Source of the DNA: Laetmonice hystrix
Lineage: Eukaryota
Assembly (NCBI GenBank): GCA_965235115.1
Contig: OZ249436.1
Coordinates: 37,636,001-37,700,000 of the forward strand
Direction: 5' to 3'
DNA: 64,000 bases
Positions 1 to 64,000 of the stretch are shown here, piece by piece (the stretch's first letter is position 1; the number at the start of each line of letters is the position of its first letter). The position numbers and the translations under genes were made by a program. The notes under the pieces are model-generated. The model ran no database searches. It was not told the DNA's origin and worked only from the letters and a program-made list of their open reading frames with translations.

Positions 1-428
1 CAGCGAATATAGGTCAAATCAATTGTAGCAAGGGGGATTCCTTTGGAACTCTCATTAGACACCATTCCTGTGCAATTTCATAAAATTTTAATGAAAATTA
101 AGGAAGAAGGAGGGATTTAAGCATTTTATGACCTTTGACCCAGATTTCAGACATGTCAAAGGTCAAAGGTCAAAATATTTGCAAAAACATTATTAGGCCC
201 TTGCCCAATTCTGACAGTGTCATCAGTTCCTGGAAAGTATCCATATTGACTTTGAAAACCGTCTTAATAGTCACAACACGAATAACGTCATGACGTCATG
301 ACGTTACGTCATGTGACGTCATGACTCATTGTCACATCAGAGTTGGTGACTGGCAATATGCCCACCAAGTTTGACTTAGATATCTTGAAAAATGACCGAG
401 TTATGACCCCTGTTAACAATTGTTAACA

Positions 429-469
<41 letters not shown>

Positions 470-3303
470 GCAAATAATAATAATAATAATACGGAAACCG
501 AAACCACACAATTTCTAGATCCCATCCCCTGGATAGGGGATGGGATAATAATAATAATAATAATAGGGAAGACGAAACCACACAATTTCTAGATCCCATC
601 CCCTGGATAGGGGATGGGATAATAACTAGTCATGTCGTGGCGAGACCACGATGGATCCCATCCCCGGGGTGACATGTCCTTTCTGATATTGAGTTTGAGT
701 AGAGTTACGTTCAAGGCAGACACTTCCCGACACATCTGTAATAGGCAGTGGTGTTTGGGAAGTGCCAGGTAAGGTGTCAAGTTATGACCCTGAGAGAATA
801 TTTATGACATCCTTATGACGTCATAGTAACTATGGCTGCATCTTCAACCATTTACAAGTTATAGCCCAGGGAATATATAGGTGTCCTCCTTATGATGTCA
901 TAGGTAACGTGACGTACAAAACAATGGTGCCAAATGAAAGACCATATATGACTTCCTATTCGTGTTCAATAGTAGCTATGCCCCTATCTGGCACCGTTTA
1001 CAAGTTATAGCCCTGGGAACATATTGGCGACCTTGCTATGACGTCATAGGTCTCGTGACTTAAAAATTATTGGTGCCTAATCAAAGGGCATGTATATATG
1101 ACTTCATATTAGGGTTTAGTAGTAACTATGGCTCAATCTTCAACCATTTACAAGTTATAGCCCTGAGAAAATGCCAGTGACATTCTCATGACGTCATAGA
1201 TCACGTGACCTGGAAAATGAAGGTGCATAATGAAAGAGCATACATGACTTCCTATTCGTGTGTAATAGTAACTATGGCTCTATCTTCAACGATTTACAAG
1301 TTATAGCCCTGGGAAAATATTGGCGACGTCGTTATGACGTCATAGGTCATGTGACCCACAAAATAGTGGTGCCAAATGAAAGACCATATATAACTTCCTA
1401 TTCGTGTTCAATAGTAACTATTGCCCTATCTGGCACTGTTTACAAGTTATAGGCTTGAGAATATATTGGCGACCTTGCTCTGACGTCATAGGTCACGTGA
1501 CCTGGAAAATGAAGGTGTATAATGAAAGGCTACATATGACTTCCTATTAGTGTTTCATAGTAACTATGGCTCTATCTTCAATCATTTACAAGTTATGGCC
1601 CTGGGAAAATATAGGTGACGTCGTTAAGACGTCATGGGTCACGTGACCTACAAAACAATGGTGCCAAATGAAATATCATATATGACTTCCTATTCGTGTT
1701 CAATAGTAACTATGGCCCTATCTGGCACAGTTTACAAGTTATAGCCCTGGGAAAATATTGGCGACCTTGCTGTGACGTCATAGGTCACGTGACTGAAAAA
1801 TTATGGGTGCATAATGAAAGAGCATGTATATATGACTTCATATTAGGGTTTACTGGTAACAATGGCTCAATCTTTAACCATTTAGAAGTTATAGTCCTTA
1901 GAAAATGCCGATGACATTCTTATGACGTCATAGGTCACGTGACCTGGAAAATGAAGGTGTATAATGAAAGGGTACATATGACTTCCTATTACTGTTTAAT
2001 AGTAACTATGGCTCTATCTTCAACCATTTACAAGTTATGGCCCAGGGTGTGACGTCGTTATGACGTCACAGGTCACGTGACTCGAAACATAATGGTCTCA
2101 AATGAAAGACCATATATGACTTCCTATTCGTGTTCAATAGTAACTATGGCCCTATCTGGCACCGTTTACAAGTTATGGCCCTGAGAATATATTGGCGACC
2201 TTGCTCCAATAAGTCACGTGACCTGGAAAATGAAGGTGTATAATGAAGGAGTATATATAACTTCCTATTAGTGTTTAATAGTAACTATGGCTCTATCTTG
2301 AACCATTTATAAGTTATGGCCCTGGAAAATATAGGTGACGTCGTTAAGACGTCATGGGTCACGTGACTTACAAAACAATGGTGCCAAATGAAAGACCATA
2401 TATGACTTCCTATTCGTGTTCAAGAGTAACTATGGCTCTATCTCGCACAGTTTACAAGTTATAGCCCTGAGAAAATGTCAATGACATCCTTATGACGTCA
2501 TAGGTCACGTGACCTGGAAAATGAAGGTGTATAATAAAAGAGCATATATGACTTCCTATTAGTGTTTAATAGTAACTATGGCTCTATCTTCAACCATTTT
2601 CAAGTTATGGCCCTCGGAAAATATAGATGACGTCATTATGACGTCATAGGTCACGTGACCCAAAAAATAATGGTGTCAAATGAAAGACCATATATGACTT
2701 TCTATTCGTGTTCAATAGTAACTATGGCCCTATCTGGCACCGTTTACAAGTTATAGCTCTGAGAACATATTGGCGACCTTGCTCTGATGTCATAGGTCAC
2801 GTGACCTGGAAAATGAAGGTGTATAATGAAGGAGTATATATGACTTCCTATTAGTGTTTAATAGTAACTATGGCTCTATCTGCAACCATTTACAAGTTAT
2901 GGCCCTGGAAAATATAGGTGACGTCGTTAAGACATCATGGGTCACGTGACTTATAAAACAATGGTGCCAAATGAAAGACCATATATGACTTCCTATTCGT
3001 GTTCAAGAGTAACTATGGCTCTATCTGGCACAGTTTACAAGTTATAGCCCTGAGAAAATGTCAATGACATCCTTATGATGTCATAGGTCACGTGACCTGG
3101 AAAATGAAGGTGTATAATGAAAGAGCATATATTACTTCCTATTAGTGTTTAATAGTAACTATGGCTCTATCTCCAACCATTTACAAGTTATGGCCCTGGG
3201 AAAATATAGATGACGTCGTTATGACGTCATAGGTCACGTGACCCAAAAATAATGGTGTCAAATAAAAGACCATATATGAGTTCCTATTCGTGTTCAATAG
3301 TAA

Positions 3304-4695
3304 CTAGATACGTTGTGGAGTACCACAATGGATCCCATCCCCGGGGTGTCCCATGTAACATGTTCTGAATAGGGATAACTATGGTACTATCTTGCACCCG
3401 TGACGACTTATGAGCCTTAGAAGATGGAAGTTACGTCATTATGACCTTATGCTACGTCATAAATATTGATCTCAATGGACTTCCTATTCATGTTCAAAAA
3501 TAACTATAGGTGTATCTAGCACCGTTTACTAGTTACAGGCTTCTACCAATCCTTAGAAGGGCTCAGTTACGTCATAAGGATGTAATAGATCACACAACAG
3601 AATAAATCTTGGTGTCAATTGAAAGAACATAATGAGGACTTCCTGTTTATAAATATTCAATACTAGCTATGGGTCTAACTCCTACCATTTACAAGTTAAA
3701 ACCCTGAGAAAATATCGATGACATCTTTATGTCATGGGTCACGTGACCTAAGAAATAATGATGCCAAACGAAAGAGTATACATGACTTCCTATTCGTGTT
3801 CAATAGTAACTATGGGTCTAACTTCAAGCATTAACAAGTTATATCCCTTAGAAAATATCGATGACATCTTTACGACGTCACAGGTCACGTGACCTTAAGG
3901 ATGACGATACCAAGTGATAGCAAGTTATAGCCCTCACAAAATATAGGTTCACTGGCTGTGGTAATCAGTACCAGTTCAATCCAGTATTAGCTTGTCAGAT
4001 GGCGTAGCACTGGCGATAAGTGTCTTGACTCACATGCTATGGGTCGCCGGTTCAATCCCAGGCCGAGTCACCTATTTTTTTTGGACTTCTACCGGAAGGG
4101 TCCCGCGTTCAATCCCAGGCCGAGTCACGTTTCTTTTTGTTTTTGTTTTTTCCCTCTAATTTTTAAAAATGGTCACGTGACCTGAAAAAAAAAATATCAT
4201 AAAAGAGCATAATGACTTCTTATCTGTGTTTAATAGTAACCAATGCCAAATCTGGCACCGTTTACAAGTTCTAGAAAATTGACAATTTTTCGAAATTTCA
4301 AAGTCACGTGATTCAGCGAATATTAGTCAAATCGCTTATCTTTTGATGATTTGAGACAAGCTCATGTTAGAGAGTCCTTCTGCCTAATTTTGTCGAATTT
4401 CACCAAAAAATGAAGAAGGAGTAGCGATTTAAGAGATTTGTGACTGAGGACCCAGTTCTCCCAAAGTTCAAGGTCAAATGACAAATGAAGGGTCCATGTT
4501 AGACTAGACCCTTGCCTGATTAAAACGCCATTATGGGGTTTGGAAATTCCCAATATGAACGTCATGACGTGACGTCATACGTCACGTCACGTGATATGTC
4601 ACAACTCATTGTCTGACCAGTCCTTGTCATGGTCAAGATGTGTGCCAAATTTGATTGAGATATCTTGAAAACTGACTGAGATGGACGCCACTGTT

Positions 4696-4737
<42 letters not shown>

Positions 4738-4810
4738 GACGCAAAGAATAATAATAGGGAAGACGAAACCGTACAATCTGAAGATCCCATCCCCCTGTAG
4801 GGGATGGGAT
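3304..4810 (-). mobile_element. HINE family D, complete copy inserted at an AA/TT site inside a subrepeat of A1
   Basis: Host sequence aatagta|actatggccc is split. The insert begins ctagatacg-TTGTGG agta CCACAA-tgg-ATCCCATCCCC and ends ATCCCATCCCC-ctgta-GGGGATGGGAT. No TSD. Confidence 0.8.
3995..4082 (+). other. tRNA-derived (SINE-head-like) Pol III promoter segment carried inside element D
   Basis: A-box-like TGGCGTAGCACTGG (4000-4013), B-box GGTTCAATCCC (4049-4059), T-run at 4075-4082, and a second B-box copy at ~4107. No clean cloverleaf. Confidence 0.5.
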
Positions 4811-6955
4811 AACTATGGCCCTATCTGGCACCGTTTACAAGTTATAGACCTGAGAACACATTGGCGACCTTGCTATGACGTCATAGGTCACGTGACTGGA
4901 AAGTTATGGGTGCATAATGAAAGATCATGTATATATGACTTCATATTAGGGTTTACTAGTAACTATGGCTCAATCTTTAACCATTTACAAGTTATAGTCC
5001 TTAGAAAATTCCAATGACATTCGTATGACGTCATAGGTCACGTGACCTGGAAAATGAAGGTGTATAATGAAAGGGTACATATGACTTCCTATTACTGTTT
5101 AATAGTAACTATGGCTCTATGTTTAACCATTTACAAGTTATGGCCCAGGGCAAATATAGGTGACGTCGTTATGACGTCACAGGTCACGTGACTCGAAAAA
5201 TAATGGTCTCAAATGAAAGACCATATATGACTTCCTATTCGTGTTCAATAGTAACTATGGCCCTATCTGGCACCGTTTACAAGTTATGGCCCTGAGAATA
5301 TATTGGCGACCTTGCTCCAATAAGTCACGTGACCTGGAAAATGAAGGTGTATAATGAAGGAGTATATATGACTTCCTATTAGTGTTTAATAGTAACTATG
5401 GCTCTATCTGCAATCATTTACAAGTTATGGCCCTGGAAAATATAGGTGACGTCGTTAAGACATCATGGGTCACGTGACTTATAAAACAATGGTGCCAAAT
5501 GAAAGACCATATATGACTTCCTATTCGTGTTCAAGAGTAACTATGGCTCTATCTGGCACAGTTTACAAGTTATAGCCCTGAGAAAATGTCAATGACATCC
5601 TTATGACGTCATAGGTCACGTGACCTGGAAAATGAAGGTGTATAATGAAAGAGCATATATGACTTCCTATTAGTGTTTAATAGTAACTATGGCTCTATCT
5701 CCAACCATTTACAAGTTATGGCCCTGGGAAAATATAGATGACGTCGTTATGACGTCATAGGTCACGTGACCCAAAAAATAATGGTGTCAAATGAAAGACC
5801 ATATATGAGTTCCTATTCGTGTTCAATAGTAACTATGGCCCTATGTGGCACCGTTTACAAGTTATAGACCTGAGAACACATTGGCGACATTGCTCTGACG
5901 TCATAGGTCACGTGACCTGGAAAATGAAGGTGTATAATGAAAGAGCATATATGACTTCCTATTAGTGTTTAATAGTAACTATGGCTCTATCTCCAACCAT
6001 TTACAAGTTATGGCCCTGGGAAAATATAGATGACGTCGTTATGACGTCATAGGTCACGTGACCCAAAAAATAATGGTGTCAAATGAAAGACCATATATGA
6101 GTTCCTATTCGTGTTCAATAGTAACTATGGCCCTATGTGGCACCGTTTACAAGTTATAGACCTGAGAACACATTGGCGACATTGCTCTGACGTCATAGGT
6201 CACGTGACCTGGAAAATGAAGGTGTATAATGAATGAGTATATATGACTTCCTATTAGTGTTTAATAGTAACTATGGCTCTATCTTCAACCATTTACAAGT
6301 TATGCCCTGGGAAAATATAGGTGACGTCGTTATGACGTCATAGGTCACATGACCTACAAAATAATGGTGTCAAATGAAAGACCATATATGACTTCCTACT
6401 CATGTTCAATAGTAACTATGGCCCTATCTGGCACCGTTTACAAGTTATACCCATAAACATCTAAACTGGCCGCTGTTGAAAACTTTAAGGTCACGTGGTT
6501 CAGTAAATATAGGTCAAATCGCTAATCCCTCTTTGTATGTGTTGAAGCTTTCGATGTAGAGGGGCACTGCCACATATTGTCAAATTTTTCCCATAAATGG
6601 AGAAGGGGTAGCGATTCAACCCGATTCTGACCCAGTAGCCAGTTCTCCTTAAGGTCAAAGGTCAAAGGTCAAATGAAGGGTCGACTTGAGACAGGACCCT
6701 TGCCTGATTAAAACGACATGATGGGTTTTGAAATTTTCGAATATGACTTTTAAAAAAATTGCCCCAATGTGCAAGACACGTTTGACGTCATGACGTCATG
6801 ACGTGACGTGACGTGACGTGATGATTGATTGTGTGACCTGACTTTGTCATGGTCAAGATCTGAGCCAAGTTTGATTGAGATATCTTGAAAAATGACTGAG
6901 ATAGAACGACATGTCTTAACTACTACTACTACTACAACTACAACGCAAAGAATAA

Positions 6956-8564
6956 CTAGTCATGTCGTGGCGAGACCACGATGGATCCCATCCCCGGGGT
7001 GACATGTCCTTTCTGATATTGAGTTTGAGTAGTAACGTTCAAGGCAGACACTTCCCGACACATCTGTAATAGGCAGTGGTGTTTGGGAAGTGCCAGGTAA
7101 GGTGTCAAGTTATGACCCTGAGAGAATATTTATGACATCCTTATGACGTCATAGTAACTATGGCTGCATCTTCAACCATTTAAAAGTTATAGCCCAGGGA
7201 ATATATAGATGACCTCCTTATGACGTCATAGGTCACGTGACGCACAAAACAATGGTGCCAAATGAAATATCATATACGACTTCCTATTCGTGATCAATAG
7301 TAACTATGGCCCTATCTGGCACAGTTTACAAGTTATAGCCCTGGGAAAATATTGGCGACCTTGCTATGACGTCATAGGTCACGTGACTCGAAAAATAATG
7401 GTCTCAAAGGAAAGACCATATAAGACTTCCTATTCTTCTTCAATAGTAACTATGGCCCTATCTGGCACCGTTTACAAGTTATGGCCCTGAGAATCCTTGC
7501 TCCAATAAGTCACGTGACCTGGAAAATGAAGGTGTATAATGAATGAGTATATATGACTTCCTATTAGTGTTTAATAGTAACTATGGCTCTATCTCCAACC
7601 ATTTACAAGTTATGGCCCTGGGAAAATATAGGTGACGTTTATGACGTCATAGGTCACGTGACCCCCAAAATAATGGTGTCAAATGAAAGACCATATATGA
7701 CTTCCTATTCGTGTTCAAGAGCAACTATGGCTCTATCTGGCACCGTTTACAAGTTAAAGCCCTGAGAAAATGTCAATGACATCCTTATGACGTCATAGGT
7801 CACGTGACCTGGAAAATGAAGGTGTATAATGAAAGATCATATATGACTTCCTATTAGTGTTTAATAGTAACTATGGCTCTATCTTCAACCATTTACAAGT
7901 TATGGCCCTAGGAAAATATAGGTGACGTGGCTATGACGTCATAGGTCACGTGACCTCCAAAATAATGGTGTCAAATGAAAGACCATATATGACTTCCTAT
8001 TCATGTTCAATAGTAACTATGGCCCTGTCTGGCACCATTTAGAAGTTATACCCATAAATATCTAAACTGACCACTGTTGAAAACTTTAAGGTCACGTGGT
8101 TCAGTAAATATAGGTCAAATCGCTAATCCCTCTTTGTATGTTTTGAACCTTTCGATGTAGAGGGGTACTGCCAGATATTGTCAAATTTTTCCCAGAAATG
8201 GGGAAGGGGTAGCGATTTAACCCGATTCTGACCCAGTAGCCAGTTCTCCTTAAGGTTAAAGGTCAAAGGTCAAATGAAGGGTCAACTTGAGACAGGAACC
8301 TTGCCTGATTAAAACGCCATGATGGGTTTTGAAAATTTCGAATATGACTTTTAAAAAAATTGCCCCAATGTGCAAGACACGTTTGACGTCATGACGTGAT
8401 GATGTGACGAGACGTGACGTCATGATTGATTGTGTGACCTGACTTTGTCATGGTCAAGATCTGAGCCAAATTTGATTGAGATATCTTGAAAAATGACTGA
8501 GATAGAACGAAATGTCTTACTACTACTACTACTACAACTACAACGCAAAGAATAATAATAATAA
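6956..8564 (-). mobile_element. HINE family A, copy A2 (terminus displaced)
   Basis: Same left end as A1. It stops in (aat)n where family B begins. Confidence 0.8.
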
Positions 8565-11500
8565 CTAGCCCGACTGATTGCTAAAGCAATACAGGGATCC
8601 CTTCCCATGACGAGGAACAATGAAGCAATAATAAAAATAATGATAACGAGGCAATAGGTGTTGCTAGGCAACATTTATGTACATGACGTGCACCTAGCCA
8701 TGACGTGTACAACTACGTGACGTGTACCTAGCCATGAAGTCTACCTAGCCAAAACCAGACATGGCGATTAGTATGGCTATAACAATGGCACAACAGGCAT
8801 TGGTGTATTATGACGTCATTATGACGTTATACGTCACACGACGTCATAAGTTTTGTTGGCAACTGAAAGAGCATCTATGAGTTCCTATTCGGGTTCAATA
8901 GTAACTATGATCGTATCTAGCATCGTTTAGGAGTTACAGGCCTCTGAAAATCCTTAGAAAATGGCAATGACGTCATTATGACGTCATACGTGATGATAGG
9001 TCAAAAAGGTTGGTGGCATTCGAAAGAGCATATATGACTTCCTATTCATGTTCAATAGTAACCATGGCTCTATCTTACACCGTTTTGACAGAGTTACCGC
9101 CATTTGTTTCTCAAAAATGGCTATGACCCAATTTCGATGTCACATGGTATGCTGAAAATAGTGCACAGCCCTTAGTCTGATCCCGGGGATCTGGGAAACC
9201 CCATGGAGATTCCCTGGTATAAATTTGGGCTCGATTTGTCAAAAATTGTTGGAGTTGAGGCGAATTAGTAACATTTTGAGCTGTGACCTAGATTTCAAGA
9301 AGGTCAAAGGTCAGAAGTCAAATTGATGAATAAAATTATTCCCTCTCAAGTGGCAAGCTAAGTGCTATGAATGAATTTTCTCTGATCATGGGACTGGTAC
9401 AATGAGGCACAATGAGGTACTTCGCAAAACACCAAATTACGTCATGACGTCACGTCATATGACGTAAATCTTGGTGTCATTTGAAAGAGCATCTATGAGA
9501 TCCTATTCGTGTTCAATAGTACCTATGACCCTATCTAGCACAGTTTAAGAGTTATAGGCCTCTGAAAATGCCAATGACGTCATTATGACGTTATACGTCA
9601 CATGACGTCATAAATCCTGGTGTCAATTGAAAGAGCATATATGACTTCCTATTCGTGTTCAATAGTAACCATGGCTCTATCTTAAACGGTTTCAGAGTTA
9701 CAGCCATTTGTTTCTCAAAAATGGCTATGACCCAATTTCGATGTCACGTGGTATGCTAAAAATAGGGCACAACACCTAGTCTGATCCCGGGCCTCTGGGG
9801 AATCCTATGGAGATTCCCTGGTATCAATTTGGGCTCGATTTGTCAAAAATTGTGAGAGGAGTATCGAAATAGTCACATTTTGACCTGTAACCTAGATCTC
9901 AAGAAGGTCAAGGGTCAGAGGTCAAATTGATAAATAAAATGATTCCCCCTCGAGAGGCAAGCTGGGTGCTATGAATGAATTTTCTCTAACTGATCATGGG
10001 ACTGGTACAATGTGGTACAATGAGGTACTTGCCAAAGCATCAAATAACGTCATGACGTCAGGTCAATGACGTAAATGTTGGTGTCATTTGAAAGAGCATC
10101 TATGAGTTCCTATTCGTGTTTAATAGTAATTATGGTCCTATCTAGCACCGTTTACAGACCACTGAAAATCCTTAGAAAATGTGAATGTCACTATGACGTC
10201 ATAGTTTATACGTCACGATAGGTAAAAAGGTTGGTGTCAATTGAAAGAGTATCTAAGACTTACTATTCATGTTGAGTAGTAACCATGGCTCTATAATACC
10301 GTTTCAGAGTTACAGTCATTTGTTTCTCAAAAATGGCTATGACCCAAATTCAATGTCACATGCCATTTCTCTTGTTTTAAAGTTTAGCACCTGGTCGCAC
10401 CCCCCCCCCCCCCCCCCCCTTGGCAATATCCCGGGTCATGGGCTGCCACATATCGCCATGTGGGAGGAAGGGGGTCCCCGATAATACTAGTCCCAATATG
10501 GGGAAGGTAGGGGGTCCCTGATATTTAGCCGACATATTGATATGTGACCATCCCTGGCCCAGATATTCTCAATCCAATACAATACAATATGTTTATTCAC
10601 AACCTCGATGGAGGCAAAGGAACAGGGTCAGGGATTGTATCTTATAGTAGCACTGCTCACTCCATCTGCCACCGCCAGGGCCCGGCCCCCTAGCGTGAGG
10701 ACAGTGTATAGTCGAGACGTGCTGGTACCTGGTGTCAAACTTCGCCCCCCCCCCCCCACGGTTGATTGTGTGCTAACAAGATGGGTTTTTGATTTCTTAC
10801 TCTAGCCATTTCCTTAGCCAAAACGCAGCCATACTTTTTAAAACGTTACACACAAGAAGCTATAAATGTTTAATCTATACATCGACTTTCAAAGCAAAAG
10901 TCTACATTAAATATTTACAAAGACAGGCAGCAGTAGCAATTCAAAGCAGTAGCAGCAAGCAGAACGTACAAACTCCAAGGATCCTTGGTAGCTCTTCAGA
11001 AAAGTATATGCTTAATGTGCGACAGGTCTGGCGTTCGATTCCCCATCAAGTCATTTGCTGTTTTCGTTTTGATGTTGTTTTTCGACTGAATTTGAAAAAT
11101 ATTATGTTTCTCCCCTTTACAATTGCCAGTCACTCGGCTACAGATAATTTACAGCTATATTTCACGTTTAATGACGAAATATACAGCATATACACCACTC
11201 ACTCTCTGCAGTGTGGACTTACTATGGAGAACGCCATTGGATTTAACTGAGTTTTGTTAGTAAATAGCTTCGGTCTTCACATGGCGAGTTCCATTCCGAG
11301 ACTTGGAATCTTCTCTTCAAAGTTGCCTGACATTGAGCTAAATATCTACTTGAAGTACTCCCCATAGTTTTAGGCAGAAATATTAGATACTTATTAATAC
11401 AGAGGGCGATAGGCTCAGCGTCCACAGTCGGCCAATCACGCGGACACCGAGCGAGGCCCCGACATCTCTCACGAAACCAGGTTTCTAGGTCAATCGATCA

Positions 11501-12400
11501 GTGGTCAAATTGCCTGTCTCTCTTCACGACCTTCTCTTATATAATTGATCTCCGTATTGTTAATTATATATTTTGCCAATTGAAATTTATATTATCTTAA
11601 AGTAGACAGTTTAAAGTCCACACCGTGTAAATATTAAAACGCTGAGCTTATTGTCCTGTAGTTGAGACGTGTCCCAAATTAAGAAAGAGATGACGTTGTA
11701 GATGACGTTGTAGATGACGTCACAAGTCACGTGGCACAAAAAATATGGTACCTAATTAAAGTAGACATAAAACTTTCTAAGGTTCATTAAGAATTATGGC
11801 TCTGGCTCAAATCATGCAAGAGTTACAGCACAGAATCTTCGAAATGACCTAAGTCAAGCCCAAGTTCAAAACTTTCAGGTCACGTGGTTCAGCGAAAATA
11901 GGTCAAATCGCTTATCCACCGAGGAATCTGTTGGAGCTGTCCCTAGAGAGTGCCTCTGCGAAATATTGTCAAGATTTATCCAAAAATGGGGAAGAAGTAA
12001 TGATTTAACCGATTTACGAGCTAGGGACCAGGTCTCTCTAAGTTCAAAGGTCAAAGGTCAAATGAAGGGTCAGACTTATGCAGCACCCTTGCCCGACTAA
12101 AATGCCATGACGGATTTTCGAAATTCCCAAGATGAGGTTCAAAAATGAGCTTTAATGTACACAACACGTTTCACGTCATGACGTCATGACGTGACGTTAC
12201 GTGACGTCATGACGCACCATGAGATCAGAGTTTGTCATCGTGAAGACGTAGCCCAAGTTTCATTGAGATATCTTGAAAAATGACTGAGATATACGTATAG
12301 GTTTACGACTACTACGACTACTACTACTACTACAGGCATAAAAATAAGGAAGACGAAACCAGACAATTTCAAGATCCCTTCCCCTATCGGGGGAAGGGAT
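8565..12400 (-). mobile_element. HINE family B, complete copy B1, with ~1.4 kb of captured non-repeat sequence
   Basis: Left end ctagcccga-CTGATTGC taaa GCAAT acag-gg-ATCCCTTCCC; right end ATCCCTTCCCC-tatcg-GGGGAAGGGAT. Contains an internal ~600-bp duplication and diverged 146-type repeats. Confidence 0.8.
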
Positions 12401-12405
12401 AATAA

Positions 12406-15400
12406 CTAGCCCGACTGATTGCTAAAGCAATACAGGGATCCCTTCCCATGACGAGGAACAATGAAGCAATAATAAAAATAATGATAACGAGGCAATAGGT
12501 GTTGCTAGGCAACATTTATGTACATGACGTGCACCTAGCCATGACGTGTACAACTACGTGACGTGTACCTAGCCATGAAGTCTACCTAGCCAAAACCAGA
12601 CATGGCGATTAGTATGGCTATAACAATGGCACAACAGGCATTGGTGTATTATGACGTCATTATGACGTTATACGTCACACGACGTCATAAGTTTTGTTGG
12701 CAACTGAAAGAGCATCTATGAGTTCCTATTCGGGTTCAATAGTAACTATGATCGTATCTAGCATCGTTTAGGAGTTACAGGCCTCTGAAAATCCTTAGAA
12801 AATGGCAATGACGTCATTATGACGTCATACGTGATGATAGGTCAAAAAGGTTGGTGGCATTCGAAAGAGCATATATGACTTCCTATTCATGTTCAATAGT
12901 AACCATGGCTCTATCTTACACCGTTTTGACAGAGTTACCGCCATTTGTTTCTCAAAAATGGCTATGACCCAATTTCGATGTCACATGGTATGCTGAAAAT
13001 AGTGCACAGCCCTTAGTCTGATCCCGGGGATCTGGGAAACCCCATGGAGATTCCCTGGTATAAATTTGGGCTCGATTTGTCAAAAATTGTTGGAGTTGAG
13101 GCGAATTAGTAACATTTTGAGCTGTGACCTAGATTTCAAGAAGGTCAAAGGTCAGAAGTCAAATTGATGAATAAAATTATTCCCTCTCAAGTGGCAAGCT
13201 AAGTGCTATGAATGAATTTTCTCTGATCATGGGACTGGTACAATGAGGCACAATGAGGTACTTCGCAAAACACCAAATTACGTCATGACGTCACGTCATA
13301 TGACGTAAATCTTGGTGTCATTTGAAAGAGCATCTATGAGATCCTATTCGTGTTCAATAGTACCTATGACCCTATCTAGCACAGTTTAAGAGTTATAGGC
13401 CTCTGAAAATGCCAATGACGTCATTATGACGTTATACGTCACATGACGTCATAAATCCTGGTGTCAATTGAAAGAGCATATATGACTTCCTATTCGTGTT
13501 CAATAGTAACCATGGCTCTATCTTAAACGGTTTCAGAGTTACAGCCATTTGTTTCTCAAAAATGGCTATGACCCAATTTCGATGTCACGTGGGATGCTAA
13601 AAATAGGGCACAACACCTAGTCTGATCCCGGGCCTCTGGGGAATCCTATGGAGATTCCCTGGTATCAATTTGGGCTCGATTTGTCAAAAATTGTGAGAGG
13701 AGTATCGAAATAGTCACATTTTGACCTGTAACCTAGATCTCAAGAAGGTCAAGGGTCAGAGGTCAAATTGATAAATAAAATGATTCCCCCTCGAGAGGCA
13801 AGCTGGGTGCTATGAATGAATTTTCTCTAACTGATCATGGGACTGGTACAATGTGGTACAATGAGGTACTTGCCAAAGCATCAAATAACGTCATGACGTC
13901 AGGTCAATGACGTAAATGTTGGTGTCATTTGAAAGAGCATCTATGAGTTCCTATTCGTGTTTAATAGTAATTATGGTCCTATCTAGCACCGTTTACAGAC
14001 CACTGAAAATCCTTAGAAAATGTGAATGTCACTATGACGTCATAGTTTATACGTCACGATAGGTAAAAATGTTGGTGTCAATTGAAAGAGTATCTAAGAC
14101 TTACTATTCATGTTGAGTAGTAACCATGGCTCTATAATACCGTTTCAGAGTTACAGTCATTTGTTTCTCAAAAATGGCTATGACCCAAATTCAATGTCAC
14201 ATGCCATTTCTCTTGTTTTAAAGTTTAGCACCTGGTCGCACCCCCCCCCCCCCCCCCTTGGCAATATCCCGGGTCATGGGCTGCCACATATCGCCATGTG
14301 GGAGGAAGGGGGTCCCCGATAATACTAGTCCCAATATGGGGAAGGTAGGGGGTCCCTGATATTTAGCCGACATATTGATATGTGACCATCCCTGGCCCAG
14401 ATATTCTCAATCCAATACAATACAATATGTTTATTCACAACCTCGATGGAGGCAAAGGAACAGGGTCAGGGATTGTATCTTATAGTAGCACTGCTCACTC
14501 CATCTGCCACCGCCAGGGCCCGGCCCCCTAGCGTGAGGACAGTGTATAGTCGAGACGTGCTGGTACCTGGTGTCAAACTTCGCCCCCCCCCCCCCCCACG
14601 GTTGATTGTGTGCTAACAAGATGGGTTTTTGATTTCTTACTCTAGCCATTTCCTTAGCCAAAACGCAGCCATGCTTTTTAAAACGTTACACACAAGAAGC
14701 TATAAATGTTTAATCTATACATCGACTTTCAAAGCAAAAGTCTACATTAAATATTTACAAAGACAGGCAGCAGTAGCAATTCAAAGCAGTAGCAGCAAGC
14801 AGAACGTACAAACTCCAAGGATCCTTGGTAGCTCTTCAGAAAAGTATATGCTTAATGTGCGACAGGTCTGGCGTTCGATTCCCCATCAAGTCATTTGCTG
14901 TTTTCGTTTTGATGTTGTTTTTCGACTGAATTTGAAAAATATTATGTTTCTCCCCTTTACAATTGCCAGTCACTCGGCTACAGATAATTTACAGCTATAT
15001 TTCACGTTTAATGACGAAATATACAGCATATACACCACTCACTCTCTGCAGTGTGGACTTACTATGGAGAACGCCATTGGATTTAACTGAGTTTTGTTAG
15101 TAAATAGCTTCGGTCTTCACATGGCGAGTTCCATTCCGAGACTTGGAATCTTCTCTTCAAAGTTGCCTGACATTGAGCTAAATATCTACTTGAAGTACTC
15201 CCCATAGTTTTAGGCAGAAATATTAGATACTTATTAATACAGAGGGCGATAGGCTCAGCGTCCACAGTCGGCCAATCACGCGGACACCGAGCGAGGCCCC
15301 GACATCACTCACGAAACCAGGTTTCTAGGTCAATCGATCAGTGGTCAAATTGCCTGTCTCTCTTCACGACCTTCTCTTATATAATTGATCTCCGTATTGT

Positions 15401-16228
15401 TAATTATATATTTTGCCAATTGAAATTTATATTATCTTAAAGTAGACAGTTTAAAGTCCACACCGTGTAAATATTAAAACGCTGAGCTTATTGTCCTGTA
15501 GTTGAGACGTGTCCCAAATTAAGAAAGAGATGACGTTGTAGATGACGTCACAAGTCACGTGGCACAAAAAATATGGTACCTAATTAAAGTAGACATAAAA
15601 CTTTCTAAGGTTCATTAAGAATTATGGCTCTGTCTCAAATCATGCAAGAGTTACAGCACAGAATCTTCGAAATGACCTAAGTCAAGCCCAAGTTCAAAAC
15701 TTTCAGGTCACGTGGTTCAGCGAAAATAGGTCAAATCGCTTATCCACCGAGGAATCTGTTGGAGCTGTCCCTAGAGAGTGCCTCTGCGAAATATTGTCAA
15801 GATTTATCCAAAAATGGGGAAGAAGTAATGATTTAACCGATTTACGAGCTAGGGACCAGGTCTCTCTAAGTTCAAAGGTCAAAGGTCAAATGAAGGGTCA
15901 GACTTATGCAGCACCCTTGCCCGACTAAAATGCCATGACGGATTTTCGAAATTCCCAAGATGAGGTTCAAAAATGAGCTTTAATGTACACAACACGTTTC
16001 ACGTCATGACGTCATGACGTGACGTTACGTGACGTCATGACGCACCATGAGATCAGAGTTTGTCATCGTGAAGACGTAGCCCAAGTTTCATTGAGATATC
16101 TTGAAAAATGACTGAGATATACGTATAGGTTTACGACTACTACGACTACTACTACTACTACAGGCATAAAAATAAGGAAGACGAAACCAGACAATTTCAA
16201 GATCCCTTCCCCTATCGGGGGAAGGGAT
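12406..16228 (-). mobile_element. HINE family B, copy B2 (near-identical tandem copy of B1)
   Basis: Head-to-tail repeat of 8565-12400. Differences are a few substitutions, poly-C length changes and one 12-bp repeat-unit indel. Confidence 0.85.
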
Positions 16229-16242
16229 AATAATAATAATAA

Positions 16243-18444
16243 CTAGTCATGTCGTGGCGAGACCACGATGGATCCCATCCCCGGGGTGACATGTCCTTTC
16301 TGTAATTGAGTTTGAGTAGAGTTACGTTCAAGGCAGACACTTCCCGACACATCTGTGATAGGCAGTGGTGTTTGGGAAGTTCCAGGTAACGTGTCAAGTT
16401 ATGACCGTGAGAGAATATTTATGACATCCTTATGACGTCATAGTAACTATGGCTGCATCTTCAACCATTTACAAGTTATAGCCCAGGGAATATATAGGTG
16501 ACCTCCTTATGACGTCATAGGTCACGTGACGTACAAAACAATGGTGCCAAATGAAAGACCATACATGACCTCCTATTCGTGTTCAATAGTAGCTATGTCC
16601 CTATCTGGCACCGTTTACAAGTTATAGCCCTGAGAAAATGCCAGTGACATTCTCATGACGTCATAGATCACGTGACCTGGAAAACGAAGGTGCATAATGA
16701 AAGAGCATACATGACTTCCTATTCGTGTGTAATAGTAACTATGGCTGTATCTTCAACGATTTACAAGTTATAGCCCTGGGAAAATATTGGTGACGTCGTT
16801 ATGACGTCATAGGTCACGTGACGTACAAAACAATGGTGCCAAATGAAAGACCATAAATGACTTCCTATTCGTGTTCAAGAGTAACTATGGCCCTATCTGG
16901 CACCGTTTACAAGTTATAGCCCTGGGAACATATTGGCGACCTTGCTATGACGTCATAGGTCACGTGACCTGGAAAATGAAGGTATATAATGAAAGAGCAT
17001 ATATGACTTCCTATTAGTGTTTAATAGTAACTATGGCTCTATCTTAAACCATTTACAAGTTATAACCCTGGGAAAATATAGGTGACCTTGTTATGACGTC
17101 ATAGGTCACGTGACTTGAAAAATATAGGTGCAAAATGAAAGAGCACATAAGACTTCCTATTAGTGTTTAATAGTAACTATGGCTCTATCTTCAACCATTT
17201 ACAAGTTATGGGCCTGGGAAAATATAGGTGACGTCGTTAAGACGTCATAGGTCACGTGACCTACAAAATAATGGTGTCAAATGAAAGACCATAATGACTT
17301 CATATTCATGTTCAATAACAACTGTGGCCCTATCTGTCACCGTTTACAAGTTATAACCTAGAGAAAATGTCAATGACATCCTTATGACGTCATAGGTCAC
17401 GTAACCTGGAAAATGAAGGTGTATAATGAAAGATTATATATGACTTCCTATTAGTGTTTAATAGTAACTATGGCTCTATCTCCAACCATTTACAAGTTAT
17501 GGCCCTGGGAAAATATAGGTGACGTTTATGACGTCATAGGTCACGTGACCTCCAAAATAATGGTGTCAAATGAAAGACCATATATGACTTCCTATTCGTG
17601 TTCAAGAGTAACTATGGCTCTATCTGGCACCGTTTACAAGTTAAAGCCCTGAGAAAATGTCAATGACATCCTTATGACGTCATAGGTCATGTGACCTGGA
17701 AAATGAAGGTGTATAATGAAAGAGCATATATGACTTCCTATTAGTGTTTAATAGTAACTATGGCTCTATCTTCAACCATTTACAAGTTATAACCCTGGGA
17801 AATTATAGGTGACGTCGTTATGACGTCATACGTCACGTGACCTACAAAATAATGGTGTCAAATGAAAGACCATATATGACTTCCTATTTATGTTCAATAG
17901 TAAGTGTGGCCCTATCTGGCACGGTTCACAAGTTATACCCATAAATGTCTCAACTGACTGCTGTTGAAAACTTTAAGGTCACGTGGCTCAGTAAATATAG
18001 GTCAAATGGCTAATCCCTCTTTGTATGTTTTAAACCTTTCGATGCAGAGTGGTACTACCTGATATTGTCAAATTTTACCAAGAAATGGAGAAGGGGTAGC
18101 GATTCAACCCGATACTGACCCAGGAGCCCGTTCTCCCTAAGGTCAAAGGTCAAAGGTCAAATGAAGGGTCGACTTGAGACAGGATCCTTGCCTGATTAAG
18201 ACGCCATGATGGGTTTTGAAAATTTCGAATATGACCTTTAAAAATATGGCCCCAATATGTAAGACACGTTTGACGTCATGACGTCATGACGTGACGTGAC
18301 GTGACGTCATGATTAATTGTGTGACCTGACTTTGTCACGGTGAAGACGTGTGCCAAGTTTGATTGACATATCTTGAAAAATGACTGAGATAGACGAAATG
18401 TCTAACTCCTACTACTACTACTACGACGCAAAGAATAATAATAA
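16243..18444 (-). mobile_element. HINE family A, copy A3 (terminus displaced)
   Basis: Family A left end. Ends at (aat)n with no terminal module. Confidence 0.8.
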
Positions 18445-20331
18445 CTAGTCATGTCGTGGCAAGACCACGATGGATCCCATCCCCGGGGTGACGTGTCCCT
18501 TCTGATATTGAGTTTCAGTAGAGTTACGTTCAAGGCAGACACTCACACATCTGTGATAGGCAGTGGTGTTTGTGAAGTGCCAGGTAAGGTGTCAAGTTAT
18601 GGCCCAGTGAATATATAGGTAACCTCCTTGTGACGTCATAGGTCACGTGACGTACAAAATAATGGTGCCAAATGAAAGACCATATATGACTTCCTATTCG
18701 TGTTCAATAGTAACTATGGCCCTATCTGGCATCGTTTACCAGTTATAGCCCTGAGAAAATGTCAATGACATCTTTATGACGTCATAGGGCACGTGACCCC
18801 AAAAATAATGGTGTCAAATGAAAGACCATATATGACTTCCTATTCGTGTTCAAGAGTAACTATGGCTCTATCTGGCACAGTTTACAAGTTATAGCCCTGA
18901 GAAAATGTCAATGACATCCTTATGACGTCATAGGTCACGTGACCTGGAAAATGAAGGTGTGTAATGAAAGAGCATATATGACTTCCTATTAGTGTTTAAT
19001 AGTAACTATGGCTCTATCTCCAACCATTTACAAGTTATGGCCCTGGGAAAATATAGATGACGTCGTTATGACGTCATAGGTCACGTGACCCAAAAAATAA
19101 TGGTGTCAAATGAAAGACCATATATGACTTCCTATTCGTGTTCAATAGTAACTATGGCCCTATCTGGCACCGTTTACACGTTATAGATCTGAGAACATAT
19201 TGGCGACCTTGCTCTGACGTCATAGGTCACGTGACCTGGAAAATGAAGGTGTATAATGAATGAGTATATATGACTTCCTATTAGTGTTTAATAGTAACTA
19301 TGGCTCTATCTCCAACCATTTACGAGTTATGGCCCTGGGAAATATAGGTGACGTTTATGACGTCATAGGTCACGTGACCTCCAAAATAATGGTGTCAAAT
19401 GAAAGACCATATATGACTTCCTATTCGTGTTCAAGAGTAACTATGGCTCTATCTGGCACCGTTAAAGCCCTGAGAAAATGTCAATGACATTCTTATGACG
19501 TCATAGGTCACGTGACCTGGAAAATGAAGGTGTATAATGAAAGATCATATATGACTTCCTATTAGTGTTTAATAGAAACTATGGCTCTATCTTCAACCAT
19601 TTACAAGTTATGGCCCTGGGAAAATATAGGTGACGTGGTTATGACGTCATAGGTCACGTGACCTCCAAAATAATGGTGTCAAATGAAAGAACATATATGA
19701 CTTCCTATTCATGTTTAATAGTAACTATGGCCCTGTCTGGCACCATTTAGAAGTTATACCCATAAATATCTAAACTGACCGCTGTTGAAAACTTTAAGGT
19801 CACGTGGTTCAGTAAATATAGGTCAAATCGCTAATCCCTCTTTGTATGTTTTGAACCTTTCGATGTAGAGGGGTACTGCCAGATATTGTCAAATTTTTCC
19901 CAGAAATGGGGAAGGGGTAGCGATTTAACCCGATTCTGACCCAGTCGCCAGTTCTCCTTAAGGTCAAAGGTCAAAGGTCAAATGAAGGGTAAACTTGAGA
20001 CAGGACCCTTGCCTGATTAAAACGCCATGAGGGGTTTTGAAAATTTCGAATATGACTTTAAAAAAAATTGCCCCAATGTGCAAGACACGTTTGACGTCAT
20101 GACGTCATGATGTGACGTGACGTGACGTCATGATTGATTGTGTGACCTGACTTTGTCATGGTCAAGATCTGAGCCAAATTTGATTAAGATATCTTGAAAA
20201 ATGACTGAGATAGAACGACATGTCTTACTACTACTACTACTACTACTACTACAACTACAACGCAAAGAATAATAATACGGAAGACGAAACCAGACAATAT
20301 CAAGATCCCATCCCCTGACGGGGGATGGGAT
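18445..20331 (-). mobile_element. HINE family A, copy A4 (complete)
   Basis: Both ends present; terminal module cggaagacg...caatatc...ATCCCATCCCC-tgacg-GGGGATGGGAT. Confidence 0.8.
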
Positions 20332-20333
20332 AA

Positions 20334-22534
20334 CTAGTCATGTCGTGGCGAGACCACGATGGATCCCATCCCCGGGGGGACATGTCCCTTCTGATATTGA
20401 GTTGAGTAGAGTTACGTTCAAGGCAGACACTTTCCGACACATCTGTGATAGGCAGTGATGTTTGTGAAGTGCCAGGTAAGGTGTCAAGTTATAGCCCTGA
20501 GAGAATATGTATGACATGCTTATGACGTGATAGTAACTACGGATCTTTCTTCAACGATTTACAAGTTATAGCCTGGGGAATATATTGGTGACCTTGTTAT
20601 GACGTTATAGGTCACGTGACATGAAAAATTATGTTGACAAACGAAAGAGCATATATGACTTCCTATTAGTGTTTAATAGTAACTATGCCTCTATCTTCCA
20701 CCATTTACAAGTTATAACCCTGGCAAAATGTATGTGACCTCCTTCTGACGTCATAGGTCACGTGACCTAAAAAATAAAGGTGGCAAAGGAAAGATCCTAT
20801 ATGACTTTCTATTCGTATTCAATAGTAACTATGGCTGTATCTTCTACCATTTACAAGTTTTAGCCCAGGGATTATAGGTGATCCCCTTATGACGTCATAG
20901 GTCACGGGACGTACAAAAGAATGGTGCCAAATGAAAGACCATATATGACTTCCTATCCGTGTTCAGTAGTAACTATGGCCCTATCTGGCATCGTTTACAA
21001 GTTATAGCCCTAGGAAAATATTGGCCACCTTGCTATGACGTCATAGGTCATGTGACTTGAAAATTCTGGGTGCATAATGAAAGAGCATGTATATATAACT
21101 TCATATTAGGGTTTACTAGTAAATATGCCCCAATTTTCAACTATTTACAAGTTATAGCCCTGAGAAAATGCCAATGACATTCTTATTACGTCATATGTCA
21201 CGTGACCTGGAAAATGAAGGTGTATAATTAAAGAGTATATATGACTTCCTATTAGTGTTTAATAGTAACTATGGCTCCATCTTCAACCATTTACAAGTTA
21301 TGGCCCTGGGAAAATATAGGTGACGTCGTTAAGACGTCATGGGTCACGTCACTTACAAAACAATGGTGCCAAAAGAAAGACCATATATGACTTCCTATTC
21401 GTGTTCAAGAGTAACTATGGCCCTATCTGGCACAGTTTACAAGTTATAGCCCTGAGAAAATGTCAATGACATCCTTATGACGTCATAGGTCACGTGACCT
21501 GGAAAATGAAGGTGTATAATGAAAGAGCATATATGACTTCCTATTAGTGTTTTATAGTAACTATGGCTCTATCTTCAACCATTTACAAGTTATGGCCCTG
21601 GCAAAATATAGGTGACGTCGTTATGACGTCATAGGTCACGTGACCCAAAAAATAAAGGTGTCAAATGAAAGACCATATATGGCTTCCTATTCGTGTTCAA
21701 TAGTAACTATGGCCCTATCTGGCACCGTTTACAAGTTATAGCCCTGAGAACACATTTGCGACCTTGCTCTGATGTCATAGGTCACGTGACCTGGAAAATG
21801 AAGGTGTATAATGAAAGAGTATATATGACTTCCTATTAGTGTTTAATAGTAACTATGGCTCTATCTTCAGCCATTTACAAGTTATGGCCCTGGGAAAATA
21901 TAGGTGACGTCGTTATGACGTCATAGGTCACGTGACCTACAAAATAATGGTGTCAAATGAAAGACCATATATGACTTCCTATTCATGTTCAATAGTAACT
22001 ATGGCCCTATCTGGCACCGTTTACAAGTTATACCCATAAACATCTAAACTGGCCGCTGTTGAAAACTTTAAGGTCACGTGGTTCAGTAAATATAGGTCAA
22101 ATCGCTAATCCCTCTTTGTATGTTTTGAACCTTTCGATGTAGAGTGGTAATACCAGATATTGTCAAATTTTACCAAGAAATGGGGATGGGGTAGCGACTC
22201 AACCCGATTCTGACCCAGGAGCCAGTTCTCCCTAAGGTCAAAGGTCAAAGGTCAAATGAAGGGTCGACTTGAAACAGGAACCTGGCCTGACTAAAACGCC
22301 ATGAGGGGTTTTGAAAATATCAAATATGTCCTTTAAAAAAATGGCCCCAATGTGCAAGACACGTTTGACGTCATGACGTCATGACGTGACGTGTCGTGAC
22401 GTCATGATTGATTGTGTGACCTGACTTTGTCATGGTCAAGATCTGAGCCAAGTTTGATTGAGATATCTTGAAAAATGACTGAGATAGACGAAATGTCTTA
22501 ACTACTACTACAACTACAACGCAAAGAATAATAA
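20334..22534 (-). mobile_element. HINE family A, copy A5 (terminus displaced)
   Basis: Family A left end. Ends at aataataa directly before family C. Confidence 0.8.
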
Positions 22535-25500
22535 CTAGTGACAACGTGCCCTGGGCACAGGTATCCCATTCACCTATTGAGGTTATCATAGGTCACGTGA
22601 CCTAAATAAAAATGGTGTCATTTGAAAGACCACATATGACTTCCTATCTGTCTTCAACAGTAACTACGGGCCTATCAGGTTCTGTTGCCAAGTTACTGCT
22701 ATCAGAAAATATCGATGACGTCAATGTGACGTCATGGGTCACGTGACTGAAAAAAATACCTGTGCCAAACGGAAGAGCATATATGATTTCCTATTCAAGT
22801 TCTATGGTAACTTAGGCTCTATCTTCTATAGGTTCTGACTTCTAGCCCTGTGAAAATATTGATGAGGTCACTGTGACGTCATGGGTCACGTGACCAAAAA
22901 AAATATGGTGCCAAATGGAAGAGAACATATGATTTCCTATACATGTTCTATAGTAACTTTAGCTCTATCTTCTATGGTTTCTGAGTTATAACACCTTATT
23001 GCATTATGGCCTAATTTTTTCAAATTTGAGATCACGTGACTCAGTAATTATAATGAAAATTGAAAAAAACGCTTGGCTGATTTAAGCGGGCCGCCACTGT
23101 GCATTCTTGATAAAAGTTTCATCTCAATCGGATAATATTTTTCACCATTCAGTGGTGTTAAAATCGGAAATTAGGTCAACTTGGCCGCCATCTTGGATTT
23201 TTCAAATTCAGTTCAAATGGGTCAAGTTTTCCATCCTAACCCCAATGGTGAAAACCAGACGTTGATATCTTTTACCGTTTTCGAGATATCAATGATTTTT
23301 GGTTGAAAATGACCTAAAAGGGCCAACTTTGAGGGGCCATAACATAAAAACTATTGATTTTAGGGGAGCCATCTCGGAGTCAGAGACAGCTGACCCATTA
23401 CCCAATCCAATGGTGTTAAAATCAAAAATTAGGTCAACTTGGCCGCCATCTTGGATTTTTCAAATTCGAGGAAAATGGGTCAAGTTTTCCATCTTAACCC
23501 CAATGGCAAAAACCAGACGTTGATATCTTTAACCGTTTTCGAGATATCACTGATTTTTGGTTGAAAATGACCTAAAAAAGGCCATGGAGCCAGATGGGGT
23601 CACGTGACAGCATTTAAATAGGGAAATGAAAGGTGATATAAGATGTCCCATGAGTTTAATTAGTATCCATGCACACATCTGGGTCTTTTTCCAAGTTACA
23701 GTTATCTGAATTTACCGATGACGTCATAGGGTCAGGTAGAGCCACGTGACCTAAATAAAAATGGTGTCATTTGAAAGGCCATACATGACTTCCTATCTGT
23801 CTTCAATAGTAAATAAGGGCCTAGCTGGCTCTGTTTCCAAGTTACTGCTAGTTGAAAATACCGATGACGTCATTGGGTCACATAGGGTCACGTGACCTAA
23901 ATAAAAATGGTACCATTTGAAAGGCCATATATGACTTCCTATCTGTCTTCAATAGTAATTATGGGCCTATCTAACTCTGTTTCCAAGTTACTGCTATCTG
24001 AAAATATCGATGACGTCATAGGGTCACGTAGGGTCACGTGACCTAAATAAAAATGGTGTCATTTGAAAGGCCATACATGACTTCCTATCTGTCTTCAATA
24101 GTAACTATGGGCCTATCTGGCTCTATTTCCAAGTTACTGCGAGTTAAAAATACCGATGACGTCATAGGGTCACGTAGGGTCACGTGACCTAAATAAAAAT
24201 GGTGTCATTTGAAAGGCCATATATGACTTCCTATACATGCTCTATAGTAACTTTGCGTCTATCTTCCTTCGTTTCTGAGTTATAGCCCTATATTGCTTTC
24301 TTGGCAAGTTTTCTCAACATTGAGGTCACGTGACTCCGTTAATTTGGGTCAAATTGAAAATCCGCTCCCAATAATTTTTAGAGGTGCCTACTGTGCTTCC
24401 TTGAGTGCTGTTTTATTGAATTTCACCAGTAATTTTCAGACTTTAAGTGATTTAAGTGAATACGTCCTTTTGACCTAGTTTCCATATAGGTCAAAGGTCA
24501 AAGGTCAAACTGCCCATCATAATTTTGCTAGCCCCTTGTCCAATAACGATGATGCCAATAGTTTTTCTAAAAGTCTAATTTCCCATGAAATATAGGCCTA
24601 TACATCTGAAACCGTTTTTACGTCATTACGTCATGACGTTACGTCATATGACGTCATGGGTCACATGGCCAACTCAACTTACCATGGCCGACCTATGTGC
24701 CAAGTTTCATTGAGATATCTTGAAAAATAATACCAATTATGGGTAGAAACTTAACAACTACTACTTCTACTACAGGAATAATAATAACTAGTTGCGAGGT
24801 GCCCAGGGCACAGGTATCCCATTCACCATTCAATGGTGTTAAAATCGGAAATTAGGTCAACTTGGCCGCCATCTTGGATTTTTCAAATTCGAGGAAAATT
24901 GGTCAAGTTTGCCATCTTAACCCCAATGGCGAAAACCAGACGTTGATATCTTTAACCGTTTTAGAGATATCACTGATTTTTGGTTGAAAATGACCTAAAA
25001 GGGCCAACTTTGAAGAGCCATAACATGAAAACTATTGATTTTAGGGGAGCCATCTCGGTGTCAGAGACAGCTGACCCATTACCCAATCCAATGGTGTTAA
25101 AATAAAAAATTAGGTCAACTTGGCCGCCATCTTGGATTTTTCAAATTCAAGGAAAATTGGTCAAGTTTGCCATCTTAACCCCAATGGCGAAAACCAGACG
25201 TTGATATCTTTAACCGTTTTAGAGATATCAATGATTTTGGGTCACATAGGGTCACGTGACCTAAATAAAAATGGTACCATTTGAAAGGCCATATATGACT
25301 TCCTATCTGTCTTCAATAGTAACTATGGGCCTATCTGGCTCTGTTTCCAAGTTACTGCTAGCTGAAAACACTGATGACGTCATACAGCCATGTAGGGTCA
25401 CGTGACCTAAATAAAAATGGTGTCATTTGAAAGGCCATATATGACTTCCTATCTGTCTCCAATAGTAACTATGGGACTATCTAGCTCTGTTTCCAAGTTA

Positions 25501-26556
25501 CTGGTAGTTGAAAACACTGATGACGTCATACGGCCATATACGGTCACGTGACCTAATTAAAAATGGTGTTATTTGAAAGGCCATATATAACTTCCTATCT
25601 GTCCCCAATAGTAACTATGGGCCTATCTAGCTCTGTTTCCAAGTTACTGCTATCTGAAAATATCGATGACGTCATAGGGTCACGTAGGGTCACGTGACCT
25701 AAATAAAAATGGTGTCATTTGAAAGGCCATACATGACTTCCTATCTGTCTTCAATAGTAACTAAGGGCCTATCTGGCTCTGTTTCCAAGTTACTGCTAGC
25801 TGAAAATACCGATGACGTCATAGGGTCACGTAGGGTCACGTGACCTAAATAAAAATGGTGTCATTTGAAAGGCCATACATGACTTCCTATCTGTCTTCAA
25901 TAGTAAATAAGGGCCTATCTGGCTCTCTTTCCAAGTTACTGCTAGCTGAAAATACCGATGACGTCATAGGGCCACGTAGGGTCACGTGACCTAATTAAAA
26001 ATGGTGCCATTTGAAAGGCCATATATGACTTCCTATATGTGTTCAATAGTAACTATGGGCCTATCTGGCTCTGTTTCCAAGATATTGCCATGAATGTGTT
26101 AATTGACCCATTTACCAAATTTCAGGGGCTGATATTTGGGTCAAAATAGGCCAAATCAAAATTATGGTCCCTAACTTTTTGAAACCCCACCATGTAGTCT
26201 CCCTGAACTTAATTTTGACTCAATTTGACTAAAATTCTGGCGCGTGAAAGGATTTGGTCAAATTTTGACCCATGACCTAGATCTCAAGAAGGTCAAAGGT
26301 CAAAGGTCATTTGGACCATGGGTCCTATAGTACTACCCAAGGCATGGTCCATGGTGGCAACCATTTCCCAAAATCCTTATTTGTAAGTGACATAAAGGCT
26401 CATAAAAAAATACCAAATTTGACGGTTATGACGTCATAAATCCATGACGTTACGTCATATGACGTCATGGGTCACATGGTCAACTCATCTTCCCATGCCC
26501 AACCTAACTGCCAAGTTTCATTGAGATATCTTGAAAATTAAGACCAAAGTTAACAG

Positions 26557-26589
<33 letters not shown>

Positions 26590-28607
26590 GGGAATAATAA
26601 TAAAAAGGAAGACGAAACCATACAATTTCAAAATCCCATTCACCTAGAAGGTGAATGGGATAACTAGTTGCGAGGTGCCCAGGGCACAGGTATCCCATTC
26701 ACCATTCAATGGTGTTAAAATCGGAAATTAGGTCAACTTGGCCGCCATCTTGGATTTTTCAAATTCGAGGAAAATTGGTCAAGTTTGCCATCTTAACCCC
26801 AATGGCGAAAACCAGACGTTGATATCTTTAACCGTTTTAGAGATATCACTGATTTTTGGTTGAAAATGACCTAAAAGGGCCAACTTTGAAGAGCCATAAC
26901 ATGAAAACTATTGATTTTAGGGGAGCCATCTCGGTGTCAGAGACAGCTGACCCATTACCCAATCCAATGGTGTTAAAATAAAAAATTAGGTCAACTTGGC
27001 CGCCATCTTGGATTTTTCAAATTCAAGGAAAATTGGTCAAGTTTGCCATCTTAACCCCAATGGCGAAAACCAGACGTTGATATCTTTAACCGTTTTAGAG
27101 ATATCAATGATTTTGGGTCACATAGGGTCACGTGACCTAAATAAAAATGGTACCATTTGAAAGGCCATATATGACTTCCTATCTGTCTTCAATAGTAACT
27201 ATGGGCCTATCTGGCTCTGTTTCCAAGTTACTGCTAGCTGAAAACACTGATGACGTCATACAGCCATGTAGGGTCACGTGACCTAAATAAAAATGGTGTC
27301 ATTTGAAAGGCCATATATGACTTCCTATCTGTCTCCAATAGTAACTATGGGACTATCTAGCTCTGTTTCCAAGTTACTGGTAGTTGAAAACACTGATGAC
27401 GTCATACGGCCATATACGGTCACGTGACCTAATTAAAAATGGTGTTATTTGAAAAGCCATATATAACTTCCTATCTGTCCCCAATAGTAACTATGGGCCT
27501 ATCTAGCTCTGTTTCCAAGTTACTGCTATCTGAAAATATCGATGACGTCATAGGGTCACGTAGGGTCACGTGACCTAAATAAAAATGGTGTCATTTGAAA
27601 GGCCATACATGACTTCCTATCTGTCTTCAATAGTAACTAAGGGCCTATCTGGCTCTGTTTCCAAGTTACTGCTAGTTGAAAATACCGATGACGTCATAGG
27701 GTCACGTAGGGTCACGTGACCTAAATAAAAATGGTGTCATTTGAAAGGCCATACATGACTTCCTATCTGTCTTCAATAGTAAATAAGGGCCTATCTGGCT
27801 CTCTTTCCAAGTTACTGCTAGCTGAAAATACCGATGACGTCATAGGGCCACGTAGGGTCACGTGACCTAATTAAAAATGGTGCCATTTGAAAGGCCATAT
27901 ATGACTTCCTATATGTGTTCAATAGTAACTATGGGCCTATCTGGCTCTGTTTCCAAGATATTGCCATGAATGTGTTAATTGACCCATTTACCAAATTTCA
28001 GGGGCTGATATTTGGGTCAAAATAGGCCAAATCAAAATTATGGTCCCTAACTTTTTGAAACCCCACCATGTAGTCTCCCTGAACTTAATTTTGACTCAAT
28101 TTGACTAAAATTCTGGCGCGTGAAAGGATTTGGTCAAATTTTGACCCATGACCTAGATCTCAAGAAGGTCAAAGGTCAAAGGTCATTTGGACCATGGGTC
28201 CTATAGTACTACCCAAGGCATGGTCCATGGTGGCAACCATTTCCCAAAATCCTTATTTGTAAGTGACATAAAGGCTCATAAAAAAATACCAAATTTGACG
28301 GTTATGACGTCATAAATCCATGACGTTACGTCATATGACGTCATGGGTCACATGGTCAACTCATCTTCCCATGCCCAACCTAACTGCCAAGTTTCATTGA
28401 GATATCTTGAAAATTAAGACCAAAGTTAACAGCACTACTACTACTACTACTACTACTACTACGGGAATAATAATAAAAAGGAAGACGAAACCATACAATT
28501 TCAAAATCCCATTCACCTAGAAGGTGAATGGGATAATAATAATAATAAAAAGGAAGGCGACACCATACAATTTCAAAATCCCATTCCCCCAAGGGGGTGA
28601 ATGGGAT
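22535..28607 (-). mobile_element. HINE family C element (body 22535-24787, terminus 28549-28607) interrupted by two tandem C' copies
   Basis: Left end ctag...GTGCC ctg GGCAC...ATCCCATTCACC. The orphan module at 28549-28607 ends GGTGAATGGGAT, the reverse complement of that subTIR. Confidence 0.75.
24788..28534 (-). mobile_element. Two near-identical tandem HINE family C' copies (24788-26661, 26664-28534)
   Basis: Each starts ctagttgcgagGTGCCcagGGCACagg-tATCCCATTCACC and ends ATCCCATTCACC-tagaa-GGTGAATGGGAT. Period is ~1876 bp. Confidence 0.85.
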
Positions 28608-30675
28608 AATAACTAGTCATGTCGTGGCGAGACCACGATGGATCCCATCCCCGGGGTGACATGTCCTTTCTGATATTGAGTTTGAGTAGAGTTACGTTAA
28701 AGGCAGACACTTCCCGACACATTCTGTAATAGGCAGTGGTGTTTGGGAAGTGCCAGGTAAGGTGTCAAGTTATGACGCTGAGAGAATATTTATGACATCC
28801 TTATGACGTCATAGTAGCTATGGCTGTATCTTCAACCATTTACAAGTTATAGCCCAGGGAATATATAGGTGACCTCCTTATGACGTCATAGGTCACGTCA
28901 CGTACAAAACAATGGTGCCAAATGAAATATCATATATGACTTCCTATTCGTGTTCAATAGTAACTATGGCCCTATCTGGCACAGTTTACAAGTTATAGCC
29001 CTGGGAAAATATTGGCGACCTTGCTATGACGTTATGGGTGCATAATGAAAGAGCATGTATATATGACTTCATATTAGGGTTTACTGGTAACTATGGCTCA
29101 ATCTTTAACCATTTACAAGTTATAGTCCTTAGAAAATGCCAATGACATTCTTATGACGTCATAGTTCACGTGACCTGGAAAATGAAGGTGTATAATGAAA
29201 GGGTACATATGACTTCCTATTACTGTTTAATAGTAACTATGGCTCTATCTTCAACCATTTACAAGTTATGGCCCAGGGCAAATATAGGTGACGTCGTTAT
29301 GACGTCACAGGTCACGTGACTCGAAAAATAATGGTCTCAAATGAAAGACCATATATGACTTCCTATTCGTGTTCAATAGTAACTATGGCCCTATCTGGCA
29401 CCGTTTACAAGTTATGGCCCTGAGAATATATTGGCGACCTTGCTCCAATAAGTCACGTGACCTGGAAAATGAAGGTGTATAATGAAGGAGTATATATGAC
29501 TTCCTATTAGTGTTTAATAGTAACTATGGCTCTATCTTCAACCATTTACAAGTTATGGCCCTGGAAAATATAGGTGACGTCGTTAAGACGTCATGGGTCA
29601 CGTGACTTACAAAATAATGGTGCCAAATGAAAGACCATATATGACTTGCTATTCGTGTTCAAGAGTAACTATGGCTCTATCTGGCACAGTTTACAAGTTA
29701 TAGCCCTGAGAAAATGTCAATGACATCCTTATGACGTCATAGGTCACGTGACCTGGAAAATGAAGGTGTATAATGAAAGAGCATATATGACTTCCTATTA
29801 GTGTTTAATAGTAACTATGGCTCTATCTTCAACCATTTTCAAGATATGGCCCTGGGAAAATATAGATGACGTCGTTATGACGTCATAGGTCACGTGACCC
29901 AAAAAATAATGGTGTCAAATGAAAGACCATATATGACTTCCTGTTCGTGTTCAATAGTAACTATGGCCCTATCTGGCACTGTTTACAAGTTATAGACCTG
30001 AGAACATATTGGCGACCTTCCTCTGACGTCATAGGTCACGTGACCTAGAAAATGAAGGTGTATAATGAATGAGTATATATGACTTCCTATTAGTGTTTAA
30101 TAGTAACTATGGCTCTATCTCCAACCATTTACAAGTTATGGCCCTGGGAAAATATAGGTGACGTCGTTATGACGTCACAGGTCACGTGACTCGAAAAATA
30201 ATGGTCTCAAATGAAAGACCATATATGACTTCCTATTCGTGTTCAATAGTAACTATGGCCGTATCTGGCACCATTTACAAGTTATGGCCCTGAGAATATA
30301 TTGGCGACCTTGCTCCAATAAGTCACGTGACCTGGAAAATGAAGGTGTATAATGAAGGAGTATATATGACTTCCTATTAGTGTTTAATAGTAACTATGGC
30401 TCTATCTTCAACCATTTACAAGTTATGGCCCTGGAAAATATAGGAGACGTCGTTAAGACGTCATGGGTCACGTGACTTACAAAATAATGGTGCCAAATGA
30501 AAGACCATATATGACTTCCTATTCGTGTTCAATAGTAGCTATGCCCCTATCTGGCACCGTTTACAAGTTATAGCCCTGGGAACATATTGGCGACCTTGCT
30601 ATGACGTCATAGGTCTCGTGACTTGAAAATTATTGGTGCCTTATCAAAGGGCATGTATATATGACTTCATATTGA

Positions 30676-31615
30676 TGTGGCGATTTTGGGTTTGTGTGTG
30701 CATTTTTCCCTTAAGTTTATTGTAAGGCCTTATTCTACTGTATGTGCCGGTGATCGTGGTGGCCTCCTTCCCACCCGCCAGTGTCCAGACTGTGCGTGCG
30801 TGGGCGTGGCCAAGTGGGGAGCTGAGACGTCAATCTCAGGCCACTCCCGGGCGGATGCTTGCCCATTGGTCAGCCATGCTGGCCGGGTGGAGAGGGCTGC
30901 CCCTCACTGGTCGCCGGCCTTGTAGGCTGCAGCCCCCCTCTCCTTTATAAGGGCCTGCACGCCCTGTATTCGGGGAGAGTGATCCACCCTCTCCGATGGG
31001 ACGGCAGCCAGCACCACCACCCGCCTGAGCAGCAGTAGAGCAGCAGTAGAGCAGCAGTAGAGCAGCAGTAGAGCAGCAGTAGGGCAGCAGTCGGGAGAGC
31101 GGAGTAAGCGCGCAGTTGGCGGCACTGGTCTACAAGAGATTCTTCAGTTTCCAGCAGCGGGAGTGCATTCGGCAACCTGGTCCGGCTGAGGCTGGCGACT
31201 GATAGGTCAATGCCGAGCCTCCCAACCCAGTGCTACCTTCTGCGCCGAAGACCTACCCTGCTGTTCCGCGGTGTGTGTTGCTAGCTGGCTCGCCTCCCAA
31301 AGGAGTGGCGCTCTCCCAAGAGATGTACCCCCCCCCCCCGTCTAAACCCGCTATCTTTGTAAATAACGTGCACATGAACCAGGTAAGCTGCCAACCACAA
31401 CGGGTCAGGGACCGTGAAGTGACCAATATATTTCATTATCAACTATATGCTGTGTTATGTCTCACCTCCCCTCTTTGCCCATATTTAACACCTTAGTCCA
31501 TTTTCCCCCACTCCAGCCACACCGTCTCAATCCTTTCGAGGTAAATGAACACAACGAGAAGTAAACTATCCCCGGCCCTGTACTAAAACTAACACCCACA
31601 GTCAGGGTCGCTACA
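30676..31615 (+). repeat. 5' LTR
   Basis: TG...CA; appears identical to 37583-38522. TATA-like TTTATAA at ~30944 and an 11-bp agagcagcagt repeat at ~31028-31091. Confidence 0.95.
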
Positions 31616-31622
31616 GAATTTC

Positions 31623-31640
31623 TGGTGCCGTGACCAGGAT
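31623..31640 (+). promoter_or_regulatory. Primer-binding site, tRNA-His type
   Basis: TGGTGCCGTGACCAGGAT lies 7 nt after the 5' LTR. It is complementary to the 3' end (ATCCTGGTCACGGCA-CCA) of invertebrate tRNA-His as recalled. Confidence 0.85.
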
Positions 31641-31675
31641 TGGAGCTGTGTGCTGGCGTGAGTTCAAGAGCGGAG

Positions 31676-34582
31676 ATGGACCGGGCAAAGGACAGGCTCA
31701 GGCGGCTGTCTGACTCTATCAGATCGCTGCCTGGCCTACTACGCAGACATGCATCCACCTCCAGTTTAGGCAGCCGACAACGAAGCGATGTCCGGGCAGC
31801 GTACTCCCGGGAGTCGGTTGCACTAAGTGTGCATAGTGACTCCCAAGCTGAGTACGTTGATGCACTCTGTGTGCATAGTTGTGACTCCCCAGAGGAGTAC
31901 GTGGTCACCGACTACGTGCTCCCAACGCCAGACCAGTCCCCCAGCAGTCCACATCAAAGGAACGCCCAGTCCCCCAGCAGTCCACATCGAAGGAACGCCC
32001 AGTCCCCCAGCAGTCCACATCGAAGGGACGCCGACAGCCCCATCAGACTGGCCAGCCCGCCAAGGACAGAGCCCCATTGTGTGAGGCCACCCTCCCACCC
32101 ATCGGGAGATCGCCGCACCCGTCCCACCCCCCGCCCAAGCCAGTGGGTGGGCAGCCCACAGCAGGGTGGACACCATCAGCAGGAGGTCTACCCACAGCGT
32201 GAGGCTCTCACACCGAGAGAAGTTTATGATGACCCCCGTCCCCACAGGGAGCCCCACCGTGGTCACCCCCGTTCCCATATGGCCACACCATATTCCCATA
32301 TCAACCCCCACCCCCACAGAAAAGACTATGATCTCTACAGCCCTGTGTCTCTACGCACCCGCCCCCGATGGCCAAGTCAACGGCCAAGCCACTCAGATAG
32401 TTCGGCTGATGAGGGTGATGGTGGCCACTGCCCCAGATTCAGCGTGCGCCGAGGCAGGAGAGACAGTGAGATAGAGAGATGGCACAGAGACCCCCGCCCA
32501 GTCACCCCCAAACCAATTAGAAGGGACCCATTAAACTTAGACAAGTTCGATGGGAAGGCCCGGGAATGGGAGGATTATGAGGAACACTTCGACCAGGTGG
32601 CTAGTTGGAATGGCTGGACAGATGCCGAGGCTGCCGTGCAGCTGGCGGCTGCTCTGCGACCTCCGGCCAGCACGGTAATGCGGGACCTCCAGCTATCCCA
32701 GAAACGCCACCTTGGGTCACTGAAACAAATGTTAAATAGTAGGTTCGCTCCTGAAGGCAGACAAGTTGCTTTCAGGACGGACTACTATAACCGTTGCCAG
32801 ATAAAGGGTGAAGCTGTAGACGAGTTTGGGCGGGCCCTCAAAGACCTATACAGAAAGGCTTTCCCAGCTACATATGGTAGGGATGAGTACGAATTGGTCG
32901 AACGGTACTGCCAGGGTTTGTGGAGTGAGGAGGTGCAGCAGGACGTCAGAAAGGCTCGATGTCGCACGCTGGAGGAGGCCGTGACGGTGGCTATTGAGAG
33001 CCAGTCAATAGCCAAGGCTATTAAGAGTAGGAGGGGAAGGCTGGCGGCAGTACAGCCTGTCGGGAACACTATGCCTCCTCGCGTGCCAGCTGACGGCCAA
33101 CTGACGGCCCCTGCACCCCTCAGTCCCAACCAGCTGCAGGAACTGATAGTTAAAGCAGTGCGGACAGAGATGACTGACAGATCCCGGACAGGGAGGGAGG
33201 AAAGTATTTGTTTCTACTGCCGAAAGAAGGGGCATTTCCAAGCCGAATGTAGGCTGAGGCAGGAGGACATGAGGCAAAGAAATCCAGTTAGGCAGAGGCC
33301 AAATTATAGAGACGGTGGGAATGACGCAAGGCATAGTCAACCAACTGAGGGACAGTCAAGGAACCAACCACATGATATAAATGATCAGAATTCAAATGAG
33401 TCGGAGATGATACTGGCACTGGCTAGAGAAAAGTGTAAATATGTTAGGGTTGATATTTGTGGAGTTACAGCTGACATGCTGATTGACACGGGTTCGTCGG
33501 TAACAGTGATTGACAAATCAGTTTTTCTGGATATAGAAAGTTCTGCGCGTCCAAAGTTAATCCACAGTGATTCCAAGTTAAGGACTGTCAATAGTGAGCC
33601 CCTTGATGTCTACGGGAAGATAGATGTAGAGCTGGGTGTACAGGGTCATCAGTACAAACATGAGACGATTGTTGCTAACATATGGGGACTGCAGGGTATT
33701 CTTGGTTTGGATTTCATATTAAAGCAAAACGGAGTGATTGACCTGAGGGACGATGTTATCAGATTAAATGGAGTGGCGATCTTCATGCGTTCTGGGTGCC
33801 TTCCCTCATGTGCTCACGTGGGAACAAGCCAGGACGGCACCAGTGGACCCCGGTCGCCGCCCGTCTCCACCCGACACGCACATCAAAGGGATGCAGGGCG
33901 AGATGTCGGCAGAGAGCCTGGACAGAGGGGCATTGTTTTAACTGGTGTCGGGGACGCCGCCCCCACCGTGGAGGCCCTGCTGGACAGCCCAACGAGCTGG
34001 GATCGCCTAGCTGACACCTTCATGGCGGAGCCTAATGAATTTGTTGAGGGCCCCAGTACCCACTTTGGTCGCCAGAGGACGACTGTGCTGCCTGCCAGTA
34101 ATGACCTGCGAACGACCAGGCCTCAGGTTTCCGGGAAGGCAGGTCCAGTCGGTGATGGGCCAGTCGGAACCCTCCCTCCCACAATGCACCCACTGTGGGA
34201 CAGGATGACCGATCCTACATCCAAGGGTCGAGACGGCCATGGAGGGAGAACAAAGGTGGAGCTGTGGGACTCCCCAACACTATTGACGGAGGGGCCACCT
34301 GACTTGCGGGTCGGACCCCATGAGAAGTTGCTCATCAGCGGAGGAGAACCCCCTGATGAGGGTGTTGATGAGGCGTTTTATGGTTTTGATGATGTGAAAG
34401 TTGGGCAGCGACACCCCCTGCCCATTGGCCTGTGGGAATGCAGCCGAGAGATTGGACCATTGAGCTCGGACCATTGGGGAGATCCTCAATGGCCCCCATT
34501 GACGCAGTGGGTCTCAGACACTGCCGGCAGCCTTTCTGAACCCCAGAAGGCGACCCACATGGTGACCACCCCGACATTGTAA
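31676..34582 (+). CDS. gag: Gag-protease polyprotein (low-complexity N-terminus, Gag core, CCHC zinc knuckle, retropepsin)
   Basis: Uninterrupted ORF with first ATG at 31676. Gag-like LDKFDGK..W.DY.EHF...A.WNGW; CFYCRKKGHFQAEC; protease motifs MLIDTGSSVTVI and GILGLDFI. Confidence 0.9.
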   Translation: MDRAKDRLRRLSDSIRSLPGLLRRHASTSSLGSRQRSDVRAAYSRESVALSVHSDSQAEYVDALCVHSCDSPEEYVVTDYVLPTPDQSPSSPHQRNAQSPSSPHRRNAQSPSSPHRRDADSPIRLASPPRTEPHCVRPPSHPSGDRRTRPTPRPSQWVGSPQQGGHHQQEVYPQREALTPREVYDDPRPHREPHRGHPRSHMATPYSHINPHPHRKDYDLYSPVSLRTRPRWPSQRPSHSDSSADEGDGGHCPRFSVRRGRRDSEIERWHRDPRPVTPKPIRRDPLNLDKFDGKAREWEDYEEHFDQVASWNGWTDAEAAVQLAAALRPPASTVMRDLQLSQKRHLGSLKQMLNSRFAPEGRQVAFRTDYYNRCQIKGEAVDEFGRALKDLYRKAFPATYGRDEYELVERYCQGLWSEEVQQDVRKARCRTLEEAVTVAIESQSIAKAIKSRRGRLAAVQPVGNTMPPRVPADGQLTAPAPLSPNQLQELIVKAVRTEMTDRSRTGREESICFYCRKKGHFQAECRLRQEDMRQRNPVRQRPNYRDGGNDARHSQPTEGQSRNQPHDINDQNSNESEMILALAREKCKYVRVDICGVTADMLIDTGSSVTVIDKSVFLDIESSARPKLIHSDSKLRTVNSEPLDVYGKIDVELGVQGHQYKHETIVANIWGLQGILGLDFILKQNGVIDLRDDVIRLNGVAIFMRSGCLPSCAHVGTSQDGTSGPRSPPVSTRHAHQRDAGRDVGREPGQRGIVLTGVGDAAPTVEALLDSPTSWDRLADTFMAEPNEFVEGPSTHFGRQRTTVLPASNDLRTTRPQVSGKAGPVGDGPVGTLPPTMHPLWDRMTDPTSKGRDGHGGRTKVELWDSPTLLTEGPPDLRVGPHEKLLISGGEPPDEGVDEAFYGFDDVKVGQRHPLPIGLWECSREIGPLSSDHWGDPQWPPLTQWVSDTAGSLSEPQKATHMVTTPTL

Positions 34583-37567
34583 ACCCAGGGCGGATGCCTG
34601 CAACCCACACCCACCCCAACCCCGCGACACCAAGGGCGTCAGTGTAACTGAGGATGGCGAAGTAGTCTACATGTATAACGAATAGACCGCCCAAGTAACG
34701 TTTGAACAGGAGGGATGATAACTGCAAGAGATGAAAGAAAGGGAAGGAGTAGTGTTGTTAACTAGTGTATTCACATATGTACGCCCGGGTTGTTGAGATA
34801 GTTGAAGAGATTAGTAAGCAGTCGAGAGTCTGCCTGATGTGTGTGTGAGTCCCAAAGTATAGACTTTTGTTGTCTCGTCTGCAATAGGTTCGGTGCATTT
34901 TTTTATTCAGCGTCGTACGTTCCACGAGAAGCGCCAGTGGTAGCCACGAATGCAGCAATGAGTTGCGGCTAGACTTATAGGGCTTTATCTTTTCTTGGTA
35001 TCGGGACAAACTGTCAGGTTGATCCTCTATCACTCATTATGGACAGCTGAGGAAGCAGCAGTGAGCTGTGGCTGTGGTTGATTTTGTCGCACGAGGGTGC
35101 AGTATCTTTTTTATTGAGTGATAGGGAAGGCATCCGTTGAGGTTGGGACCTTTGAGGACTGACATACGGTTAAAAAACATCAGAGGAATATTTGGACTGA
35201 GTCAGTCTAAAGAGTGAAAATGTAGACACAGGTGTTTTGTCTACAAAAGTTGTTTCCTTCAGTTGGAGGCACATGTTGCAGGTGAATGTAACCTATAGAT
35301 CGGTTTCATTGTGAATTCTAGTACAGAGTGTGTGGAGTGCAAGTTTCCAATTTTTCGCAGTTGTTGTCTGATCAACGGGGTAGGTCAAGAGTGCAAAGTG
35401 ATTAGATGAAGTGTGAAGTGCAGTAGAACAGAGCGGTCAGTGAGCTGACCACATCGCCGGTCATCAAAGACATCTAGTGTGGGAGAGTTACATCCTAGCG
35501 GCAGGACGGCTCTGATGAGGAGCATCCCTTGGAAATGTTTTATGAGGGGAGAGTTGGATAGCTAACAAGGGTTGGTGTGTGGTGTGTGTATTATCGCTGG
35601 CTATTGATGGTGTTAATGGGTGTACTTATGTGTCGGTTAGGAGGTGCCAGGTTTCTGCAGAAACAAGATATGATAGGTGAAGACGGATAGGCAAGTGCCT
35701 TTGTAAATTTAATGTGTAAAGTGAATATTCGTTGAGGATACAGGACAAAGGTCCTGGGGTATATAGGCCGCTACTTGGCCAGAAAGATGATGTTGTGCGT
35801 TGATATACGTTTCCTAGAGTTGAGCGGTTACTCCAGGTTTGTTTTTTTTATTATTATTTTTGATTGTCCTATTTGGATATAGCTACGTGAAGATGGGTCA
35901 TACAACTCATAGGTCGCTCCTATGGACTAAGCCAGTTTTTGTCCTTGTAGTTGATCACGGAAATATTTTATATTCTATGTCAGTGGGTGTGATCCCTGTT
36001 TTAACCAGGGCCAGTTAGAATAAGCCAAGGGACTTATTTCAGTGACAGTTTCCCTGTTAGGCAGGGTTAGTGAGTACATATACACACACGTACATGTATT
36101 TGGTTGACAGTGCTATGGCGGCAAGCACATTTTTCCCAGTAGGGCAGTTATGGATTCCAGTTGATTGAGTTAGTCTTTTAGGTGTGATTATTTCTCACAT
36201 ATTCATTGTGTTTATGGAAGGTTGAAGGTATTCGACCACCAGTTTTTGCATATGACTTGAGTGCTATTACAGAGCCCCATGTGGAGCGAACCATTAAGGG
36301 AAGCTTATAGTTTCAAAACAGTTATTATTGGAGTTTGTAGTATGACGTAATATGGTCGGTAGGAAACTCCGCGGGACACAGATTCCAGCTATGTATGATG
36401 GGTAGTTAGGTAGTTTTGTATTACTAACTAGTTGATTGGAGACTAGAAGAAGGGTGTTTTGTCTGCTAGCCATGCCCAGTTAGGTGCCATGAGGGGGCCA
36501 GCAGGGGGTCGTCCTCCAGCGCACAGGACGGACTGCGGCAAGTCCCCTTGATCTGTTGATCTGCCGCCACCATTGGACGCGATCACTGGCGGTCAACACC
36601 ATTTAGGGCAGCATACAGGGGTAGCATCGGGCAGGCCGCCCCACACCGCTGACCAACGGAGGACAGGAGGACGGGGAGGCCGCCTCACACCGCCGACCAA
36701 CGGAGGACAGGAGGACAGGCGCTGAGGCAGCGCCATTGGAGTGCCTAGGGCACGGTGATTGTGCCCCGTGTGGCATCAGGCCTACGGGATGCTAGTGACG
36801 GCTGGCGGCTGAGGACCATGGACCGCCGGGCAACAGGCACATGAGGGCGCGTGCAGACGTGCAGGGCGGAGGTCGGAGAGCGATGGCAGCCGCGAGGTTC
36901 AACAATTACTTCCAACCGCATCTCAAGCTTTGTAAGGTGAAGTGTATTGGCTCCAACGCTGGAGGGGGCAGAGTAGATTAGCACCCTGCCCCAGTATAGC
37001 TATTGTATTTTTCTATTTGAGCCACATGTGTTTAACTTTAAAGCAGACCGTGTTAATGTGTTTTATTTACAGGCCCCAACGCTGGAGACTGAGGCAGACT
37101 AGCCCCTTAGTCGTTATTTTAATTTTCTGGGCCGATGTTAGATTGACAGGATGTAATTCTTGTGTTAACGTATTTTGGTTTACAGGCCCCAACGCTGGAG
37201 ACTGAGGCAGACTATCCCCTTAGTTGATATTTTAATTTTCTGGGCCAGTGTTAAAGTAGAGTTTTGTTGTGTGACCCCACCGCTGGAGAGGGAGAGGCAG
37301 ATCAGCCCCTCTCCCCATCGTTTACTTTTCCTTGGGTCAGTTATTAAAGCAGGTGTTAGGCCAAGGAGTTCTTTTTACAGTACTTTTGTAAGTATACTTT
37401 TGTGAGTGTTTTTAAGCGTACTTTTGTAAGTATACTTTTGTGAGTGTTTTTAAGCGTACTTTTGTAAGTATACTTTTGTCAGTCAACGTTCTTGTTGACC
37501 TTAGCTTTGATTGTACTCCCGTTTATGTGGTTCCCTCCTTGCCTTAAACTCGAGGACGAGTTTTTAC

Positions 37568-37582
37568 GAAGGTAGGGTGGGA
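37568..37582 (+). promoter_or_regulatory. Polypurine tract
   Basis: GAAGGTAGGGTGGGA immediately before the 3' LTR, preceded by an AACTCG-agga-CGAGTT hairpin. Confidence 0.85.
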
Positions 37583-38522
37583 TGTGGCGATTTTGGGTTT
37601 GTGTGTGCATTTTTCCCTTAAGTTTATTGTAAGGCCTTATTCTACTGTATGTGCCGGTGATCGTGGTGGCCTCCTTCCCACCCGCCAGTGTCCAGACTGT
37701 GCGTGCGTGGGCGTGGCCAAGTGGGGAGCTGAGACGTCAATCTCAGGCCACTCCCGGGCGGATGCTTGCCCATTGGTCAGCCATGCTGGCCGGGTGGAGA
37801 GGGCTGCCCCTCACTGGTCGCCGGCCTTGTAGGCTGCAGCCCCCCTCTCCTTTATAAGGGCCTGCACGCCCTGTATTCGGGGAGAGTGATCCACCCTCTC
37901 CGATGGGACGGCAGCCAGCACCACCACCCGCCTGAGCAGCAGTAGAGCAGCAGTAGAGCAGCAGTAGAGCAGCAGTAGAGCAGCAGTAGGGCAGCAGTCG
38001 GGAGAGCGGAGTAAGCGCGCAGTTGGCGGCACTGGTCTACAAGAGATTCTTCAGTTTCCAGCAGCGGGAGTGCATTCGGCAACCTGGTCCGGCTGAGGCT
38101 GGCGACTGATAGGTCAATGCCGAGCCTCCCAACCCAGTGCTACCTTCTGCGCCGAAGACCTACCCTGCTGTTCCGCGGTGTGTGTTGCTAGCTGGCTCGC
38201 CTCCCAAAGGAGTGGCGCTCTCCCAAGAGATGTACCCCCCCCCCCCGTCTAAACCCGCTATCTTTGTAAATAACGTGCACATGAACCAGGTAAGCTGCCA
38301 ACCACAACGGGTCAGGGACCGTGAAGTGACCAATATATTTCATTATCAACTATATGCTGTGTTATGTCTCACCTCCCCTCTTTGCCCATATTTAACACCT
38401 TAGTCCATTTTCCCCCACTCCAGCCACACCGTCTCAATCCTTTCGAGGTAAATGAACACAACGAGAAGTAAACTATCCCCGGCCCTGTACTAAAACTAAC
38501 ACCCACAGTCAGGGTCGCTACA
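37583..38522 (+). repeat. 3' LTR
   Basis: Direct repeat of 30676-31615. Confidence 0.95.
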
Positions 38523-40030
38523 TTAGGGTTTACTAGTAACTATGGCCCAATCTTCAACCATTTACAAGTTATAGCCCTGAGAAAATGCCAGTGACATTCT
38601 CATGACGTCATAGATCACGTGACCTGGAAAATGAAGGTGCATAATGAAAGAGCATACATGACTTCCTATTCGTGTGTAATAGTAACTATGGCTGTATCTT
38701 CAACGATTTACAAGTTATAGCCCTCGGAAAATATTGGTGACGTCGTTATGACGTCATAGGTCATGTGACCCACAAAATAGTGGTGCCAAATGACAGACTA
38801 TATATAACTTCCTATTCGTGTTCAATAGTAACTATTGTCCTATCTGGCACTGTTTACAAGTTATAGGCTTGAGAACATATTGGCGACCTTGCTCTGACGT
38901 CATAGGTCACGTGACCTGGAAAATGAAGGTGTATAATGAAAGGGTACATATGACTTCCTATTAGTGTTTAATAGTAACTATGGCTCTATCTTCAACCATT
39001 TACAAGTTATGGCCCTGGGAAATATAGGTGACGTCGTTAAGACGTCATGGGTCACGTGACCTACAAAACAATGGTGCCAAATGAAAGACCATATATGATT
39101 TCCTATTCGTGTTCAAGAGTAACTATGGCTCTATCTGGCACCGTTTACAATTTATAGGCCTGAGAAAATGTCAATGACATCCTTATGACGTCATAGGTCA
39201 CGTGACCTGGAAAATGAAGGTGTATAATGAAAGAGCATATATGACTTCCTATTGGTGTTTAATAGTAACTATGGCTCTATATTCAACCATTTACAAGTTA
39301 TGGCCCTGGGAAAATATAGGTGACGTCGTTGTGACGTCATAGGTCACGTGACCTACAAAATAATGGTGTCAAATGAAAGACCATACTTCCTATTTATGTT
39401 CAATAGTAACTATGGCCCTATCTGGCACCGTTTACAAGTTATACCCATAAACATCTAAACTGGCCGCTGTTGAAAATTTTAAGGTCACGTGGTTCAGTAA
39501 ATATAGGTCAAATCGCTAATCCCTCTTTGTATGTTTTGAACCTTTCGATGTAGAGTGGTAATACCAGATATTGTCAAATTTTTCCCAGAAATGGGGAAGG
39601 GGTAGCGATTTAACCCGATTCTGACCCAGTCGCCAGTTCTCCTTAAGGTCAAAGGTCAAAGGTCAAATGAAGGGTCAACTTGAGACAGGACCCTTGCCTG
39701 ATTAAAACGCCATGATGGGTTTTGAAAATTTCGAATATGACTTTTAAAAAAATTGCCTCAATGTCCAAGACACGTTTGACGTCATGACGTCATGATGTGA
39801 CGTGACGTGACGTGATGATTGATTGTGTGACCTGACTTTGTCATGGTCAAGATCTGAGCCAAATTTGATTGAGATATCTTGAAAAATGACTGAGATAGAA
39901 CGAAATGTCTTAACTACTACTACTACTACTACAACTACAACGCAAAGAATAATAATAATAATAATAGGAAGACGAAACCAGACAATTTCAAGATCCCATC
40001 CCCTCCGTGGGGATGGGATAATAATAATAA

Positions 40031-42567
40031 CTAGTCATGTCGTGGCGAGACCACGATGGATCCCATCCCTGGGGTGACATGTCCTTTCTGATATTGAGTT
40101 TGAGTAGAGTTACGTTCAAGGCAGACACTTCCCGACACATCTGTAATAGGCAGTGGTGTTTGGGAAGTGCCAGGTAAGGTGTCAAGTTATGATCCTGAGA
40201 GAATATTTATGACATCCTTATGACGTCATAGTAACTATGGCTGCATCTTCAACCATTTACAAGTTATAGCCCAGGGAATATATAGGTGACCTCCTTATGA
40301 CGTCATAGGTCACGTCACGTACAAAACAATGGTGCCAAATGAAATATCATATATGACTTCCTATTCGTGTTCAATAGTAACTATGGCCCTATCTGGCACA
40401 GTTTACAAGTTATAGCCCTGGGAAAATATTGGCGACCTTGCTATGACGTCATAGGTCACGTGACTGGAAAATTATGGGTGCATAATGAAAGAGCATGTAT
40501 ATATGACTTCATATTAGGGTTTACTGGTAACTATGGCTCAATCTTTAACCATTTACAAGTTATAGTCCTGAGAAAAAGCCAATGACATTCTTATGACGTC
40601 ATAGGTCACGTGACCTGGAAAATGAAGGTGTATAATAAAAGGGTGCATATGACTTCCTATTACTGTTTAATAGTAACTATGGCTCTATCTTCAACCATTT
40701 ACAAGTTATGGCCCAGGGCAAATATAGGTGACGTCGTTATGACGTCACAGGTCACGTGACTCGAAAAATAATGGTCTCAAATGAAAGACCATATATGACT
40801 TCCTATTCGTGTTCAAGAGTAACTATGGCTCTTTCTGGCACAGTTTACAAATTATAGCCCTGAGAAAATGTCAATGACATCCTTATGCCGTCATAGGTCA
40901 CGTGACCTGGAAAATGAAGGTGTATAATGAAAGAGCATATATGACTTCCTATTAGTGTTTAATAGTAACTATTGCTCTATCTTCAACCATTTTCAATTTA
41001 TGGCCCTGGGAAAATATAGATGACGTCGTTATGACGTCATAGGTCACGTGACCCAAAAAATAATGGTGTCAAATGAAAGACCATATATGACTTCCTATTC
41101 GTGTTCAATAGTAACTATGGCCCTATCTGGCACCGTTTACAAGTTATAGACCTGAAAACATATTGGCGACCTTGCTCTGACGTCATAGGTCACGTGACCT
41201 GGAAAATGAAGGTGTATAATGAATGAGTATATATGACTTCCTATTAGTGTTTAATAGTAACTATGGCTCTATCTCCAACCATTTACAAGTTATGGCCCTG
41301 GGAAATATAGGTGACGTTTATGACGTCATAGGTCACGTGACCTCCAAAATAATGGTGTCAAATGAAAGACCATATATGACTTCCTATTCGTGTTCAAGAG
41401 TAACTATGGCTCTATCTGGCACCGTTTACAAGTTAAAGCCCTGAGAAAATGTCAATGACATTCTTATGACGTCATAGGTCACGTGACCTGGAAAATGAAG
41501 GTGTATAATGAAAGATCATATATGACTTCCTATTAGTGTTTAATAGTAACTATGGCTCTATCTTCAACCATTTACAAGTTATGGCCCTGGGAAAATATAG
41601 GTGACATCGTTATGACGTCATAGGTCACGTGACCTACAAAATAATGATGTCAAATGAAAGCCCATATCGACTTCCTATTCATGTTCAATAGTAACTATGA
41701 CCCTATCTGACACCGTTTACAAGTTATACCCATAAATATCTAAACTGACCGCTGTTGAAAACTTTAAGGTCACGTGGTTCAGCAAATATAGGTCAAATCG
41801 CTAATCCCTCTTTGTATGTTTTGTGATGTTAAAAGCCCTTCATAAAATTCATGAACAATTATGGCTCTGCCTTAAAGCTTTCAAGAGTTACAGCCAGGAA
41901 TCTTTCAAATGACCTAACTTTAAACTTGCAGGTCACGTGGTTCAGTAAATAGGGCGTAAACCCTTAAAAATTATGGTGCCAAATGAAAGAGCATATCACT
42001 TCCTATCTGTGTACAATAAAAAACATGGCCCTTATAGACAAGCATCTTCGAGTTTTAGCCATAGATATCTAAAATTGGCACCATTCAAAACTTCAATGTC
42101 ACGTGGTTCAGTGAATATAGGTCAAATCTCTAATCCCTCTTTGTGGGGTTTGAACCTTTCGTTGTAGTATGGTACTACCAGATATTGTCCAATTGTACAA
42201 AAAAATGGGGAAGGAGTAGCGATTCAAAAGGATTCTGACCCAGGAGCCAGTTCTCCCTAAGGTCAAAGGTCAAAGGTCAAATGAAGGGTCGATTTGAGAC
42301 AGGACCCTTGCCTGATCAAAACTCCATGATAGATATTGTAAATTCCCAATATGAACTTTAAAAATGGCCCCCAATGTCCCAAAAAATTGACGTCATGACG
42401 TGACGTCACGTGACGTCATGACTCATTGTGGGACCAGACTTCGTCATGGTCAAGATGTGTACCAAGTTTGGTTGAGATATCTTGAAAAATGACTGAGATA
42501 GACATAGTGTCTAACAACAGCCCACAACTACAATTTCAAAATCCCATCCCCTCCGTGGGGATGGGAT
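40031..42567 (-). mobile_element. HINE family A, copy A7 (chimeric/rearranged near 41820)
   Basis: Family A left end. At ~41823 the conserved block breaks and a second, diverged block follows. The terminal module is partly deleted. Confidence 0.7.
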
Positions 42568-42577
42568 AATAATAATA

Positions 42578-42876
42578 GGAAGACGAAACCAGACAATTTC
42601 AAGATCCCATCCGCTCCGTGGGGATGGGATAATAATAGGGAAGACGAAACCAGACAATTTCAAGATCCCATCCCCTGACGGGGGATGGGATAATAATACG
42701 GAAGACGAAACCAGACAATATCAAGATCCCATCCCCTGACGGGGGATGGGATAATAATAATAGGAAGACGAAACCAGACAATTTCAAGATCCCATCCCCT
42801 CCGTGGGGATGGGATAATAATAGGGAAGACGAAACCGTACAATCTGAAGATCCCATCCCCCTGTAGGGGATGGGAT
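42578..42876 (-). repeat. Five tandem ~60-bp orphan HINE terminal modules
   Basis: Units gaagacgaaacc...caat...gATCCCATCCCC-loop-GGGGATGGGAT separated by (aat)n. Loops are tccgt, tgacg, tgacg, tccgt and ctgta. Confidence 0.9.
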
Positions 42877-43032
42877 AATTAGGCCTACATGTATATTAGG
42901 CCAACCTAGATTGAGCAAAATATACTTACGTGCATGTGTGTGCACACTAATGATATCAGTAAATTCGAGCATTTTAATAGGGCTTGAACTTCTGTCATAT
43001 CAAAGCATGCTGTCCAAAGTTTAAATACGAAC

Positions 43033-46000
43033 ATGTCAACGTCGTGCCGTCTATGATGACTGGGGTGCTATGTCCGGCCATGGAGACGCTGCAAACCAGT
43101 ACCCGATAGGTGGTGCCACCTGCCAACCCTGGTATTGTCATTTCGACGGTTTCTCGTTGGGCATCCGCATCCACGCTTTTCCAACCATCTACAGTAAAAA
43201 GGTAGGCCTAGATGTATAGGAAGTGTTGATCCGTGCCATGCTTGTGTTGGAAAGGGGGAGTAGAGTTGGCGGGGAATATGATTTAATATGAAATGATTTT
43301 AGTCGTAATTATCAATCCTTGAATCCCTCGGCTGGGTTGTGTTTCACAAAATGTAGTTACCACCAGTATATTTTCAATAGGGATTTTAACGAACGACACG
43401 ATTACGATGGCTGTGAGTAGTGTGAAAAGGCTGGTTTTGGCGCACCTGACCCTATGTTATTCCAATGGGCCAAAAACGCCCCGCCAGTAGAGCCCCGCCA
43501 GCTGCAGAGGCGGGTCTCTGGGGTCACCCTGGGGTCACCCTGCGGTCACTGGGTCACGTCAGCGTTATGGACCAGCTGCAGAGGCGGGTCTCTGGGTTCA
43601 CCCTGCGGTCACTGGGTCACGTCAGCGCTATGGACCACCTGCAGAGGCGGGTCTTTGGGGTCACCCTAGGGTCACCCTGGGGGTCACCCTGTGGTCACTA
43701 GGTCACGTCGGCGCTATGGATAACAAGTCGACTCCTGCAGACGGAAAATGCCCTGCTATATTACCCAACAAGTCGACAAGAACCCCCCCCCCCGACGTCA
43801 GGGCTATTTATAGTCCCTGGGTCACCCTGGGGGTCACTGGGTCATGGGGGGTATGGGGGTGCGTGCGTCTGTATGGCTGGATGGATGAATGGACGGACAG
43901 ATGGTGTTTTCATTCACATATGGGGGGTGGGGTCTGTGACCCATAGACTTATAGGAGTTAGATGGGGCCGTTAGTCGAGAACGGTACTCGCCACGGGAAG
44001 GCCGCCCCAAAGGAGCACCATCTAAAATTTGGATGGGCAGGTCCGAAAAGTTTTCCTATAACTACAGGGTGAGTCCACCTAATGTTTCCTCCCCAAAAAG
44101 CTTCCCTATAACTACAGGGTGAGTCCACCTAATGTTTCCTCCCCTAAAAGCTTCCCTATAACTACAGGGTGAGTCCACCTAATGCCCTCCTATGCCTATA
44201 TACAGGGTGAGTCCACCTAATGTTTCCTCCCCAAAAAGCTTCCCTATGTCTATGTACAGGGTGAGTCCACCTAATGTTTCCTCCCCATCTCTATTATTTA
44301 CAAATACATGACCATGGGAATCATAAGCAAACATGAATGGTTTACAGCTAAATTAATAGCGTGCCAGTGACCATATTGATGATAAGTGGTTTACAACTAA
44401 ATTAATAGCATGTCAGTGACCACAATGATGATGGGTGGTAGATGACCTCAGCTTTCTACTGCAGTAATCTACCATCATGGTTCAGACTACATTACATAGG
44501 ACTTCCTGAGGATGATGTTTGCATTATGATACCCACAGGGTGGCCTCCTAGACGTTTTGAAGGTCTGACTGTTTCACCCACGAGTTGAATTTTTGTGGCC
44601 AATATTTCCATTTCACATAGACCATTTTGTTTTTCCCTTTTCCTTTATGCCTAATTATGTTTTCCACCTTCCAAATGTCGTTAGACGTCACTTTCTGAAG
44701 CTCTTCCTGATAAAATGTCCCGGTGACCTCATCGTTTTGGAAATCTATTAATTTGTAAAGGGGAAGACCTTTACGATGGAAGCGTTTGAAAATCTTAAAC
44801 ACCTCACCCGTCCATTTCTCGTCGTATTCTCGACTGAAGGGGTTGCGCAAATAGCTGATTCTCACATAGTCACCCATGTCATATTTAAAAGCTCTAGCTC
44901 GTTTCTTTGAAAGATAAGGCCAATACAGGTTCCACCAAAGGATCGTTTCGTTTTCCTTTGACACATCCGCTGGACTCATCTTGATGGAACGATGGTAGGT
45001 GTGATTGTAACTCTCAGCTATATCAGTTAGTATATCCACATAGTTGTAGGTTTGTTTTGCGGTGAAAAATCGGTAAATCCTAGATTTGACACTTTTAATC
45101 ACACGTTCTGCATAGTTGGCTTTGACTTCGTTTTGTGTGACAAAGTGGTGGACTTCGTTCTTCTTGAACATGACCTGGACAATTTTAGCCCGAAACTCCT
45201 GTCCCTTGTCACTTCGAAGATACTTAGGGCGTCGGCCTTCAGCCAAGACCACTTCAAAGGCGTGAGCCACTTCAGACCCTGTTTTTGTTTTGAGTGGTTT
45301 TAACCATAGGTAGCGAGAGAAGACATCGATGACGACCAATACAAAACGGACACCATTGTTAAATTTGGATAAACGAGTAAAGTCAATAAGGTCAGCATCC
45401 CACTGATCATCAATGCCAGATACGACCACTTTGCTTCTCTCGAATCTTCTCGAAACAGGTTTGTGAAGAGTGTAAGACTCTTGTTTTCGGAGCCATTCTT
45501 CAATGCTGTGTAAGGTGTATTGCTTCCCGTCAGTTAAAGTAGCTTTATACAGTTTTGAAGCACCCCCAAAACTGGCCGGATGTTTTGGATCATAGTACAA
45601 CGAAGTCAGGTAGGCGTCCATCCTCTACCCTGTCCCCATCGACAAATGAGTGAAAGTGCCGAATGTTTGTCTTATATGGCCTACACCTCTTTGTCCGTTT
45701 CTTCTTCTTCGTTGTCTGATTCTTCTTCTTCTTCATCTGATTCTTCTTCATCAGACTCAAACACTTCCTCGAATTCCAGTTTACGCTTGGTGAGTGCCTG
45801 TTTGATGGCTGCCTTTGTTGACATGCCGCCTTTTACAAGACTTTCTGCATGATCCAGAATAGCCTCTGTGACATGGTTGTGCCTCACATCCAGCGCTGTT
45901 TCCAGAAAATGTCTATACAAAGTAAAGAACTTCCCTATGTCGTCTCCCCGCACCAACCGATTGGCTCTCTTTTTAGCCTCGTCTATGGCTACTCCATTCT

Positions 46001-49000
46001 CAGTGAGTCGGGTGACCTCATTTTCCAAAGTTTCACTGTTTTCTTCTCTGGCTTTTTCCCATAATTCTATCATGGAAGGATAGTCAGCGATGCTGTCTTC
46101 TGTTTCAGTTTCAACATCATCATCTACTTCTTCCTTATCTGTTTCCTCCATGGTGCTAAGCCATTCGCCATTGAGATCAACACGTTTCTTTTTGTTAACG
46201 GGTTCAAGGTCGTCATTATTGTCTGGGCACCATTTCCGTATGTGTCTGTGTAGATCATACATGTTTGAAAACAACTGTCCACAATCTTCACAAGCATAAG
46301 TGTTCATTGTCGTAGGCTTCTTTTCCTCAGCCATGTGAGATGTATGATGTGGTGTCGTCTGTTGTAACCTGGGAGTGATGTGAGCAGGTCGACGGCCAAG
46401 TGGCAACTGAGGTGAATGACCAAAGACACTGCTTTTTATAAGTCTCTGCGAGTCTGGTGTAGTAGGCTTTAGATCCACCAACAAGTAGCCATAGGGTTCT
46501 CGTGTTGCATCCTCGAAAGCCTCCATGAAATATACAGTGTTACTGGGGTACATTTGTCTGCCGAAAGTCATTACTTGCTGTTTGTCTCCTGGGCTTTTGA
46601 ACAAAACCAAATAATGTGCATTGCGTCGTTGAGTTGGATCCTTATTGAAGTATAGATTTTGTGATAGGACGATGACAGAGAGGTTGCGATGATGGGACCC
46701 TTCAGTGAACAAGTCGGTGACCTGGGTATCTTTGGCTGCAGACGACATTAAATCGTCTAACACGATCAAATTTCTGGCTGAGGGATCGATGAAGCTATCT
46801 TGATCCAGATCGTGAGGGATGCCTTGGATAAATTCCACACAAGGTCGTACTGTATTTACAATGTCCGTATATAATGGCTGCCATCGCTTGTAAAGCCAAA
46901 TGATCCTCTGAGGCTTAGGTGAAATGTGCATTTGTTGCAACATATTTTTCACAAATGTAGTTTTCCCACATGCAGTCGGTCCACTCACGATCATGGTGAA
47001 AGTATGTTGAAACGGGTGTCTCTCCATATCCTGGTTGGAGAGGACTTGTTCTGATTCTTGTTCAGGAGTGACTCCCACTGGAGTGACTCCCACTGGAGTG
47101 ACTCCCACTGGAGTGACTCCCGGAGTGACTCCCGGAGTGACTCCGGGAGTGACTCCGGGAGTGACTCCGGGAGTGACTCCCGGAGTGACTCCGGGAGTGA
47201 CTCCGGGAGTGACTCCCGGAGTGACTCCGGGAGTGACTCCCGGAGTGACTCCCACTGGAGTGACTCCCACTGGAGTAACTCCCGGAGTGACTCCGGGATT
47301 TGCCCCACTTGGTGTAGGTAAACCAGTAGAAGTTTGTTGTCCAGTAGTATGAAACCGTGACATATGCCTAACGAGGTTGCTGTGTCGTGTGAAGGTCATA
47401 TGACAAGCTTGACAAACGTGAACTCTAACCATGATGTGCACCTCGCCACGTCTGAATAACGACTGACCATTTGTGTAAAAATCACTGTGTTTTATAGTGA
47501 CCATAGGCTAAGGTATCACAGCCGTTGTCCAGGATATACCGCTTGTCATCATAGGGGGAGAGGCTCGTTTTGTTCAAACACACAGTATAAAGTTCATGGT
47601 TGAAACTGCGAATCTGAGCCATTGTGTTCATCTTTGTGACCATATCAAAAAGTGTTTCTCTATAGTCTTTATGACGAAGTTGGTTTTTTTTTACTACCGC
47701 CCGGCTTATTCCTTTGGCTGTCTTTTTCTCTTTTCCAGCATAGAGTAAACTGTACATTTTCGATCTCAGGCCTACAAACTCGGAAGGTGGTACTCCAGCA
47801 CATTCATCCTTCATCTTACCTAGCACTTTTTTATTGACTGTGCTGTGGAGAAAATGGTCTTGGGGGTAGTCTGACGTATCGAAATGGCAAGCATCAGCGG
47901 CCATATCCATGTAGATGTCTGCCGTCGTTATTTCATAGCAGAGGCTGTCTGTGTCTGTGAACAGTAATTTTGCTTTTTCTTGATACTTCTGAAGTATGTA
48001 GGAGTAGTGAAAATCATACATGAGGGTCTTGGAAAGATCCAGAATGCAGAATCCAACGTAGATGGGTCGGTTCAATTTCAGTTTAGCTTTTCTCATGTGC
48101 ACTGCAGCCAGGTCTTCGTTAAACAGTTTAAAGGCATGAAAGGTGGGTTTACACGCCAGTTTCTTGACTTTTTTCTCAGAGTTGACCAGTTTAACATCAA
48201 TACGTTTGCGAAGATTTTCCATGGTTTTGCCAAAGACGCTGTTGTTCATCAACTTGAAGAAATCTTTCTGAAAATCGTTTGTAGCTGCTTTTCTTTTTTC
48301 CGTATTGAAATCAATGTAGTCTTTAAGCCAAGGTTTCTGTTGAAAGGCTAGCACGCGATGAACCTTGGTTAACACCATACCTAGAGATAAATAGAGTTTC
48401 AGGTTACGATAATGTAGGACGTAACGGGTTTTGGATTGTAGGTTTGGGACCAGTTTGCCGACTGAACCACTGCTGTGATTTAACGTCTGACAGTAGGAAG
48501 AGAGCATGTCGGCAGTGACGGTTAGTTTTTCAGGTGCAAGTGGGTAGTCGCTATGTAGGTCATGAAGATGTGAAGGGTAATCCAGATCTACTTCTAATAT
48601 ATATCCTTCCTTGCTGTCATCAGGTACCGTTGTCACATCGACGGGATCAGTCCAATAGAAACCGTGGGTGGGTAGAGGTTCTGACATGGCCCATCCGTAC
48701 AGGTTGTTGGCATCCAGATACATGATATATTTGGTGGGACTGTTTGGATCGAAGTCCGGGAGGTAAGGGTTGTTTGCCTTAGCGTAGCGGTTGGATATCA
48801 TAGATATACCACCTCGCAGTCCTTTCTCAATGAACAGGTGCATGTCCAAATCAGTCAGCAGCTCCAACTTTTGGTCAGTCATTTTTAAGCACGCCTGCCA
48901 AGCAAGACCAGGGGAGGTGTAAAAGTGAGCCGGGTCCAATTCGTAATAGGTAAGACAAACCACTCTAAAGTTTTCAAACACGTCAGCAAGCTGTAGCGTA

Positions 49001-52000
49001 TCAGACAGCAGATAGAGATCGTGGTATTCTCCCATAGATGTGATTTCAAATGCCTCCCACACCTGGTTTGCATGTGAGTAATCCTCTTCTGAAATGGACT
49101 CTCCTGTGAGTATATTATCAAATGCTGATCGTGATGGAAGCTGTGTGTCTTGGAGTTTAATAGGTGAATCGACGTAATCATAGGGGTAGACCCCCTTTCG
49201 CAGTAGCAATGGCATCTGACTTTCGTTGAAACGAGCTTGGAGATGTTTAAATTCTTTAATATTGGACACAAGTTTTCCTAAAGATGCAGGTAGGAACTGG
49301 TAACTGTCGATGAAATCCATGGAGCCCATAGAAAACGACACATATTTCTCCATGTTGTTTGGAATGCATTTGACCTCTTTGTCAGCTTTGCCTATTGCTT
49401 GCATAATCAGGTGGGCATCGTACCCCCTGAGGTTGTGAAAGATGACAGGGATGCGATTGCGCAATCTGTAGTTCACGTTACACTCGTTATGGGCTGCACC
49501 TCGGAACGTACCTGTGATGTGACAGTGATCCCTCACACGGTCGTCCCCCAGTGTGTTGTGACAGATGTGACAGTGCTCTGTAGTCTGGAACGCTCTCCAG
49601 TCCTCTACTGTCATGTGAAGTGGTTTGGGGTTTTTATACACGAAGTCTAAGCGGTCTTGTAATTTTAACATCTGTTGAATAAATGTGTCTGCTACGTCCG
49701 GGCCCCTGTAGATGACAGGATCTTGAGAGAAATCGTCGTTTAACCCCACCAATTTGTAGGCGAAACCTGACGGGACGTGTTGGGTCAGCTTGTGAGTATA
49801 AGAGTGAGATGGGTCAGGAGAGCACGTGTCTATTTTGGTGGCAAAACACTCAAAATCAGCGTAGATGACATGGGGCACTTTTAACTGCTTCGATATGTCT
49901 GTGTAGGAGAGCCACTTGTCTTCCTCTGCCGGGAGTTCAATCTTCTGAGGACCATGAATCTGACAGTATGGGATGTGATCTGTCAGTAGAGTTTCTTTGG
50001 TAAATCCGTGGAGACAGTAAGGACAAAAATACCGACGGTTGTTCTTTTTGGTTTGATCAAATAGCAACCTATTTAAGTTCTTAATCCAGCAGTAATGCGA
50101 CTTTCTCCCATCTGTGAGTATCAACAGATTCACGTGTCTCTCAAACCGTTCGGTAGTAATGCGTATGGGTATGACCTCTCCCTTCTCATAGCCGAACACG
50201 TTGATGGAGATCTGGTTCAGCCTTTCAAATTTGGTGATGTCGGGTATCTTCACCGGATATGCTATCCCTGTCATATCCAGTGTTTCCACCTTTTCCATAT
50301 ATTTTGTTGTGCGTTGAGGGTCCTTGTTCACAGGAAACAGGGCAGCCAATACGGACCAAAGGAAGCATTTCTTGTCCTTATTCTCCACATTGATGATGGC
50401 GTGCTTCGACCTGAGTTTATTTGGTAGAGGTATGTAACTGGATCCTCTCAGAGGTTGATACTGAGCCATGTGTAAGGTTAAGGCGATGATGTGATCTAGT
50501 ATCCAATTACTACCCTGTCGTTGGTAGTCGGTAAACGACTGGTGAATTTTCTTCACAGAATCCTGGAATCTGACCTCGATATCCTTAGGCTTTAGTGCAA
50601 TCTGGCACGTTCCTCTAAAATGGGGGGCCACCGTTTCTTTTTTCTTATCCTTTTTAAACTGGACTTGGATGGATAGGTACCACTTCACAGCACCTTTCTC
50701 TGCCTTCAGACGATCGACGATTTCATCCATATGTTTTCCGATAAAGATCATCGGATCTTTTTCATGAACAGCTTGAATACTTGCTGTTTTTAGTGAACCA
50801 TTCACTGCTGCTCGTTCAAAGAAGGTTTGGCATTCAGCATGACGCTTCCTATGTCGATTTAGCTCATCTTTTCTCTTGAAAGTGGAGCCACATGTCGGAC
50901 AGGTGAACCTCTTGTTGACTCCATGTGCAGTTTTCTTATGTCGTGTCAACCCCTTCTTATATTGAAAGCTTTTGTCACATTCTTCACAGGGAAAAGGCTT
51001 CATGTTGATGCTTTGACGTCTCAGGAAAGACTAAACAGGTAATGCATTGGATTATATTTTCATTGCGGGGGTAAGTCTATTATGACTGTTGGGGAGGGGG
51101 GGGGGCGGGTGTCCAATAACAATGAACAATCATCATTCTACCCTACATCGTTGTTCCTCAGTCAGCCTGTACACGCCCATCTGCTGGGTGTAAATGGACT
51201 CTTCTACTAACCTCTCTAAGTTAATATATGCATGCATGCATGCATGCTTGCATGCATAGCGGCTACATACAAGCACCCAGACGCACGCACCCCCATACCC
51301 CCCATGACCCAGTGACCCCAGGGTGACCCAGGGACTATAAATAGCCCCGACGTGGGGGGGGGGGGTCTTGTCGACTTGTTGGGTATTATAGCAGGGCATT
51401 TTCCGTCTGCAGGAGTCGACTTGTTATCCATAGCGCCGACGTGACCTAGTGACCACAGGGTGACCCCCAGGGTGACCCTAGGGTGACCCCAAAGACCCGC
51501 CTCTGCAGGTGGTCCATAGCGCTGACGTGACCCAGTGACCGCAGGGTGAACCCAGAGACCCGCCTCTGCAGCTGGTCCATAACGCTGACGTGACCCAGTG
51601 ACCGCAGGGTGACCCCAGGGTGACCCCAGAGACCCGCCTCTGCAGCTGGCGGGGCTCTACTGGCGGGGCGTTTTTGGCCCATTGGAATAACATAGGGTCA
51701 GGTGCGCCAAAACCAGCCTTTTCACACTACTGCTGTGAAACGCACCCGGGTAGTCTATCAGTAAATATAACCTGAAACAATTTAAAGGGAGGGCAAAGAT
51801 ATGTCCATAAACCTATCCAAAAACCAATAAAAACAACAACCAACGCCTAAATTGATGCCCTAATGAGAGTAGACACGACGGTGTATAGAGTTTGTCTCAG
51901 AGTCGCTTCATTAGTGAGAAAAAAAAACACCGAATATCTCATTTATGTCAAATGCAGACATGGACTGTTAATTTAGATAACGCCTTCGGCTACATAAATC

Positions 52001-55000
52001 AATAAATCTATACATTTGTATACCCATAGAAATGGAGAAATTCAACATTGCAGTTGCCTGTTGGCGCTATGAATCCATCGTTTTATGGCTGGTTTTTGAC
52101 AAAATAGTTGACCTGGCATTGAATTCCTCGGTTCATCGCCTTCCCGTTACCGGGCGTGGACCCTACTTCCTAATGAAGCGACACTGAGGCAAACTATTTG
52201 TACCTTCGTGTCCACTAACATTAGGGCATCAAGTTATATGTGGTTGTTTTTATTGGTTTTCGGACAGGCTTGCATTTTGGTTATATCGTTGCCCCCACTT
52301 TAAATATTAGGTCACCAGAATAACCTATACCTGCTTGGGACTTAGAGCAATCGGTGGATCTGCACAAGTTGTTCTGCCCGTCAATATGGCGGACGGGACA
52401 ATACTTCAGCCGGTACAGGTTAACTAAGGGTGGGGCTCTTCTGTCGTGTTGAGCCGGACAGTCATCCTGCTGTGGGATCCTAACTGTCATAGACGTCATG
52501 CCCACAGCCCGGACCAGAGCGCCTTTTGGTGGGTTGGGCGGACCTGGAGGTGGTCATGGTGGTTGTAGTTAATTTTTAAGTCGCTCTTTCCGCCCTTAAT
52601 AATGCAACCTTTTACAATAACGACATCCATGTGTACATCCGTGCTTGTCTTGAATAGATGTAGATTTTTAGATATTGGTCTGGTCGGGAGACAAAATACT
52701 CATGAACTAAAACCACGACCCATGGTTCACTATATCCCAGTTGGTCTCTAAGAATACTGCCCATACCTCCAGTTCTTTGGTAAATACATTTTGTCCACTT
52801 GATTCCACTTGTCCTTCCTCCGAGGGAAGATGCTGATACGCCAAACGCAAATGTCCAAACATCTCCAGACACGTTGAAGCGATGAGGAGGGTTCGTGATG
52901 TCCTTGATCCAATCAAAGTTGTCCTGTCACAGGGAGGTCACACCGATCCAAAATGCTTTCAAAATTCATTGAAATAAAATAACTGAAATAACTGAAATAC
53001 ATTATGGTCATGTGTAAAGTAAACATGTCGGACCTTAGTTTTTGATAAATGTCCATAAACCATAACGTAGGAGTGCCTCCCTCCATCCTTTCATGGAATA
53101 AAATAAGTGGTGATTAAAAAGACTTACGGGAATGAGGCAAATCTATACTTTTTATTGGAAGCTCTCCTGGACAACGTGTACATGCCGCCTACTCATGAAA
53201 ACAAGGGGTTCGGATCGCGTCACAGCCCCAAACCTACGTACGACCATCTTCCAGGAGAGGAAACTTTCGGCCTCACTCTCTCAACTGGGAATATTTTTCG
53301 GCACATGCACTAACCTTGCAAACTTTGTACCCCTTGCAAAAGTAGATCGTGTAGCGTCTGTTTGTCAAAGCGGTCCAATTCAGTTCCACGGTTCTTTTAT
53401 CAAACGCAATTGCGGTGAGATTCTGTGGTGTCTCTAATACTGAAAACAAGACCAAGGCATCAGGACAAGTAAACTCGACCTGCATGCAGAAGTTATCTAA
53501 GATTATGTTGGCCTATTACCTGCTTGATTCTTGCGTGAGTCTATTATGACAGGTGGTCACTGCTAACCAATGCCACGAACTCTTTCCTTTAATGTACGTG
53601 TATATAGATTAATTCTCGGCCTAAAGACTTGGCGTCGGGAGGGGGAAAGACCAACTCTGATGTCCCCAATGGTTTCAAATTGTTGACAGTACTGTTGCCA
53701 AATCTATAAATCCTATTCCTCACTGAGTTGGGAGGGGGGCAGTTGAAGGGTTGCTGTCCGGTTCCCGGCGCCTATGACCAATAGCCTAAGTTTTTACAAT
53801 GTACACAGCTATCCTTTTAGTGCTGCAGCAGGAGGTCTCAGGAAGAGGAACGGCACTGGGCTTTTAATAAATGTTGCCATATCTCATTTTGCTTCCAGGT
53901 TACGGAAATGCATGATGCCAAACTGGTAACTTATTACAAACAACAAGGTCAGAGGTCAAAGTTCATCAAACTATAGTTTGTAAACATACTTTGTTTGTTG
54001 GCCGGAATGAGAATGAACTCGTTAGCTGATGCATTCCCGGCTGAGTCATTGGGAGCCACGTGCACCCGACAACTGCTGGCTGTGAGGTCAAGGTTCGCGT
54101 GTATCTCAGGGTAATGCACCGGTAACGTCGCTAACTTCCCCGTGTCGTCACACGTGTAATATATGGTATAATTACGCGGCATGTAGTGACAACCCTAGAA
54201 ATGCAAGAAACAAACAAAATGGCGAGCAAGTATGTATCTTTACAAAAAAAGGCTTCAGTTCACACATCCACACAGCAATGACATAGAATTAAATATCATG
54301 CTGTATTTCTGATGTATTACAGATGGCGGACATTTAATAGAATCACATAGAGAAATTTGCTAACTCTTTAATTCACTTACATTCCAGAAGATGCGGACCT
54401 GTTTGCTATCAGAGTCACTCGACAAATGTTCGAACCCATCCACCTCCGTAACTGCAAGTATTATTTGATAGGCTTATTTATCTTTTTTGACAGTTATGTT
54501 ATTCAACCAGGTAAAAACCATCACTTTGCGCTGGGGCGGGTTAATAATTTTAAGAAATGATGTTTGGTTATGATTTTTTGTCTTTAAGCTAAGGGTGACC
54601 ATTCGAATAAAGAGCAGTTAAACAAGTTGCCTTTGCCTGCTGTAGGTCGGGTCAATGCTGTGATCTCGACGGAGTCGCCCCAAGTCTCGCTCTCGCAAGC
54701 AGCTGCGCGGAGGCCGACCACGCATTTCGCGCATGTCGGTAGATTCGGTATCGTCACTTCCGTTTTACTAGCATCAAACTCTTTGGATATTCCCTTGCAA
54801 GTATACGTCACTTTATAGCTCCAAGTGTATTTATCTTCAGGGCTAAGCCATCGGACTAATATCGACGTAGGCCTAGTGTCTACGTAAGCCCATGTCAGAT
54901 TTCGCACCCCTCGTGGCTTTTCTAAAATAATAAAGAAAACAATACCTAGGCCCCTGTTACGAGGCGGATGGATCAGCTATAACCTCCCTCATAATGTTAA

Positions 55001-56933
55001 TACTACTTTTAATAAGTCTCTATTTGCCAGTTGATAATAATATATAAAATCCTGGTGGTCAACCATAACAAAACGGCGTTACCCAGAGTGAAAGAGCGCT
55101 TGGTGGTGTTTTCGATGCCCGTTTCCCATATTCGATGGAGTGAAACATTGATTGGTGGTGGACAACCCACATCCGTCACATTGATGATATCAACAAGGGG
55201 CATGCTACAGTTCAACTTCCAGGACCCACTACTCGTAGAGTACTTGCATTGACCGTGTTCAGTCATAGTTGTGCAGGTCTTTCCCATCCAATCGCAAGTA
55301 GCCACCGTTTTGTTCATTCTGTTTGAAACGAAGAAAAGGTTTCTAACCTTTCTGTATCATTCTCCAATCGAGAGAATTCCCACCTCCTCGTGCGACATTC
55401 GGAATTGATGTCAAAGTTGACACGTAAATCAAAATCAAAATTCCGAGTAGAGTGGTTAAAAGACGATGAGAAAGGCAACTGTTATTCAAGATTTGTTTCA
55501 CATACCCGTACGAGTTGCCCCATTTTAACATTACAGTTGTCCATGTGATGGCATGCATCTGCTCTTTTTCTGTCCATCCGATATTTAGCCATTCTCCTAT
55601 AGTTGCTTTTATGTTTTCAGGAGCGTAGATAGTATCTGCGAGATGAAAGACTGTGAGCAGCACCGATATTATAGACACGGGTCCAGGGGTGTAGCCGGGG
55701 GGTCAAAGGGGGCCTTGTCCCCCAACCCAAACTTGCATAATGTATTTAGCTTAGTTGCCGGACCCCCCCCCCCCCAACAGAAAATCCTGGATACACCACA
55801 GGATGACAATGTTGCAGAGAGACCTCGCAAATATGTATTTGATTTCAAACGAGTTTGAATAATAAATTTCGTAAGACAGGAATGCGATGTAATTGAATCA
55901 GTTTTCAGTTTTGCTGCACCATGTACTTAGTAAATGTAATTGAATCAGTTTTCAGTTTTGCTACACCATGTACTTAGTAAAGGTAGAAGCCGCCCCTGTG
56001 ATAAGGCAGGCCTAAATGTATGACGTTGGCCACCACCTAATTCAGGAAAATCATGAAGTCGACTCACCCATCAAACGTAGCGTACATTTTACACTTCTTC
56101 CGTTTATCCTGAGGCATGTGTTATAGTAAATTGATTTTTCCGGTATACCTTCTATGAATTCTCTCGAGAATTTCAGTTTTATGGTTTTGCTGTCCTCAAT
56201 TTCAGTCTTCAATAGCGAGCTGTTGCAGCTCTCTATCTTGATTTCCTTTTCGCCCAACGTATATCTTGTGCTTTCCGGTTCAGTTCGTCGCACCATTATT
56301 AAATTGCTGCAAAATTCTAGAAGATAGCGGGCCACAGGTCCATAACTCATTATAAGTTGTGTGCGTATACTTCTCAGTTTGTATGAAAGAGGAGTAGGTC
56401 TAGGACTACAGAATTGATCCCGTCATTTCGACACCCCCTCAAAAAATGTAACTCTACACGGTAACACCAAACATATGATGTCGGCTTTACACGGTATATC
56501 TTATTGAACAGTAATCCATTGTCCATTAGAACTTCAACATGCGACACCATACATATTTTCTGACTACTTAAAAGCTACTGACTTAAAAGCTTTAAGCCAT
56601 TCAATGTCATTTCTAATGCGTTTCAGTTTGGACGCGCGTAGAATTTGACTGAAACACTGCAGGCAGCCTACCGATTCACTCACCATGTGCAGTGACAGCC
56701 CGTGCGGGCAAACGTCCAGGGCAAATGCCTCCTCCCCCCCAAAATTACTGTTTCCCCGATCTACTCCCATTCTCTTGAATTTTTAGTTTGCATGGCGCCT
56801 CAACTATCACTCCCTTGTTTAATACATGTATATCTAATATTGCTACATATCTGTGTGCCCCAAGGATGATAAACCTACCTGCTGTCACAAAGAAGAGTTG
56901 TAAACCCACGAGCTTTTTGGTGAATGTGTTCAT
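43033..56933 (-). CDS. Spliced host gene (partial): Domeless/gp130-like type I cytokine receptor ectodomain with FN3 repeats. Exons 56933-56879, 56316-56068, 55635-55506, 55318-55083, 54921-54637, 54451-54381, 54194-53990, 53439-53315, 52923-52767, 52543-52331, 43188-43033
   Basis: Phase-consistent splicing read by hand (one GC donor). FN3 patterns: PRGVRNL..SILVRW..YKVTY..IPNL; TPQNLTA..VELNW..YTIYFCK..CK|DNFDW..FGVSA..TSGIKWTKCIY (resembles the Domeless-type FN3); IPGLAGGTTYRVLV. The first (signal-peptide-like) exon is less certain, and no TM or cytoplasmic exon was found in the window. Confidence 0.75.
43416..43871 (+). repeat. Left TIR
   Basis: Reverse complement of 51278-51731. The outer ~340 bp appear identical, with a few inner mismatches. 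Three internal subrepeats are rich in GGGTCACCC. Confidence 0.93.
43963..44019 (-). ncRNA. Candidate minimal HDV-like (CPEB3-type) self-cleaving ribozyme
   Basis: RNA GGUGCUC-CUU-UGGGGCG-GCC-UUCCCGU-GGC-GAGUACC-GU-UCUCGA-CUAA-CGGCCCCA gives a 7-bp P1, 3-bp P3, L3 UUCCCGU, GU after P1, a stub P4, J4/2 CUAA and P2 UGGGGC/GCCCCA. Confidence 0.7.
44048..44286. repeat. Five copies of a TACAGGGTGAGTCCACCTAATG-containing repeat (~50-bp period)
   Basis: Core at ~44063, 44113, 44163, 44201 and 44255. Confidence 0.9.
44548..45621 (-). CDS. Retroviral-like (RVE/c-) integrase with C-terminal chromodomain
   Basis: YYDPKHPASFGG N-terminus; DDE motifs WDADLIDF, LRSDKGQEF and AERVIK; chromodomain WKVENII...YVKWKYWPQKFNSWV. 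Confidence 0.95.
   Translation of the reverse strand: MDAYLTSLYYDPKHPASFGGASKLYKATLTDGKQYTLHSIEEWLRKQESYTLHKPVSRRFERSKVVVSGIDDQWDADLIDFTRLSKFNNGVRFVLVVIDVFSRYLWLKPLKTKTGSEVAHAFEVVLAEGRRPKYLRSDKGQEFRAKIVQVMFKKNEVHHFVTQNEVKANYAERVIKSVKSRIYRFFTAKQTYNYVDILTDIAESYNHTYHRSIKMSPADVSKENETILWWNLYWPYLSKKRARAFKYDMGDYVRISYLRNPFSREYDEKWTGEVFKIFKRFHRKGLPLYKLIDFQNDEVTGTFYQEELQKVTSNDIWKVENIIRHKGKGKNKMVYVKWKYWPQKFNSWVKQSDLQNV
45681..47432 (-). CDS. A32/FtsK-like DNA packaging ATPase fused to C2H2 zinc fingers, a GVTP repeat and an acidic tail
   Basis: Walker A IVSGPTACGKTT, Walker B LIVLDDL, and SHHRNLSVIVLSQNL; fingers CQAC..H....H and CEDC..H. ATG at 47432 was chosen; the ORF is open from 47504. Confidence 0.88.
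   Translation of the reverse strand: MVRVHVCQACHMTFTRHSNLVRHMSRFHTTGQQTSTGLPTPSGANPGVTPGVTPVGVTPVGVTPGVTPGVTPGVTPGVTPGVTPGVTPGVTPGVTPGVTPGVTPGVTPVGVTPVGVTPVGVTPEQESEQVLSNQDMERHPFQHTFTMIVSGPTACGKTTFVKNMLQQMHISPKPQRIIWLYKRWQPLYTDIVNTVRPCVEFIQGIPHDLDQDSFIDPSARNLIVLDDLMSSAAKDTQVTDLFTEGSHHRNLSVIVLSQNLYFNKDPTQRRNAHYLVLFKSPGDKQQVMTFGRQMYPSNTVYFMEAFEDATREPYGYLLVDLKPTTPDSQRLIKSSVFGHSPQLPLGRRPAHITPRLQQTTPHHTSHMAEEKKPTTMNTYACEDCGQLFSNMYDLHRHIRKWCPDNNDDLEPVNKKKRVDLNGEWLSTMEETDKEEVDDDVETETEDSIADYPSMIELWEKAREENSETLENEVTRLTENGVAIDEAKKRANRLVRGDDIGKFFTLYRHFLETALDVRHNHVTEAILDHAESLVKGGMSTKAAIKQALTKRKLEFEEVFESDEEESDEEEEESDNEEEETDKEV
47065..47296. repeat. Quasi-palindromic 12/15-bp coding minisatellite (GGAGTGACTCC)
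   Basis: Tandem GGAGTGACTCC(G/C) units encode GVTP on both strands. Confidence 0.95.
47482..51003 (-). CDS. pPolB: Protein-primed family B DNA polymerase with two N-terminal C2H2 fingers, an OTU-like protease region and an endonuclease VII-like insertion
   Basis: Exonuclease motifs VIYADFEC and IFHNLRGYDAHL; polymerase motifs YLDANNLYGWAM, KLMNNSVFGK and FTDTDSL; CHIC..RVRDHCHITG.FRGAAH..CN; DKKCFLWS...SHYCWI. Confidence 0.96.
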   Translation of the reverse strand: MKPFPCEECDKSFQYKKGLTRHKKTAHGVNKRFTCPTCGSTFKRKDELNRHRKRHAECQTFFERAAVNGSLKTASIQAVHEKDPMIFIGKHMDEIVDRLKAEKGAVKWYLSIQVQFKKDKKKETVAPHFRGTCQIALKPKDIEVRFQDSVKKIHQSFTDYQRQGSNWILDHIIALTLHMAQYQPLRGSSYIPLPNKLRSKHAIINVENKDKKCFLWSVLAALFPVNKDPQRTTKYMEKVETLDMTGIAYPVKIPDITKFERLNQISINVFGYEKGEVIPIRITTERFERHVNLLILTDGRKSHYCWIKNLNRLLFDQTKKNNRRYFCPYCLHGFTKETLLTDHIPYCQIHGPQKIELPAEEDKWLSYTDISKQLKVPHVIYADFECFATKIDTCSPDPSHSYTHKLTQHVPSGFAYKLVGLNDDFSQDPVIYRGPDVADTFIQQMLKLQDRLDFVYKNPKPLHMTVEDWRAFQTTEHCHICHNTLGDDRVRDHCHITGTFRGAAHNECNVNYRLRNRIPVIFHNLRGYDAHLIMQAIGKADKEVKCIPNNMEKYVSFSMGSMDFIDSYQFLPASLGKLVSNIKEFKHLQARFNESQMPLLLRKGVYPYDYVDSPIKLQDTQLPSRSAFDNILTGESISEEDYSHANQVWEAFEITSMGEYHDLYLLSDTLQLADVFENFRVVCLTYYELDPAHFYTSPGLAWQACLKMTDQKLELLTDLDMHLFIEKGLRGGISMISNRYAKANNPYLPDFDPNSPTKYIMYLDANNLYGWAMSEPLPTHGFYWTDPVDVTTVPDDSKEGYILEVDLDYPSHLHDLHSDYPLAPEKLTVTADMLSSYCQTLNHSSGSVGKLVPNLQSKTRYVLHYRNLKLYLSLGMVLTKVHRVLAFQQKPWLKDYIDFNTEKRKAATNDFQKDFFKLMNNSVFGKTMENLRKRIDVKLVNSEKKVKKLACKPTFHAFKLFNEDLAAVHMRKAKLKLNRPIYVGFCILDLSKTLMYDFHYSYILQKYQEKAKLLFTDTDSLCYEITTADIYMDMAADACHFDTSDYPQDHFLHSTVNKKVLGKMKDECAGVPPSEFVGLRSKMYSLLYAGKEKKTAKGISRAVVKKNQLRHKDYRETLFDMVTKMNTMAQIRSFNHELYTVCLNKTSLSPYDDKRYILDNGCDTLAYGHYKTQ
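51278..51731 (-). repeat. Right TIR
   Basis: Reverse complement of the left TIR. Confidence 0.93.
51782..52303. mobile_element. Old MITE with TTAA ends (Kolobok/piggyBac-like)
   Basis: TTAAAGGGAGGGCAAAGATAT...ATATCGTTGCCCCCACTTTAA, with ~130-bp imperfect inverted arms. Confidence 0.65.
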
Positions 56934-58440
56934 AATTCTTTGTGTGCCATCCTAAAAGTAAAGGCCAAAACACTTATTACAATGATCTAAACTGCAGGTG
57001 ACTTGCAGAATTCCAGAGCTGTCCTATTGCCCCGTAGTGCTCCGGAGGACAATTTTTCCGTAGGACTATGTCCTCCCAGTCTTGACCCGGATCAACCACC
57101 ACAGTACTCCCCCCCCCCTACCCCCTACACACACGCCTTTTTTTAGGCTGCAGGTCGGCAACCTCTCCCAACGAAGATCGCCCAACTATACTGATGGTCT
57201 GAGGGGACAAAGGAGGGCAGTGACCTCAGTAGAATGCCGACTGTGGTTGTGTTGGATCGTCAGATCAAAGACTCATATAATGTCTACTCTTCATTGCGAC
57301 AAGATGGCCAGACATGCAGGGTCTGCATAACCTCGGCCCATCACCACCAGCCAAGGTTTCCTGAGCGAATTTGGATTATGATATATCACACACCAACTAG
57401 AATCCAACGAGAATAATATAGTAGTGTTTACATACCAGTATGACTTTAGTTGAGCTGTTAGCAAATTACACAGGTACTTCGTCTCGGCCTAAGCTATGTA
57501 CAGTAGTTGTATAGATGACGGCCGTACCGTGTAATTATGCATGTATATCTCCTTCCCTATAGCTGTCCTCTTCCATGCTCTTCTCTGGTATTGTCAATCA
57601 GATCTGGAGGTTCAGTATCTTTGGGTATTATGGTTCTCATAGTAGCCTACCAGGGCCGGGGGCAGACTTGGCAGCACATGACTATAAGTTATACCCGTTA
57701 TCTTGATGATAACTGCTAAACGGAAGTTCCCCACATGACCCCTATTATAATATATGCTTCTAGTATTTGTCCTTCGCGCTATAAAAACAAGTCCTTCAAG
57801 AATCAAGAGATAAATAAAACACCAACTTGGGCTAGTGGTAGCTATGAGGACTGATAGTTATAGGCTTATCTTCGGATATCCTATTATTACACGAAAAATG
57901 ACAAATAGACCTATAGACAGATCAACCTACCCTACGGCAATAGGTCTATAACTTTAAGCAGTACATATTTGCGCCTTATCAAATCCAGCAGTATTTTTAC
58001 CTTTATTGGGTGATCTCAAGATAAGAAAGGGTAATTAATAACCAGCCCTGAAGTAGATATGATCTTCATGTATTTCCACTTATTGCCTAAAGATGTTTCA
58101 GGACGCCTTAATCCGCCACATTAGTCAGTGTCACCCCCGCCCCCAATCAGGCAGACCTCGCCTTGTTGACACAGACCAGGATCCTAACGCCCGTCAACTT
58201 GATAATAGTATTGTAATATCCTTGCCTCTATCTCTGCTGCCATTAAACGAACAAAACTACTACGGTACTCATGTCCGGGTTGACCGTTCCGTTGTCGCGT
58301 TACTACTGCAGTTCACTTCCCGCTCTCTTCGGGCGAGAACAAGCCCGTAGCCAGAATTTCGGTTTGGCAGTGGACTGAATAATTGAATTGAATTGAAAAA
58401 GGGCGTACCCTTCTGTTTCATGCTGCCTAGTGCTTTTCTA

Positions 58441-60175
58441 CGGTGGCCGGTTAGTGAAAACGACGATTACAAAAGAGGAAACACGTTTACAAATTAAAAA
58501 CGACGAATGCAAAAGAGAAAACACGTTTACAAATTAAAAACGACGAATGCAAAAGAGAAAACACAAACGCAAAAGTTAGAACGGCGATTACAAAACAGAA
58601 ACCACGACCACAAATTCAAAAACGCAAAAACAAAAGAGAAAACACAAACGCAAACGCCAAAACGGCAATTACAAAACAAAAACCGCGAAACAAATTCAAA
58701 CACGCAAATGCAAGAGAGAGATCACAAACGCGAACAACAAGTTGGCGTGTAGCACGCTTACAAGAATGGTATCCATGTTCGGGGCCCAGGGACGACCAGG
58801 GCGAGTCTAAGTGGACAGGGGTGTTTGCACTCTGAGTAGTTCTGGCGATACTGAGACGCTGCGGTAGGAGATTGGCATAAGGGAGCCAAAGTCTCGGACA
58901 TGCGCAACTCGTTCCAATTCCTACTAGGGCGGAAACTGTCCACGGGTGTGACTAATTACCGAAATCTACCGGAATATACCGAAATCTACCGGAATATACC
59001 GAAATCCAGAAACCCCATGACTAATTACCGAAATCGACCCCCAAAATTACCGAAATCGACCTCTAGTTGTGTTTGAGAGCCCCCAAACTTACTGAAATCG
59101 ACCTCTAATTGACTTTATAGGAGCCCCCAAATTACCGAATTCGACATCTAGTGTTGTTTGGGAGCCCCCAAACTTATCGAAATCGACCTCTAGTTGTGTT
59201 TGGGAGCCCCCAGATTTCGGTAAGTTTGGGGGCTCCCAAACCCAATTAGAGGTCGATTTCGGTAAGTTTGGGGGCTCCCAAACCCAATTAGAGTGGGTCG
59301 ATTTCCGTAAGTTTGGGGACTCCCAAACACAACTAGAGGTCGATTTCGGAAGTTTGGGGGGTCCCAAACACAACTAGAGGTCCATTTCGGGAAGTTTGGG
59401 GGCTCCCAAACACAACTAGAGGTCCATTTCGGTAAGTTTGGGGGTCGACTTCGGTAATTAGTCATGGGGTTTCTGAATTCCGGTAGATTCCGGTAGATTT
59501 CGGTAATTAGTCACACCGGTGCGGGGGTCGGTGCCCCCGGCCGGTGCCCCCGCCCCACCCCGGCAACGCCCCCCCCCCCGACAATGACCCCCTAAATCCG
59601 CGCCTGGCCCGTTGGATCCGCCACTGCATGGATGGAGGAGCCACGCCAAAGCCCAAACACGCTAAAAAGGTTGCCTTTGGAACGAGTTTGATAATGTGCC
59701 TCCCAACTCGAAGTCGAAGTTTACGTCGAAGTCGAAGTCGAAGTTATGGTCGGTGTCTCAGTAAATGTATGTACATCGAGCTGGAAGTCGAAGACTTTCC
59801 CTTCAGGTATTCCATAGCAAGCCTCGGTAGATGTCACCTCAGCTCATCCCTGTCCCACATTTACACTTAGACTCGTCCTGGTCGACTCTCGGCCCGGAAC
59901 ATGGATATCCTTTTTGTAAACGTGCTTCACGCCAAGTTGTTGTTTGTGGTGTGAGAGGGATTTGTATTCATCGTTTTTGCTTTTGTATTTGTCGTTTTGA
60001 ATTTGTATTCTTCGTTTTGAATTTGTATTTGTCGTTTTTGCTTTTGTATTTGTCGTTTTGCTTTTGTATTCGTCGTTTTAAATTTGTATTTGTCGTTTTG
60101 CTTTTGTATTTGTCGTTTTGCTTTTGTATTTGTCGTTTTGAATTTGTATTCGTCGTTGGCACTAATCGGCCACCG
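58441..60175. mobile_element. Foldback-like element with TA flanks and modular inverted arms
   Basis: TA-CGGTGGCCGGTTAGTG...CACTAATCGGCCACCG-TA. The arms contain ~20-bp subrepeats (aaaacgacaaatacaaaagc) and a matching unique segment (58735-58815 vs 59863-59945). Confidence 0.75.
58945..59517. repeat. Nested palindromic element made of ~39-bp subrepeats
   Basis: GGTGTGACTAATTACCGAAATCTACCGGAAT...ATTCCGGTAGATTTCGGTAATTAGTCACACC; orientation flips at ~59210. Confidence 0.8.
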
Positions 60176-60983
60176 TACTTTTCAATATACATTGAACAAA
60201 AATATAAACGCAACGCTTTATTTTTTTTCAATATAAACGCAACGCTTTATTTTTTTTTTCAATATTCCGCAAAATTATTTCTGTGATTGACTTGGTGGGT
60301 TTTCATTAGGTGACCAAGGTTGTGTGCTACTGGTCTGTGTACAGTTCAGTCACCTTCGCCATATCATTGTCCATTTCATGCCCTTTGTGAAAATTGGCCC
60401 GTCAGTAAGGGGCCTGATCCAGAGCTTGAAATCAGGTATGGTCAACCCAGGCACACCCTGTCTTCTGGTCAATGAAAGGTCAACCCAAAAGTCACAGTTG
60501 AGCCATTTTTCAAAATGCCACCGATGATTCAAAACCTAAGGTTCTAACGTATCTTGAATTTCATTTACAATTCTAAACGGCCTGCGATATCATGGCTACA
60601 TATCAGCGAGTATATTGTTTATCATGTGGCTGTGGTCATTTATCATTATTCTACCGAGTTACCGAGTGCTATTCTAATCTCTCTTGCATAAGGTTTCTAC
60701 ACAAAACACGGACAACTGATGCGATGGTTACCGTTATTATAGAACGATTGACTAAGGTTAATTCTGACAAGTATATAGTTAAATATATTGTATGAATGAA
60801 AGTAATAAATACATCAGCGAGCTCATCATCTTCCGTCATTTTCAAAGGTCGAGGCTCTACACTGCTATTATTTCATCTGGTTGAAGCTGATGGCGAAAAT
60901 GTGAGAAAATCGATTGTACGGTTATTGTCTGTTTTAGAAAACCGGACTGAGCATTTCCTCAGAGCAGTAACGTAGAACACTAA

Positions 60984-61730
60984 AGCTGCTTGTACCTGAA
61001 CACGGTATACGGAACGCGGAAAACGGAATGCGTATAGGCCTAGACGTCTGATCGCTCTAAACGGGTTTCCCTAAAGATATCCGTTTATATGGCCACGGTG
61101 TGCGGAACAAGGAACGCGGGATGCGGAGGCGGAGGCGGGCGCGGGCGGAAAAAATCGATCCAACGTATTTCCCTTTAGCTGTCTCCACGACGCGGGTGCG
61201 GCTGCGGAGCGGGTGGACGGGCGCGGACGCGTTTGTTTTATTGCTCATGTAGGCCAAATGAAACACCAGCATTTACCTCAGGGCAATAAATGCCACAATT
61301 ACGTTGTCTGAATGAAGTAATTAACGAGTCACCGCCCAATGTATGACGCCGCTGGTTCTTACCTTGACCTTCTTGTGTGTTCATCAGAGCCGAATGCTGC
61401 ACACCGCGGCGTATTGCGTAACATTACCTGTTACTCTGCTCACAGACCTTGTCCACACGATGTTTGGAGTCCCAGTCTTTGTAAACGTTTGTAAACGTCC
61501 GAGGTGTTGAACACACAAGTAGAACCAGCGGCGTCACACATCGGGCAGTTACACGTTAATTACTCCATTCAGACAACGTAATTGTGACATTTATTGCCCT
61601 GAGGTAAATGCTGGTGTTTCATTTGGTCTACGAAACCTTATTTACCGTGGGTGTTTACCCTGCCTTTAACGCGGTATGGGCGCTACACCGCATTCCGTGT
61701 TCCGCAGACCGTGTTCAGGTAAAGGCAGCT
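60984..61730. mobile_element. MITE-like inverted repeat with a nested second MITE
   Basis: AGCTGCTTGTACCTGAACACGG...CCGTGTTCAGGTAAAGGCAGCT. Confidence 0.6.
61252..61628. mobile_element. MITE with ~110-bp TIRs and TA flanks
   Basis: TA-GGCCAAATGAAACACCAGCATTTACCTCAGGGCAATAAATG...CATTTATTGCCCTGAGGTAAATGCTGGTGTTTCATTTGGTC-TA. Confidence 0.8.
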
Positions 61731-62784
61731 GTGGCGTGTCGCCAATACATCCGCAGGAGGCCTATAAACATTTGTTGGAGAAATCCTGTGCACGAATTAC
61801 TTTTGCAAGACTTTGTACCCACAAGTCTATAACAAAATAGATAAATTACTATACCAAAGAGCATAATAAAGGATATAAAAGTACATATGTATACATGCAT
61901 ATTATACGAGTACATTGAGGGGGATGCATTTGTCTCCCATCCTGTGTTCGATGTATGTCTAGCCAGCAGCTGGCGGCCTGGCAAGCTCTCTAATAACAGC
62001 TGTGTGTTGCCAACTATTCGAGGAGATTTTCAAAGTATAGTTCCAGGCCTGCCTCTGTGATAAAGAGTTATTACAATACAGCTGCACTCAACAGGGTGCA
62101 GGTGAATCGAACTCATATCAGTTGGCTTCTATATCGTGACAGGTATAAACTGCCATCGGCGGGGTTTAGATATAATGTATAGAAAATAAAATAAATAAGA
62201 TACATGTGTCTATGATGACCGTCTATGAAAACCGCCTTCCTGTATTTCCATCTATAGATAAAAACAAACACATCACATTAGTCTACATTGGGAGACTACT
62301 TTTTGAAGAAATGTCTATGGTGGCTTGGAGGTGAGTTAATAGTTGTTGGAAAGACTAATCATGACCTAAGGATGGTATTCTTCACAAACGGGGGGTGGGT
62401 GAGTGAAAGAGGGATGGAAAAAATTAAAAAGACATAAAATCTTTAAACAAGTATAGCTCATTTATTTAATTGAGGGAGGCCGGGAAAGGCTCAAACCTCC
62501 AAATCCCAATATCTGGTCCTTTAAGTAGTGTGTGTGTGGGGGGGGGGCATTAATAGCCTATCAGTATTTGCGAGACAACACGTAGTATGTCGTTATTACG
62601 ACTTAGTAGTAGAACAAATTAATTTAATTTAATTAATTAATTAATTAAATTTCATCGGCCGACTCGTGAATCAGCCGAAAAAAGTTTGACATGACGTCAA
62701 GCTTTTCTGTTCGGCCGACTTTTCCCAGCGATTGAGAAAAATCGGCCGACTCTGAAATAATAGCACATGCAGTGGGAACGCGGC

Positions 62785-63364
62785 TTAAAGGGAAATGTGA
62801 GTGTTCAAAGCGCCACCTAGTGAGTCGCGTTGGTACCACACGGGAAATATGAGTATTCAAAGCGCCGCGTAGTGAGCTTTAACAGAAAAATGTTTGGCTT
62901 ATTTATGCAGTCAACTAGTTTGATGTGGAAATCAGTAGTATTTTTTAAATGATGAACCAAACTGTGTGCCAGAACCTGTCTACTCCATTGAATGCTACAG
63001 TTAAGACCCGTGTTTTACCAAGGCACTGACTGTTTGGCAGGCTGTAACTTTCTTTTTGATTCGGTGACCCCCAATTTATTTTGTTTTAAACTATTAGTCC
63101 TGATCCACTTTATCTTGTGACCGAGTTTCAGGAGAAAATTGGTGGTCATTTTTTAACTATTAGTCAAAATGTCTGAAAAATCCTGTTTTTCCTATTGAAA
63201 CCTATAGTAAAGACCCATTTTTTACGGAGGCCTGTATAAAAAAATCTAATTCGGTGACATATGATTTTTTTTGTTTCTTTGTATTCCTAAGGACAAAGGC
63301 TATCCCCCATAAAAATATTTTGAAAATTCTAGTGGTCGATTCGAACACTCACATTTCCCTTTAA
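62785..63364. mobile_element. MITE with TTAA ends (Kolobok-like)
   Basis: TTAAAGGGAAATGTGAGTGTTC...GAACACTCACATTTCCCTTTAA. Confidence 0.7.
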
Positions 63365-64000
63365 GTGCAACTTGTTCTTTGCCGCGATTTTTACTGACAT
63401 GATTCAACGTCACACTGCTATTTTGGTAACTTGTCTCGCGCGCGAGATGCAGTCACATGGAAATGTTTCCAGGCGCCTGCGTGCGGAAACGCGTAGGCCT
63501 ACATGGAGTACCATACACAAAATTTCGGTAATAAGGACTTATTTTTGCCCTTACTCTATTCAAATTGCAATTAACATCAGGCTATTTGGTGTTTATACTA
63601 ACTAGCATCTAAATTAGTAAGCTTTTATCAATATGGGCCCGGGTCGTCACCTAATGAAATAGATGCTGTCTCAACGATTTACCCACGCTCACATTCGCGC
63701 CCATTGCTGAAATAAACACTCACAGATCCTGCACGGAGCCTGGGTAAGCCGCAGGGGACCAGGCACAGCTTGCCGAACTATGGGCCTATTTCTTTTGAGA
63801 AGCTATCTGGCAGATTTCCCCGTGCCTAACCGGTGGTTAATAGAAATACAAACACCCAGCGTAAGTTTAAATAAAGAAATATCACCGCTTGATACCCCTC
63901 TTCGATAGGCCTAGGCCTACTATTATGTCACTGGCGTAGTAAGCTAACGAGTGAGGTGGCGCGCATGTTCCTATTTGGGCCGTGAGTGATTATGTAATCT

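Follow-up and report, generated by a model that had tools for sequence, protein, structure and literature searches.

A three-gene, capsid-less Polinton lineage with a zinc-finger-fused packaging ATPase in Laetmonice hystrix, a putative satellite of capsid-coding Polintons

Introduction

What does a Polinton that has no capsid genes do with a packaging ATPase? This question is raised by an 8,316-bp element (43416..51731) in a 64,000-nucleotide stretch of the Laetmonice hystrix genome (contig OZ249436.1), the whole of which is hereafter called the window. The text of Krupovic et al. (2014) emphasises the loss of the ATPase in concert with the capsid genes. Two of the 72 rows of its Table S1, P_Pd1.1 of Platynereis (10.8 kb) and P_Gi1.2 of Glomus (11.0 kb), list an ATPase and no MCP, penton, or protease; these elements resemble the one described here in being capsid-less and ATPase-positive, a likeness at the level of table entries. 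In the literature consulted, we found no description of capsid-less Polintons with a zinc-finger ATPase and just these two tabulated cases with an ATPase, although Repbase may contain such families.

Architecture of the element

The element begins with AGTAGT (43416) and ends with ACTACT (51731), and GCTGTG directly abuts both ends as a 6-bp TSD (Table 1). Its TIRs are identical over the outer 345 bp and differ deeper inside by three substitutions and two single-base indels. Between them lie three stop-free ORFs, all on the minus strand, encoding pPolB, an ATPase fusion, and an integrase. A preliminary description of the locus had claimed an 8.3-kb element with a perfect TSD, near-perfect TIRs, and three intact, tightly packed, co-oriented genes, and had judged the remaining non-TIR space too small for a capsid gene; all of this is borne out. 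The gaps between TIRs and genes measure ~676 bp and ~275 bp, the left one consisting mainly of 49–50-bp tandem repeats, and at either end of the element the longest frame free of stops (151 and 146 aa) falls mostly within the TIR repeats. A hidden capsid ORF or spliced gene was ruled out, none being found in the gaps. The element has neither room nor an ORF for an MCP, no MCP profile matched the family copies, and a minor capsid protein and an adenain-like protease are absent from both the element and these copies.

Table 1. Positions of the features in the window.
Feature	Position	Strand	Remarks
TSD GCTGTG, left copy	43410..43415	.	single copy in empty allele
Left TIR, 456 bp	43416..43871	+	starts AGTAGT; internal 63-bp and 11–12-bp GGGTCACC repeats
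Subterminal tandem repeats, 5 x 50 bp and 2 x 49 bp	44046..44439	.	non-coding
RVE integrase with C-terminal chromodomain, 357 aa	44548..45621	-	D-D-E motifs at ~aa 75, 138, 172
ATPase fusion, 607 aa	45681..47504	-	Pfam Pox_A32 and zf-C2H2
Near-palindromic GGAGTGACTCC array encoding the VTPG linker	47065..47298	.	symmetry centre of three palindromic copies at other genomic sites
pPolB (DNA polymerase B, protein-primed), 1173 aa, N-terminal zinc fingers	47482..51003	-	exonuclease and polymerase motifs
Right TIR, 454 bp	51278..51731	-	terminates ACTACT
TSD GCTGTG, right copy	51732..51737	.	

The 1173-aa ORF, which we take to be pPolB from its exonuclease and polymerase motifs, matched zf-C2H2 and not PF03175 in the Pfam scan; because of the missing PF03175 match, the polymerase is likely of the Beta type. 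In the pPolB search, 7994 of the 8000 scored candidates lay at E<=1e-100. The integrase carries the Pfam domains rve and Chromo, with PF00665 above the cut-off.

With pPolB, an RVE integrase, an A32-type ATPase, long TIRs, (AGT)2//(ACT)2 ends (known for Polintons; PMC8097293), and a 6-bp TSD, the element has the features of Polinton/Maverick transposons (polintoviruses; Beta adintoviruses, Starrett et al. 2021). Among the virus features of polintoviruses and adintoviruses, the A32/FtsK packaging ATPase is present, whereas the MCP, minor capsid protein, and adenain-like protease are absent. Unlike intact vertebrate elements of 12.7–24.6 kb, this one is only 8.3 kb long, lacks six of nine core genes (PM, PZ, minor capsid, PW, MCP, and protease), and encodes, in place of an ATPase of ~230–250 aa, a fusion of 607 aa that also contains two zinc fingers and a helical C-domain.

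The family in the genome

The element belongs to a family of at least 16 full-length three-gene copies (8.1–8.7 kb), the same layout with different TSDs for which the preliminary description had proposed a search. All 16 are flanked by perfect 6-bp TSDs, no two alike, and a pre-insertion allele with a single GCTGTG was bridged by sequencing contigs in three of the four runs of one sample; insertion is therefore not a chance resemblance. All three ORFs are open in six of the 16 copies. Subfamilies reach down to ~78% identity, and the layout is common to subfamilies at saturated synonymous distance. The closest capsid-coding element (L073) shares 46–57% (pPolB), 45–49% (ATPase), and 40% (integrase) protein identity and has no DNA-level match to the three-gene element. 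The preliminary description's view of a streamlined, self-replicating and self-integrating lineage is thus upheld by the multiple copies, the old subfamilies, the want of a near-identical capsid-coding parent, and selection on the ATPase (below); its counter-case, a unique internal deletion of a near-identical full-length Polinton, does not fit at least 16 copies and no such parent.

Deletion derivatives are common in the family. They include pPolB-less copies that keep integrase and ATPase parts (L016–L018) and a pPolB-only derivative integrated without an ATPase in cis (L061); the TIR-bearing loci L162–L165 are truncated or miniature copies only. The genome also holds a tandem array of five copies and three independent fold-back (palindromic) copies. 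One apparent capsid-linked relative (L188, at C20) was rejected: it consists of short pieces of the family within a degraded cluster, and the MCP of this cluster shares 90% identity with the canonical L174 family.

The zinc-finger-fused ATPase

The ATPase ORF, which overlaps that of pPolB by 23 bp, encodes in order a zinc finger, a VTPG repeat linker, an A32/FtsK-type ATPase (aa ~165–355; PF04665 above the cut-off), a second zinc finger (aa 403–424), an all-helical C-domain without a family match (aa ~470–580), and an acidic tail. Its Walker A, Walker B, SHHRN, and Q motifs are those of canonical Polinton ATPases, the catalytic motifs are fully conserved in 83 aligned homologs, and the predicted fold is closest to the STIV B204 packaging NTPase. 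The array encoding the VTPG linker is not kept in older subfamilies and was therefore rejected as a general packaging signal.

Searches of Pfam, PDB sequences, and the atlas assigned the C-domain to no family. With a profile rebuilt without ATPase–protease fusions, it has no detectable kinship to PM, the canonical partner of the ATPase (hhalign probability 3%); its identification as a diverged PM, PZ, PW, protease, penton, or MCP was rejected for lack of homology, as was a match to JetA, which lies below the cut-off and is likely a coiled-coil artefact.

Purifying selection acts on the ATPase core, even though no capsid gene is present in cis. Its dN/dS is 0.02–0.08 against six young copies, 0.15–0.20 against three, and 0.065–0.081 against three old-subfamily copies (dS above 2), these values being pairwise, hence not independent, with one decayed-copy pair at 0.90. 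Neutral evolution of the ATPase, which the preliminary description had named as fatal to its proposal, is contradicted by the range of 0.02–0.20. The second zinc finger and the C-domain are less constrained, with dN/dS of 0.15–0.57 against old subfamilies and 0.5–4, on few changes, among young copies.

Relatives and candidate helpers

Fused ATPases of this type appear to form a single clade, which is new here and occurs in many mollusc records. Some of its members accompany capsid genes: in L121 and L122, a ZF-clade ATPase occurs with an MCP, protease, and penton, the former being a 6.0-kb element with inverted-repeat ends and no pPolB or integrase; in L182, of similar make-up over 7.3 kb, the fusion (62% identical in its core) lies directly behind an MCP and a protease. 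Other members recur without them: L086, a TIR-bounded 10.6-kb contig, encodes only an Alpha-type pPolB, the ATPase fusion, and an integrase, and a capsid gene is found on none of the 13 metagenome contigs that combine a fused ATPase with an integrase (7 of which reach >1 kb beyond the integrase, and several of which may share one host) versus six of nine canonical ones.

The preliminary description had also called for a search for co-resident capsid-encoding Polintons, and many MCP loci were indeed found; an element without capsid genes thus shares its host with capsid-coding Polintons. Comparison of the three-gene TIR with 16 loci retrieved around matches to canonical ATPases or MCPs gave no match. 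The MCP of L121, which accompanies a ZF-clade ATPase, shares no more than 36% identity with any resident MCP; the motor would therefore need to engage a distant capsid. Among viral contigs, the ATPase alignment search returned one canonical Polinton and no three-gene member, and the pPolB search returned none.

A second resident family (4.7–6.6 kb) carries only a ZF-type ATPase and a PW gene between its TIRs. These TIRs are 80–90% identical to those of the capsid-coding family L055/L168, from which the PW gene (frameshifted in some copies) also derives; this family therefore shares a cis-signal with a capsid-coding family, whereas the three-gene family shares none among the loci compared. In place of the remaining L055/L168 content there is a ZF-ATPase-C cassette that has 48% identity to that of the three-gene element; the ATPase of L055/L168 itself is 30% identical. 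Judging from these comparisons, the ATPase+PW family appears to have captured the cassette independently, between TIRs that stem from a capsid-coding Polinton.

Interpretation and alternatives

We lean, with some reserve, towards an old multi-copy three-gene Polinton lineage, self-replicating and self-integrating, that packages its DNA by its own ATPase into capsids from co-resident capsid-coding Polintons. The element inserts at new sites with 6-bp TSDs, as the empty allele attests. A linear extrachromosomal form, suggested by knowledge of the family and by the three fold-back copies, would be replicated from the TIRs through protein-primed strand displacement and reinserted by the integrase. 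The ATPase, with its motor motifs, viral packaging NTPase-like predicted fold, and purifying selection, would act next: by analogy with TerS, the extra zinc fingers and the helical C-domain may favour the element's own DNA or grip foreign capsids, yielding putative particles that contain three-gene DNA. For this satellite reading we count the lineage, selection, the intact motor, the context in L182, L121, and L122, the ATPase+PW capture, the resident MCPs, and the recurring layout; against it, the three-gene TIR without a helper match, resident MCPs at no more than 36%, the missing PM, the less constrained C-terminal part, the frameshifted PW, the limited reach of the 13 contigs, and the non-independent dN/dS values.

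The motor might instead have been repurposed in a pure self-synthesizing transposon, where it would move, tether, or resolve the linear replication intermediate or pass it to the integrase. The lack of a TIR in common with the capsid-coding elements compared, the absence of PM, PZ, PW, and protease alike, the spread of L016–L018 and the palindromic copies with integrase and ATPase parts kept, and zinc fingers that suggest DNA binding all speak for this reading; we nevertheless regard it as rather unlikely, since the fusion adjoins an intact MCP and protease in L182, the ATPase+PW family pairs the ATPase with a capsid-module gene and not with replication genes, L061 integrated without it, and capsid-less canonical Polintons usually lose the ATPase as well (PMC4028283). 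Somewhat less plausible still is a two-component virus, with the three-gene element as replication–integration segment, TIR-bounded capsid-only elements of the L121/L122 type as structural segment, and the fused ATPase on each. Bidnaviruses offer a precedent as bipartite pPolB viruses (PMC8502044), and L121 and the similar L182 have the appropriate gene content, but no partner turned up in the genome (best match to the L121 MCP, 36%; 40 of 97 and 40 of 43 candidates scored in the TIR searches), the four extra TIR-bearing loci fetched have no capsid gene, and the 43 pPolB loci of the family all lie more than 60 kb from any MCP match.

That the ATPase is mainly a dominant-negative poison of capsid-coding Polintons, guarding the host or the niche of the element while packaging little of its own DNA, strikes us as improbable: uptake of the cassette into a non-autonomous family of helper origin, the tandem array, and the faster-evolving C-terminal part would suit it, but a mere poison has no need of catalytic motifs conserved throughout the homologs, and the copies are young, dispersed, and without domestication. 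That an ordinary Polinton recently underwent an internal deletion and that its ATPase is decaying, a reading for which the frequent deletion derivatives might speak, is scarcely credible given the layout shared across saturated synonymous distances, dN/dS far below 1, and the distance to L073; it is refuted, barring a near-identical capsid-coding parent in an unassembled haplotype.

Relation to known systems and significance

On the satellite reading, the nearest counterparts are the SaPI/PICI phage satellites, which likewise combine an integrase, replication genes, and one packaging gene without a capsid, and whose TerS steers preferential packaging (PMC6092414). Those are bacterial, contribute a DNA-recognition subunit and not, as here, the whole motor, and have proven helper dependence, whereas that of the three-gene element is putative. 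Transpovirons and cytoplasmic linear plasmids are capsid-less descendants of the polinton-like lineage that lost the morphogenetic module (PMC11161782); the three-gene element, unlike these, retains a motor on which selection acts, and it inserts itself into the genome of an animal. A transpoviron, which has a pPolB–S1H helicase fusion and a giant-virus association (PMC11161782), was rejected as its identity, no helicase domain appearing in the Pfam scan.

New here are the fused-ATPase clade and the ATPase+PW family within the TIRs of a capsid-coding Polinton. Surveys that require an MCP and a penton and at least 10 kb (PMC11131425) would have missed such elements. A motor kept under strong selection without capsid genes, together with its capture by a second family, is hard to explain unless capsids are supplied in trans or the motor has another job, and either answer would be new. 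This one host, whose young helper and putative satellite families are readily distinguished in particle DNA, allows a sharp test.

More broadly, and with a little more doubt than belief, we suggest that animals (at least molluscs) may harbour an undescribed guild of Polinton satellites, in which one clade of ZF-fused packaging ATPases is passed on as a cassette between elements without capsid genes, elements without a polymerase, and capsid-only elements, and diverts helper capsids to the carrier's DNA, as a eukaryotic counterpart of TerS-type phage satellites. Virions of animal Polintons are a long-standing question, with particles not observed according to the sources cited (PMC8097293, PMC10748475); such a guild, if real, would be indirect proof that they arise often enough for parasitism.

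The element and its copies

The element in the window is a Polinton under the transposon definition and, by gene content, not a polintovirus. Its preliminary description, as an 8.3-kb insertion with a TSD, near-perfect TIRs and three intact, co-oriented ORFs, holds: the TIRs (456 and 454 bp) differ by three substitutions and two indels, all within the inner 110 bp, and the interior is filled by the ORFs, leaving gaps of ~676 and ~275 bp that contain tandem repeats and lack any ORF large enough for a capsid, as expected from the claim that a capsid gene would find no room. The pre-insertion allele (43409 joined to 51732) is present in contigs from three of four public runs of a single sample, which is possibly the assembly’s own source and indicates polymorphism or heterozygosity rather than population frequency; read depth within the element is mostly 10–30 times that of the left flank in public runs.

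Features of the window and related elements of the same genome (G000)
Feature	Position or locus	Strand	Size	Remarks
Three-gene element	43416 to 51731		8,316 bp	begins AGTAGT, ends ACTACT; GCTGTG flank on each side
pPolB		minus	1173 aa ORF	
ATPase fusion		minus	607 aa ORF	
Integrase with chromodomain		minus	357 aa ORF	
Integrase+ATPase derivatives	L016-L018		4.3-4.9 kb	each with TSD
pPolB-only derivative	L061		6.4 kb	with TSD
Miniature	L165		1.5 kb	with TSD
Second (ATPase+PW) family	L028-L042, L079, L204-L207 (G000)		4.7-6.6 kb	TIR elements
146-bp tandem repeat family	700-17100 and beyond			large, dispersed; ~90 overlapping 300-nt matches inside the window
ORF	31634-34582		982 aa	resembles Ty3/gypsy gag-protease by what we take to be a zinc knuckle and an aspartic-protease motif
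Nested inverted repeats	58439-60177 and 60977-61737			probably non-autonomous DNA transposons

Searches of the same genome (627 Mb, 35 contigs) gave at least 93 matches to the element DNA (40 scored of 195 candidates) and 126 to the ATPase, the latter in identity bands near 98–100, 91–94, 77–82, 48–51 and 31–37%. The first 27 family loci fetched comprise 15 full-length three-gene copies (8.1–8.7 kb), three palindromes, three copies lacking pPolB, and six that are truncated, broken by an interruption or only partly covered by the fetched stretch. Far from being unique, the window copy is one of 16 full-length copies, no two of which share a TSD; all three ORFs are open in 6, and four are of older subfamilies (~74–79% DNA identity) with the same gene order and no extra gene. 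The shortened derivatives, all flanked by TSDs, have moved too. In L061 (joined region 6474-12832), the inner TIR is 85–88% identical over ~210 bp to the unrelated Alpha family L055/L168, an apparent sign of inter-lineage recombination. Along contig C19 (16.9–20.1 Mb), many short ATPase fragments (~60 aa, 43–47% identical) and two recurring near-identical TIR fragments probably sit within a large repeated unit.

Relation to capsid-coding Polintons

Capsid-encoding Polintons are co-resident (77 MCP matches; e.g. L073 and L055/L168). The nearest, L073, shares only 46–57% protein identity in pPolB, 45–49% in the ATPase and 40% in the integrase, and blastn gives no match. Around 43 family pPolB loci, picked by hand with 40–65% matches and one 71% fragment (contig C20) excluded, none of the 48 MCP loci falls within 60 kb; the fragment, considered as a capsid-linked relative, proved to lie in a degraded cluster adjoining another family’s MCP. 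The element is not a deletion product of a resident full-length element. Two capsid-coding Polintons of this genome carry additional genes, namely an RNA ligase 1 gene (RLIG1, E 3e-102; L047:5837-6847) and a TBP-like gene (L044:3205-3567).

The three-gene lineage is real, old and recently mobile, and almost certainly capsid-less, replicating and integrating itself; the streamlined lineage first proposed is thus borne out by multiple copies, older subfamilies of the same layout, the lack of a near-identical capsid-coding parent and purifying selection on the ATPase.

The ATPase fusion

By pairwise Nei–Gojobori comparison with the window copy (ATPase core of 191 codons; pairs mutually non-independent), core dN/dS is 0.021–0.083 against six young copies, 0.15–0.20 against L016-L018 and 0.065–0.081 against L022/L025/L026 (dS 2.1–2.6); against L021 and L024, dS is saturated and dN 0.11. 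Against older subfamilies, the integrase gives 0.13–0.24 and pPolB 0.07–0.12 (0.17 in one 81-codon remnant). Constraint is looser in the region of the second zinc finger and C-domain (0.15–0.57 old; 0.5–4 young, with few changes), and the pair L017/L018 gives 0.90. Because dS for one and the same pair differs strongly from gene to gene, the subfamilies may have exchanged modules.

The motifs of the fusion that we take to be Walker A, Walker B, SHHRN and the Q motif agree with those of canonical Polinton ATPases. An AlphaFold model of aa 155–585 (mean pLDDT 82) comprises ATPase, zinc finger and all-helical C-domain, with STIV B204 genome-packaging NTPases as best PDB fold matches (E 2e-7).

A search with aa 160–580 returned 331 proteins. 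Among the best 120, the C-domain is present in 102 (profile made from 72 of them) and named sources are Mizuhopecten, Mytilus, Pecten, Pinctada, Solemya, Ruditapes, Mya and Mercenaria; among pPolBs of named source, those of Gigantopelta, Mytilus, Pecten and Haliotis come closest, a kinship that makes a mollusc or some other lophotrochozoan the likely host. In a quick, midpoint-rooted IQ-TREE of 124 cores, with sampling biased by the fusion query and without most of the 120 proteins or the 27 genome copies that were broken or near-identical, one branch (SH-aLRT 90) splits 68 C-domain rows from 29 PM-followed canonical rows (27 unlabelled; L097 counted as C-domain despite an additional weak PM match). 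Judged from these sequences, the fusion forms a widespread clade.

Canonical elements have the order ATPase, PM, PZ, integrase, penton, PW, MCP, protease (PM, PZ and PW named by position, after section 7 of PMC8097293). In a survey of 80 metagenome loci (kept of 199) and one viral locus, a capsid-module gene is found on 0/13 contigs with clade ATPase and integrase (7 reaching >1 kb beyond the integrase; several possibly one host’s) and on 6/9 canonical contigs. Contig L093 has the window element's gene order of pPolB, fusion and integrase, and L086 (10.6 kb, inverted-repeat ends) has no genes but the fusion, an Alpha-type pPolB and a broken integrase. An adenain-like protease is fused in frame to the ZF-ATPase, beside a penton gene, in L092, L134, P0041, P0065, P0099 and P0108; a CARD plus RING cargo gene (L097:3217-3735) is found in a 4.2-kb mini element that has the fused ATPase and is bounded by inverted repeats.

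Palindromic copies

Three copies (L001, L011, L019) lack pPolB, have a TSD each and form near-perfect palindromes of the integrase end, with arms 99.4–99.8% identical and the centre on a GGAGTGACTCC array. They are of separate origin, since their nearest relatives differ (window group, 99.9%; L007/L008, 99.5%; 95.7% at best). They would best be accounted for by strand-displacement copying of a linear form, fold-back at the self-complementary array and subsequent integration. Snap-back genomes are known from adenoviruses.

Retention of the motor

In the openly readable literature outside Repbase and most subscription papers, we found no description of the three-gene lineage, the fusion or the candidate satellite family, though preprint supplements may list such elements (papers covered include PMC10748475, PMC11296320, PMC6092414, PMC11131425, PMC8502044, PMC9683012 and section 10 of PMC11161782). 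Table S1 of PMC4028283 has 2/72 capsid-less, protease-less, ATPase-positive rows (columns taken from page layout), and two other sources describe mobile polB-less polintons of insects (bioRxiv 10.1101/2025.02.07.637071) and propose autonomous replication modules (10.64898/2026.10.13.758929).

The 48–51% ATPase band is a second family, with TSDs in 6/6 copies checked and one ZF-ATPase-ZF-C ORF (489–493 aa) followed by a 96-aa PW, broken in some copies; within-family dN/dS is 0.07–0.33, with few changes. Five units form a tandem array on contig C8. Because its TIRs and PW are 80–90% and 70% identical to those of the capsid-coding L055/L168 family, whereas the ATPase native to that family shares only 30% identity with the window ATPase, it appears to be a non-autonomous offshoot that lost polymerase, integrase and capsids and gained a foreign motor.

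That the three-gene lineage keeps its ATPase as a neutral relic is scarcely credible, the core dN/dS lying at 0.021–0.20. Interference is a slim prospect and a part in a two-component virus an improbable one, while an intracellular, repurposed role, though unlikely, deserves some weight. We lean towards packaging into helper capsids, against which stand the three-gene TIRs, for which the 16 loci retrieved near canonical ATPase or MCP matches gave no counterpart, and the resident MCPs, at most 36% identical to that of L121. For it speak the uptake of the same motor type on L055/L168-like TIRs and the clade ATPases adjoining capsid genes: L182 (filed in a bacterial MAG, likely as host contamination) carries MCP, protease and a ZF-ATPase-C fusion (core identity 62%), and L121 (L121:1-6013, between inverted repeats) and L122 carry MCP, protease, ZF-ATPase and penton, all three contigs without pPolB or integrase; clade ATPases also adjoin capsid genes in L110, L092 and L187. 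Such neighbourhoods are compatible with a fusion that could serve as packaging motor, and the three-gene lineage would use it to package into the capsids of a helper.
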